A stretch of 64,000 nucleotides of DNA from Macrostomum lignano. Lineage: Eukaryota. The translations under genes and the position numbers were made by a program. The notes beneath the pieces were generated by a model, which saw nothing but the letters and a program-made list of their open reading frames with translations, searched no databases and was not told the DNA's origin. The stretch covers positions 1 to 64,000 of the forward strand of contig NIVC01003166.1 in the NCBI GenBank assembly GCA_002269645.1, given 5' to 3'. Below, one piece after another: positions 1-64,000 of the stretch. Position 1 is the stretch's first letter, and each line of letters starts with the position of its first letter.

Positions 1-1
1 A

Positions 2-3000
2 ACCGGTGAGATAGCAGTCTCGTGTCCCGACCCCAGCTTGTCCTACGAGTTCGGCCTTTCTCAGTACGACTGCCTCATTTGGGACGCTTCCCTAGAGATC
101 TGGACAAAGCCGACAACTGGAGGATCCTGCACTGTTGAAGCGTCTGAAGTGCCAAACCGACCAAGATTTGTCAGCAACCTGTTCGGCAGCCTTGGCGCAG
201 GAATGAACGTGCTGCCGAATCTGATCGATTTTGGTACCTTGTTCGACAATTGGCAGGGCAAACTTGCCGACAGCGCCGCAGTACTTGGCACTGTGGTGGC
301 CTTGTGGGTCATATTCATCCCAATTGCCATCTGGTTGCGCCGCGTGGACAACAAAGATAAGCAAAAGGTGATTTTTAAAACTATGCCAGAGATATCAGCA
401 AGCAGAGTTACAAAAAGGATAAGAAGTGTAAGGACCAAACATAGGACCGAGAGCGGTCATTGTCAGGTCCAACTGACCAAAGCTTCTTGCAAGCAAAACA
501 ATTTTTTATTAATCCATACACTAAAATTTAAACAAATACACTAATTAAGAAATTGAGCAATTTATATTAATCAAAATGAATATTTGGTTTGCTTGAGACT
601 GACTTTGGCAATTTTTCAGAGACCATGACACATTCTTGGTCGTTTTCGTTGTGCATTGGTATTTAAAAACAAACCCTTTCGTTAATTCATCCTAAAATCA
701 CTTTCTGATTTTTTTAAATAATAATATACTATACTACTTGAACTGAAAGCACAACCTTGAAATTACGCTTCATGCAGATCTCTAGTTTAAAAACGCCTCA
801 TTTGCCCTCTGTTCTGATTTTTAGTTCGTGTACCTACCCCTGATCGACGACCAGAAGGAGCAGTTTGTCTACAAAATCGATGTGTACACCGCTAGCGAAA
901 AACGAAAAGGCGGAACGAAAGGCTGTCCAATAATGTCGGTTACTGGCGAGCTTCACAGAGAAGCTCTTCGAGTACTGTCCGACGGAATTCGAGAGGTGAG
1001 CTTATCGAAGTCTGAAATACTATAACCTAAGATCAGTAATCAGTTTGCATGTATCCATTCGTACGGCTGTGATTTTTTGCAGAACTTCAAAGCAGGTGAC
1101 ATAAATCATTTCACAATGACAACACCGAAGCATCTTGGTGACATTCTTGAGATTGAGCTTTCACTGGAAGGTCCAAAAACAGTTACGCCATGGCTTTTAA
1201 GAAGAGTTATTATCACGGACATGTCGTGCAATGTCAGGTATGTTCTCAAATACATGCAAGCATTTGCTTTAACTAGGTTTAACTAAGTATCCTCTATTTT
1301 CAGCTATATCTTCGTCACATCAGAAACGATTCTGCCGCACAAAGAGCCAACTAGCATAGAGCTGGCGAAAAAAGATCAGCTAGCCTATCAGCAGAATTTT
1401 GTGAAGACCAATCTATCAAGAAAGTTTCTGGACGATCACCTTTGGATGTCAGTAGTAAAGCGCAAGACAGACACAAACTTTTCCAGGCTGCAGAGATTCG
1501 GCGTTTGCTTTTGCCTGCTGTTTCTCACTATGATTTCCAATGCCATGTTCTATGGCGTCGGCGAAGGTGGACAGTCAGCCTCGGACACCATCACGATTGG
1601 ACCGATCAAGCTGTCAGTGAACACTCTGTTCACCTCTATGCTGGGTGCCGTAGTCGTTGTGCCCGTGTCAGCTGCTGTTACTATTTTCTTTTTGAAATCG
1701 AAGAAACGCAAATCAGCTAGCGAGTCGGAGGAGCGGAATTCTTCGAAAGAGACTGGTACTGAACAGCAGTCGGATGCGCAGTGCGAATCTATCGATGATA
1801 CGGCAGTCGATCCGGTGAGTACTGTTGAAGCTAAACTTGATTACAGCAGCATAAATTGAAGCGTTTAAAGTTGGTTAATTTTTGAAAAATTGCGTTTAAA
1901 ACACTTTAGAACGACCTGGGAATCGTTATTCGACCTAAAAAATGCGCCGATTTGGAGACGCCAGGCACTGAAGGCGGCATCATTAATCCAGCTAGTACGC
2001 CGCTGGTGCCGCAGCAAAGCGAACTGCCGTCTGCAGGATTCCAGCTGCCGTACTGGTTCCAGTACATCGGCTGGGCCCTTGTTCTGGGCAGTATGCTGGG
2101 GGCCGGCGTGTTTCTCGTCTTCTACGCTATGCAATGGGGCAAAGAGAAGTCGCAGCAATGGCTGCTGTCGTTTGTACTGTCCTTTGTGCAAACTGCCTTT
2201 CTGGTGCAGCCGCTAAAGGTGCGAGTTTAATTAGTTTAAAAAATTATATTACATCATGTTAACATCATGTTTGTGTACCGTCATAGCATACGCATCAAAC
2301 TTTCAAAATGATTGGTACTCAATCATGCGGCGCTATGATGGTCCTGCAGACAGCTTGAAACAGCCTCGTAAACATTACATTTAAACACCGAAGTGATAAT
2401 TTGCTATCGACTTTCACTCTACAGGTGGCGTTAATTGGATTCATCCTGATCGTACTGTTTCGCAAGGACTACGACGTTGAAAACTTCACCCTGATAAGAG
2501 TTCGCTACTTCAATGAAACATTGCAGAGAGGTAGGCGCAACTTATAAGGATCAATGTATATCATATCTTGGTTAATACAGAGTGGGTTATATGCGTATTT
2601 GAAATGCTAGCCAACATCTATATTGAAAAAAAAATGCTGCAATATGTGGTTCTAAAATACTCTTTTCAGAGGGCGTAGCCTTCCTATACGAGCTGGAGGC
2701 GAAAGATCGGCAAAACCCGGTTCGCAAGGCTGCAATCAACGCCACACTGAAGCTGGTCCTCACTGTGCTCTTGCTCCTGCTGCAATACTGCATTTGCTAC
2801 GGCAATATCGACCCGGGAATGTTCCGATTGCACAAAAGTGTCAAGACGCACTTGAACTACGACGATTTTGCGTCTGTGACTGGAACTGCTTCCCAGCTGT
2901 ACAGCATAATAAACTCGAGCATCCTACCTGCTGTGTATCCCAGCTCGGCCACGTTCCTCGTCTCCGATGGGTGCGGCTACCGTCTAAGCAGAGTGTCCGT

Positions 3001-5164
3001 GCGCCAGCTCCGACGGCGTCGCAACCAGAGTCAGTCAGACTTCATCAGGCCTCCGGACGACGAAACTGGCTGCTTCAGTCCTGGCTGGGCAGACGAAACT
3101 CCGTGCAACTTGTCGGCGTCGCTGCTAGCGCAGGCCTTCATGAACCGGCCGGACGGAGCGCCGTACAACGGGCTGCTGGCCGATTATCGCGGCGGCGGCT
3201 TTGTAGCCCTGCTGCCCGACGGTCTGGGCTCCAGTCAAGCTTTTCTCACCGAACTGAAGCGTTTAAACTGGTTGGATTCGCACACTAAACTTGTGGTTAT
3301 TGAGCTTGATCTGTTCTACTCGGATGTGAATTTGTTTACATCAGTTGCTATGGCAACAGAGCTGCAGTCGTTCGGCGGTGCTCAAGCAAGCTCGCAGTTG
3401 CTAAGCACTCGCCTTTACCGCTATGTAGGCGCTGTTGGCGTATTTGCGCTGGTATCAGAAATTCTGGCCGGCATTCTGACTCTGCTGCGCATCGTATTTC
3501 TTCTGGTTCAGCTTTGCGATGGCCGCAAGTTCTGGACTAACTTCGAGAACTGGCTCGACATCGGCGTGATCATCTTCATGGTAATCGCCTGTGCGTTCTA
3601 CGGGCTCCGCACGGCCGGCACTGGCGGCGCACTAGAGGCGGCAATCAACGGAGGCCGGCCGCAGCTGCGCCAGCTGCTACTGCTCAATGAGTTCTTTTTC
3701 TATTCACTCGGATTTTCGAGCTTCCTTCTGCAGCTGTCGCTGCTTGGGCTAATCAAATTCAGCTCCAGTTTGGGTCATTTGTTTGGCACTCTGAAATCGT
3801 CTCTAAGCCACTTGAGCTCGTTTGCCGTCTTCTTCTGTGTGATCTTCTTTGCCTTTTGCTTCTTAATGAACCAGCTGCTTGGTGCAGTGCAGATGGAGTT
3901 CAACTCACCTTTAGGCACCATGTCGACGATGTTCTCAGCCATGTTAGGAAAGTTTGACATGGCCACGGTCAGCAGCCATGGGATGCTTCCAAAGCTGGCC
4001 TTCTCTCTGTACGTCTCCTTTTTGATATTCATCGTTGTCAATCTGTTCGTGGTTATTCTTAACGACAGCTACGAGGGGGCCAAGGACACCGCGCAGGGCG
4101 GCGTCGGTGGCGCGGGCGAATTTCAAATTGTCCAGTTTGTGATGCAGCGACTGCGCGACACGTTCATTTCTAAGGACTCAAGACAGAGCTACAAGGATCA
4201 TGAAGGTTTGCTTTTGCTATTTCTGATTTTAACTTCACCAGCACGTGCAGGTTCATTGTGCTTTCTTTTTGTGCACCACTTTTTTGTATTCTCGTACCAT
4301 TTTCACCCAAACGTTGTGAAGACAGTACGCTCGTAGAACAGTAAATTAAATTGCATGTGACGATAATATAGAGGAACAGTTTTAGCCTTAAACAAAAAAG
4401 CTGATAAGCGGTGGGTGAAAGGTAAAAATTACTTTTTGGCATGCTTAAAGTAATTAACTTGGCAAAAGTTTTACCGTAGTAACGACGCTATGGAGAACGT
4501 ATTGACGTCAAATAAAATATATTTTTTTATGTTCTTTAGGAATAGTCTTTCATAGAAAATCATATTTTAGGTTTGATAGTTTAATATACTACCTTTAGCT
4601 CTGGACGTGTCAAGATCATCTCCGATCCAACGACTGTTACAAGACCACTGTGTGGTAAAGGCTTAAAAGCCTTTCCGGTGGCAAAATCATATTCTCGATT
4701 CCGTAGGCAATCTAGTAAACTGTTTTCAAGTTTTGTTGCATTGCCCGGTAAAGCAGAAATTTTAGCTTTGAGTAAGGTATATATATGACACCAAGTTGTT
4801 AGTGAAATTAGAATTAGCTGCTATTAAATAATGGCAGACACATTTTCTCATATATGAAGCCAAGCACAACACAAAGTTTTTAATTCTAATATTGCGCACA
4901 TTTTGTTTGACTACAATTGCAACAGCATATTTTTCCACTTCAGATCTGGACAGTACAGTGAACCGAATGAGCACTAAGTTTGGCATCATCGATTCGATGC
5001 TCAGCAATTACGAACGATCAGATCGAAAATATGACCGGCAGATCTGCCTGTCAATTACCGAGTCCGCTGCCAGCGACTCGTACAGCTGTAACCGAGACAG
5101 CATTGTCAGCGGCTGCTCGAGACGCGACCTGAGCCAAAGCCCCAGCAAAAGGAATGCCGTGTGA
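2..5164 (+). CDS. Polycystin-1-like (PKD1L-type) protein, 5'-partial: GPS-like region, TM1, PLAT domain, TM segments, PKD channel domain, C-tail
   Basis: Phase-consistent GT-AG exons: <2-367, 825-995, 1083-1237, 1304-1814, ~1958-2218 (acceptor uncertain), 2425-2530, 2670-4205, 4944-5164. Motifs: CLIWD..W..C (GPS), VLPNLIDF, YKIDVYT..GGT (PLAT), DDHLWMSV..FSRLQR..MISNAMFY, WLDSHTKLVVIE, LLSTRLYRY, VNLFVVILNDSY. Confidence 0.9.
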
Positions 5165-7225
5165 ACCGTTGACTGTCACTGGATTCTCCAAATGAAAGAC
5201 GAAAACTCGCCAAAAATAAACATTTTTAAGTGTTCGTTTTAATAGTACAATTTTTTATGCCATCTGAACAAGAATATGAGGGATTGAAACGTTCTAACCA
5301 TCGATAATGTTTACACTGCACAGCTTCTGTGCAGTAGTGTTGAAAGTACGTAAATACATACGCTGTATTAGATTCATATATTCATATATATATTGTCGGC
5401 TGATTTGCTTTGCATTGAGGTGACATATTTACAGTATATATTATCGATGGTTTGAATTTCAAGCAATCAGGTGGATTATGCATGAAACAACGAATGGCGA
5501 TTTTTTAAGTGGCGAATATGATTTTGGAAAACTACAACAAACCCATTTCTATTTTTGAAAGTCTTTTTTGAACAATATTCGATCTACAAAAACTACACGA
5601 ATTGATTGCTTCGTTTGTTATAATTGCCTCACGATTTTTTAGACTTTAATTACTTGTAGCTGTGTGCAGATTGCATCACTATTCGACCAATTAGTCGATC
5701 ACCTCGATTGTGAAGTTTTGTGACATTTTTCCAACATGCCCACGAAATCGTACCTGCTGATGCTTTATTTATTTTTTATACGGTTAGTTATGAATCATGA
5801 TTTATGCCTGAAAAGCTAAGGAAGGCTGGATATAAAATTAACACAGTAAAAAATGGAAAAAATGGAAACGTTCTGTGCTTATCAGGCATCAATCATCTGA
5901 GCCTAAAATAATAATAAATTCCTAATTTTTCCTTTATTTTAAAACAGCTGAAGCCGAAGATGAGATGCTCAGGAAAATTTTGCTTAAACCTTGTTTTCAT
6001 CGGATTTGTACTTTTTTCGAATTCGACTATGCAAAGAATATCATTCTATCGGAGAATATTCACTGTCGCGAAAATTTCTAATATCCATCTGAGTAAAACT
6101 CGAAGTATGGCTGCAGCACGGCTCAACCTTAAGTAGCAGAAATAATTCCCTTAGTGACATATTGTCTTCTATTACAAAGTACTTGAATTTAACTTTAAGA
6201 ATCGGTAAAAGCCGGTCGACTCCGAGGGCAGAACTCGTGGACTTATTACTGACTGCAGCACCACCCGCACCCAAGCCTTCTTACGACACTCTTGGTTTTG
6301 TTTTTTTTTTTAAGTCTCGTGTCTCGTGTCTAGTCTTTTTTTAAGATCGCCGGTCTACTGTAGCAGCAATGGCTTGAGAGAGCCTTGGCGACCGCCCAGA
6401 TGGCCTTGAGTCGAGTTCAGAGCCTAAACTGCAAGCTGTACTCAGCTCAAATATTGAATCATCAAGCATGTACACTCTCTGTGTCTTGGGGGCTGGCCCT
6501 GTTGAATGTGATTCGTACGACAACCCCAAGTCAATTTTCGTGCACCAGCAGCAAATGAGGATGTTTGCCGCGCACGAAATCCAAACTGAGGTCGTGGAAT
6601 TAAAGTCAGACGCGTTTACCACTGAGCTGCTCTGTCCTTCAAGGTGAGTGAACAACTCATGGAATGTTTAGTGCGGCGCGCCGATTGCCCAAACCGGCTT
6701 TTTATGGCACAGGGCGGGAATGCTCTGTAGCCTTTTTAGTGGCGGGGACGCGTTGCAGGAGGGTAAAAGTTCAGCAGGGTAATCTTAACTGTCGCAGCTT
6801 TCGTTCGATTTTCTCGTGCTTCAAAAAAACTTTTTTATAGTCAACTGCAGCACATGTGAAATCAACAGAAGAAGTTTCGATACTGGGAGTTTTGACTAGT
6901 CAATATGTTGTGACAAAAAATAAGATTGTATTTTGAAGACAAAAGCAAGGCTTGAGCTTTCTAAGTGGTTTGGGAATCTGCAACCAAAGCTACATGTCTG
7001 CTTCTTTCTTGCAAACTTTTCCTGGAAAATTAACGTAGAGCCTTCTCAAGACTGCGAAAATAAAGGGAATCATCCTTTCAGTATCATCTTTGCCAGATTT
7101 AGAAAGCAAAGCTTTTGAGAAGAGATATTATTGGAAATATTTAATGAATATTTATGCAAAATATTTACGTTGTCAACACATTCCCGGCTCTAAATAGTAT
7201 TGGTTTTGTCAGCCTAACTGAGAAT

Positions 7226-7487
7226 AAAGCCATCCAAAGTGAGAATCCTGCCTACGCTGACTGCGAAGGGCCTGGCTGCGTGCAGCCTTAGTCTATGGGC
7301 CATAGACCATAAAGGATAAGCAAAGTGATAAAAAGCCATCCAAAGTGAGAATCCTGCCTACGCTGACTGCGAAGGGCCTGGCTGCGTGCAGCCTTAGTCT
7401 ATGGGCCATAGACCATAAAGGATAAGCAAAGTGATAAAAAGCCATCCAATGTGAGAATCCTGCCTACGCTGAATACGAAGGGCCTAG
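7226..7487. repeat. ~105-bp tandem repeat, ~2.5 copies, each full copy with a GTCTATGG-g-CCATAGAC hairpin
   Basis: AAAGCCATCCAA.GTGAGAATCCTGCCTACGCTGA recurs at 7226, 7331 and 7438. Confidence 0.9.
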
Positions 7488-7663
7488 CAGACGACTCTTT
7501 GGGCAGTGCATTGAGGGACGGCTGTTTTAACTCTTTACTTTACTGTACTGTATCATCCAGTGTGTTCCTGTTTCCGTTATTCCGTTTAAGCTATTGGCTA
7601 GTCACATTCTGCTTCCTTACGTTCATTGCTCTTTTTTTGTCTACAGCTGCGGCTTGTAAAAAT

Positions 7664-8431
7664 TTAGTGGCCAAAGATCTCCACTTCGCAGATGTTGATT
7701 GCATTGTCCATCAACAAGCTGACTATTCCGAATTTGCTGCCGAAGGCGTTGCACTGGAAGGTGGCGACGGAGAAGCCCGTCGTCATGTTCACTCGGTAGC
7801 ACTCAGTGCCGTCCACCTTCAGGGAAATCTTTCTCAGTCGATAGCCGCAGCAGTCCAGCCGGTTGTAGATGGTGAGATGCGAGACGAGGACGGGTCGGGA
7901 CAGCTGGGCCTCCCACCAGCCCACCTGACCGTCAGCCATGTGGGTGCAGGATCCATAATCATAGTCCTGGTTTTTATCGCCATGGAATGCTCTTTCGCAA
8001 ACTCCACCCATCTGGACTGAGCCCTGGCTGCAGCCGGTGAAGCTCAGTTTCACTGCGTCTAGATTGCAAATTATAGAATACAACTGCAGGATAAGCGCTG
8101 ACAGAACTGCATATATGTGCATCGTGCTTTCAAACTCACCATCCCTGACGGTGTAAACATCGCAGACACCCGAATTTATCCAGGCGTCACTGTGGAAAGC
8201 ATTGAAGTTGAAAAATCTGCACAGACCCTGCATCAGCCAGCTGAAGGCATAGCAGTCAGATCTCAGACTGCACAGCTCGGTGCATTTCAGCCTGCCGATG
8301 CCAGTCAGAGTCTCCATGGCAACCGGAGTCGAGTTGCTCCTCATTTTGACAGCCCTGAACACAACTCGAGCTGCAATGGGCCCAGACAGCAAAGCTGAGC
8401 AGAGCAGCAAAATCAGATGCCATCTCTGCAT
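7664..8431 (-). CDS. Secreted PAN/Apple-like + F-type lectin (fucolectin/FTP) domain protein
   Basis: ATG at 8431 starts a signal peptide (MQRWHLILLLCSALLSGPIAA). PAN-like C..LC....C.AF......C pattern follows. The C-terminal domain has the exact H-X26-R-X-D-X4-R motif (CTH...NRLDCCGYR) and ends ICEVEIFG. Probable intron 8059-8139. Confidence 0.85.
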   Translation of the reverse strand: MQRWHLILLLCSALLSGPIAARVVFRAVKMRSNSTPVAMETLTGIGRLKCTELCSLRSDCYAFSWLMQGLCRFFNFNAFHSDAWINSGVCDVYTVRDGEFESTMHIYAVLSALILQLYSIICNLDAVKLSFTGCSQGSVQMGGVCERAFHGDKNQDYDYGSCTHMADGQVGWWEAQLSRPVLVSHLTIYNRLDCCGYRLRKISLKVDGTECYRVNMTTGFSVATFQCNAFGSKFGIVSLLMDNAINICEVEIFGH

Positions 8432-8687
8432 TTTTGGCGTTTTTTCAACTTTGACAAAACTGAATTTTGATAAAAAAAATCCTTTTTGTAGCTTGTGAAA
8501 ATGGTCCGCTTCTGCGCACGTGGGATAATCTGATTGGTTTAGCACTCTGTCTCGTTCTGTCCCGGTTTTATTGACGGACTCTTGTGGATTATTGCATAAC
8601 TGGAGCCATCCAAGAGATCAAGGACGGGGGCAGCAATGGGATCAACTACCCGTGGTAAAAAAAATCGTACCGAATGAGGCAAGGGCC

Positions 8688-8748
8688 GGAGCCGTAGCCC
8701 AATGGTCTGATGTGCCAGAGGCCCAGGCTCAATTCCTAGTGGAGTCAC
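8688..8748 (+). mobile_element. tRNA-derived SINE-like head fragment (degenerate)
   Basis: A-box-like TAGCCCAATGG (8695) and B-box-like GGCTCAATTCC (8726); no convincing cloverleaf. Confidence 0.35.
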
Positions 8749-11700
8749 ATGGAATTTGAGGCTAAATTGGAATCTAGGTGGGTCCGCTGCTCGTGCAATT
8801 AACGCTATTGAAGGCCAACCCTCCAGACACAGTGAAGTGTACATGCCTAACGATAAACTAAACGCTGTACACTCCTGTGTGAGTGTGTGCCTGTGCGTAT
8901 GACTGCAGTAGAGGGTATAGAGATGGAGAGGGGAAGGGGTAGAGAGTGAAAATGTGGAGAAGGTTGAGAGGGAGAGGGAGACGGGAACTTTGACTTGGAT
9001 CTTCGATCGTTCAAAATACCAAAACTTCATAAACAAACTTTAGACCGAAGTTTTATAAATCCGAAAATACGATCGAATTATTTGCAGCTTCCTACAGAAA
9101 ACTAAGTTTCATTAACATGAAGCAGAAACTGTTCAGTGTGAATTGAGGTTTGGCTCAGCTAGCAACATATCAGCTTCTTACATTGAAACGAATTGTCACA
9201 TTGCTTTGCGCCAAGAACTGGGAAAGCCATTCTGAAGAGAATTGGCAGTCTCAAAACCACTCACGTCTCTAAAATCCTGGGCTGCCTGGGCCACCCTCTA
9301 TTCCAATGGCTTGGTTAACTGAGATGGATCACGTGGGTCAGCAGAAGTTCGGTCTGCTACGTGTTGAATGTCATGAATATCAGCTTGGGCGAAAAGTTTT
9401 GAACTGAGTTGAAGCAGGCACACGTGCTTGACTTTAGATGCAAGGCTCTGCAAATCTCAGGCCTTGGGTTTTTTGTCGCTGGCTTGCGATAACTTCCTTG
9501 GAATCGGTGGAAATGTGGAAATCCGATATTTCCAAAGGAAGAAGCTAATTATCTCAACAATCTTGACTGCAACTTAATTGCTTAGACGCAGGAAAATCAT
9601 GATTAACCATCCCTATTGCGTTGGAAAGTAGCTTTGGAGCGGTACTGTTAGCCTGACAAACATCAATTGTGTCATTGATCACACACAGGTCGAAGCCACC
9701 GAACAACCCGGTCAGAGTCCAGCCAGAAGACACTCATCTTTACGCTTCTCTTCTTCACCTGAGACGATTTTTTAGGATTGGCGAATACCGAGTTGCTACT
9801 TAATGTGATCTCTGTTAGTTGTGAAACGCTGGTTACTAGAGTAGTCCAAAGAATGGGATATTTTGAATTGCAACAAAAGGGGGGACGCGCCAGGTGCCTT
9901 TTCAGAATCATCAGGATTTGCCAATGTCTGTCTCAGAATTGAGAACAGTAGTCGCTAGCATCTACAAAAGAAGGACAACAGCCTCTTCAAGAATTGAAGA
10001 GCAGCAGTCCCAAACTACTACTAAATACTCGGGACAAGAGACGGCCAAGTCATGCAAAAAAGTTTGGGTCCGATTTTCAGAGTTCTCTGCTGATGGAGTT
10101 TTCGATCTAAGAAAGTCAAATTTTCAGCCTGTTATGCAAAATTTATCCTCATTAACGTCCCGTACTCAGTTTTGTGAGAATTTCAAACGAAAAGATGTGA
10201 AGAAAAGTTTATACAGTAACCCCATATTCCGTATGTAGTAGTCCCTGTCCCAAGCTCTCGGTTGAAGCTTCTCATGAAGATTATCTGAGTCAAGACGAAA
10301 TTTCCATAAAACCAGGGCAAACTCAATCCGACCACACTGGAAGATCGACCTGGGAGAGCTAAGAAACATAATACCCACATTGTTTTGGAATTTATTATAA
10401 ACTGACTACCTAAAGTTGTGGCAAATAATAAAATTACCTCAATTTAACAGTTGATTATCCATGCGATATTGCTCTTGATTGACGTTGATAGAGAAACAGA
10501 GGCCCATCTTGTGTATCAGAGGCCATAGTCCATCTTTAGCTATGGAATCTGCCTTCTACCGGTATTCTGCCAGTGTTTAGTGCACGCTAGGCCTTTCGAT
10601 TAGTAACTAGATTTGCACTGCTTACCATGCCGACCGGAACGGAGATAAAAAATATCTATGGTCAAGTTCTGAGCCCATAGTCTATGGTAAGCACTGCTTA
10701 CCATCCGGATGGAACGGAAGTAAAAAACATTTTGGACCCAGGCTGAAGAGGTAGCCTTAAGACTCCATTGAGGTTCATAAGCGAGCCCTAGCAAGCGGTA
10801 TGGAAGGGTGCAGATGCCAGATGGCAACTGCAGGGAGCTGCAGCCGAGCGGGATTGGCATTGGCGAAAGCAGACACTGAAAGACAGCTGAGCTCACAAAT
10901 CTGTTCCGCTCGTTTAAAAAAACCTCCAGAAATTCTCTGGCAGGAAAAACAGACGAGCGGCTTCGGACAGACGAGTGCATTTAGTACACTCAGCAACATT
11001 TAAAACGCAACACTCTAACTAGAAGAAAAATCAACTCACTCAGAAGAGTCAAAGCGCATAGTCTATGGTTCAAATCGAGCTTCAGAAACGCGTGTAGCTT
11101 CCTCTCGCAAGTAACAGGGCGATGACTATGGACTGTTTTCAGATAGAGTGATCCAGCTGAGAGAGTGTATTTATTAATTATTGGGAATTGAGAGCTGCTT
11201 GAGTTGTCTGAGTGCAAAGTCAGTAGCAACGAAAGTTCAAGAATCAGTTCATCAACAGTTTCAATTGACGTGGTTTCAAAAACGGAAAAACAAAATGTTT
11301 GAGGTAGATTTGCCTTTGAGTATTCGAACAAAGCCGGTTAAGAATAAAAAATCTTAAATAAGAGTCACAGAATGATTATTCGCTTGAGTTTTAAGATACA
11401 TGTATGGACTTTAAAATAGACATACACTTAGTGGTGATGAGAAGTTAGGGAGTACTTAGTTGCAGAGTTATTTAACTCTGATGTCTTGCACTAATTATAA
11501 TGTTCGTATCACTGGTAGTATAGTACGAATATTTGTGAATTATTGAAGTTTAAAAAAAAGTTCAGACGTCTTTTAGAAATCAATCACATTTATATCGACA
11601 GACCATATTTTGTTTAGGGAAAAGTAAGAAATGATGGGTAGACAAAATTAATTTGTGCAACAGAATACAGGTACTCGTATTAATGGTATTTAGAATACCG

Positions 11701-11848
11701 AAATAATGAAATTCATCATGCCTACTACAACCCTTTTATAACCTTACTGTTATGTCCCAAACAAAAGCAACGAGGTTCACAAGAATAATCAGTATTAAAA
11801 AGCTGTCATATTTTGTAAATCCTCACTTCAAAAGCGGTTGTAGTGGCA

Positions 11849-13354
11849 TCAGGTGCCCGAATCGCAGGCGGCTGAGGCCGACTCCAGCAGGACGGACACG
11901 AAGCCCTGGTCGCCGGCCCAGGTGCCGCCGAAGACGCAGCCACCACTACAGAAGGAACCACCGCCGCCGCCACTGTGGCCGTAGCTCACCCCGGCTCCGC
12001 CACCGCTGAAGCCGCCACCGGCTCCAGGGGTGCCTCTCAGTGAGCCGGTCCTGCTGCCGCCTCCACCACCTCCTCCGAAGCCTCCGTCGCAGACGCTGCC
12101 GTTTCCGGCGCTGCCGCCGACCCAGCCATCGGCCAGACTGCCGCCTCTCTCTCCGTCCGAGGAGCTCCGCCTGGGGCTGACGGCCCTGCCGAGCCAGCCG
12201 GAGCCGCAGCCGCCGTGGGTACTACTGGAGACGGTGTTAGCGGGGTTGTTGGAGCCCGGCTGACCGTTGGTGCCGCCGAATCCCTTGTAAGCGTTGTAGT
12301 CACCCAGGCTGTCGGAACCATTGATCCCAGTTCCTCCCGGTTTTCCTACGGTGGAATCAATCAAAAAGCTTATTAAAATGACTTTTTTCGTTTTGAAGAT
12401 TAAGCAACAGCAGGTATTATTTTTACTTACCATTTTTATTCAGGGAAGCTCCGCCGCCTCCGCCGGCAGCCAGCAGCAGCAGCTGGTCGACCGTCCGGTA
12501 CACGAAGCTGCCGCCGCCTCCGCCGCCTCCTTCGATATCCAACGACGTCGAGCCGCCCATCTGGCCCACAACGATGCTCAGCTGGGTGCCGGCTGTCAGG
12601 TTGACTCTGGCGCTCACCTGGGCTCCCTGTCCTCCGAATCTGCTTCTCGGTAAGTTTCCACCACCTCTGGCACCGGCAGCTTTGATCAGGTAGCAGCCGG
12701 TCGTGTTGATGAAGACGCTTTGGATTGAGCCGTTTCTGCCTGTGCTGCTGTCTGCAATGGAGCAGCGTCAGCGAGTTACAAAGCTGGAGTGAGTGAAATT
12801 TCTGTCAGTGCCAAAATCATGTAACCACCCACAACTAAGACTAGGCATTGATGACTCACTCCGAAGCTGCACTGCAGGCGAAGGCCAGTCGCTGTCGTCC
12901 GCCTTCCACACCTTCGTACCGACCTGAGATCTGATGACTTGCTGCACCTGATTTGCCGAGATTGACAGCTTGGCGGTTGTTATGGTGACCATCTCGCACG
13001 AGGCATTGCTCTCCACCGAGACGGCAGCGCTGCAGCTCACCCTCTGGCACTTTGCTAGACAGTCGGTTACATCAGTGGCTTTGTTTGTTGTTCTGACGTT
13101 GTTGTAGACGTTGAGAACGGCTACCAGCATCTGAATCTGCTGCTCTGAGCACACAGAATAGGTCCGCAAACTGGTGCCTTGTACTCGAAGCACGAGAGAG
13201 CAGCAAACTGTGTTGAGGTAATGAAGTCAGTATAAAACAGAATACTATCAAGGGCATTCCTTAAGCTAGGTGCTCTTAATTCGTAGTCGAAGCAAGAGTT
13301 TAATCACTTACCGAATAGAAAACCGAATTTTATTGACAAAAATTGCTCAGCCAT
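11849..13354 (-). CDS. Secreted PAN/Apple-like + ALK/LTK-type glycine-rich domain protein (4 exons)
   Basis: Phase-consistent exons 13354-13312, 13207-12860, 12751-12431, 12345-11849. Signal peptide MAEQFLSIKFGFLFVCCSLVLRVQG; CLAKCQRVSC...SC; GCYLIKAAGARGG, LSIVVGQMG, GGGGGGSFV, LLAAGGGGG, GGGFSGG, GGGGGSF, GFVSV. No TM or kinase segment before the stop. Confidence 0.85.
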
Positions 13355-16300
13355 GCCCCTGCAGCGATAGCAAGATTAGTTTAGCTTCCAGTTTCTTTGA
13401 ACTCTAATTGAACGATGATAGATTTCGGAAATGTTTCAGAAGTCTTTTGGCAACTGCAAACTATATATTCACTATGTGTGTATGTACCAATAATGCTTTA
13501 ATTTGGTGACCTGTTTTTGAGCTGATTGCGATTTGCGATTTCATTGGGACAGAAGCAAATGCATGGGACGAAAGTCTATGGAAAGGCAGGGGATTTCAGC
13601 CAATCCTAGAGAGTATTCTTCATGGCCTTCATGCGCTCGATGAGTCTGGATTACACTGCTCTGAATAAGTTAGTTTGTTCTGGATCTTTCAAGGAGTAAA
13701 GACATTTCTGCCTCTTTTATTTGTATATATTATAGGTATATATATACATGCATGTACGCATATGCGCATACGAGCTATGCATGTACGAGCGTATTTAAAA
13801 TAATTCTACTTTGACCGTCGCAAAAATTCTTTTAAATTTCAAAGGGTGTTCTACACATCAACTTAGTTTAATATTAGCTGTCTTAGTCCCCTATTGATTG
13901 ATGACACTGAGTTTTAGCATCCTAACAACTCCCCAGTGATTATCGGCATCTCAGTGACTGCCCCGTGAGCACTGGCATCTCCCCAACCCTAATTGTAGCT
14001 CTCCCCTAAAGACATGACTGTCATTTTTTGGAATCCTGTCACAATTACGAGGTAGTTAAGACTTTCAGGTTAAACGATAAAATTCAGTTTTGGTAACAGC
14101 CGAATGATTGTTTAAGCATTTCGCTTTGAAACGCATTGTTCCGGATTTGTACTGAGTGAACTAGCTCGTAAGAGATCACATGCTCAGCTTTATAGAAATT
14201 CTGGTCAAAAGTTTTCTCTTTTTATAACTTTCTCGTATAGCATATTTAGGGAGAGCCCGTGGAGGCAACCGTACAGCGTGACATAGTTGTCCTCCTCCAA
14301 GACCTGAACGCGGTTCTGAGTAGGTGCTATTCGTGATGCCACGTCTTGACAAATGCCAATCTTGACAAGCTGTAGGCTGATTCTATTAAAAATATACGTT
14401 GACGACAGGTAACGTTGACACATATGAGAAATGCAGACACGTTCATAACGAAAAGTCACCTGATCGCTAGTCAACGACTACAGCTAAACAAGGCTATCGA
14501 TGAAACAACAGTTGCTTGGAATGCCTGAATTTCGTCTTCAAACGATGGCTTCCTTCAATTCTTTGTCAAATTTGTCAAAAGTTGGCCTGGATTCCGGTAA
14601 AGTCTCCAACTTCTTCTCACTTGCAACTCTTTTTCGTATTGATTTTTTGCGCAACAATTTTAACAAAAGAGATGGTGGCTTTGTAGACTACGGAAGCACG
14701 TTAGTAGGTTTGCAAGTTTGCTTCTAATTGCGTATAACTCACTACTATACCAATGCAGTCGATCTCAGGAAAGTTGTTTCCGTATCTGGGGCAATTTTTC
14801 TAACAATAGCTCCTCCGTCGATTCTTTGTCTTGCATTTTTCCTGGGCTAGCTAATCCAGTTTTGAATTTTACCAAAGCTGAGAAATATTTCTTCTTTTTT
14901 ACGATGAACTGTTTCGTGGGTTGGTTGAAACCCTTTTGTGCAAGTGCTGAGCTATTTCATTTGCTCGTAGAGGGCACACCACAGACAGAGACTCTAGTGA
15001 AAATATGTAAAGGCAGATTGTTACAGGATGGCTGTTGAAGATCGTTTAGCTGAGTTCAAGTCTCAAAGTAATCTGTTAGCTAGCAAGATCTATGGCAGGG
15101 GTGTAGTAATATTTGATATATTGCGATACGGCAAATAGTTTAGGCCCTAGACAAACCTATTGGAGCGATCAAAGATTTTAAAACTACAGTATAGCTTTTT
15201 GCAGTTCATTTGGGCTTACGCGTATTGAATTTAATCCAAGATACGTTTTGCCAATGCAATGGAGCTTTTGTCTATGATAGCAAAGCTGGCACAGCGGCAT
15301 TTAATTTGGTCCAAAAATCGAGGTCGCGTACTGTGTCAAACCGACAGTTCCTATATAGACCGCGCTTGCCGGCGACAGACTCTGAACAAGGTTGTCGCGA
15401 ATGTTACGCTGGCAAGGCTATTGCGGTTGGGCAACGGAAACATGATAAGGGCCGGGGGCTCGACTTGATAAAAGCGCCCCAAAGCGCGGCAGATGGCACA
15501 ACGGCCGGGAGATGAGAACGAAACCAGAGGAGCCAGAAGAAAAAGCGAGATCCGACCGCCAAAACATACTTTCATATATAGTCAATCCAGCCCCCCCTCA
15601 AGCCTGGTGGTGGATGTCTGGCTGGCCGCTGGTAATCCAAATTGCACTGAACCCGCGGCGCTCTCTCAGGCCGGGTAGAACTGATTTGCCGCATGACAGG
15701 GGTCCAGGTCGGTCGTGATTGGCTGGCCGCACAAAGCCCGGGTACACTGCAAAATTTTCGACCCTCCGCTGAGTCACACTGGTTTGGAAATACGTCTAGT
15801 TGTTTTGACCTGTTTACAATAATAAACTCTAACTAAAAGCACTTTGAAAACACATGACTAAAATAGAGCAAAATAATTATTAGTAATTCGAAAACAACTA
15901 GCTAACATAAATTCATACAAGATGCTCACACTACATTATTTACACAAGATGCTCACACTACAGGGGCAGGGCATATTTTTATCTCAATAGAAGTCGCATC
16001 CGACTCCCTATCAAGACAAGTGTGGTGTGGTACATGGCTGACTATGCTAGAGCATTGTTCGTGTGTGTGCTCAAAGGTCAGCAGAATGAGCACGACTGCC
16101 TGCCTCCTCATCGATTGTCGGTCAGGACTATCGACTTTATTCACAGCAGTGCCCTAAATCCCCAAAAAACTATCTGAAGATCAATGGCGTGAATGTTTGG
16201 ATTTATTGCAATTCTTTAAAGCCGATAATTTCATCGGTATCTGACGACTTGAAGCACCTGCCGATGACATATCAGGGTGAGTGTATTTTAATCAAGATCC

Positions 16301-17717
16301 TTCTGAAACTACTACGTCATTTTCAAATACGAATATTACTAAATTATTTAATTATCTTTAAGAAGAAGTCTACTTGGCAGCAGATTCCAAGACGGCGAAG
16401 CATATCTGCTGCATTAAAAAATTGACGTCTTAACGTCCAGCTAGGTAGGTGCAAATTAAGAACTTTTTCAACTGAGTGCAGTGCTTGACTTGGTGTGTGT
16501 TTCAAGCGATAAAGCAGTCGATCGACTCAATTGAGAGGCTGGCAGGGGAAACCATCTCACTATGTCATCATCTTCGGTGGCTCGAACTGTCGGTTTCAAC
16601 TCTTTTTGGGTGGGCTAATGTGTTTTTTAACTGACTTGATCAGCTCCCGATTTTCAAGTACAACTGTCTACTAACAAATTCATTATTCCTATAATAACCT
16701 TGAATTGCATGATGGCTGACACTTCCAAGAGAAGTTTTGCAAACCATGATGAGTCAAACAAGCCGTGTTGCACTGGTTCTTTCTGTAGTTCTGTCAACTG
16801 ATCGACTATAAGGCTATGCGGAGCCCCAGTAGCTTTCACTGGTAATTGGTAATTGTGAGCACGTGTTTCAACTTTGTGTGACATCATTTTTAATCTTGTT
16901 CAGAAGTTTTGCAGAATTAAATTTCTCCTAGCTCCTAAAAAATTGACCAATAAGATTGTTTTGGTACATTTAACCCCTAGCTGTAATATCTTCATGTCTG
17001 AAGGACTCCAGAGACGTGTACTCACATTACCAAAATAGAGTGGCATTGTCGTAAGTTCTGACAAAACTGCTTTTAAGTGGGGCGAGTGGAGCTTTGAAGC
17101 GACCAGGCGTTAGGATAGTTCTTATAAATTTGTTCGCATTGACGTCACAAAAATTCTATTTACCAGCAGTATGCGAGACGATTAAATATCTCTTATGTGC
17201 ATGAAAATTAGCAAGAAAATCAGACTTAGAGCATTTTTAGAGTCCTTCTCAGTCTGCAGTTTTGTTGACTTTCTAAATGCCTAATTCATCTCCGATCAAA
17301 TATATGCAACACACGAAGGGGTCGCCTTCCCCTCCTCATCGCAGCTTTGTACTCGCAGCCACCCCACCGACCTTTGCCTTCCTGTCTCTGCTTTTGGGGT
17401 TGCGCGTTAATATAAAAATTAGCAATGGTTTGGGGCAATGTGTGGCTAAATGCAGCTTCAATGAGAAAAACAAAGGCAAAGTGAAACGACACAGCTGTGT
17501 AAATATTCTGCCTGCAATAGTGAAAACGAAGCTTCAATTCCGTATATGATCGGAAACACATCCTCAAGTGAATATTCCAGCGTTTCAGTTTGGCTAGGGC
17601 AAACACTCGAGTGGCTTTTACCAGCAGGCATCCTCTTGACAATTCTAAAAACTGTATTTATAGGCTTCCGTATCGTCTGGTAGATGGTTCGATGGCAAAA
17701 CATTCAGCTAAACAAGG

Positions 17718-18670
17718 ATGCTGACGAACGCCTTGGAAACCTACGCAACTCAGGCCACAACTCACAGCCTTGCGCGACTTGCTGGAAGCAGGCCGGGTTA
17801 TGTAAAAGCTCTCTGGTTGATTGTTTTCCTGACATCACTGACCCTCTGCTCCGTGCGAATCTACGAAACTTATCGAAGCTTCTCGTCTGGCGATTTGAAA
17901 ACTATTGTTCGAGCAAACCAGCTGCTGTTTGAATTTCCCGATATTTACTTGTGCCATCAGAATTCTATTTCAGGCAGCTACTCTGTGACTCTCAATGCTG
18001 CGGACAGTGTCCTGCTCAGCTATTTTCGCCGGCTTGCAAACGACAGCATCTCTGCGCTCAGAATGAGTGGAGACAGAATGCTGGCAGAAAACTACGCCAT
18101 CCGACTGGTGAACACGCTGCCGTATCAGTTTCTGTCGGACAAAATGGGACGCAGAGTCAACCAAATCGTTCCCATCTTTAACTTCAATGGAAAATATCGA
18201 GAAATAGTTCGCATTTTCAGGCATCCATCGTTTCTCAACTGCTTCGCTTTGAATTTAACAGACTCGGACATTCGAATCTTGCAGAGCCCGACCAGCAATA
18301 TTCAACTTGGCGTTTTCCTTGACCCACAGCTGCCAGTTCCATTTGACAACTCCACTGAGCAGGATGTTCAACAGTTTGCTGGAGTTGAGTTCAATCTAAA
18401 GCCGATGCAATGGAGCATAAACTTTGGGTCAGACATGGTAGGCCTAAGCGGATTGCAGCTTTTCATCACGCCAAGAGGCCAGTATCCCAGTGAACTGGAC
18501 GCGACTCTGTCCATAGGATCATCGCAGTACCATCGGCTTTCGATCACGATGTATGACACAGTTTATGACCAAGACCTCAGTCCGAGCAGATGCGCAAAAA
18601 ACGATGAGCTAGTTGATATTGTTGATCCCTACACTTTGAGCAAGAATACTTTCAAGTTTAGCAGCGCTTA
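17718..18670 (+). pseudogene. DEG/ENaC family channel, 5' half (interrupted by Helitron)
   Basis: TTHSLARL, TM1 LWLIVFLTSL, FEFPDIYLCHQN, HPSFLNCFALN, GLQLFITPRGQYP; the frame breaks exactly at the element's CTAG end. Confidence 0.88.
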
Positions 18671-18893
18671 CTAGCAATCTACGCCCCCCGTTGGGGAGCC
18701 AAAGAAATGCAATACACGTTTTTTTAATAAGCTACATGTATCCTTGAAATCTTAAAAAATCTCCTGTCAAACCTTGTAAGCCTTGACATGTCAGTTATCC
18801 CCCCCACAAGCTTTAACATATCAACTTCCCCCCTTGACATCTCAGCAATGCCCCCAATAAGCCTTGGAAATCTAAAAATATCTGTCAACCTTC

Positions 18894-18966
18894 TAACCCT
18901 AACCCTAGCCTAACCCTAACCCTAACCCTAACCCTAACCCTAACCCTAACCCTAACCTAACCCTAA
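18894..18966. repeat. (TAACCC)n telomere-type microsatellite inside the Helitron 3' region
   Basis: About 12 imperfect TAACCC units read directly. Confidence 0.9.
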
Positions 18967-19862
18967 AGCATTGAAATTTCAGTAATTCTCTCTAAGAGTC
19001 ATTATAGCACTACTACAGCATTATAGCGATTCCTTGCAGGCCTCAACATCGTAGGGATTCCCAAATGAATCTCTTAACTTCGACATGAAGCTTCTTTTAT
19101 TTTTTACATTACGCTTTTTTATCAGCGATCCCTCCCCTGAGGAGGCATCAAATAATGTAATAAAAAGTTTTCAATAAACTACATGTAGCTTCTGACTTTA
19201 GCCTTGAAATCTCATTTATACCCCCGTGAGCCTTGACATCTCAGCTATTCCCCCGTAAGCCTTGACATGTCAGCAATGGCCCCCATAAACCTTGAAATCT
19301 AAAAAATCCCCTGTTAACCTTGAAACCCGATAAAATATAACCCTCAACCCACACCTGACCTAAACCTTACTTTAACCCAACCTAAAGCCTTGAAATCTCA
19401 GCAATTCTTCTCCCCTAAGCCTTGACATTTTAGTGATTCTTTCTTTAAGAATCACAGCACTATAACGATTTCCACCAAGCTTTGACATCGTAGCAATTCC
19501 CAAATGAATCTTTTAACTTCGACATGACTTTTCTTTTATGTATACATAGTGCTACTTTTATTTTTTACATGACTTTTCTTCTATCAGCGCCCCCCGTGAC
19601 GAGCCAACAAAGAATGCAATAAAAAATGGAGTAAAGTACATGAACTTTGAAGTAGCTTCTGACTTTTGCTTTGACATCTCAGAAACCCCCCCCCCGTAAT
19701 CTCAGTTATTCTCTGAGAGCCTTTACGTCTCAGTTTTTCTCCCCAGCACAGCATTATAGTTGCATTTAATTTTTACATGAACCCTTCATGTCTGACATGA
19801 CGTTTCTTTTATTCTACCGTGACGCTTCTTAATTTTTTAAATGACACTTTCATTAGTTTTAA

Positions 19863-20120
19863 ATGAGGCTTCTATGATTTTTTCTTGACGCTTCTATGAT
19901 TTTTACATGATGCTTCTATGATTGTTTACATGACGCTTCTATGATTTTTATATGACGCTTCTACGATTTTTTACATGACGCTTCTATGATTGTTTACATG
20001 ACGCTTCTATGATTGTTTACATGACGCTTCTATGATTTTTTAAATGATGCTTCTATGATTTTGTAAATGACGCTTCTATGATTTTTTAAATGATGCTTCT
20101 ATGATTTTGTAAATGACGCT
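19863..20120. repeat. 23-bp minisatellite (ATGACGCTTCTATGATTGTTTAC) at the point where the Helitron coding sequence is truncated
   Basis: About 11 tandem copies read directly. Confidence 0.9.
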
Positions 20121-23100
20121 TTACGCTGGGACACAGCACTCCGTCCACAGTGTGCAGCGCCTCGAAGCTGGTTGGCCCTCTAACCTGCAGGAGGAGCATT
20201 CGCATATAAAACAGATCCCCTGCTCTCGGACTCACCGTGTACATTCGGGCAATGTTCGTGTTGTGCACAACACCAGGGTGGCCCTCAACTCTCGAACCCT
20301 TCTTGGCGCGGCGCCACTCCCTCTCGCTGTGGTGCCACACGAAGTAGGACGGCACCTCGGTGTACACCAGGCCTCTAGCGAATTCATCAGTGCGGCACAG
20401 CTTGAAGAAAGCCGTCAGCGTCGAATCTCTGGGCGCCCTGGCCTTTGTGCTCGCATTTTGCTCGTTGAAATACACGAGCTGCTCGTTAGACTTGTGCACG
20501 CACAATCGGATCACAGCCGGAAATCTGTTGTGCACCTGTTGTGTTTTAGTTTAAAAACCATATCATTATTTTCCCATTCTTTGCTCCTAGCACTGCCTTG
20601 CAAACATCTATGACTTACTTCAAAGCCCAAGATGGTATTCACGGCTTCCATTGGGCCTATGTAGCGCGCCAGCAGATACTCCTTGATCTCATTTCGCCCC
20701 TCCTTCTTGGCTTGAGTCGGAGCCTTGCTAGCTGAACCTTCCTGTCGTTCGCCATCCGCAGCCTGCTCTCCTGGCCCGCTCGGCTTCTTGTTTGCCTCGA
20801 ACTTGAACGACGCCATGTCGCCGCCTTTTAGCAAGTACTTGATCACGTACTTGACCGACTTGACGGTGGCACAAACTTCAAAGTTCATGTGGCATTCGAA
20901 AAGGAGCAGCAGGCCCGGGTTGTATGGTACAACCGACCTGTATTTGTGCCAGGAAAAGAATTGCTAATTAATGATTTATGTATTCTAGCAATGGTAAATT
21001 AAACTTACAGTAAATAAACAATTTAGCAATATAAATAAACTAAACACAAGGCTAAACTAAGTACTTTGCTTTCGTATTAAAGAATCAACCTTTCAATCAA
21101 GTCTGAAAAAACACCAACACCTCCTCACTCACCTGTTGTCCATGCGAATGCTGCGGCCTTTGAATAGTTTGTCCACCGTAAATCCGCCCATCTCAGGGGA
21201 CAGCCTGCGATACAATGGGTAGCCAGTATCGCTGGTTAGGGTCGCCTGCTGGAACTCCTTCGGGAAGCCCTTGCTGCACTGGCCGTCCACCATGCACGGG
21301 CAGGCTGGATTTACCACGCCGCAGGGGCCATGGATCATGTGAGTCTTCACCAGCTCGTGCAGCCTCGGCTGCTGCTGTGGGTCCGGGATCTCAGCGGACA
21401 CGATTTTGTCGTAGCGGTCCGGAGTCACTCTCTGTCCACTGACCAGCCAGAGCAGAAAGTGCACATGGGGGAGACCTGTGGAAGACATAAACAAGTGATT
21501 CAAAGCGACGTATGAGTGATCACAATTTAGTCATGTAAATTAATTAAAATTCTAAACCAGCGTTTGCATCGTAGAGAAAGCGGAGTTTGAATCATGGAGA
21601 AACTGGAGTTTGAATCATGGCTAAACCAGAGCTTAATTCCGGTTTGCAATGACCCCTTGCATAAAAATATGGATTGCTAAACCTGGAATGCAATTACAGA
21701 ATGAAAATTGAAAGCGCAATTTGCTAACTTACCGCGCTTCTGATATTCCAGAGAGCAAACATGCGCGGCCTCCTTTCCAAAGCGCTTCCTCAGCTCGGCA
21801 AGCAGAGCCTTCTTCTTCAGCTCGAAAACACGCGTGACAATATCCGGCCGGTCCTCAGGTCGCTGTCCAGGCAGCAGCTGTGCACTGATTTCCGGCCACT
21901 TAGGGTTGCACGTCGCCGTGACAAACAGGTCCGGCTTGCCAAACTTTTGTACATAGGTCATGGCGTCTTGCAGCCTCTCCATCAGGTACCTTGGCCCGCC
22001 AACGAAGCTGGAGGACAGGAACACGTGCGCAGGCTTGCCAATATCAGTCGGATTTGTGTCGGTCGACCTGCCATCAGCAGCGAATAGAGCGTCTCGCAGA
22101 CCGCTGTACGTCTCACTGCGCAGATCGCTCTGATGGGTCCGCAGATAGAGCAGCCTCTCTGACTCAATCTTGGCGCACATGTCCACCAGGTACTGCTGGA
22201 ACAGCCGCCGTCCGTGGTGCAGCAGGCTGCTATGGCCCGCTCGCACCATGATTTCGCTGGCATAGTACTTCATCGGCGTCAGCTTGCGGCCATTGCTCAT
22301 GCGCAGCTCCGGGTGCCAGCCGTCCTCGCCATGGGGGAACAGCAACACGTACTCCAGTGCATCATACGATCGGTGCGTTTTGCTAATCCTCTTGTAGCCG
22401 CCACCCCGCAGTTGAATGACAACATCTCGGCTAGTTGCTGGCTCATCACCGTCTTCAGGGGCCTCAGTGTCCTCAGTGTCCTTAACAATGAGGATGCCGA
22501 CCTCGTTTGCCGTGGGCAAATTGTAGCGCCTGATTTTGAACGGTAGTAACAAATGCTTTTAACAAAACTCTTTACAACGGTAAACATTCCTGTGTACACA
22601 GGCACAAAGCTTTAAAAGACAGGTTTTAAAATGTGTTCGAATCCCTTTTCAGTTATTGTTAGCTCACCGAATGTGTTCCCCAGAAGGTCTTCGGTCCGGG
22701 TGAATCACGATTCGCGCATCCACAAGCTCCGGATCCTCCATGATCCGCTGTGCTGCAGCCTTCAGGCTCCGAACGTAAAGGTTGCACTCGTGAAGCAACG
22801 TCTGTAGCAGCTCATGTAGCTCTGGCTTCACCCTATCGCTCAGACTCTGCTGGCTTTCGAGTTCGCGGTCAGTGAAGTACACCTGCCAGCCGCGAGGAAC
22901 AGCAGACGCTTCAGCAAACAGCGGCATAGCAGTGTGGTGCAGCTGACCGCTGATGATGTAGCTGGGATTCCAGCCTGGCACCAACCGCGGCTTGGCACTC
23001 AGCGAGGTCAGGTGCAGCACAGAGTTGTAGCTCCGGATGTTGGTCAGGAACTCTGAGCTCATGCCATGCCGGCCCATGTACAGGTCAGCCAGCAGCTGTG

Positions 23101-24509
23101 GCACAGTCCGGGTGGGCAGCTTCACCTTGCCGCCAGCACAGCAGAAATTGCCTGTCTCCATGCGGAACAGCTTGGCACCGCAATGGTTGCATGCCCAGTC
23201 CATTGGCCCGCAGTCATGGGCTGGAGCTTCTGGCCTCGCCATCGTCTCAGGCCTGATAATAAAAATGGAATGTATCTCTTAGTAACTGTTAAATGTAAAT
23301 GTAACTGTTCATTGTGTGTCAGTTTACCTTGCAGTAGCGGGTCCGTCTTCAGCGCGGCCCGCAGTCTCATGTTCCGCCGGCATCGCGCTGGGGCCCTTGG
23401 CCTTTTTGGCCCTCTTGGCAGGAGTTCTGCTTGCTGCCAGGCTTGGGAACTCAGCATCTGTAAAGGCTTGCAAAAGCTCTCGAAGTCTCAGTGACTCGTA
23501 ATGTTCATGGCGCAAAAGCACACGCACAATGGCATTAGGAGGGCGCAAATTAGCCCTGAAATATTGCATCACACTACCATTGGCCTGGTAAATGACCAGA
23601 TCCACATCAAAGCAGCGGCTCAACAAAGAGGCAACTTCATCTGAAACATAAATTCCTGCTTGAAAAGAGGAATTCACGATCTCATCAGCACTCTCAGGTG
23701 CAATGAGGCCATCTGCAATCAGCTGTGGCATGAGTTCTGCAACACGGCAAGACAAGTCCTGCCGCAGGGAGGCTGCGTCAGTTTCCAGCGGGGTTCCACG
23801 CAGCTGATCACACACAGCATAAAAAAAGCAATTGCCATCACCAACAATGGGGATTACCTGCAACTGCTCAAAGGGTACTATAGTTTCTGTACCTTGCTGC
23901 TGGGTGTCCGACCTAAGGGGCAATGGGTGAACGTAAGCACAGCAGCCTTAATTGGCTTTTTAAGACAATTCATTCCTCAAAAATCGTTATCCGCTTAATT
24001 TATACAGAATAAAATAGATACTACAAATTATCCCCTTCAAGGCAATTCAGAAAAAAACAAAAATAAAGACTTGTTATAAAAAGTTACTATACAACTCACC
24101 TAGAAACCACAGCTCCACGGCAACGAATCCGATCGGCTTCCAGTCGGGCAGCCCACTCTGCCTCAGTCTCAGCCTCTCTGCGCTGAGCGTCCCGCTGCCG
24201 CTGTTCTTCCAGTCGGGCAGCCCACTCTGCCTCAGTCTCAGCATCTCTGCGCTGAGCATTCCGCTGCCGCTGTTCTTCCAGTCGGGCAGCTCGCTCTGCC
24301 TCAGTCTCAGCATGTCTGCGCTGAGCATCCCGCTGCCGCTGTTCTTCCAGTCGGGCATCCCGCTCTGCCTCAGTCTCAGCATGTCTGCGCTGAGCATCCC
24401 GCTGCCGCTGTTCTTCCAGTCGGGCATCCCGCTCTGCCTCGGATTCTGCCTGTCGCCGTCGCTTGGCATCGCGGCTCTTCTTTAAACTGCTGGCGCCGCG
24501 TCGAACCAT
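20086..24509 (-). CDS. Helitron Rep protein: STPR-like repeats + OTU cysteine protease + Zn finger + HUH Rep; C-terminal helicase missing
   Basis: Phase-consistent exons 24509-24100, 23912-23328, 23252-22668, 22529-21733, 21475-21133, 20937-20619, 20535-~20113. Motifs: 23-aa AETEAERDARLEEQRQRDAQRRH repeats; GDGNCFFYAV...HEHY; CNHCGAKLF..E...CC..GKV; YNSVL; RYNLPT; LFQQYLVD; SFVGGPRY; PDLFVTATCNPKWPEI; EYQKRGLPHVH; VVPYN; KYVIKYLLKGGD. Confidence 0.92.
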
Positions 24510-24979
24510 GATTGAGAAATGAGAAGTGAAATGAAATTAGTTCAGAAAGAATGATATGGTTTGAAAGATGAAAGTTTGTGAATTTGGATGTCTGAAGAAT
24601 CAGATAAGGTGCCCTTGAGCCAAACTATTACAGGCTATTTATCATCCAGTGGGCTGAATTGGAGCTTATCTTAAGACGCAGGGTAGAAACTGAAAAATCG
24701 ATAAAGAAGAAAGGGGTCTAAATCTAAAAAACCTATGATTTGGGGTGTGGGCTCTCCAGGCCCGTGTGTCCAAATTCCGGGGCAGAGGGCTCACAATGTA
24801 CACTGGTCTGCGCCAGCCAGTGAAAAAAACTGTGAATGTAATCTATTTATGACTGTCTCGCCAGTGGGGTTGATACAGCTATGTACTTTTGACATAGTGA
24901 AATTCTTATCAGAGTTACCAGTATCACTGATATCAGTGATATCATCAATATCAGTGATAATCAGTATCACTTTTAACAA

Positions 24980-25420
24980 AACTGGTTTTGCAATGATTCA
25001 AACTCTGGTTTAGCCATGATTCAAACTCTGGTTTAGCCATGATTCAAACTCTGGTTTAGCCATGAGTCAGACTCTCGTTTAGCCATGATTCAAACTCTGG
25101 TTTTGCCATGATTCAAACTTTGGTTTAGCCATGATTCAAACTCTGGTTTAGTCATGATTCAAACGATGGTTTAGCCATGACTTAAACTCTGGTTTAGCCA
25201 TGATTCAAACAATGGTTTAGCCATGATTCAAACACTGGTTTTAGCCATGATTCAGACTCTGGTTTAGCCATGATTCAGACTCTGGTTTAGCCATGATTCA
25301 AACACTGGTTTTAGCCATGATTCAGACTCTGGTTTAGCCATGATTTAAACTCTGGTTTAGCCATGATTTAAACTCTGGTTTAGTCTGATTCAAGCTCTAT
25401 TTTTGCAATGATTCAAAGTC
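24980..25420. repeat. 23-bp minisatellite (GGTTTAGCCATGATTCAAACTCT) in the Helitron 5' region
   Basis: About 18-19 tandem copies read directly. Confidence 0.92.
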
Positions 25421-26071
25421 AGATAATATTTTATTTACGATCATCTTCTTCATCTTCTTCTTCATTGATATTTATCTTCAATCACTACTGGCTGAAATTT
25501 GACGCAGTGCAGAATCGAACCCTAGCCGAGCCTATAACCAATTCCTAGTGCCTACACATCGGCTATCGGCTAGTCTGTTCGCATCTTTCTTGGCTATCTC
25601 TTTTCAATTGGAGAACATGAATTGTGGCCCTTATAATTCAATTCTTACAGCAAGTCAATTGGAGTAAAAAATTATGACATAATCAATTTCTCAGTCAGCC
25701 AGAATCAGTCTCAATTTAAGTTGGCAATATGGTTACGCAATTTCATTCAAGTTTTGTGTGCATTTGTTCGGCACTGTTTTCAACTTGTTGTGATGCAATC
25801 TTTATCACAATCGGAATTCAGTCAGTCAGTTTTTTCTCTAGCATTCTTACAATGCATTTCAGGTCGAAAGAGCTGCTTGACCTTTGCAAAAAATCATGTT
25901 TTTCGAATATTTAATCCCTTTAACATTGAGCAATTTCTTAGCCAATATGCATGTACCGTCCCGGGAAAATTTCTGATCGAATGGTGCAAGTTTGAAGAAA
26001 ATCGGTTGAGCCGTTCGGGAGAAAATCAATTACAAGCAAGCAACCAAGCATTTCATTTTTAGTATATAGGA

Positions 26072-26741
26072 CTGCTGGTACCGAGAAGTCGCCCGACTGT
26101 CAATTGAGCAGTTTAACTGCACCATATGGCGGCTCCCGCTGCCCTGGGAGTATCGCGCAGCGCCATCGTGCTTTAATCTGACCCAAGTTCCTTCTCCTCC
26201 GCAGATCAACCCGACTCTACTCAGACAGCGAGAGGCAGTTTTGTACAATGCGACCGATCTGTGCAGTGGCAAACCGCCCTGCAAGCTGCGGACGTACAGT
26301 TACGCTTACTCTTCTAGCGACTGGCCATCCGATGCGTACTGGAACACCTTTCTTAGAAGCTATATCAGTAGTTTTCTGATCAATAGAAATGGACCAACGC
26401 CCGGATTTTCGTATTTAGTACACAATGCTACTATTGAACAAGTTCGGCAGTCACTGCTTCTCCTGGAACTGTCTGGAGCCGAGTTTAGAAGTCCCGAAGT
26501 TCGCCTGTCACTTGCGTACAGTTTCAATTCGTTGACTGCCGATGTTGGAGGTTTGTTGGGCCTCTTTCTGGGCATGTCACTTTTGTCGGTGCTGGAACTG
26601 CTGGAGCTGCTGCACGACTGTTGCCTGATCCTTGGTAGGCGGCTGCGCCTGCGGCTGCTCAGAAAAGCAGTTGGCGACTCGCCTGAGAAAGAGAGCGGCA
26701 CCGAACCTGGCGAGTTTGGCGAGACGAGTTCGGCCTTCTAG
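26072..26741 (+). pseudogene. DEG/ENaC family channel, 3' half (Cys-rich thumb, TM2, C-tail)
   Basis: CWYREVARLSIEQFNC, CSGKPPCKLRTYSY, SSSDWPS, YSFNSLTADVGGLLGLFLGMSLLSVLE (GxS filter), stop at 26739-26741. Joined to the 5' half it gives 1623 nt, i.e. 540 aa. Confidence 0.9.
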
Positions 26742-28180
26742 CTTTGAGAAGGGCATCATTTGTTAAAGGACTTGAAACGTTGTAGACACAACACACATGG
26801 TTACCGTACATACAGAGGTCAATGCATGTACTTAGCCGCCTGGGCTGGGAATACTCATTGTTTGCTCTAAGATCGTGATTAAACTACCACTGTGTTACAA
26901 CTGTAGCAGTATTGGTCAGAAAACAGAATAACTGCTTGTAGTATTGTAGACGTCTTATATATCTTTTTTTATATATTCTAATATCACTAAAAATCCACCT
27001 TTCTGCGTTTTATTTGGTAAAAACTGCTTTCAGTTTGGTGCGACACACGCAGCGGAAACGAGCCAGGCCGAAAGATATGGTTTGCCATAGGCATGTACAG
27101 AAAACCAGCAACCAATTTGGTTGGAACTGGTTCTAATTGGGATAACTAAAGATTCTCTCACGGTCCACCCAGCTGATTTTGGAATAAGGGCCTCTATGTG
27201 CCATGCCTCAACTTCTTATCTATTGTACTAAGCTGCTATTCTTGGGCAGACCAAATTGGACGCAGCAGTTTTCAAATTGCATGTCCAAATTCCAAATGCT
27301 TTCTGCATTCTTCTTAAGTCTATGGCCGGACCCTAAGTGGCTGACATGTCCGCCTGCTACGAAGAGAATTCGAACCAAATTAAACGCAGATTTCACCAAA
27401 TAGAGCGCAAAAATATAATTAGTCATCACCTATTTCAAACGATAGTCGATTGAAGTACATCTCACACTATTTGCCATTACGAGCGTACTATCGTAAATTC
27501 TATTAAAAATTAGAAAGAAAAGAAAGAATTAGCAAGTTTAGTCGATATTAATAAATATATCTAGTCTTCAAGTTTGGCCATGAGCGATGAGAAGACACAT
27601 GTAGTATATAAGAAGCGATTTCGGTGCAAACAAGTTGGTTTACCGAGTTGGCAAAGAAATTTTTATCAAACCAGTGTTTACAAGCCTTATATTCTGACAC
27701 TGTCGAACGCCACCTATTTGCCACGTCACCCATATACAGGAGCATTAGATTTCTTGTAAAATAATCTTATAAATGTGCAGAGAACTAATACAACTCACTG
27801 TGTTCCACCTATTATTGCACACTGACCAGAAGAGATTTAACGAAGCGCACAAAAATCTTTTTGAGCCCCCATATGCCACGAGTACAATTCAACAGACGTG
27901 TGTTCTTGTGCTCTGAATGGGTGAGTAATGGCATTTTCTAAGAAAAAACGTAAGCAGCTTTAAGAGGATTTGGACTGCAGCGCAAGCTTGTAGGAAAATC
28001 CTCCAATTGGGCTACCGCTGCTGCTGCGGACCTGAGTTTGGCATTCCCTGCCCAAGCTGTTGCCATTATGCCGCATATTTATATTTTGCTTTGCCTGTAA
28101 AAGTTTTTACTATGACCGCCGGACCCATACTGCTGCATTGACCCAGAAAAACAAGCTTTCAGACACCACTCTGCACACAA

Positions 28181-37316
<9,136 letters not shown>

Positions 37317-37749
37317 TTTTTCAATGCGTTGAAGCCGATTTTTCAAAATTTACCGTCTAATTAATTACGTCTAATTAGTTTCGTTTTAAGTGATCGAAGC
37401 AAAATAGTTGACGGTTTCGGTCATTTGGTTCAACTATATGATAGCACAAGCCATGCGCAGATCATTAAATCGCTAAGCTTCGTGTTTAAAATATTGCTTC
37501 ATTAACGCTTCACTGCAAATGCTGATATTTAAATTTTGATCGAAAATAAGTTAACTCAATAATTTCTTCCAAAAAAACTTGACAAAATCATTATTCATTT
37601 TATCTTTAAATGCATTAGATTATTTGCCATGGCATACAACTTTCCTTCTCCTTTTCCTTTTCGATTCAAAAAGATTCAAAAAGATTACCAATCTTTTGGG
37701 TTACTTTACATATACTAAACACTAATTATTACATCTTTGATTCTGTAAC

Positions 37750-38000
37750 AGACAGAGAGACCGACGGACAAACAAACAGACACCAACACAGGCAGACAGA
37801 CACTAAGACAGGCAGACACTAAGACAGCAGATAGACAGACGGATAGACAGACAGACAGACACTAAGACCGACACTAAGACAGACAGGCAGACAGACAGAC
37901 AGACACTAAGACCGACACTAAGACAGACAGGCAGACAGACAGACAGATAGACAGACAGACAGACAGGCAGACAGACAGTCAGACACTAAGACCGACACTA

Positions 38001-38033
<33 letters not shown>

Positions 38034-38042
38034 GGCAGACAG
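37750..38042. repeat. Compound ACAG/GACACTAA microsatellite; duplicate at ~44540-44835
   Basis: Read directly. Confidence 0.9.
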
Positions 38043-38426
38043 TTTCAGCAAGCTTCTAGTTATTGACAATCAGCTGATACAATCATATAGCGGAATCTAA
38101 AAACAAAAAGAAATCAAAAATGGTTCGTTGCACATACTGCATGTGTAGTGTGAAGTCGCGTGCAAAGTTTGTATTTTAATTCTGCCTTAAACGTCCGCCA
38201 TACACTACGCAAAATGAGGTTCAGCAAATAAAAAATGGACGCTAAAACTATACACTCAAACACAAGGAGTTCTTGAAAAAGTGGGTTACCCTAGACCAAC
38301 TGAAATACAAACTACATAACTGTAGTTTTAGGACGCTAAAATGCGCTTTTGAACAAAAAGCTGCTTGAATGAACATTGTTTTAATTTTAAACTTTACTTC
38401 AAAGAAAACTACCAGAGGCAGCGCAC

Positions 38427-39043
38427 TTACTGGATATTTTTAATAAAATTAGTATTCAGCATATACAGCTCATAACAGCAGGGTCTTTTCAAGCCGCTGT
38501 ATGATTTATATAATCTTGACCAGGGGTTCATGTCCCATTTCCAAGTTCGAAAGCCGATGTTGAAAATGTCCAAAAGAATCCTTACGAACCGACGGTAGTT
38601 AGATGCTCTGTAAAAGTAGCCGTCCGTGTGCGTCTCAAACAGAAGCTGCTTCACCCTAGCCAGGCAGCCCTCTTGTAAAGCCTGCGCTAGCGAGTCCCAT
38701 TCTGCATATTCGATGTCAATCTTGAGAATGTCGATAGTCGAATTGCCCGGCACAAGTTCCTGAAACAGTTGGCACAGAGAGCGCATCTTCCATCCTTCGG
38801 ATGAGGTTTCATTGTTTGACGACAGACCGATGCTGTAGAACCAGGAACTGTTCTTACGCCTGTGATCCTTCACGCCTAGCATGCTGGGGTCAAACATGAA
38901 CACTCGGCAGCCGAATCTGTCCGCTAACTCGTCATCGTATTCCCAAACGTCATTGATCCCGAACGAGAAGGCGATGCAGCCTTTTGACCGACGAATGTCA
39001 AAGGGCTTGCTGAAGCAGACATCCCAACCGCCATCCTTTATGG
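38427..39043 (-). pseudogene. 5'-truncated duplicate of the METTL24-like methyltransferase C-terminal domain
   Basis: IKDGGWDVC...FSFGINDVWEYDDEL...ILKIDIEYAEW...QLLFETH; the upstream sequence is replaced by satellite at the duplication junction. Confidence 0.85.
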
Positions 39044-39054
39044 TCCTACATGGA

Positions 39055-41206
39055 AAACATAGAAGAGCCACAATGTCAGATATTAAAAAGCCACCGTATC
39101 AAACATAAAAGAGTTACCATGTAGAACAAAAAAGAGCCACCATGTCGAACATAAAAGAGCCACCATGTCAAGCATAAAAGAGCCACCATGTCAAACATTA
39201 AAGAGCCACCATGTCGAACATTAAAGAGCCACCATGTCAAGCATAAAAGAGCCACCATGTCAAACATTAAAGAGCCATGTCAAACACTAAAGAGCCAACA
39301 TGTCGAACATAAAAGAGCCACCATGTCAAACATTAAAGAGCCACCATGTCAGACATTAAAGAGCCACCATGTCAAACATTAAAGAGCCACCATATCGAAC
39401 ACTAAAGAGCCACCATGTCAAACATATGTGACTCCATGTCGAATATATACGTGCCTCCATGTCACACATAAAAGGGCCACCATGTAAAACATATACATAT
39501 GACTACATAACAAACATTAAACAGCCCACCATGTCGAACATTAAAGAGCCATCATGTCAAACATAAAAGAGCCACCATGTCAAACATTAAAGAGCCACCA
39601 TGTCAGACATTAAAGAGCCACTATGTCAAACATAAAAGAGCCACCATGTCAAACATTAAAGAGCCACCATATCGAACACTAAAGAGCCACCATGTCAAAC
39701 ATATGTGACTCCATGTCAAATATATACGTGACTCCATGTCACACATAAAAGAGCCACCATGTAAAACATATACATATGACTACATAACAAACATTAAACA
39801 GCCACCATGTCGAACATTAAAGAGCCATCATGTCAAACATAAAAGAGCCACCATGTCATAAATTAAAGACCCACCATGTCAAACATTAAAGAGCCACCAT
39901 GTCAAACATTAAAGAGCCACCATGTCAAACATTAAAGAGCCACATGTCGAACATAAAAGAGCCACTTTGTCAAACATCTACGAGTCACCATGTCAAGCGT
40001 ATACATGACTCCATTTCAGACATTAAAGTGCCACCATGTCAAACATAAAAGAGCCACCAGCTCAAACATTAAAGAGCCACCATGTCAGACACAAAACAGC
40101 TACCATGTCAAACATAAATGGGGTGCCTACTATCTTGGAGTGCTTGCTATCTGGAGATGCGTGCTATCTGGGGGTGCTTGCTATCTGGGGGATGCTTGCT
40201 ATCTTGGGGGTTCTAGCTATCTGGGGGTGCTTGCTATTAGGTGGATGCTTGCTATCTGGGGTGCCTGCTATCTTGGAGTGCTTGCTATCTGGAGATGCGT
40301 GCTATCTGGGGGTGCTTGCTATCTGGGGTGCTTGCTATCTGGGGGTGCTTGCTATCTGGGGGTGCTTGCTATTAGGTGGATGCTTGCTATCTGGGGTGCC
40401 TGCTATCTGGGGGTTCTTGCTATCTGGGGGTGCTTGCTATCTGGGGGTGCTTGCTATTAGGTGGATGCTTGCTATCTGGGGTGCCTGCTATCTGGGGGTG
40501 CTTGCTATCTGGAGATGCTTGCTATCTGGGGGTGCTTGCTATTAGGTGGATGCTTGCTATCTGGGGGTGCTTGCTATTAGGTGGATGCTTGCTATCTGGG
40601 GGTGCTTGCTATCTGGAGATGCTTGCTATCTGGGGGTGCTTGCTATCTGGGGGTGCTTGCTATCTAAGGGTGCTTGCTATTAGGTGGATGCTTGCTATCT
40701 TGGGGTGCTTGCTATTAGGTGGATGCTTGCTATCTGGGGTGCCTGCTATCTGGGGGTGCTTGCTATCTAGAGATGCTTGCTACTTGGGGTGCTTGCTATC
40801 TGGGGGTGCTTGCTATCTGGGGGTGCTTGCTATCTAAGGGTGCTTGCTATTAGGTGGATGCTTGCTATCTTGGGGTGCTTGCTATTAGGTGGATGCTTGC
40901 TATCTGGGGTGCCTGCTATCTGGGGGTGCTTGCTATCTGGAGATGCTTGCCTTGCTATCCAAGGGTGCTTGCTATCTGGGGATGCTTGCTATCTAAGGGT
41001 GCTTGCTATTAGGTGGATGCTTGCTATCTGGGGGTGCTTGCTATCTGGGGGGTTGCTTGCTGTCCTGGGATATTTTTTTGCATTGCACTTCATTTGAGCA
41101 GTTTTTCTATTGTCTATGTGAAGGCTTTATTTGGCCGTCTTTTTGATACTTGTAGAGTGCCAGAGATTCTATCTAGATGCCCCCCATCGGGGGCGAAGAT
41201 TGCTAG
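39055..41206 (+). mobile_element. Duplicated 3' part of the non-autonomous Helitron
   Basis: Same satellites and the hairpin-GATTG-CTAG|T end at 41203-41206. Confidence 0.85.
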
Positions 41207-41229
41207 TTATATACTACTTTCCACTTCAG

Positions 41230-44109
<2,880 letters not shown>

Positions 44110-44793
44110 TTTTTCAATGCGTTGAAGCCGATTTTTCAAAATTTACCGTCTAATTAATTACGTCTAATTAGTTTCGTTTTAAGTGATCGAAGCAAAATAG
44201 TTGACGGTTTCGGTCATTTGGTTCAACTATATGATAGCACAAGCCATGCGCAGATCATTAAATCGCTAAGCTTCGTGTTTAAAATATTGCTTCATTAACG
44301 CTTCACTGCAAATGCTGATATTTAAATTTTGATCGAAAATAAGTTAACTCAATAATTTCTTCCAAAAAAACTTGACAAAATCATTATTCATTTTATCTTT
44401 AAATGCATTAGATTATTTGCCATGGCATACAACTTTCCTTCTCCTTTTCCTTTTCGATTCAAAAAGATTCAAAAAGTTTACCAATCTTTTGGGTTACTTT
44501 ACATATACTAAACACTAATTATTACATCTTTGATTCTGTAACAGACAGAGAGACCGACGGACAAACAAACAGACACCAACACAGGCAGACAGACACTAAG
44601 ACAGGCAGACACTAAGACAGCAGATAGACAGACGGATAGACAGACAGACAGACACTAAGACCGACACTAAGACAGACAGGCAGACAGACAGACAGACACT
44701 AAGACCGACACTAAGACAGACAGGCAGACAGACAGACAGATAGACAGACAGACAGACAGGCAGACAGACAGTCAGACACTAAGACCGACACTA

Positions 44794-44826
<33 letters not shown>

Positions 44827-45219
44827 GGCAGACAGTTTCAGCAAGCTTCTAGTTATTGACAATCAGCTGATACAATCATATAGCGGAATCTAAAAACAAA
44901 AAGAAATCAAAAATGGTTCGTTGCACATACTGCATGTGTAGTGTGAAGTCGCGTGCAAAGTTTGTATTTTAATTCTGCCTTAAACGTCCGCCATACACTA
45001 CGCAAAATGAGGTTCAGCAAATAAAAAATGGACGCTAAAACTATACACTCAAACACAAGGAGTTCTTGAAAAAGTGGGTTACCCTAGACCAACTGAAATA
45101 CAAACTACATAACTGTAGTTTTAGGACGCTAAAATGCGCTTTTGAACAAAAAGCTGCTTGAATGAACATTGTTTTAATTTTAAACTTTACTTCAAAGAAA
45201 ACTACCAGAGGCAGCGCAC

Positions 45220-47004
45220 TTACTGGATATTTTTAATAAAATTAGTATTCAGCATATACAGCTCATAACAGCAGGGTCTTTTCAAGCCGCTGTATGATTT
45301 ATATAATCTTGACCAGGGGTTCATGTCCCATTTCCAAGTTCGAAAGCCGATGTTGAAAATGTCCAAAAGAATCCTTACGAACCGACGGTAGTTAGATGCT
45401 CTGTAAAAGTAGCCGTCCGTGTGCGTCTCAAACAGAAGCTGCTTCACCCTAGCCAGGCAGCCCTCTTGTAAAGCCTGCGCTAGCGAGTCCCATTCTGCAT
45501 ATTCGATGTCAATCTTGAGAATGTCGATAGTCGAATTGCCCGGCACAAGTTCCTGAAACAGTTGGCACAGAGAGCGCATCTTCCATCCTTCGGATGAGGT
45601 TTCATTGTTTGACGACAGACCGATGCTGTAGAACCAGGAACTGTTCTTACGCCTGTGATCCTTCACGCCTAGCATGCTGGGGTCAAACATGAACACTCGG
45701 CAGCCGAATCTGTCCGCTAACTCGTCATCGTATTACCAAACGTCATTGATCCCGAACGAGAAGGCGATGCAGCCTTTTGACCGACGAATGTCAAAGGGCT
45801 TGCTGAAGCAGACATCCCAACCGCCATCCTTTATGGACCCGATTCGCTTGCTATTAGGGCAGAAGATATGCTGCTGCTCTACTAGCTGATAGTACAGATA
45901 TTCCAATTGGGTCTGAGACATGGCAGCGAGGTTAGCTCGGAGTGCTACACGAATTTGATCACAGTGCTGTCCTTTGAAAATTGGATCATTCTTCAGAGGA
46001 AAGTCAATAAAGCTTCCAATGTCGTTCGTCAGTTTGATATTGGCAGAGTGGCTGCTTAGGAAATTGACGTTAATGTAGCTTAGGTGCACTATACTGGCAC
46101 CTATTGAGGTGTTTGCTTTAAGTGCACTTACATTCCATTGTCGAAATCCAACACTTTTCAGTTCCATCAGAGCACGAATATTTCTTTGAAGCTCGTCAGA
46201 CGTCGGAGACTTTGTTACGTCGAATTCAATATTCAAGAGTAGCTGCTTTGTTAGTCCCAGCGAACCGTCAGTCGCGGCAGTTTTCAGCAGTGAAAAATTT
46301 CCTGACTGGATGTCGATTTTCAACACGTCGATCACTGATTTATCGGCTTTGAAGCGCTTTAGGTAGCCGAGATAAGTGTTGGTACCGACAATGTCGTTAG
46401 TAGTGAAGTTACCTAGACCCTCTCTGAGCAGTAGAATGCGTTCACTGTGCAGTCGACTAGATCGCGTCATTTTCGGGTAAAATGACAATACATAGCAGCC
46501 ATGAACTGTGGAGAAGTGTTCTTCGAATACTGGAGACGTCACATTTTCGCTGAATGAGAAGACGTAGCAAGGCTGAGTTGGACTGTATTGGCCCGCCGTG
46601 CACACGTTGTAGCCAGTGGTATTTTTACCGTTTTTAACCATTGCAGTCTGGTTATTGTCGTGACAGAGCTCCGTTGACTGCTTCAGCATCTGCTTGAGCA
46701 TATTTTCCAACTCTGGTTTTGTTTTGCTTTGCAGTTGGTGTCGAGCCATGTCAACATTCCAGAGCCATTGCGCAGGTGTTCCTAAGGATAAAAAGCTGCT
46801 CCCTGGTTTACGTGTTAAAGTTTCGGAAGTTTGTGTATATTGGCTCAATTGAGCAACGAACTTACTGGATCCACTGCGTAGAATTACAGTTTTTATACTT
46901 ATTACAGTCAGCATTGCAATTATAAATCCGATGGTTATTCTTTTTAAGCATGTCGTACTTTGAAAACAGCCGGGCCTCCTCCATTCGACCAGAAGCAGAT
47001 GCAT
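45220..47004 (-). CDS. Intronless type II membrane protein with two tandem METTL24/FkbM-like methyltransferase domains; in-frame TAA at 45733-45735
   Basis: N-terminal TM ITIGFIIAMLTVISI. Domain 1: YNVC...CYVFSFS...IDVLKIDIQ...TKQLLL. Domain 2: RIGSIKDGGWDVC...CIAFSFGI...MFDPS...LKIDIEYAEW...KQLLFETH. The ORFs 45733-47004 and 45220-45696 are in one frame across the stop. Confidence 0.8.
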
Positions 47005-48299
47005 CGTGCGCGATTTTGTCTGACTGAGACAATCCGATTGCTTATTTAATTTACGTTTAATGGGCGCCTTCGCAGCAAGGAATCAATAGTCTATGGTACA
47101 ACTACTTTCGTACCGGGACCAATATATCATTTAATGGTCTTCAAACGGAGCCCAATAAATGATTTATTGGTCGTGGGAAAAGAAAAGTTGTACCATAAGA
47201 AATTTGTATCTAATTTCGCAAATAGAAAATGAGAAAAACGGAATACAAATAACGCATAACTCATGCTTCTTCTTAATAGTTTTCTATGCTAGCTTCAAGA
47301 AAGTCTGCACGCACTCAACAGGCAGGATTTCAATTTTATAGGACCGTCAATGATGATAGACTTCACTCCGTGTGCTTTAGAGGACTCACAAGACTCATCG
47401 GTTTTTGAGCACAGAAGTGTACGCTAGCAAAAGATTGTCTATGGCAGCTGTGTATGGCAAAGCTTGGCAGAAAAGCTAGCGTACACTTCTGTGCTCAATA
47501 ACTCGCCTCTGGAGCAATTTTTCGCAACCAAATGTTTGTGGGAAAAACTTACAAATGTTTACTGTGGACCTGTTAAATTTCTGTGCTATAGGCCTAACTG
47601 CTCACTCACAGTGAGCGCACAAAGTGTTACCTTTTTTTGGGACACCCGTTATGTGTAGTCTCTGGCCCGAAGAAAAGACTCAGTGTAAAAGTAGAAGCTG
47701 CACTTTGTACTTCAACTGCAGAAATAGCAATGGATAAATAATCAGCGGTCCCAGTGCGTGACAACGATTGAGACTTGAGTTTATTTGAGTCTGTTGAGAC
47801 TCTTGAGTCTGTTTAGACTCTACTGGTTGCAGTCTCTAGAAGGACTGCCCCTGATAGGTCTTAGAGGACTATCAGAGGTTTCCGGAGCTATACCTAGAGT
47901 GCATAGAGGCACTGCTAGAAGAAGGAGGCTTAATTCAGACCGCAGTTTGGCGCAGGGATCCCATTGTTAATGATCTGAAGCTTCCTATTGGTCCGAGCGA
48001 CAGAATCCGGCCGGAACTATTTGAAGAAGGAAAGAAGACTCGGACCCGACCTACGAACGACAATCAGAAGTGACTACAAACGAGATCTACACGAGATCCA
48101 CATTGAAGAAATATCTCATAAGGACTCAAGGTAATTGAATACCTTCTGTTGACTTACTGGGTTGCCTAGCTACTGAGCTAGAAGTGATTGTTCTTTGATT
48201 ATCGAAAGTCGGGTAATAAGGAACACATCATTACAACAAAAATAGTGAAAAGAAGATAGAATAGAAACAATATAATATTAATATTTGATTACACCTGTC

Positions 48300-48545
48300 C
48301 CAATAAGCAGATGTGCAACCGACAGCTCAGCTGCAACTAATGAGGAGGGGGGGTTAACACACATTCTCAATTATCTCAGCTAATGCTGGCGCACAGATTA
48401 CAGCGGGGTGAACTGAAGTAATGCAGAGTTAAGTGTCTTTCTCTTTCTCCAGGACAAATTGTTCTGAGTGGAGTCGAAAATCGAACCCCTGACCTGCAAC
48501 TGCAAGTCGTGAGTCCGACGCTCTAACCACTGGGCCACAACCTCC
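48300..48545 (-). mobile_element. tRNA-derived SINE with a CORE-like central region
   Basis: Minus strand: A box TGGCCCAGTGGTTAGAGC, B box GGTTCGATT, then AAGACACTTAACTCTGCATTACTTCAGTTCACCC; body shared with the 61466-61667 copy. Confidence 0.7.
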
Positions 48546-49625
48546 AAGCCACCGAAACATCATCTTGAAATCATTTTCTTTCAAGTTTTCAACTCGACAA
48601 AGTTTTCAGTTTCATCATAAAATCATTTTTTCTCCCTGTGTGTGAGATTCTTTTGAGTTGCACTCGCGATGCTCCTAGTTGCCACCAAATTGCTTTGTTG
48701 AAGCGAGTCCCCACCAGCCTTCTAGCTCCCGATTTGTCGACGCAACACTCATCCTGAGAACTATGGGCATTTTTGCTTTAGAATAACACAACTCAGAAAT
48801 AGCTCACGACCGATTCACGGGAATTCACTCGATATTCATGTAAGGGGTCTTTGACTCAAAAACACAAAAATTAATATTTACTTGAGATAGATGAAGCTGA
48901 GAGATCTGTGAAGCTAACAAGAGTCTCTTTGTGCCACAAGCAGACTGAAAGCCCGGCTGTAGTGGCGTGCGGTGTGGAATTTTGATTAGTTTGGGCGGCA
49001 AACTTTAGAGCGCCCGTGACGTGGTTTGTATTGCATCACTGTTGCTGTCTCTCTGACACCTTATCACTAAGTGGATGTGTACTTTTGAACATTTACTTTC
49101 CTATGCTGCATAATTAAATCATTCGCGCATTTAAATAATAAAAGGCTTACAGTTATGAGAACTATTCTTTAATTTTCTTTAATCAGACAAACTATATGAC
49201 ATGTACAACAAAAGTGTGCAAAATGTCCTGACAGGTGTATTGAAATGACCGAAACCAATTTGATCAATTTTATCGTGCATCTCGGTAAGTAAAATTTTCA
49301 AACCCAGCGTGTACGTAAAGCAAAGTTTATTGAACATGGAATACGCAGTAAAACTTCAATTGTTTATGCGTGTGCATGAACAGGTGAAAAAGGGCTAATT
49401 AAGTGATGTAACCCCGCCAATCAAGATCACAATTTGCGTACATCAAACCTTAACGTGCACTCAAAAGCCTCAATAGACAGTCGTTCCCCTACTTAATTAG
49501 TTTTAGGCCAGTTTGGAACAACTTGGAAAATCGAAACCTCCCCATTTTGTGGCCTATTTAACTAAGATAAAAATATAACTATCCAATCAGTTTGCCAGCA
49601 GTGGATTCTCAATACTTACTGGCAA

Positions 49626-52600
49626 ATGAGTTGTCCTGCCATGCAGCTGACGTCATGCAGCATTCAGTTCAGCAAGCTGGGCGACCCGCTGATGTCGCTC
49701 GATTTTGCGTCCAACGAGGCGCAGACGGCGTCCACTGTTACAGTTTACAATCGAAAGTCGTTCGGCATGCAAACCAAAGTCTGCGATGCTCCCCTGCCAA
49801 AAAGTGGCAGTTCGTCCTCGAATGAGTTGAAGAGCCTGCTTCATCAAATATTGACCACGGTTGAGTCTTTCAGAACAGAGATGGGCTTCGACAAAGACTT
49901 TCACGGCAAAGCGGCTGCTCATCCTGAGCAGGGCATGCTAGCATTCCACTTCTCCCAAGACCCATCATCTGCGGAGGCCCCGAATCAGCCAGTCTGGAAT
50001 GAGGCCTGGACTCGAACCCCTAGAGCCGATTTTCCCTCGAAAATCGAAGTGACTAGCGGTGAATTCGGACATCAATTCGTGTTTCGAGCGGGTAAAATGC
50101 TGACGGAGCTTAGAAGAAAGGTAGTTAACAAATGTCATTTGTATTTTTTACTGGCAAAATATATATTTGATAATTTAGATGGTTCTCATGGACATAGTCA
50201 CCCAATTTATAAATGGCATAGGTTTCCAGGGTCACTGGCATGAGCACAGTCACCCAGCTGTTAATGGCATAGGTATCCAGGTCACTGGCATGAGCACAGT
50301 CACCCCATCTGTTAATGGCATAGGTATCCAAGGTCACTGGCATGAGCACAGTCACCCCATCTGTTAATGGCATAGGTATCCAAGGTCACTGGCATGAGCA
50401 CAGTCACCCCATCTGTTAATGGCATAGGTATCCAAGGTCACTGGCATGAGCACAGTCACCCCATCTGTTAATGGCATAGGTATCCAAGGTCACTGGCATG
50501 AGCACAGTCACATAGAGATTTCGATGACATGAGTGTGTACAAGCACATGCAGCGTCATATTGTTTTCATTTCAACACTGCTCCAAAAAACGTCCCGTTGA
50601 ACAGCGCAACAACCGGGAGACCTTGATGATCACTGATGTTAACGGCGTTAACAGTACCGGCGACGAAGAAATTTTCGACGCCATCGACAGTGAAATATCG
50701 GATAGCCATCGAGTGTGCTTCGGCGTTCGCTGGACAGCCAGAACTGGCCGTCTGCGCGTTGTCTGCTGGCTGCATCCTGAGTGGCCGGAGCAGCGACTGG
50801 CACGAGCTGGACCGCATTACAGCGCCTGGCTGCGCAGTCGAATGAGGAAGGCCGCTGTTAACAACTATCTGTGCGTATTGGACGATTTCGTTGGAGAACG
50901 AAACCAGAGTAATTCAAATGATGTCGCGGAGGCTGTACTGGCAGAAGCTGACGGCAGAGGAGAAGGTAAGTTTACACTGAGTTAGCGAGGTAACTTGGTA
51001 CTTCTCGGTCCCTCGGTCACAGTCATATCGAGATTTTGATGACGTAAGTGAGTGTGTACAAGTACATGTAGCACACGTCTAGCTTTCTTTGATGTAAAAC
51101 TTCGAAGTTCACATAGGGCTTTGACCACTGTCGCAAATTACGAAATGGACAGTTGACCCGAGAGAAAGGTAGAAAGTAAGCGAGTTAGTCAGACCGATTC
51201 CACCGACCTCACAGCACTCAAACGGATACGTGCGCAGGAACACACTAACGCAGGACACTTGTCTTGAGGGTTTAGCTCGCGTGCCCCTAAGTAAATCATA
51301 AGGCAACCCTTGATTTATTTTCGGGCACAACGTCTAAATCCAGGACAGTTCAATGCGAGAGTCAGACGCTTTACCGCTGATGTTCTCTGGCCCTACGAAG
51401 TTAATATAGCACTCGGTTTCTTACTTTTTCCAGACTGCCCGCTATTTTTCTTGGCCGTGGAGTCGCACAGTTTCACCGTGGCAGATTGGCTCCTCGAATA
51501 CAGAAAAAAACTGCTCCGACAAGAAGACGACAGGATCGAAGTTGTTACCATTCAAGCGATTGACGCCTACAATAAATGGGGCGACACGGCGCTAACGCGT
51601 TGTTGCGGTCGCGGCGGTGATCCAAAAGTCATCAATTACTTGCTGTCCAGAGGCTGCGATCGGCTTCATCAGACAGACATCACCGGTAACACCGCTATGC
51701 ACCGGCTCGCCGCATCAATTCCGTCAACTGCCGACGGTCAGACTGTGGTTCGGCCGGTGCTCAACGCCCTGCTGAATGGATTGTCGGTCGATCTGCTCAC
51801 GGAGTGGCTTGCCAAAGAGAACCACGCAGGGGAGCGAGCGGCGGCTTTAGTTTCCAATGCCGCTATGCTGGATGCTCTGTTGGAGGCGTTGGAAATTCCA
51901 ATGGCCAGGTGACGAAGTTAAATTATTGTATTCTTGCTTTTGTTTAACTTGCACCGACCAGCCTGTTTACAAGATTTTAGACTATTTTGGGGAAATAACG
52001 CACCAACCATACTAGAATTTGTGTCACAATCCAAACTACAGTTTGTGTCACCATCAAAACTACAGTTTGTGTCACCATCCAAACTACAGTTTGTGTCACC
52101 ATCCAAACTACAGTTTGTGTCACCATCCAAACTACAGTTTGTGTCACCATCCAAACTACAGTTTGTGTCACCATCCAAATTACAGTTTGTGTCACCATCC
52201 AAACTACAGTTTGTTTCACCATCCAAATTACAGTTGGTGTCACCATCCAAATTATAGTTTGTGTCACCATCCAAATTACAGTTTGTGTCACCATCCAAAT
52301 TACAGTTTGTGTCACTATCCAAATTACAGTTGGTGTCATCATCCAAATTACAGTTGGTGTCACCATCCAAATTACAGTTGGTGTCACCATCCAAATTACA
52401 GTTTGTTTCACCATCCAAACTACAGTTTGTTTCACAATCAAAACTACAGTTTGTGTCACCATCCAAACTACAGTTTGTGCCACCACCCAAATTACAGTTT
52501 GTTTCACCATCTAAACTACAGTTTGTGTCACAATCTACACTTTAGTTGTGTCACCATCCAAACTACAGTTTGTGCCACCACCCAAATTACAGTTTGTTTC

Positions 52601-55600
52601 ACCATCTAAACTAGAGTTTGTGTCACAATCTACACTTTAGTTTTGTCACAATCCAAACTACAGTTTTTGTCACAATCTACACTACAGTTTGTGTCACAAT
52701 CTACACTACAGTTGTGTCACAATCCAAACTACAGTTTTTGTCACAATCTACACTACAGTTTGTGTCACAATCTACACTACAGTTGTGTCACAATCCAAAC
52801 TACCGTTTGTGTCACAATCCAAACTACAGTTTGTGTCACAATCTACACTACAGTTGTGTCACAATCCAAACTACAATTTGTGTCACCTTTCAGTTTATAT
52901 TGTGTCACCCCTCAGAGGGCAGTTTGTGACTGTCGCCATGCAATACGTGTCGCCATTTAGTGATGACCTTCTGTCTCCCCAACCTACATGTATGCAGCGC
53001 TCAGAGCCACCAATCCGGGACACTCGGCAGGCCCAAACTCGACTGCCAGCTGCTGTTTCGCTCGGCCAGCGGCTCCAGCATCGGGCACAGTCTAGCAGCT
53101 TTCGGCAGTCTTGAAGCCGTCGAGCCGGTGGTCACTGGCCGGTTGGGCGTGGAAACTTGGAAAGAACTGCTGTGCGGCAACTGCCAGTTCGGCTACACGC
53201 CGATGCACGCAGCCTGTCAGACTGGGAAATGGTCCAACGTTGCCTACCTGATGCAGGAAATGATCCTGCCTCCGCCGCCTCCGTCTGCGCTGGACTTGGC
53301 TATCAGAGAGCGTCAGCTTATCACCTATAAACAGTTTAACAATTTTGCCGATTGCATGAAGACTGGGTCGAATATTTGCACCGAATCAGCTGATATGAGC
53401 TGCTCTGATGCTGAGGCCGTAGCTTTAACCATTTTGGATCGAGCAGAAGACTGCCTTGTGGCTGCGGATCAGGAGAATGGTAATCTACCTTCTATAATGC
53501 GAGTTGGCGAGGTAGCTCAGCTTATGTATCGGCTTATCTATCAGCTGGTGCCTCAGAAATATTTGACTTGATCACGGTTTCTTAGAAAATCTTTTAATCC
53601 CAGACAGGTGTCTCCACAACAGGCAGGCATCCTAAACAGTTTTTTGAGACATGTGCCCCTGACAGGTATCAGAGACAGGTGTCACAGACCGGTATCACAG
53701 ACAGGTGTCACAGACAGGTGTCACAGACAGGTGTCACAGACAGGTGTCACAGACAGGTGTCACAGACAGGTGTCACAGACAGGTGTCACAGACAGGTGTC
53801 ACAGACAGGTGTCACAGACAGGTGTCACAGACAGGTGTCACAGACAGGTGTCACAGACAGGTGTCACAGACAGGTGTCACAGACAGGTGTCACAGACAGG
53901 TGTCACAGACAGGTGTCACAGACAGGTGTCACAGACAGGTGTCACAGACAGGTGTCACAGACAGGTGTCACAGACAGGTGTCACAGACAGGTGTCACAGA
54001 CAGGTGTCACAGACAGGTGTCACAGACAGGTGTCACAGACAGGTGTCACAGACAGGTGTCACAGACAGGTGTCACAGACAGGTGTCACAGACAGGTGTCA
54101 CAGACAGGTGTCACAGACAGGTGTCACAGACAGGTGTCACAGACAGGTGTCACAGACAGGTGTCACAGACAGGTGTCACAGACAGGTGTCACAGACAGGT
54201 GTCACAGACAGGTGTCACAGACAGGTGTCACAGACAGGTGTCACAGACAGGTGTCACAGACAGGTGTCACAGACAGGTGTCACAGACAGGTGTCACAGAC
54301 AGGTGTCACAGACAGGTGTCACAGACAGGTGTCACAGACAGGTGTCACAGACAGGTGTCACAGACAGGTGTCACAGACAGGTGTCACAGACAGGTGTCAC
54401 AGACAGGTGTCACAGACAGGTGTCACAGACAGGTGTCACAGACAGGTGTCACAGGCAGGTGTCACAGACAGGTGTCACAGGCAGGTGTAACAGACAGGTG
54501 TCTCAGTCGTACAACGTTCTTCCCTACCCAACGCTATCCAGACAAAACTGAGGCGGCCAACTTTCGCCTCCAGTGGTCCATGGCCGCCCTGGCAACCACA
54601 GCGTCGTCTGCTTTTAGCGACGACGCCAGCAGAGACCCGGTCCTCGGCTGCGTTCAAGCGGCCCTCCGGGACGGGTCGGCAGCGCCGCTGCGGGGTCTGA
54701 TTCGCGGCAGCGGCTCGGACGACAGCTCGGGATTGGGCCTGGCGCTTCAGGTTTGCTGATTAAATTGTTGATTAAAATTTAAACTAGCGATTGCATACTA
54801 CTGACGAGTAGGGGCATCGAGATTGGGCGTTGATCCTTTTTTGCATGTGAAAAATTGCAAACTGACATAACTAGTTTTCTTATGGAATTATTTCTTGACG
54901 CTTGCATCAACAGACGAGTCTGTAATGAGCTTGAGACAGTAAAGATTCCGCAGGACAAGTTCTGGACAATCGCGACTTCTCAATTTGTTTGGAACGGGCA
55001 TTGGGAGCACAAAGAGCACAAAGCGAGGAGAAATGAAAGGGAAGAGAGAAGAGAAAGGAGAGGGGACATGAAGGACGCAGAGGGCGCAGAGGGCGCAGAG
55101 GGCGCAGAGGGCGCGGAGGGCGCGGAGGGCGCAGAAAAAAGGACACAGAGGACACATTGGACGCAGAGGAGAGGACACAGGAGAGGACACAGAGGACGCA
55201 GAGGACACAGAGGACGCAGAGGACACAAAGGAGAGAGCACAGGAGACACAGAGAAGAGGACACAGAGGACGCAGAGGACACAGAGGACGCAGAGGACACA
55301 GAGGAGAAAGCACAGGAGACACAGAGGAGAGAACACAGGACGCAGAGGACACAGAGGACACAGAGGAGAGAGCACAAGAGACACAGAGAAGAGGACACAG
55401 AGGACACAGAGGAGAGAGCACAGGGGACACAGAGAAGAGGACACAGAGGACGCAGAGGACACAGAGGAGAGAGCACAGGAGACACAGAGAAGAGGACACA
55501 GAGGACGCAGAGGACACAGAGGACGCAGAGGACACAGAGGAGAGAGCACATGAGACACAGAGGAGAGAGCACAGGAGACACAGAGGAGAGAGCACAGGAG

Positions 55601-58600
55601 ACACAGAGGAGAGAGCACAGGAGACACAGAGAAGAGAACACAGGACGCAGAGGACACAGAGGAGAGAGCACAGGAGACACAGAGGAGAGAGCACAGGAGA
55701 CACAGAGAAGAGAACACAGGACGCAGAGGACACAGAGGAGAGAGCACAGGAGACACAGAGGAGAGAGCACAGGAGACACAGAGAAGAGAACACAGGACGC
55801 AGAGGACACAGAGGAGAGAGCACAGGACGCAGAGGACACAGAGGACACAGAGGAGAGAGCACAGGAGACACAGAGAAGAGAACACAGGACGCAGAGGACA
55901 CAGAGGACACAGAGGAGAGAACACAGGACGCAGAGGACACAGAGGAGAGAGCACAGGAGACACAGAGAAGAGAACACAGGACGCAGAAGACACAAAACTT
56001 GCATTTCTTGCAGGCCCTGGAGTCGCAGCCGCACCAACTGCTCAAACTCACTCTGCCGGGCGAGAATCTCACTTGTCCAGGGAGTCTGGACGGCCTTCTC
56101 GGCCTGGCACTTCGGCGGAAGAAGTGGCAGCTGGCGGGCGAGCTGCTGCCGGCTCGCCAGTTCGACCTGCTGCCAGCCTGCCTGGGCATCATGCTGACCC
56201 TGCGGCTGCGACAGGCGGACCTGCTGCAGCAGTCAGACGAGAGTCAGGCAGCTGCGCTACTTGGCAGCAGTTCCAGACGACGGGGCAGCGCTGTTGATGT
56301 TGAACTCCCGTTTGAACTGGCAGAGGTGAGGCACCATTTGAGCGCAGGAGACCACTTTTAAATTGTAAGAAAACCCATTTGGTTTCAATCCTTGGTTACG
56401 TTTCATTCATAACTGCTCGCCTAATCTCAAAAAACTCTTTCAAGGCTCTCTACAGTCAGGCAAAGCAGGTGTTCTGCACGGCGCTCCAGCGGCTCTACAG
56501 GGGCGCCATCACGGAGGCGCACAAAGGCCTGGTGTTCAACTATCTCGGCGGTCGGTTTCACGGCGGTGACAGCTCAGGCAGGGGACCGTTATTCTGTCCG
56601 GACGTGATTCGCGGCGATAGCGACGGCAGCGACGGTCGGTGCCTTTTCGACCTCATGCTGCTAACGCACGAGCCGGAGCTGCTGGCTCTGCCCTGCGCCA
56701 CAGACTACGTCGACCTGCTGCTGGCCAGCCCGCGAACCTTCTGCTGTCATCTGTGCCGCGACAGCCACGGCGACCGGCGCTTGGAAGGCCCGAGTTGCAG
56801 CTCCGGCCCGGTTCGAATCATCTCGAGCCTCTGGCCGGAACGTGGCGACCGGCTGCGGCGACGTCTGCCAAATGGCTGCACTCCGCAGGTCAGCATGCTT
56901 GTTTGCGCGCTCTTCAATGCCGCCTTTCTCTGCCTGCTTGGCTTCTACGTGTACGAGGTGAGGAAATTACCGGCTTAACTTGGTGAAATAGATGGTCAGG
57001 GAGGTGGACTGAAGAAGAAGAGGTTCTGAGGGATACGATGACCGAGCAGACACGATGACCGAGCAGACACGATGACCGAGCAGACACGATGACCGAGCAG
57101 ACACGATGACCGAGCAGACACGATGACCGAGCAGACACGATGACCGAGCAGACACGATGACCGAGCAGACACGATGACCGAGTAGACACGATGACCGAGC
57201 AGACACGATGACCGAGCAGACACGATGACCGAGCAGACACGATGACCGAGCAGACACGATGACCGAGCAGACACGATGACCGAGCAGACACGATGACCGA
57301 GCAGACACGATGACCGAGCAGACACGATGACCGAGCAGACACGATGACCGAGCAGACACGATGACCGAGCAGACACGATGACCGAGCAGACACGATGACC
57401 GAGCAGACACGATGACCGAGCAGACACGATGACCGAACAGACTCGAATACGTGTCAAAATTACATACTAAACTTTCGAAAACCAACCTGCTAATTCCTCA
57501 GGTGGGAGAACCGAGATCTCACGGCGCAATGATGTTTTTGAAGCTGCTACTCCTGTTCTGCGGCCTGTCCTACTCTGTCCAAGAGTTGCAGGACGTTCGA
57601 TCCGTAAAATTCGTGCCGGGTTATAAATCGATGAGCTTTTGCAAGCGACTGTCCTGGTACCTGTCCTACAGATGGAACCTAGTGGACATTGCAGCCATGG
57701 CATTTCTACTGATTGGATTAATTTGGATCATTGTACTGGACGCTACAACCGTATCGTATAAAGAAACCACCAACGGCTTGTCGTACTACTTTGCCAGGTA
57801 AAAACTACTTTGTTGATTACCAACCGCCAACCGCAACTTGAGATTAGAAACACCAATTAGCAACATCACAGTCAGATTAGCAACCCTGCTTTGAGATTAG
57901 CAACCTTCCTAAGCGCATGACGCGTATTCACCTGAAGCATAGCAACACCGCATCTGCATCCTCCAGGCTATTTTTAGCTGTGTCATTCATCTTCTACTGT
58001 ATGCGGATGCTGTCCAGTCTTGGTTATTTCGAACGTCTCGGCCTCTACATCAGCATCACTAAGACGACAATTATGATGGACGTCATTCCGTTTCTGATTG
58101 TCAATGCGTTTTTTCTCGCATCGTTTGGTATATTGATTGTGTGCCTGCTGTTTCCCAGCGGGCACACCTACGTGCAAGGTAAGCGATGATCTATCTGAAT
58201 TATACACCTGTAAAATGTAGGAATACACCTGTAAAATGCAGGAATACACCTGTAAAATTTAAGAGTACACCTCTAAAATGTAGGAATACACCTGTAAAAT
58301 GCAGGAATACACCTGTAAAATTTAAGAGTACACCTCTAAAATGTAGGAATACACCTGTAAAATAAAGGAATACACCTGTAAAATGTAGGAATACACCTCT
58401 AAAATGTAGGAATACACCTGTAAAATATAGGAATACACCTGTAAAATGTAGGAATACACCTGTAAAATGTAGGAATACACCTGTAAAACGTAGGAATACA
58501 CCTGTAAAATGCAGGAATACACCTTTAAAATGTAGAATACACCTGTAAAATGCAGGAATACACCTGTAAAATGTAGGAATACACCTGTAAAATGCAGGAA

Positions 58601-60452
58601 TACACCTTTAAAATGTAGGAATACACCTGTAAAATGTAGGAATACACCTGTAAAATGTAGGAATACACCTGTAAAATGTAGGAATACGCCTGCAAAATGT
58701 GGGAATACACCTGTAAAATGTAGGAATACACCTGTAAAATGCAGGAATACACCTTAAAATGTAGAAATTCACCTGTAAAATGTAGGAATTCACCTGTAAA
58801 ATGTAACAGGTGCATTCAACCAGTAAAATGTAAGAAGACACCCATTACACTTGTCAAATATAGAAACAAACCTGCGTCTTTCAAGAAGCATTCTTCGAAT
58901 TCTTGAACCAAAACAGGCAACAACTACGAGAACCCAACTCGATCGGAGATGCTATCAACCGGCTCCTACATCACCGAGGTGTTCCAGCGCCCTCTGCTCG
59001 CCCATTTCGGCGAGTTTGGCATGGACTGGCTGCGCCAGTGCCAGCGCGATCCGCCCAATTCTGGTCAGGAGTCAGAAAGAAACTGCCCTCATCCGCTTGG
59101 CAACAAAATCTATACCCGAGCAGTTCTGTTCGTCTATCTGCTCATCATTAGCATAGTGCTCATCAATGTGCTCATCGCAAAGCTCAGCCTGACAGTTGGC
59201 AAAGAAGACGAACGAGCTCGCGTCATCTGGAGAAGTTTCCGGGCCCAGCTGCTGGCCGAGTTCGGCGGAGAAATTAGCTCGACGCCGCCGATTCTGCTGG
59301 CCATCGCCTGGATTGCGACGTCCCCCGCCAGGCTGTGGAGATGCTGCACGTCTAGGAGGTCCCCAACTGCCGACTCGGTTGGGGGCGCCGCAGCTGCACA
59401 AGGGCACAACGATGTCAACGGAGGTGCTTCAGCTGTTACTGCGACTGCAACAGCTTCCAGTGAAGACTATTCGTACAACATCACGAGTGACACGGTTATG
59501 ACCACTGTAGTGGCCAAAGGTTCTCAGGGAAGCCTGCTATCGGAGGCTGAGAAAGCCGAACTGGGCGGAGCTGATGAGGTGAGTTCCTCCATGCCACCAG
59601 TAGTTGCCGGAGACTGTGCGATTGCGTTTCTGCTTGCTCCTCGGGAGCTCGAAGGTGGATAGGTGGCTCAGTAACTTGAGATCTAGGTCGTTTGGGAGGC
59701 TGGCCCAGCAACTGAGGGTCTGTAAGAGGCTGGCCCAGCAACTAAGGATCTGAGAAACTAATCCAGCAACTGAGGATCTGGGAGGCTGGCCCAGCAACTG
59801 ACACTATGGGAGGCTGGTGGCCCAGCAACTGAGGATCTGGGAGGCTGTTGGTCCAGCAATTTTTGAGGATCTAGGAGGCTGGCCCAGCAACTGAGGATCT
59901 GGGAGGCTGGCCCAGCAACTGGAGGATCTGGGAGGCTGGTAGCCTAGCAAATGGGGGATCTGGGAGGCTGGCCCAGCAACTGAGGATCTGGGAGGCTAGC
60001 CCAGCAACTGAGGATCTAGGAGGCTGGCCCAGCAACTGAGGATCTGGGAGGCTGGCATAGCAACTGAGGATCTGAGAGGCTGGCCCAGCAACTGGGGATC
60101 TGGGAGGCTGGTAGCCTAGCAAATGGGGGATCTGGGAGGCTGGCCCAGCAACTGGGGGATCTGGGAGGCTGGTGGCCCAGTAACTGGGGTATCTGGGAGG
60201 CTGGTAGCCCAGCAACTGGGGGATCTGGGAGGCTGGCCCAGCAACTGGGGGATCTTGGATGCGGTTTCGTGATAAAAAGCAAACTCCTTATCTTTTAAAC
60301 CACCTCAGAGGAGCAGCGCAGCCCTGCCCTGGTGGCAGGTTGCTCACGGCAACAATCGCATGGCGCCGAAAGATTTCCGCGAGTTTCTCTGGTTCCAGTC
60401 GATGCAGTTCAGAACAGTGCGACAAAAGTTCGCCATAGCCAGCCGCAATTGA
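49626..60452 (+). CDS. TRP channel with ankyrin repeats and a TRPM-like linker, TM region and TRP box (11 exons)
   Basis: Phase-consistent exons 49626-50120, 50605-50965, 51434-51908, 52998-53479, 54542-54750, 56014-56325, 56460-56957, 57502-57797, 57967-58178, 58917-59578, 60309-60452. Ankyrin motifs WGDTALTRCC, GNTAMHRLA, GYTPMHAAC; WNLVDIAA; RLGLYISI...DVIPFL; FQRPLLAHFGEF; VLINVLIAKL; WRSFRAQLLAEF..TPPIL. Confidence 0.85.
50197..50510. repeat. ~51-bp minisatellite, ~6 copies (TRP intron 1)
   Basis: GTCACTGGCATGAGCACAGTCACCCCATCTGTTAATGGCATAGGTATCCAAG read directly. Confidence 0.92.
52018..52887. repeat. 24-bp minisatellite GTGTCACCATCCAAACTACAGTTT (TRP intron 3)
   Basis: Read directly; shifts to a CACAATCTACAC variant in the 3' half. 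Confidence 0.95.
53661..54503. repeat. 13-bp near-perfect minisatellite GACAGGTGTCACA, ~64 copies (TRP intron 4)
   Basis: Read directly. Confidence 0.97.
55070..55992. repeat. Purine-rich compound repeat GAGGACACA/GAGGACGCA/GAGAGCACAG (TRP intron 5)
   Basis: Read directly. Confidence 0.93.
57035..57442. repeat. 17-bp minisatellite ACGATGACCGAGCAGAC, ~24 copies (TRP intron 7)
   Basis: Read directly. Confidence 0.97.
58202..58830. repeat. 21-bp minisatellite AATACACCTGTAAAATGTAGG, ~29 copies (TRP intron 9)
   Basis: Read directly. Confidence 0.95.
59695..60257. repeat. ~28-bp minisatellite GAGGATCTGGGAGGCTGGCCCAGCAACT (TRP intron 10)
   Basis: Read directly. Confidence 0.93.
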
Positions 60453-61465
60453 CTACTGCCCGACCATAGATTTCAAAGCTATAATTTTATAACCCTTATC
60501 GGCTTCTGATAACGGTGGCGGCATGTTTTATTTTATTTTCTCTCTCAATATTTCAAATTGGATTTGTAATGATTTAACTATACCATCGTGTTTTAACCAC
60601 GTTAATAGACATTTTCTCGTTGTGTGGCGTGTCCGTTTAAACTACGTGTCGATAAAATATAAGTTTACAAGCGCTATCGTGTTTTATAATAATGCTACCT
60701 AAAGGACTTCAGAAATCTACTGTACTCCATCATTTTCTGCCCATTTTTATCTTTTATCCAGAAGAGGCAACAACCTCCAAAGCACAGTGTGTGTAGTACA
60801 TAATTGAGATGACGATAAGGTAAGCAAAGTCTGTTAAAAGTGTTACACGTACTTTGACAAGAATCACTCTGGGGCGACTCTGTGACTTTTAACGTCTTAA
60901 GAAACTGTAATGCGACAGAGAGAGGCGACTGTTGAGTGTTGAATCAAGAGATGAATCGGAAGAGTCGCGAAAAAGCCCTCCAAGAGATGTTGTTTTAAGG
61001 CTTAACTTTCTTCTAACTCGGACCCGAGTAGACTACTTTAAATACGCTCGTAGTTGTTATGTACCGTTTTCAACAGACAGGGCCGCTTTACTCCCAGTGT
61101 GAGTGCGTGCTCAGGGTACTCGTAAATAAAAATAGCTTGCCGCCTCACGGTTTCCGTTGGACTGTCGCCTTTAAGTTGTGGCAACACATCAAATTAGCCC
61201 CTGCGAACCATCAAAATGTACCATCATTGTAAAAACCTAGCTCATCGACTTGACATTAAATGTTCCCCCTTATAAAGATAATAATTGCACGGCGGTTGCA
61301 AGCACTGGCGCAACCGTCATTCCGTTGATTGTTCCATCAAATTCTCGGACACTTGAGCAAATACAAGCGCACCAAATACTGTACGCAGGCACGCACTAGT
61401 ACACATGTTCTCACACGGTTTACAGCTGTCCATGCAATGGTTGGCCCTTTTGGTTGCCTTAACAG

Positions 61466-61667
61466 GCAGATGTGCAACCGACAGCTCAGCCGCAGCTATT
61501 GCGCGGCGCATCTGAAGGCTGCGTACGGCTGTTCAGTCCAAGGACTGGGGGGCCGCCACACACACCCTCAATTACCCCAGCCGATGCCCTGCACCCATTT
61601 TACAGCTGGGTGAACTGAAGCAATGCAGAGTTAAGTTGTGAGTCAGACGCTCAAGCCAACTAGGCTA
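61466..61667 (-). mobile_element. Second, internally deleted copy of the tRNA-derived SINE
   Basis: Shares GCAGATGTGCAACCGACAGCTCAGC and GGGTGAACTGAAG.AATGCAGAGTTAAG with 48300-48545; partial tRNA-like head at ~61638-61667. Confidence 0.65.
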
Positions 61668-64000
61668 AAACCTCTTGACAACATAATAATACATCTGAAA
61701 TAATACTGAAAACACCAAAAACACACTGGACAGTTTTTAGCGCAACAAGGACTGACACGGACAATAGGACGGCGTAGCAGACCGTCTTATTGTTATTAGA
61801 TTATTATAGTAATTTATTATTAAATAACTTTTTGACACCGAGGAGAAAAGCAACATCGATATTAAGCCAGTTTCAGTGTGCACTTAACTTGGGGAGACAG
61901 GGAAAAGCGATAGATAAGACTAATAAAAATTCTAGAAACTTCTTCTAAAGGTAAGCTTGTAAAAACTGCTTCTTTAACGGCAAGAGATTACTGACAAGAC
62001 CGAGTCGCGCTTGGACAACAGGGGTCGACTAGAAAAAGCAGACAGATAAAAAGTTTGTTATGTATATTAATTACGAGTAATTATTATAAAAAGTTATCGG
62101 AGACAAAAACAGCTAGAAAAGTCGTTGTGGAACACGCATACTTAAACAAACATAAGTAGCATAAGTTGCGTGCAAGATAACGAGACAACTAACGAGACAA
62201 CAATATAAAACATGGCTTTGATGACAGGATTTCACTGTACTGGGCTTGTGCGAAGAGTCTGATTTACATAGCGAACTCCAGTAACTGTGACAAGCGAAAT
62301 TCGACAAATTCAGGGGTTTCGTCCATAGACATGTACTAAGTAGAAAGTCGCTTTGACATTTGCAGCTTTATAAAAGCTGTGTATTCAAGCCCGAGAAGGA
62401 TACAGAGGCTGTCTTTAAAGCAAGTCTGTCTATAACATAGATCCTAAAATTGTGGCTTGTGGCCATAGATCTTATATTCCCTAAATAGGCCACTTTGTAT
62501 GGCGGAGCAATAGGGAAAGCGCGACCGCTGTTTATCGCCAATTGTGCGAAAAGAGCCGACATGGGTTACTTAAATTTTGAATTTACTCGTAGTAGCTTAG
62601 GGACATAGACGCTATTTTTTGAGAATTGAATAAAACTTCTGAATTAATTAAAAAGCTACTCAATTAAACTAAGAATGAAGAATTCACATGAATTCAATGC
62701 AGAGACTACTGACGAAATTGAGTTCAGTAGTTGATTTTCTCGCTGTCGCCAGATACAATTTTTTTACCTTAGCTTCTATGGCCACATTAGCGGTTAATGA
62801 GTGGTCCATCTTGTGTATATATGATCTTTGTTTATGGCTAGCTAAAGGCTGGATTGATTTCATAAGGTGTTTCATGGCCCCGTGTTTATGAAATCGGCCC
62901 CTGATCAGACATGGTCATTAAGAAACACAACTCGGTCCTAGTAGGCAAAAAAGTCAAATCAACAAAAGAAAATAAAGACGTGGTGCGCAGTTTATCCAAT
63001 AAACACACTTGAAAAAAGCCACCCCAACTGACTAAAATCTGATTGTCCAGTACACACAACAAAAAGTCAAGACTAAAAATCACAAATATGAAACTTTAGA
63101 CAAATAAAATCGATTTGATAGAACAAAGAGTTGACAACATACTTAATCCGTGTACACGACTGGAATGATTGGGACAATGGCAAAACCTGCATTACAATAT
63201 TACAGATAAATATCAATAGTAACTTGACAAAAGGTTCTATTTCAAAGACACAGGTGACCACAAAGACGTTGGGGAATTGTAAACAGCAGGGCATTGAAGC
63301 CGCAGGGGGTAACTATATGGGATATAACAATTGGATAGGAGCATTTCTTTACTGATGCGTACAAAGCATTGTTGCTAGAAGACTGACAGATACCAACACG
63401 CCATAAGGTAGAGCCGGACAGACAAGCAAATACAAAATTTAGCCGACCTTACATTTTTGCACATTGCATCTTACAATACTCAAAAGTCTATTGAAATACA
63501 ACAAAAACAAGGTTAATATGACAGTGATAGCTTTATCACAAGTCGCCAGAAAGTCGTCATTTTGCATTTACCTCATCAAGTATTGTATAACAACTCTATT
63601 TAGACTACTTGAGTTAGTAGACAGTTAAGCACTAACACAACCTGAATTTTTTACGATTGACTATCTTGTAGATACTATCTGACTATCTTGTAGATAGTAA
63701 TCAAATTTAAAAAAAATTCTATATTGACCAGAAAATATGAGAAATACTGACGTGACAAACAGAGAAACGCAGATTCAAACAAATAGCTGTAAAAGCTGTA
63801 GTGTTCAGTTCGATAAAGCTGGAATGCCGTTAATAAAAAAACGCTACACACACACACACACACAGATACACAAACACACAGCCTTTGCTAACAACAGAAA
63901 CTAACACTAGATATGACTATTGCCGATATAATGATTGCTCGATCGGATGCTTGAACACAGTCACCAGCCGCCACCTGGGGACGGATAGGACAGCTGGCTG

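Follow-up and report, generated by a model that had tools for sequence, protein, structure and literature searches.

Classical examples of Helitron insertional alleles in maize are sh2-7527 and ba1. Natural Helitron alleles of the same plant also include ZmAbh4 (PMC9520448). Similar to these plant alleles, in which an insertion in or near a gene gives a natural loss-of-function or altered allele, we find a Helitron inside a DEG/ENaC gene in a 64,000-nucleotide stretch of Macrostomum lignano DNA (contig NIVC01003166.1; hereafter the window), but this host belongs to the animals (a flatworm), and the insertion interrupts a conserved motif midway in an ion-channel ORF that has no introns. Literature searches combining Helitron with degenerin or with Macrostomum found no prior description of this case, and a scan for bacterial promoters and terminators, irrelevant to a eukaryotic locus, returned nothing.

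The closest described elements are the canonical Helitrons (HLE1 or Helitron1, e.g., Helibat1/Helraiser; PMC4778049, PMC11417382), with the HLE1 class taken as defined in HELIANO (PMC11417382). As in these, the element at 18671-26071 starts with 5'-TC, ends with CTAG-3', carries a 3' hairpin, has neither terminal inverted repeats nor a target-site duplication, is followed by T, and encodes a Rep domain with an HUH motif and two tyrosines. It differs from canonical HLE1 in its 5' flanking base, which is G (C in a second copy) and not A, in the loss of the helicase and RPA parts, in its many internal satellite arrays and telomere-type repeat, and in an OTU match that falls below the Pfam threshold. 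The HLE2 elements (Helentron, Helitron2) are, like this one, rolling-circle RepHel transposons and can carry OTU and RPA domains, and tandem repeats are often abundant in their non-autonomous copies (DINE-1; PMC4067079). HLE2 or Helentron identity was considered and rejected, with neither short inverted repeats at the termini nor a T|T target present at 18671-26071. The element is a canonical Helitron.

The interrupted gene and the stop created within it are arranged as follows.

17718-18670, plus strand: 5' part of the host DEG/ENaC gene, codons 1-317 and the first two bases of Y318, with TM1 and the proximal ectodomain
18672-18674, plus strand: premature TAG stop that arises from the palindromic CTAG end of the Helitron, which lies antisense; read directly
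26072-26741, plus strand: 3' part of the host gene, with the third base of Y318, the invariant C319, thumb, palm, GMS filter, TM2 and stop

The left host flank, ...AGCAGCGCTTA, has its last base at 18670, and the right flank, CTGCTGGTAC, has its first base at 26072. Between them the insert of 7,401 bp begins with CTAGCAATC at 18671 and finishes with ...TATATAGGA at 26071, dividing codon Tyr318 between its second and third base with no host base lost or duplicated. The register of these boundaries can slide one base either way, because G both precedes the element and ends it and T both begins it and comes after it; TC...CTAG is the only register with canonical termini, and independent copies lose similarity at the same register. 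Rejoining the two host parts gives 1,623 nt, i.e., 540 codons and a stop, with no internal stop, and the restored junction reads ...FKFSSAY|CWYREVAR.... An earlier note on this DNA had claimed a Helitron inserted precisely into a single-exon DEG/ENaC coding sequence at a G|T target on the element strand in place of A|T, with no target-site duplication, an immediate stop at TAC TAG and a 540-aa ORF restored by excision. Each of these points is borne out, the flanks, the stop and the target by direct reading, the precision of the insertion by a gap-free conserved motif at the rejoined junction, the lack of a duplication by rejoined flanks that show no repeated bases, and the identity of the element by its hairpin and TC...CTAG termini, its Helitron_like_N Rep domain and family copies with the same termini.

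The restored ORF matches the Pfam ASC profile (PF00858) end to end [positions 1-455, E 3.2e-40], while the 5' half by itself matches positions 1-297 [E 2.6e-16] and the 3' half positions 302-455 [E 9e-19]. In the homologue alignment the junction lies, gap-free, within the conserved (Y/F)SxAxC motif beside the invariant C319. Judged by sequence, the match of the host halves is more than chance, because each half alone matches its own part of the ASC profile, these parts abut, and the join recreates a conserved motif without a gap. Restoration of the frame by itself has a chance of 1 in 3. A 5-bp inverted repeat (AGCAG...CTGCT) whose loop holds the target site was also considered and was found not to be significant, since 4.7% of all window positions are likewise placed.

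By alignment, the restored protein retains the invariant cysteines C79, C175, C292, C319, C382 and C388 as well as E493, and the selectivity filter GxS is present as G485-M-S487 in TM2. The HG gating motif before TM1 reads H16-S17, where Gly is near-invariant (at least 90% of aligned homologues), and the function of the host protein before the insertion is therefore not certain. An AF2 model of the restored protein has a pLDDT of about 90 across residues 301-330 and helices at residues 27-57 and 469-518, and it matches FaNaC, ASIC and ENaC structures over at least 500 columns [Foldseek E 1e-17 to 1e-21]. The solved structures of FaNaC (8on7, 7yvb), ASIC1 (2qts, 9e4a) and ENaC (9btg) share with it the full ASC domain, two TM helices, the GxS filter and the ectodomain cysteines, but identity to them is only 14-18% and the restored protein has HS, not HG, before TM1. 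With the restored channel as query, a word-indexed protein search returned no match at E <= 1e-5, and the homologues were obtained by an exhaustive protein search, in which database proteins reached 30% identity at most; the best Macrostomum lignano match was also at 30%, with no close orthologue.

On the inserted allele, the palindromic CTAG terminus comes directly after TA, so that the codons of the host frame become TAC TAG and the frame ends there, leaving an ORF (17718-18674) of 318 aa. The product had been predicted to be TM1-only; it is indeed truncated and contains TM1, but it is not a bare TM1, as it keeps about 270 ectodomain residues (about 60% of the ectodomain) and is without the thumb, the remaining palm, the selectivity filter and TM2. 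The inserted allele is most likely a null allele, with its loss of function read from these missing parts. An exact look-up of the 318-aa product returned no record, and a 40-mer of the empty site gave 0 hits in metagenome contigs, a collection in which this genome is not expected.

The content of the Helitron, in its own 5' to 3' direction, is listed below.

18671-26071, minus strand: non-autonomous, helicase-deleted canonical Helitron of 7,401 bp, identified by its termini and Helitron_like_N
25572-26071, minus strand: 5' terminal region, beginning 5'-TCCTATATACTAAAAATG at 26071 and matching the copy at 31039-31540
24982-25417, minus strand: 23-bp tandem array of 19 copies in the 5' non-coding part
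24137-24440, minus strand: 69-bp coding tandem repeat (TRF) of 4.4 copies at the Helitron protein's N-terminus, its unit being 23 aa long (...AERDARLEEQRQRDAQRRHAETE...)
20137-23887, minus strand: Helitron coding exons, all stop-free with GT..AG introns between them (Pfam; tblastn with L001 proteins, 58-83% identity, 0 stops), namely the six that follow
23417-23887, minus strand: exon, OTU-like, GDGNCFFYA
22667-23203, minus strand: exon, Cys-rich N-terminal region
21725-22510, minus strand: exon, Helitron_like_N
21132-21482, minus strand: exon, HUH motif, HVHFLLW
20607-20930, minus strand: exon, KYVIKY two-tyrosine motif (YxxxY)
20137-20535, minus strand: exon, stop-free
19820-20121, minus strand: 23-bp tandem array (TRF) of 13 copies, occupying the expected continuation of the helicase-coding region
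18742-19440, minus strand: subterminal repeats of ~29 nt, AGCCTTGACATCTCAGC...CCCCC, enclosing the telomere-type run
18893-18966, minus strand: about 12.7 units of the telomere-type repeat (CCCTAA)n
18671-18699, minus strand: 3' terminus, with hairpin GCTCCCC-AAC-GGGGGGC (18699-18683), spacer GTAGATTG and CTAG (18674-18671), from the fold

The Rep domain matches Helitron_like_N (PF14214) [E 4.3e-46], and the OTU domain of the N-terminal ORF falls below the Pfam threshold here [E 0.13] as well as in a relative [E 0.008], hence the term OTU-like. The ORF that covers the 69-bp repeat (24096-24509) weakly matches the N-terminus of L001, and an inverted partial copy of the 24982-25417 array lies inside a Rep intron (21552-21639). 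The related elements L001-L005 are collinear with this copy at 73-87% nucleotide identity and carry a helicase; as in canonical HLE1, they have a PIF1 helicase, followed by RPA-like OB domains that lie downstream of RepHel, and, upstream, an OTU-like region. Homology to L001 breaks off at window position ~20138, which corresponds to residue 133 of its 486-aa PIF1-bearing exon, and no PIF1 helicase or RPA-like part was found anywhere in 18671-26071 by Pfam or by comparison with the related elements. The copy is thus non-autonomous, and as a helicase-less deletion derivative it must have been mobilised in trans, as we infer from the missing helicase.

Two further family copies in the window allow the termini to be compared.

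31039-34421, plus strand: second family element, 3,383 bp, non-autonomous, flanked C|...|T and consisting mostly of 23-bp and 17-bp satellite arrays
28880-29101, plus strand: third copy, a 3' end fragment ending ...GGGGGGGCGTAGATTGCCAG, then T

On its sense strand the inserted element begins 5'-TCCTATATAC at 26071, with the TC of a canonical Helitron (HLE1), and this end bears no relation to CTAGCAATCT, the reverse-complemented 3' end, so that terminal inverted repeats are absent. The second element has an identical 5' start, with homology beginning exactly at TC, and the two 5' ends (25572-26071 and 31039-31540) share 89% identity across a 506-bp match, with 94% in a 430-bp portion. The 3' hairpin of the inserted element has a stem of seven pairs, one of them T-G, that ends 8 nt before CTAG (12 nt from the 3' end), and the Helraiser hairpin is placed 11 nt upstream from the end of the RTS (PMC4778049). 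Its fold energy is unexceptional against shuffles [z -0.8], and the copy ending at 34421 has a perfect stem [z -2.5]. The hairpin is conserved in the copies ending at 29101, where CCAG stands in place of CTAG, and at 34421, and homology ends at C(T/C)AG, then T; units similar to the ~29-nt subterminal repeats adjoin the 3' end of the third copy (28880-29030). T directly follows the element in all three independent 3' ends, and the 5' flanking base is G at 18671-26071 and C at 31039-34421, with the usual A at neither. Because the second copy is also non-A (C|T), this may be a family trait and not a peculiarity of the DEG/ENaC insertion. Helraiser prefers A|T strongly but not absolutely, with 46 of 1,751 insertions elsewhere (PMC4778049), and G|T and C|T targets do not exclude membership in HLE1, because A|T is a preference and not a defining character.

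These results make it very probable that a non-autonomous Helitron was inserted into a single-exon DEG/ENaC gene and truncated the channel. That the 7.4 kb are, or lie within, a spliceosomal intron of a functional channel gene is a highly improbable reading, even though an AT-rich acceptor-like site (TTTTTAGTATATAG|GAC at 26056-26069) contains the AG at 26068-26069 before an in-frame GAC that the earlier note had pointed out, and the Helitron itself has GT..AG introns, implying that the host splices such sequences. At each end of the Helitron the terminus adjoins coding bases, no intron sequence being left over, and among all in-frame GT/GC...AG pairs, which we enumerated, the (Y/F)SxAxC motif is restored by no GT..AG pair, which argues that the insert is not an intron; the sole pair that comes near to restoring it, with a weak GC donor at 18665, would give 539 aa in which D replaces AY. 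A normal intron at this position was looked for in two Macrostomum lignano homologues and found in neither, P0004 being intronless and P0001 having introns only after residues 368 and 458. We consider it just as improbable that the insertion is an assembly artefact, with a copy of the Helitron placed in the gene by mistake: the family is multi-copy and satellite-rich, which invites mis-assembly, but a mis-join is unlikely to fall at both exact canonical termini with the host sequence complete to the base.

More weight, though still little, attaches to an old and fixed insertion in a gene that has long been a pseudogene. The host gene has no close Macrostomum lignano orthologue and therefore belongs to a fast-evolving, probably dispensable expansion, its HG has changed to HS, and the limited identity of the two family 5' ends means that the family is not uniformly young. 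However, neither the host ORF, 1,623 nt long, nor the Rep exons, with about 950 codons, contain any stop or frameshift, and the invariant cysteines, the GxS filter and E493 are all kept. From these intact half-ORFs and exons we infer a recent insertion, as had been proposed before and is here supported indirectly, and with assumed rates they suggest a neutral divergence since insertion of roughly 1% or less. The further proposal, also made earlier, that the 318-aa fragment is produced and acts as a putative dominant-negative subunit of trimeric DEG/ENaC channels appears slightly less probable again; the fragment still has the N-terminus and TM1 together with some of the ectodomain, and exon-junction-dependent decay need not remove the transcript, because the gene has a single exon, but the fold indicates that a fragment without half the palm, the thumb and TM2 would more likely be misfolded and degraded.

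Under the preferred reading of a Helitron insertion that truncates the channel, an HLE1-type element would have entered the single DEG/ENaC coding exon of a macrostomid flatworm by rolling-circle transposition, antisense to the gene, with a helicase-bearing relative supplying RepHel in trans. Insertion at Tyr318 would place CTAG after TA and stop the frame there, so that the inserted allele could encode only TM1 and the proximal part of the ectodomain.

Empty sites are usually the hardest part of validating Helitron boundaries, and here we have a base-exact animal insertion for which protein conservation suffices to infer the empty site. As a candidate natural knockout it is clean and probably young, but the kind of event is ordinary, and it leaves the current understanding of Helitrons and of DEG/ENaC channels unchanged. 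The locus suggests that a Helitron family has recently been mobile in macrostomids, with the helicase-carrying relatives as candidate autonomous partners, hints at a relaxed 5' target base, and offers one gene of a fast-evolving DEG/ENaC expansion as a candidate natural knockout. A bolder reading, which we put forward only tentatively and hold to be rather unlikely, is that the family is now or was very recently active in a macrostomid, with a relaxed N|T target, and that a lineage-specific DEG/ENaC gene is segregating for the insertion as a null allele. If true, this would be among the few animal cases for studying live Helitron transposition and its fitness effects, in a laboratory-tractable group.

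The coding exon of a DEG/ENaC channel gene (17718-26741) is interrupted by a Helitron in antisense orientation, and direct reading places the two junctions as follows:

up to 18670: host left flank, ending ...AGCAGCGCTTA
18671-26071, minus strand: Helitron insert of 7,401 bp, from CTAGCAATC... to ...TATATAGGA
from 26072: host right flank, beginning CTGCTGGTAC

The sequence statements of the earlier note are all borne out on this reading. Joining 17718-18670 to 26072-26741 restores, as it had proposed, a channel ORF of 1,623 nt (540 codons and a stop) that is otherwise undamaged, with the junction peptide FKFSSAY/CWYREVAR. The inserted allele does stop at once (TAC TAG), giving a 318-aa ORF, and it is the palindromic CTAG end of the Helitron that supplies this TAG in the channel frame. 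No host bases were lost or gained, and a target-site duplication is absent, in agreement with the same note. Because of G/G and T/T microhomology the boundaries can slide by one base in either direction; TC...CTAG is the only canonical register, and the likeness among independent copies ends at the same register. The inferred empty site (18660-18670 + 26072-26077) lies at the 3' loop edge of a 5-bp inverted repeat (AGCAG-CGCTTA-CTGCT), a position that is probably due to chance, since such loops hold 4.7% of window positions.

The restored protein matches the Pfam DEG/ENaC profile ASC (PF00858) over profile positions 1-455 (E 3.2e-40), and its halves separately match positions 1-297 and 302-455. 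An exhaustive HMMER search finds full-length homologues at 25-30% identity, and all five of the best homologues looked up come from Macrostomum lignano. In an 11-sequence alignment the junction falls, gap-free, within the (Y/F)SxAxC motif, and Cys319, the first complete codon past it, is invariant. In the AlphaFold model (mean pLDDT 72; about 90 over residues 301-330) a strand precedes the junction and a helix starts at it; structural comparison of the model ranks FaNaC, ASIC and ENaC subunits first (at least 500 aligned columns, E 1e-17 to 1e-21). The protein also keeps the conserved Cys residues, the GMS filter and E493. Ahead of TM1, the gating motif that is nearly always His-Gly is His-Ser here (H16-S17, 17763-17768); the same Gly-to-Ser change in beta-ENaC reduces open probability, and the channel may have been atypical already before the insertion.

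If the insert were a spliceosomal intron, a weak GC donor at 18665 and the AG at 26068-26069, the only such pair, would yield a near-normal product of 539 aa, but the gene structures of the homologues speak against this reading. One Macrostomum lignano homologue (P0004) has no introns, and in another (P0001) introns follow residues 368 and 458 only, so that neither has the intron at the junction that the earlier note had named as counting against its reading. Moreover, no GT..AG pair restores the (Y/F)SxAxC motif, and therefore we reject the identity of the insert as an intron.

The insert instead carries the terminal hallmarks of Helibat/Helraiser (PMC4778049) and of the canonical type HLE1 (PMC11417382), and it belongs to the canonical Helitrons. 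On the minus strand it begins 5'-TCCTATATACTAAAAATG and ends ...GCTCCCC-AAC-GGGGGGC-GTAGATTG-CTAG-3', a 7-pair hairpin (one T-G pair) followed by 8 nt and CTAG; there are no terminal inverted repeats. The sole canonical hallmark that it lacks is A as the 5' flank, which is preferred but not obligatory: non-AT insertions, mostly TT, AC and AA, account for 46 of 1,751 in Helraiser (PMC4778049). The G/T target noticed earlier holds, and a second element (31039-34421) has C at its 5' flank. On sequence grounds, family termini elsewhere in the window independently confirm the boundaries of the channel Helitron:

31039, plus strand: 5' family end, 89% identity over ~500 bp, homology beginning exactly at TCCTATATAC
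29101, 34421 and 41206, plus strand: 3' family ends, GGGGCG(T/A)AGATTGC(T/C)AG, then T
28880-29101, plus strand: fragment holding the 29101 end just listed, from a third copy of the family, with CCAG in place of CTAG

The end at 41206 is not independent, being part of a 6.8-kb tandem duplication, and T is the 3' flank in 3/3 independent family ends. The stretch 31039-34421 (plus strand) is probably a single non-autonomous Helitron belonging to this family, 3.4 kb long and made up for the most part of satellites (a 23-bp array of 74 copies at 31626-33329 and a 17-bp array of 55 copies at 33334-34275), with a perfect hairpin and with C and T as its flanks. The fragment 28880-29101 has ~29-nt subterminal repeats upstream of its end, as in the channel Helitron; the 5' end of this third copy was not found.

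The tandem segmental duplication (32271-39043 and 39057-45836, 99.3% identity) begins within the satellite array of the second Helitron and copies its 3' end (34421 to 41206) plus part of a gene; the peptide IKDGGWDVCFSKPFDIRRSKGCIAFSFGINDVW is common to the ORFs 38427-39071 and 45733-47004. Further features of the window are:

2765-4336, plus strand: PKD/polycystin-type channel ORF, 62% identity to a Macrostomum lignano protein
53608-54759: repeat units VTDRCHRQVSQTG
51918-52490: repeat units TNC(N/S)LDGD
36418-36981: repeat units SVCL

These repeats belong to long coding-looking tandem repeats at 51900-56200 and 36418-36981, with several frames open on both strands, and 54001-56000 shows a strong strand-composition skew (AT skew 0.53, GC 0.55). 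The PKD/polycystin-type ORF is the best guide to the source and, taken with the DEG/ENaC and Helitron hits, assigns the window to a macrostomid flatworm.

Helitron_like_N (PF14214) is found on the minus strand of the insert (E 4.3e-46), and other exons carry the HUH motif HVHFLLW and the two-tyrosine motif KYVIKY. The Rep exon has its closest database relatives in Logan assemblies SRR316284xx (83% identity) and in a Macrostomum lignano protein (59%). Five related helicase-bearing loci from Logan assemblies (L001-L005) have the order OTU-like region, Cys-rich region, Rep, PIF1 helicase and RPA-like OB domains. The channel Helitron aligns collinearly with these loci (73-87% nucleotide identity) only as far as ~20138, which corresponds to residue 133 in the 486-aa exon that bears PIF1. 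There a 23-bp tandem array starts, so that the channel Helitron lacks the helicase and RPA parts and is non-autonomous. Its retained coding blocks (n = 7) have no stops or frameshifts and are separated by GT..AG introns.

A telomere-type repeat, (CCCTAA) x 12.7, lies at 18893-18966, ~220 bp from the 3' end; it reads TTAGGG on the Helitron sense strand, and none of the other 3' end copies has it. The 23-bp satellite from the 5' region (24982-25417) recurs inverted at 21552-21639 (76-91% complementary), in an intron splitting the Rep HUH region; this position spans ~245 nt here versus only ~100 nt in L001.

For its mobilisation the channel Helitron would have depended on a helicase-bearing relative acting in trans, and the inserted allele would be null, because its product is without the thumb, part of the palm, the filter and TM2. 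The insertion appears to be young; by our own rough estimate, which assumes that ~4% of substitutions make stops and a modest indel rate, a disabling change is expected in an unselected 1.6-kb ORF after roughly 1% divergence. Gene-disrupting Helitron insertions are well known in plants, and an insertion in a channel gene will be no surprise to specialists. The case is a tidy one, of use for validating Helitron boundaries, and it gives a hint that Helitrons have recently been active in flatworms.

Follow-up and report, generated by a model that had tools for sequence, protein, structure and literature searches.

TRPM_MCLZ, a meclonazepam-activated channel and drug target of parasitic flatworms, was described in papers published in 2023-2026 (PMC10788528, PMC11731825, PMC12861061). 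It is TRPM-like and carries N-terminal ankyrin repeats, without the MHR1/2-SLOG region; the S. mansoni protein (Smp_333650, A0A5K4FCC0) has orthologues in trematodes, cestodes and monogeneans (same sources). Burroughs 2015, as cited in PMC13143021, reported that MHR3 and MHR4 of ordinary TRPMs contain ankyrin repeats of divergent sequence, and on that report the statement in a preliminary description of the present DNA, that TRPM lacks ankyrins, is outdated.

The window analyzed here is a stretch of 64,000 nucleotides of contig NIVC01003166.1 from the free-living flatworm Macrostomum lignano. On its + strand 11 exons with canonical GT-AG borders span 49626-60452, and all the channel features given below lie on that strand. 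The encoded protein comprises, in order, ankyrin repeats, an MHR4-like helical linker, the segments S1-S6, in which the pore helix and S6 are of TRPM type, then the TRP helix and its 'PP' segment, and finally a short C-terminal family motif. We consider it quite probable that this is a single M. lignano gene and that its product is one subunit of a TRPM-like channel that assembles as a tetramer, conducts cations non-selectively and belongs to the flatworm 'ankyrin-type' group. The architecture had been put forward as a candidate new one, and this is no longer tenable. Ankyrins without SLOG on a TRPM-like channel were already published for TRPM_MCLZ, and at least 22 further M. lignano protein clusters, annotated ANK_REP_REGION and Ion_trans, have the same layout.

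The gene belongs to a large Macrostomum expansion. Paralogues annotated 'ANK_REP_REGION / Ion transport domain-containing protein', such as PAA71352.1 (P0021), PAA72794.1 (P0011), PAA89802.1 (P0013) and A0A1I8GVB8 (P0017), share its layout and are its best non-self matches (E 1e-30 to 1e-20). The motifs KGATCLHFAC, ELDS..LRS, TRQFDLIP, LFATDC, IWR....L.E(Y/F)...LPPP and YP..Y..FL.FQA are common to them and the protein encoded here, but identity is only 20-33% (25-33% for the best non-self matches). Most of the paralogues have far longer ankyrin arrays, of up to ~1000 amino acids, whereas the present protein has about five repeats preceded by an unrelated N-terminus of 286 amino acids. In a tree of the transmembrane (TM) region the gene falls inside a divergent, Macrostomum-dominated subgroup (67% bootstrap), and a different Macrostomum subgroup, with P0016 and P0026 among its members, is closer to TRPM_MCLZ. 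The deep nodes are weak, with the union of the ankyrin-type clades at 10% bootstrap, so that the domain-swapped or early-branching TRP first proposed is no more than a candidate reading.

Gene model and coding status

The start ATG lies at 49626 and the stop codon at 60450-60452, and the 11 exons join in phase to give a single open reading frame of 1359 amino acids, bearing out the earlier observation that the splice phases chain correctly. All nine peptide motifs quoted in the preliminary description are found in their expected places on the + strand, with the ankyrin motifs GDTALTRCC, GNTAMHRLA and GYTPMHAAC at 51580-51606, 51685-51711 and 53191-53217, respectively. The 'MHR-like' strings fall within 56095-56900, and 58982-59017 holds the pore string. 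The features of the gene are well beyond chance (TRPM4 matches at E=1.4e-14, paralogues down to 1e-34), with the exception of exons 1-2. The UniProt entry for the gene is a partial M. lignano model, A0A1I8GH42 (P0001), that covers exons 6-11 and agrees with them except for 16 skipped residues of S5. The best public models extend no further upstream than exon 6, or are short fragments with frame shifts. This particular gene is covered by no transcript, and neither large database yielded a full-length protein for it.

The first two exons are putative. Exon 1 (49626..50120, aa 1-165) has the ATG, an open frame and a phase 0 donor, AAG/gtagtt, and its codon-usage score peaks in the modelled frame. 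Exon 2 (50605..50965, aa 166-285) ends in a perfect phase 1 donor, AAG/gtaagt, that joins to the acceptor tttttccag of exon 3; the codon-usage frame test is concordant, and an internal ATG (MITDVNG...) is a possible true start. Homologue searches with this region (aa 1-286) found none anywhere, and a Pfam search with exon 2 gave no match. What places these exons in the gene is the open frame, the splice signals and the weak codon-usage test, and it is uncertain that exon 1 belongs to it.

The M. lignano genome is highly duplicated, with many near-identical and divergent copies, and it might be supposed that this is a non-functional or unexpressed duplicate, a young pseudogene derived from a TRPM-like gene of the ankyrin type. 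Tandem arrays fill seven of the ten introns, and no 'BOX15_Mlig' protein was retrieved for the gene, while many paralogues have one. Yet the frame stays open and in phase through all 11 exons, the splice sites are canonical, every exon shows the codon-usage frame signal (a weak test), and the family-invariant, functionally critical residues E950, N981, R1034, W1196 and E1206, together with the glycines and prolines of S4-S6, are intact. We therefore regard a dead copy as improbable.

Exons 1-5 could alternatively encode an ankyrin-repeat protein and exons 6-11 a neighboring, N-terminally short TRPM-like channel, the in-phase chain being fortuitous. Spliced-leader trans-splicing is in use in M. 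lignano, and two such neighbors could form an operon-like unit. A0A1I8GH42 begins exactly at exon 6, the predictions P0004, P0007 and P0008 stop at the end of exon 5, and the 1.26 kb intron 5 is packed with purine-rich repeat; the failure to find a full-length protein in the databases would also fit. Exon 5 (54574..54750, aa 589-647), however, encodes linker with the family motif 'A..DS...LRxL' (AALRDGSAAPLRGL) and carries the near-invariant columns A332, S337 and R342 of alignment A1, and in all paralogues these invariant residues follow the last ankyrin repeat and precede the RQFD motif. Both of its junctions are in phase 0, and the acceptor, tttcttgcag, is a good one. Among database predictions from paralogous copies, P0007 and P0008 connect it with exon 4, and P0002 connects it with exon 6. 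Were exon 6 the beginning of the channel, the protein would moreover have neither start codon context nor N-terminal domain.

In relatives the homologous segments lie in one polypeptide. With the intronless open reading frame P0012, one BLAST HSP (q482-1241, E 1.6e-34) begins at the ankyrin repeat of exon 4 and extends as far as the TRP domain; P0038 aligns in one collinear HSP (q484-1241), and P0021 in two, q324-841 (exon 3 to exon 7) and q972-1217; family-invariant residues occur in order in exons 4, 5, 6 and 7. The alignments to relatives are collinear over the whole length from the ankyrin exons to the end of the TRP helix, and co-transcription is inferred from this homology, in keeping with the single gene originally proposed. 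The ankyrin exons and those for the TRPM-type linker, TM domain and TRP helix are thus most likely one gene, and we give little credence to a division into two.

Ankyrin repeats in the place of SLOG

Exon 3 (51434..51908, aa 286-443) encodes ankyrin repeats 1-4 (CPLFFLAVES, GDTALTRCC, GNTAMHRLA, GERAAALVS), with Pfam matches to Ank_4 (3e-6), Ank_2 (4e-5) and Ank (1e-4). Its helix pairs have pLDDT values of 70-90 in the AlphaFold (AF2) model, and it aligns with the ankyrin region of P0021 inside the first of the two HSPs above. The last repeat (GYTPMHAAC, family motif 'GATCLHFACEAG') is followed by linker in exon 4 (53079..53511, aa 444-588). Here the Pfam match to Ank is weak (6e-3), and in the family alignment the A column is invariant and the L and H columns nearly so. 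The top PDB sequence matches of the N-terminal half are DARPins (6e-4). Exons 3-4, in which ankyrin motifs had been noted earlier, encode about five repeats.

No SLOG-like MHR1/2 had been recognized previously, and we find none. The protein has no Pfam match to SLOG/LSDAT even at E up to 1, and phmmer with a SLOG domain as query found ten other proteins in the set and not this one. The ankyrin repeats occupy the place of the SLOG/MHR1-2 region of ordinary TRPMs. SLOG domains can diverge strongly and the 286 amino acids of exons 1-2 have no recognizable content, but an ordinary TRPM with its SLOG/MHR1-2 exons missed, either upstream or too diverged within exons 1-2, is scarcely credible given these two null searches, the minus-strand methyltransferase gene (45223-47082) directly upstream, and the nearest relatives and TRPM_MCLZ, which likewise have no SLOG and carry ankyrins there.

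The TRPM-type channel body

The MHR4-like linker domain begins in exon 6 (56014..56325, aa 648-751; LLGLALRRKKWQLAGELLPARQFDLLPACL) and is completed in exon 7 (56445..56957, aa 752-922), which continues into pre-S1 and S1 (56889-56945). A profile seeded on aa 660-880 and iterated met TRPM_MCLZ orthologues in round 1, before any canonical TRPM, and reached the canonical TRPM MHR4 in round 4. With hhalign, subgroup A aligns to canonical TRPMs at E=1e-3 over 125 columns, placing the exon 7 motif CLFDLMLLTHEPELLALPCATDYVDLLL against the TRPM MHR4 motif ...FMAHPCCQDFLTGAW. Judged by these profiles, exons 6-7 have a remote homology to TRPM MHR4, consistent with the MHR-like character first ascribed to them.

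Six hydrophobic segments in the hydropathy profile correspond to S1-S6. Exon 8 (57502..57797, aa 923-1020) encodes S2 (57523-57579, with Y946, E950 and D953), S3 (57679-57735, with N981 and D984) and the start of S4, assigned by hydropathy and phmmer comparison with TRPM4; in the family alignment of 34 sequences, conservation of E950 and N981 is 90% or more. The rest of S4 (with R1034), the S4-S5 linker and S5 (58094-58150) are in exon 9 (57967..58178, aa 1021-1091), where the consensus donor AAG/gtaagc at 58178 leaves S5 complete; it is this segment that P0001 cuts short. Exon 10 (58917..59578, aa 1092-1312) contains the pore helix and filter FQRPLLAHFGEF (58982-59017), S6 (59120-59176), the TRP helix and PP segment VIWRSFRAQLLAEF...STPPILL (59222-59299) and a low-complexity tail, with W1196 invariant and E1206 near-invariant across the family. 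Exon 11 (60309..60452, aa 1313-1359 and the stop) agrees with the end of P0001. It carries the C-terminal family motif DFREFLWFQSMQFR (60375-60413), which reads 'YP..Y..FL.FQA.Q.R' in the Macrostomum paralogue consensus and 'FL..Q.F.L..RR' in TRPM_MCLZ orthologues.

In phmmer searches of the PDB the top matches are all TRPM, from TRPM4 (1.4e-14) down to TRPM8 (1e-6). The alignments to TRPM4, 2, 1, 5, 8 and 3 run from the S2-S3 loop to the TRP helix (P0001 313-578; E 1e-14 to 1e-6). The first non-TRPM matches are crTRP1 (0.013), NOMPC (0.019) and TRPV3 (0.09), and TRPC is absent from the PDB matches. The AF2 model (pLDDT 74.3, pTM 0.60) resembles TRPM: Foldseek ranks 1-49 are all TRPM structures, over 660-1000 aligned columns, NOMPC is rank 50, and the best 50 include no TRPC. 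The TM region thus groups with TRPM rather than TRPC, TRPN or TRPA, so that the grouping by which the preliminary description would have been refuted was not obtained, and the pore and TRP-box/PP segment are TRPM-like, as that description held. TRPC and TRPN (NOMPC) share the N-terminal ankyrin repeats, the linker of helices and the TRP helix (followed in TRPC by a PP segment), and NOMPC is weakly present by sequence and fold. Their TM similarity is nevertheless negligible, and a divergent ankyrin-bearing TRPC, TRPN, TRPA or TRPV with superficial TRPM resemblance is most implausible, since twelve orders of magnitude separate TRPM from the best non-TRPM PDB match, the fold search is occupied by TRPM, and the linker matches TRPM MHR4 (also as PF25508 in paralogue P0016).

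Compared with the canonical TRPMs (TRPM4, 2, 5, 8, 3 and 1), the TM domain (24-27% identity), pore helix, S6, TRP helix, PP segment, MHR4-like linker and predicted fold all correspond, and the VSLD Ca2+ site residues E950, N981, D984 and E1206 are kept. The differences are the recognizable ankyrin repeats instead of SLOG/MHR1-2, and a C-terminus in which no NUDT9H, kinase or long coiled coil was detected.

Relation to TRPM_MCLZ and proposed function

TRPM_MCLZ proteins could be identified among the relatives by accession and exact residue numbering. P0185 (CAH8438365.1) and P0215 (CAH8481013.1) are accessions named in PMC10788528, and H827, H831, Y864, E868, R943, H946, Y1038 and Y1117 are all present, at exactly these positions, in the schistosome cluster. 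TRPM_MCLZ and the present protein are collinear over ~950 residues at 23-26% identity. Both have, in the same order, N-terminal ankyrins and no SLOG/MHR1-2, an MHR4-like linker with the motif RQFD(L/V)(L/I)PA, TRPM-type S1-S6, the TRP helix and PP segment, and the C-terminal 'FL..Q.F.L' motif. They differ in exon number (11, against three reported for Sm.TRPM_MCLZ), in host (free-living against parasitic flatworms) and in the filter, FGE here and FE(V/A)S in TRPM_MCLZ. By its place in the TM tree the gene is a distant paralogue of TRPM_MCLZ and not an orthologue.

Three of the eight pocket and pore residues of TRPM_MCLZ are identical (Y864=Y946, E868=E950, R943=R1034), and Y1117 is replaced by F1207. 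H827, H831, H946 and the pore residue Y1038 are changed to C905, N909, S1037 and L1119, and because of these four changes the channel would not be expected to be sensitive to meclonazepam.

The S1-S4 cavity residues Y946, E950, D953, N981, D984, R1034 and E1206 appear to be kept, and would correspond to the Ca2+/ligand site of TRPM2/4/5/8, TRPM_PZQ and TRPM_MCLZ. Their retention suggests that cytosolic Ca2+ or small ligands, on binding in the cavity, probably drive or tune gating. The ankyrin domain may serve in subunit packing or partner contacts, replacing nucleotide sensing by SLOG. The filter reads FGE, like that of TRPM1/3/6/7, which suggests that the channel is permeable to divalent cations.

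To our knowledge TRPM_MCLZ is the sole characterized member of the flatworm 'ankyrin-type' group. The M. lignano gene is a new member of this family, with an architecture that was itself already known from TRPM_MCLZ.

A full-length gene model and its setting

The gene model was built from stop-to-stop frames and splice-site inspection. It comprises 11 exons on the + strand, lying at 49626-50120 (exon 1), 50605-50965 (exon 2), 51434-51908 (exon 3), 53079-53511 (exon 4), 54574-54750 (exon 5), 56014-56325 (exon 6), 56445-56957 (exon 7), 57502-57797 (exon 8), 57967-58178 (exon 9), 58917-59578 (exon 10) and 60309-60452 (exon 11). Every intron is GT-AG. All splice phases chain, as the preliminary description had claimed, and give a single open reading frame of 1359 aa. 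The limits of the gene given there are exactly the ATG and stop of this model, and all nine peptide strings quoted were located at their expected positions on the + strand. An extra exon at 54834-55010 (FFACEKLQTD...) was considered and rejected, being without homology and unnecessary for phase.

No full-length protein for this gene was found in either large protein database. In a word-indexed protein search with the concatenated exons, where the candidates were crowded by low-complexity and ankyrin words, the nearest proteins were two self-like Macrostomum lignano fragments. UniProt A0A1I8GH42 (P0001; 695 aa, 97% identity in the search) starts exactly at exon 6, shares its stop with our model, and corresponds to exons 6-11 except for 16 S5 residues that are absent from the database model. 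These residues, ILIVCLLFPSGHTYVQ (58131-58178), complete S5, and we have retained them because the consensus donor AAG/gtaagc at 58178 is used. Further close matches come from paralogous or homeologous copies. These predictions are short and in part frame-shifted, and together they link exons 3-4, 4-5 and 5-6. Exact look-up of P0001 and a second database relative (P0002) in the contig index gave no match. In practical terms, the truncated database entry for the locus can now be replaced by a corrected gene model of full length.

Seven of the ten introns contain long tandem arrays, each different. They lie at 50196-50511 (52-nt unit), 52001-52887 (24 nt), 53661-54506 (13 nt), 55140-55994 (purine-rich, ~9-76 nt), 57035-57446 (17 nt), 58202-58805 (21 nt) and 59693-60259 (28 nt), and reach 65 copies and 98% identity. 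Many spurious long ORFs in several frames therefore occur across the region of the gene.

The immediate upstream neighbor, on the opposite strand, is an FkbM-type methyltransferase gene at 45223-47082 (-). It belongs to a segmental duplication of ~7 kb inside the window, in which 36867-37313 is repeated as 43660-44106 (+), with an identical ORF of 149 aa. A methyltransferase exon is duplicated likewise (38430-39098 and 45223-45732, -), as are microsatellites of the same (CTGT)n type (36460-36830 and 43250-43630). A second TRP-superfamily gene, encoding a polycystin (TRPP/PKD2-like) channel, is found at 2627-4333 (+) (Pfam Polycystin_dom 6e-20, PKD_channel 2e-17, Ion_trans 1e-11), with further exons likely at 2-541 and 1287-2227. 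Two large exons at 17712-18671 (+) and 26070-26738 (+) encode a DEG/ENaC amiloride-sensitive sodium channel and cover positions 1-297 and 299-455 of the Pfam ASC profile. Ion-channel genes of three unrelated kinds thus share one strand of the window. Between the two ASC exons lies a Helitron-like element (~20089-23947, -), with Helitron_like_N at 21680-22558 (4e-46) and long adjacent ORFs; it probably lies inside an intron of the DEG/ENaC gene.

Ankyrin repeats and a TRPM-type channel body

The presence of ankyrin repeats in exons 3-4, proposed from their motifs, is borne out. Pfam finds repeats in exon 3 (Ank_4, 3e-6) and more weakly in exon 4, and the best PDB match of the N-terminal half is to the designed ankyrin-repeat proteins known as DARPins (6e-4). 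In an AlphaFold2 model of aa 287-1241, made from an alignment with 34 relatives, there are ~5 helix-pair repeats between aa 287 and 506.

Canonical TRPM channels carry an N-terminal SLOG domain (MHR1/2), whereas none was detected here, in agreement with the earlier reading. No exon translation matched LSDAT_euk (PF18139) in Pfam at E up to 1, and when the SLOG domain of P0044, a canonical TRPM2-like channel, served as the phmmer query, ten other proteins were found and not this one. As a positive control, P0044 itself scores 2e-26 for SLOG/LSDAT. The position of the methyltransferase gene leaves little space for missed SLOG exons upstream. TRPS (soromelastatin) channels have a SLOG N-terminus and a Nudix-linked C-terminus, without ankyrins (PMC7306681). 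The window protein does not belong with them: it has ankyrins, lacks SLOG, and its exon 10 translation has no NUDIX match in Pfam.

The C-terminal part has the features of the TRP superfamily, with six transmembrane segments and a pore loop between S5 and S6. Six hydropathy peaks between aa 900 and 1178 correspond to S1-S6, and to helices in the AlphaFold2 model. Pfam searches of single exon translations found no Ion_trans domain, and the assignment therefore rests on comparison with the PDB and with paralogues. When P0001 was compared with all PDB sequences by phmmer the top matches were exclusively TRPM, led by TRPM4 (1.4e-14) and followed by TRPM2, TRPM1, TRPM5, TRPM8 and TRPM3 down to 1e-6. 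The alignment with TRPM4 spans from the S2-S3 loop to the TRP helix, and includes both the pore string and the TRP-box/PP segment that had been read as TRPM-like. After S6 there is a TRP helix, in which VIWRSFRAQLLAEF is aligned to TRPM4 YWKAQRYRLIREF, and W1196 within it is invariant across 34 relatives.

The structural comparison gives the same result. The AlphaFold2 model has a mean pLDDT of 74.3 and a pTM of 0.60; a run in which the alignment comprised TRPM_MCLZ orthologues alone was discarded (pLDDT 42). In a Foldseek search of the PDB, ranks 1-49 were all TRPM4, TRPM3, TRPM5, TRPM2 or TRPM8, over 660-1000 aligned columns, with a TM-score of 0.60 for the best target. NOMPC appeared only at rank 50, and TRPC was absent from the top 50. 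Membership of TRPC, TRPN, TRPA or TRPV is rejected on the phmmer comparison also, where the best non-TRPM matches were Chlamydomonas TRP1 (0.013), NOMPC (0.019) and TRPV3 (0.09), and no TRPC or TRPA was present among the best 60 of 103 matches at E up to 10. Grouping of the transmembrane region with TRPC, TRPN or TRPA had been named in the preliminary description as the outcome that would count against it. This did not come out, because TRPM leads both the PDB and the fold searches. By PDB phmmer, profile search and Foldseek, the transmembrane domain is nearest to TRPM among the TRP families.

The linker encoded by exons 6-7 had been likened to TRPM MHR3/4. There is no direct Pfam match to PF25508, the TRPM2-like domain that covers MHR3/MHR4, either in the protein or in single exon translations. 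A profile was seeded with aa 660-880 and one paralogue, and scored as if against 1e6 sequences (Z=1e6). Round 1 found orthologues of TRPM_MCLZ, the meclonazepam target of parasitic flatworms, from E. multilocularis, Taenia, Sparganum and Calicophoron (7e-5 to 5e-4). Round 2 brought in the whole Macrostomum group, round 3 a second Macrostomum group, and round 4 the MHR4 segment of SLOG-bearing TRPMs (P0044 715-949, E 3e-10). Comparison of the window subgroup alone with canonical TRPMs alone by hhalign gave 125 collinear columns (E=1e-3, probability 22%), pairing LALRRKKWQLAGELL with WALLVGKLQMAELFW and LLALPCATDYVDLLL with FMAHPCCQDFLTGAW. These are domain-level alignments, used instead of long gappy full-length alignments that gave only E=0.25. 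The paralogue P0016 has a direct PF25508 match (1e-11) between its ankyrins and channel. The likeness to MHR4 thus appears real yet remote, while MHR3, the first half of PF25508, was not detected in the window protein by Pfam, profile or hhalign comparison.

Conservation of the architecture among relatives indicates that the ankyrin and channel exons most likely form a single gene. For P0012, an intronless ORF of 1537 aa, one HSP extends from the exon 4 repeat, the last of the ankyrins, past the TRP helix (q482-1241, E 1.6e-34), and a further relative, P0038, gives a single HSP of like span. The M. lignano paralogue P0021 is aligned from exon 3 to exon 7, and separately over the channel. An alignment of 13 sequences shows residues that are invariant, or nearly so, in order across four exons, with the motifs KGATCLHFAC (a repeat in exon 4), A..DS...LRxL (exon 5), RQFDLIP (exon 6) and LFATDC...W (exon 7); exon 11 holds the C-terminal family motif FL.FQ..Q.R. 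A word-indexed search with this alignment returned generic ankyrin proteins only. No homologue of exons 1-2 was found in database searches, and their membership of the gene is putative, supported by splice signals and by a test of codon usage that is weak and partly circular. Exon 2, at any rate, is required for a start codon, and its junction signals are near-perfect.

Relationship to TRPM_MCLZ

HMMER, run exhaustively against 1.84 billion representatives, returned 140 hits. After fragments of the gene itself, the best are long proteins in which the ankyrin repeats are N-terminal and the channel C-terminal. Macrostomum clusters come first, then trematode and cestode proteins, and SLOG-bearing TRPMs appear only from ~1e-12. 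Twenty-two ankyrin-type clusters are from M. lignano, annotated 'ANK_REP_REGION' and/or 'Ion transport domain-containing'. P0012 is among the best non-Macrostomum relatives (E 6e-25). It lies on a 5106-bp marine metagenome contig and was deposited as 'MAG: hypothetical protein [Kangiellaceae bacterium]' (MEE4247282.1; 'ankyrin repeat protein' in IMG). Its intronless ORF encodes ankyrins and a TRPM-like channel. The contig is almost certainly eukaryotic (animal) DNA that was placed in a bacterial MAG by mis-binning.

The trematode and cestode hits are the TRPM_MCLZ family, because both accessions and residue numbering agree. P0185 and P0215 are CAH8438365.1 and CAH8481013.1, named for TRPM_MCLZ in PMC10788528, and the schistosome cluster has H827, H831, Y864, E868, R943, H946, Y1038 and Y1117 exactly at the published positions. 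TRPM_MCLZ (Smp_333650) has exactly the ankyrin plus TRPM-like layout in papers from the Marchant laboratory (e.g. PMC10788528). The window protein, with ankyrins before a TRPM-like channel and no SLOG, belongs to this architectural group. The preliminary description is correct on architecture and wrong on novelty, since the layout that it proposed as new is already published. Its premise that TRPM channels lack ankyrins was also too strong, because divergent ankyrin repeats have been reported in MHR3/MHR4 of ordinary TRPMs (Burroughs 2015, as cited in PMC13143021).

Two TRPM_MCLZ-type protein models of Opisthorchis viverrini (P0014 and P0146; 1906 and 2059 aa) contain two complete tandem channel bodies, the S4 and TRP motifs each occurring in two places. 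This suggests either a tandem gene duplication whose copies were joined by the gene predictor, or the exon duplication described for trematodes (PMC12861061).

The window protein is collinear with bona fide TRPM_MCLZ over linker and channel, with 22-26% identity to 14 orthologues. In an alignment with these, the invariant residues include R409-Q410-F411-D412 (RQFD), Y660, E664, R748 and W910; adding 286 gives protein positions, which include Y946, E950, R1034 and W1196. The TRPM_MCLZ pocket residues H827, H831, Y864, E868, R943 and Y1117 are highly conserved among 63 orthologues (PMC12861061), whereas in the window protein both S1 histidines are lost. Three of eight pocket and pore residues are kept, as Y946, E950 and R1034. 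Y1117 is replaced by F1207, and H827, H831, H946 and Y1038 by C905, N909, S1037 and L1119.

In a neighbor-joining bootstrap tree of 80 transmembrane domains, whose deep nodes are poorly supported, the window protein falls in a Macrostomum-dominated subgroup with the M. lignano paralogues P0011 and P0017 (67%). The TRPM_MCLZ core is recovered at 100%, and is paired with a second Macrostomum subgroup at 44%. A clade of 25 of the 26 ankyrin-bearing channels, together with one SLOG-bearing fragment (P0112), has a bootstrap of only 10%. Because the pocket residues differ, and from its subgroup placement, the window protein is, as judged by sequence, a distant paralogue in the same architectural family and not a TRPM_MCLZ orthologue.

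A putative ligand site and the age of the family

E950 (S2), N981 (S3), R1034 (S4) and E1206 (TRP helix) are kept family-wide, and the window protein also has D953 and D984. We take these six residues to correspond to the Ca2+ site and adjoining S1-S4 ligand cavity seen in structures of TRPM4, TRPM2, TRPM5 and TRPM8. The likeliest function by analogy would be that of a tetrameric cation channel, with Ca2+ or another ligand acting through the S1-S4 cavity to gate or potentiate it. Its FGE filter resembles the divalent-permeable TRPM1/3/6/7 type and may confer a similar permeability. The ankyrin domain would take over the nucleotide-sensing and packing role of SLOG. The S1-S4 cavity is the site used by menthol, praziquantel and meclonazepam (PMC12861061).

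A broader reading, to which we give a low probability, is that ankyrin-type TRPM-like channels form an old lineage predating Neodermata and possibly flatworms, with canonical ankyrins where TRPM and TRPS have SLOG and a degenerate MHR3, and that the window gene represents a second, Macrostomum-expanded subfamily. The possibility of an origin before flatworms arises because an intronless member is present on the marine metagenome contig mislabelled as bacterial. The expanded subfamily would comprise at least 15 clusters at 50% identity, with an S1-S4 pocket unlike the one in TRPM_MCLZ. If the lineage branches outside TRPM and TRPS, it would be an intermediate for the origin of the melastatin N-terminus, and would contradict the view of Himmel et al. 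2020 that the TRPM-TRPS ancestor was SLOG-linked and ankyrin-free. Flatworms played no part in the conclusion that the TRPM lineage lacks ankyrins, because no Platyhelminthes were included in the large phylogenies of TRPM/TRPS (Himmel 2020; Morini 2026).

In the TRPM_MCLZ literature examined the channel is discussed in parasites only. The same layout is present in more than 20 divergent gene clusters of M. lignano, a free-living, early-branching flatworm, which would date the ankyrin-type TRPM-like family before parasitism. To our knowledge, only two TRP channels of parasitic flatworms are validated drug targets, and TRPM_MCLZ is one of them. Beyond the corrected model, and the omission of flatworms from existing phylogenies, the interest of the gene lies in the evidence that the TRPM_MCLZ layout is older than parasitism and greatly expanded in a free-living flatworm. 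With transgenesis and RNAi available, M. lignano would be a tractable model for what the ankyrin-type channels sense.
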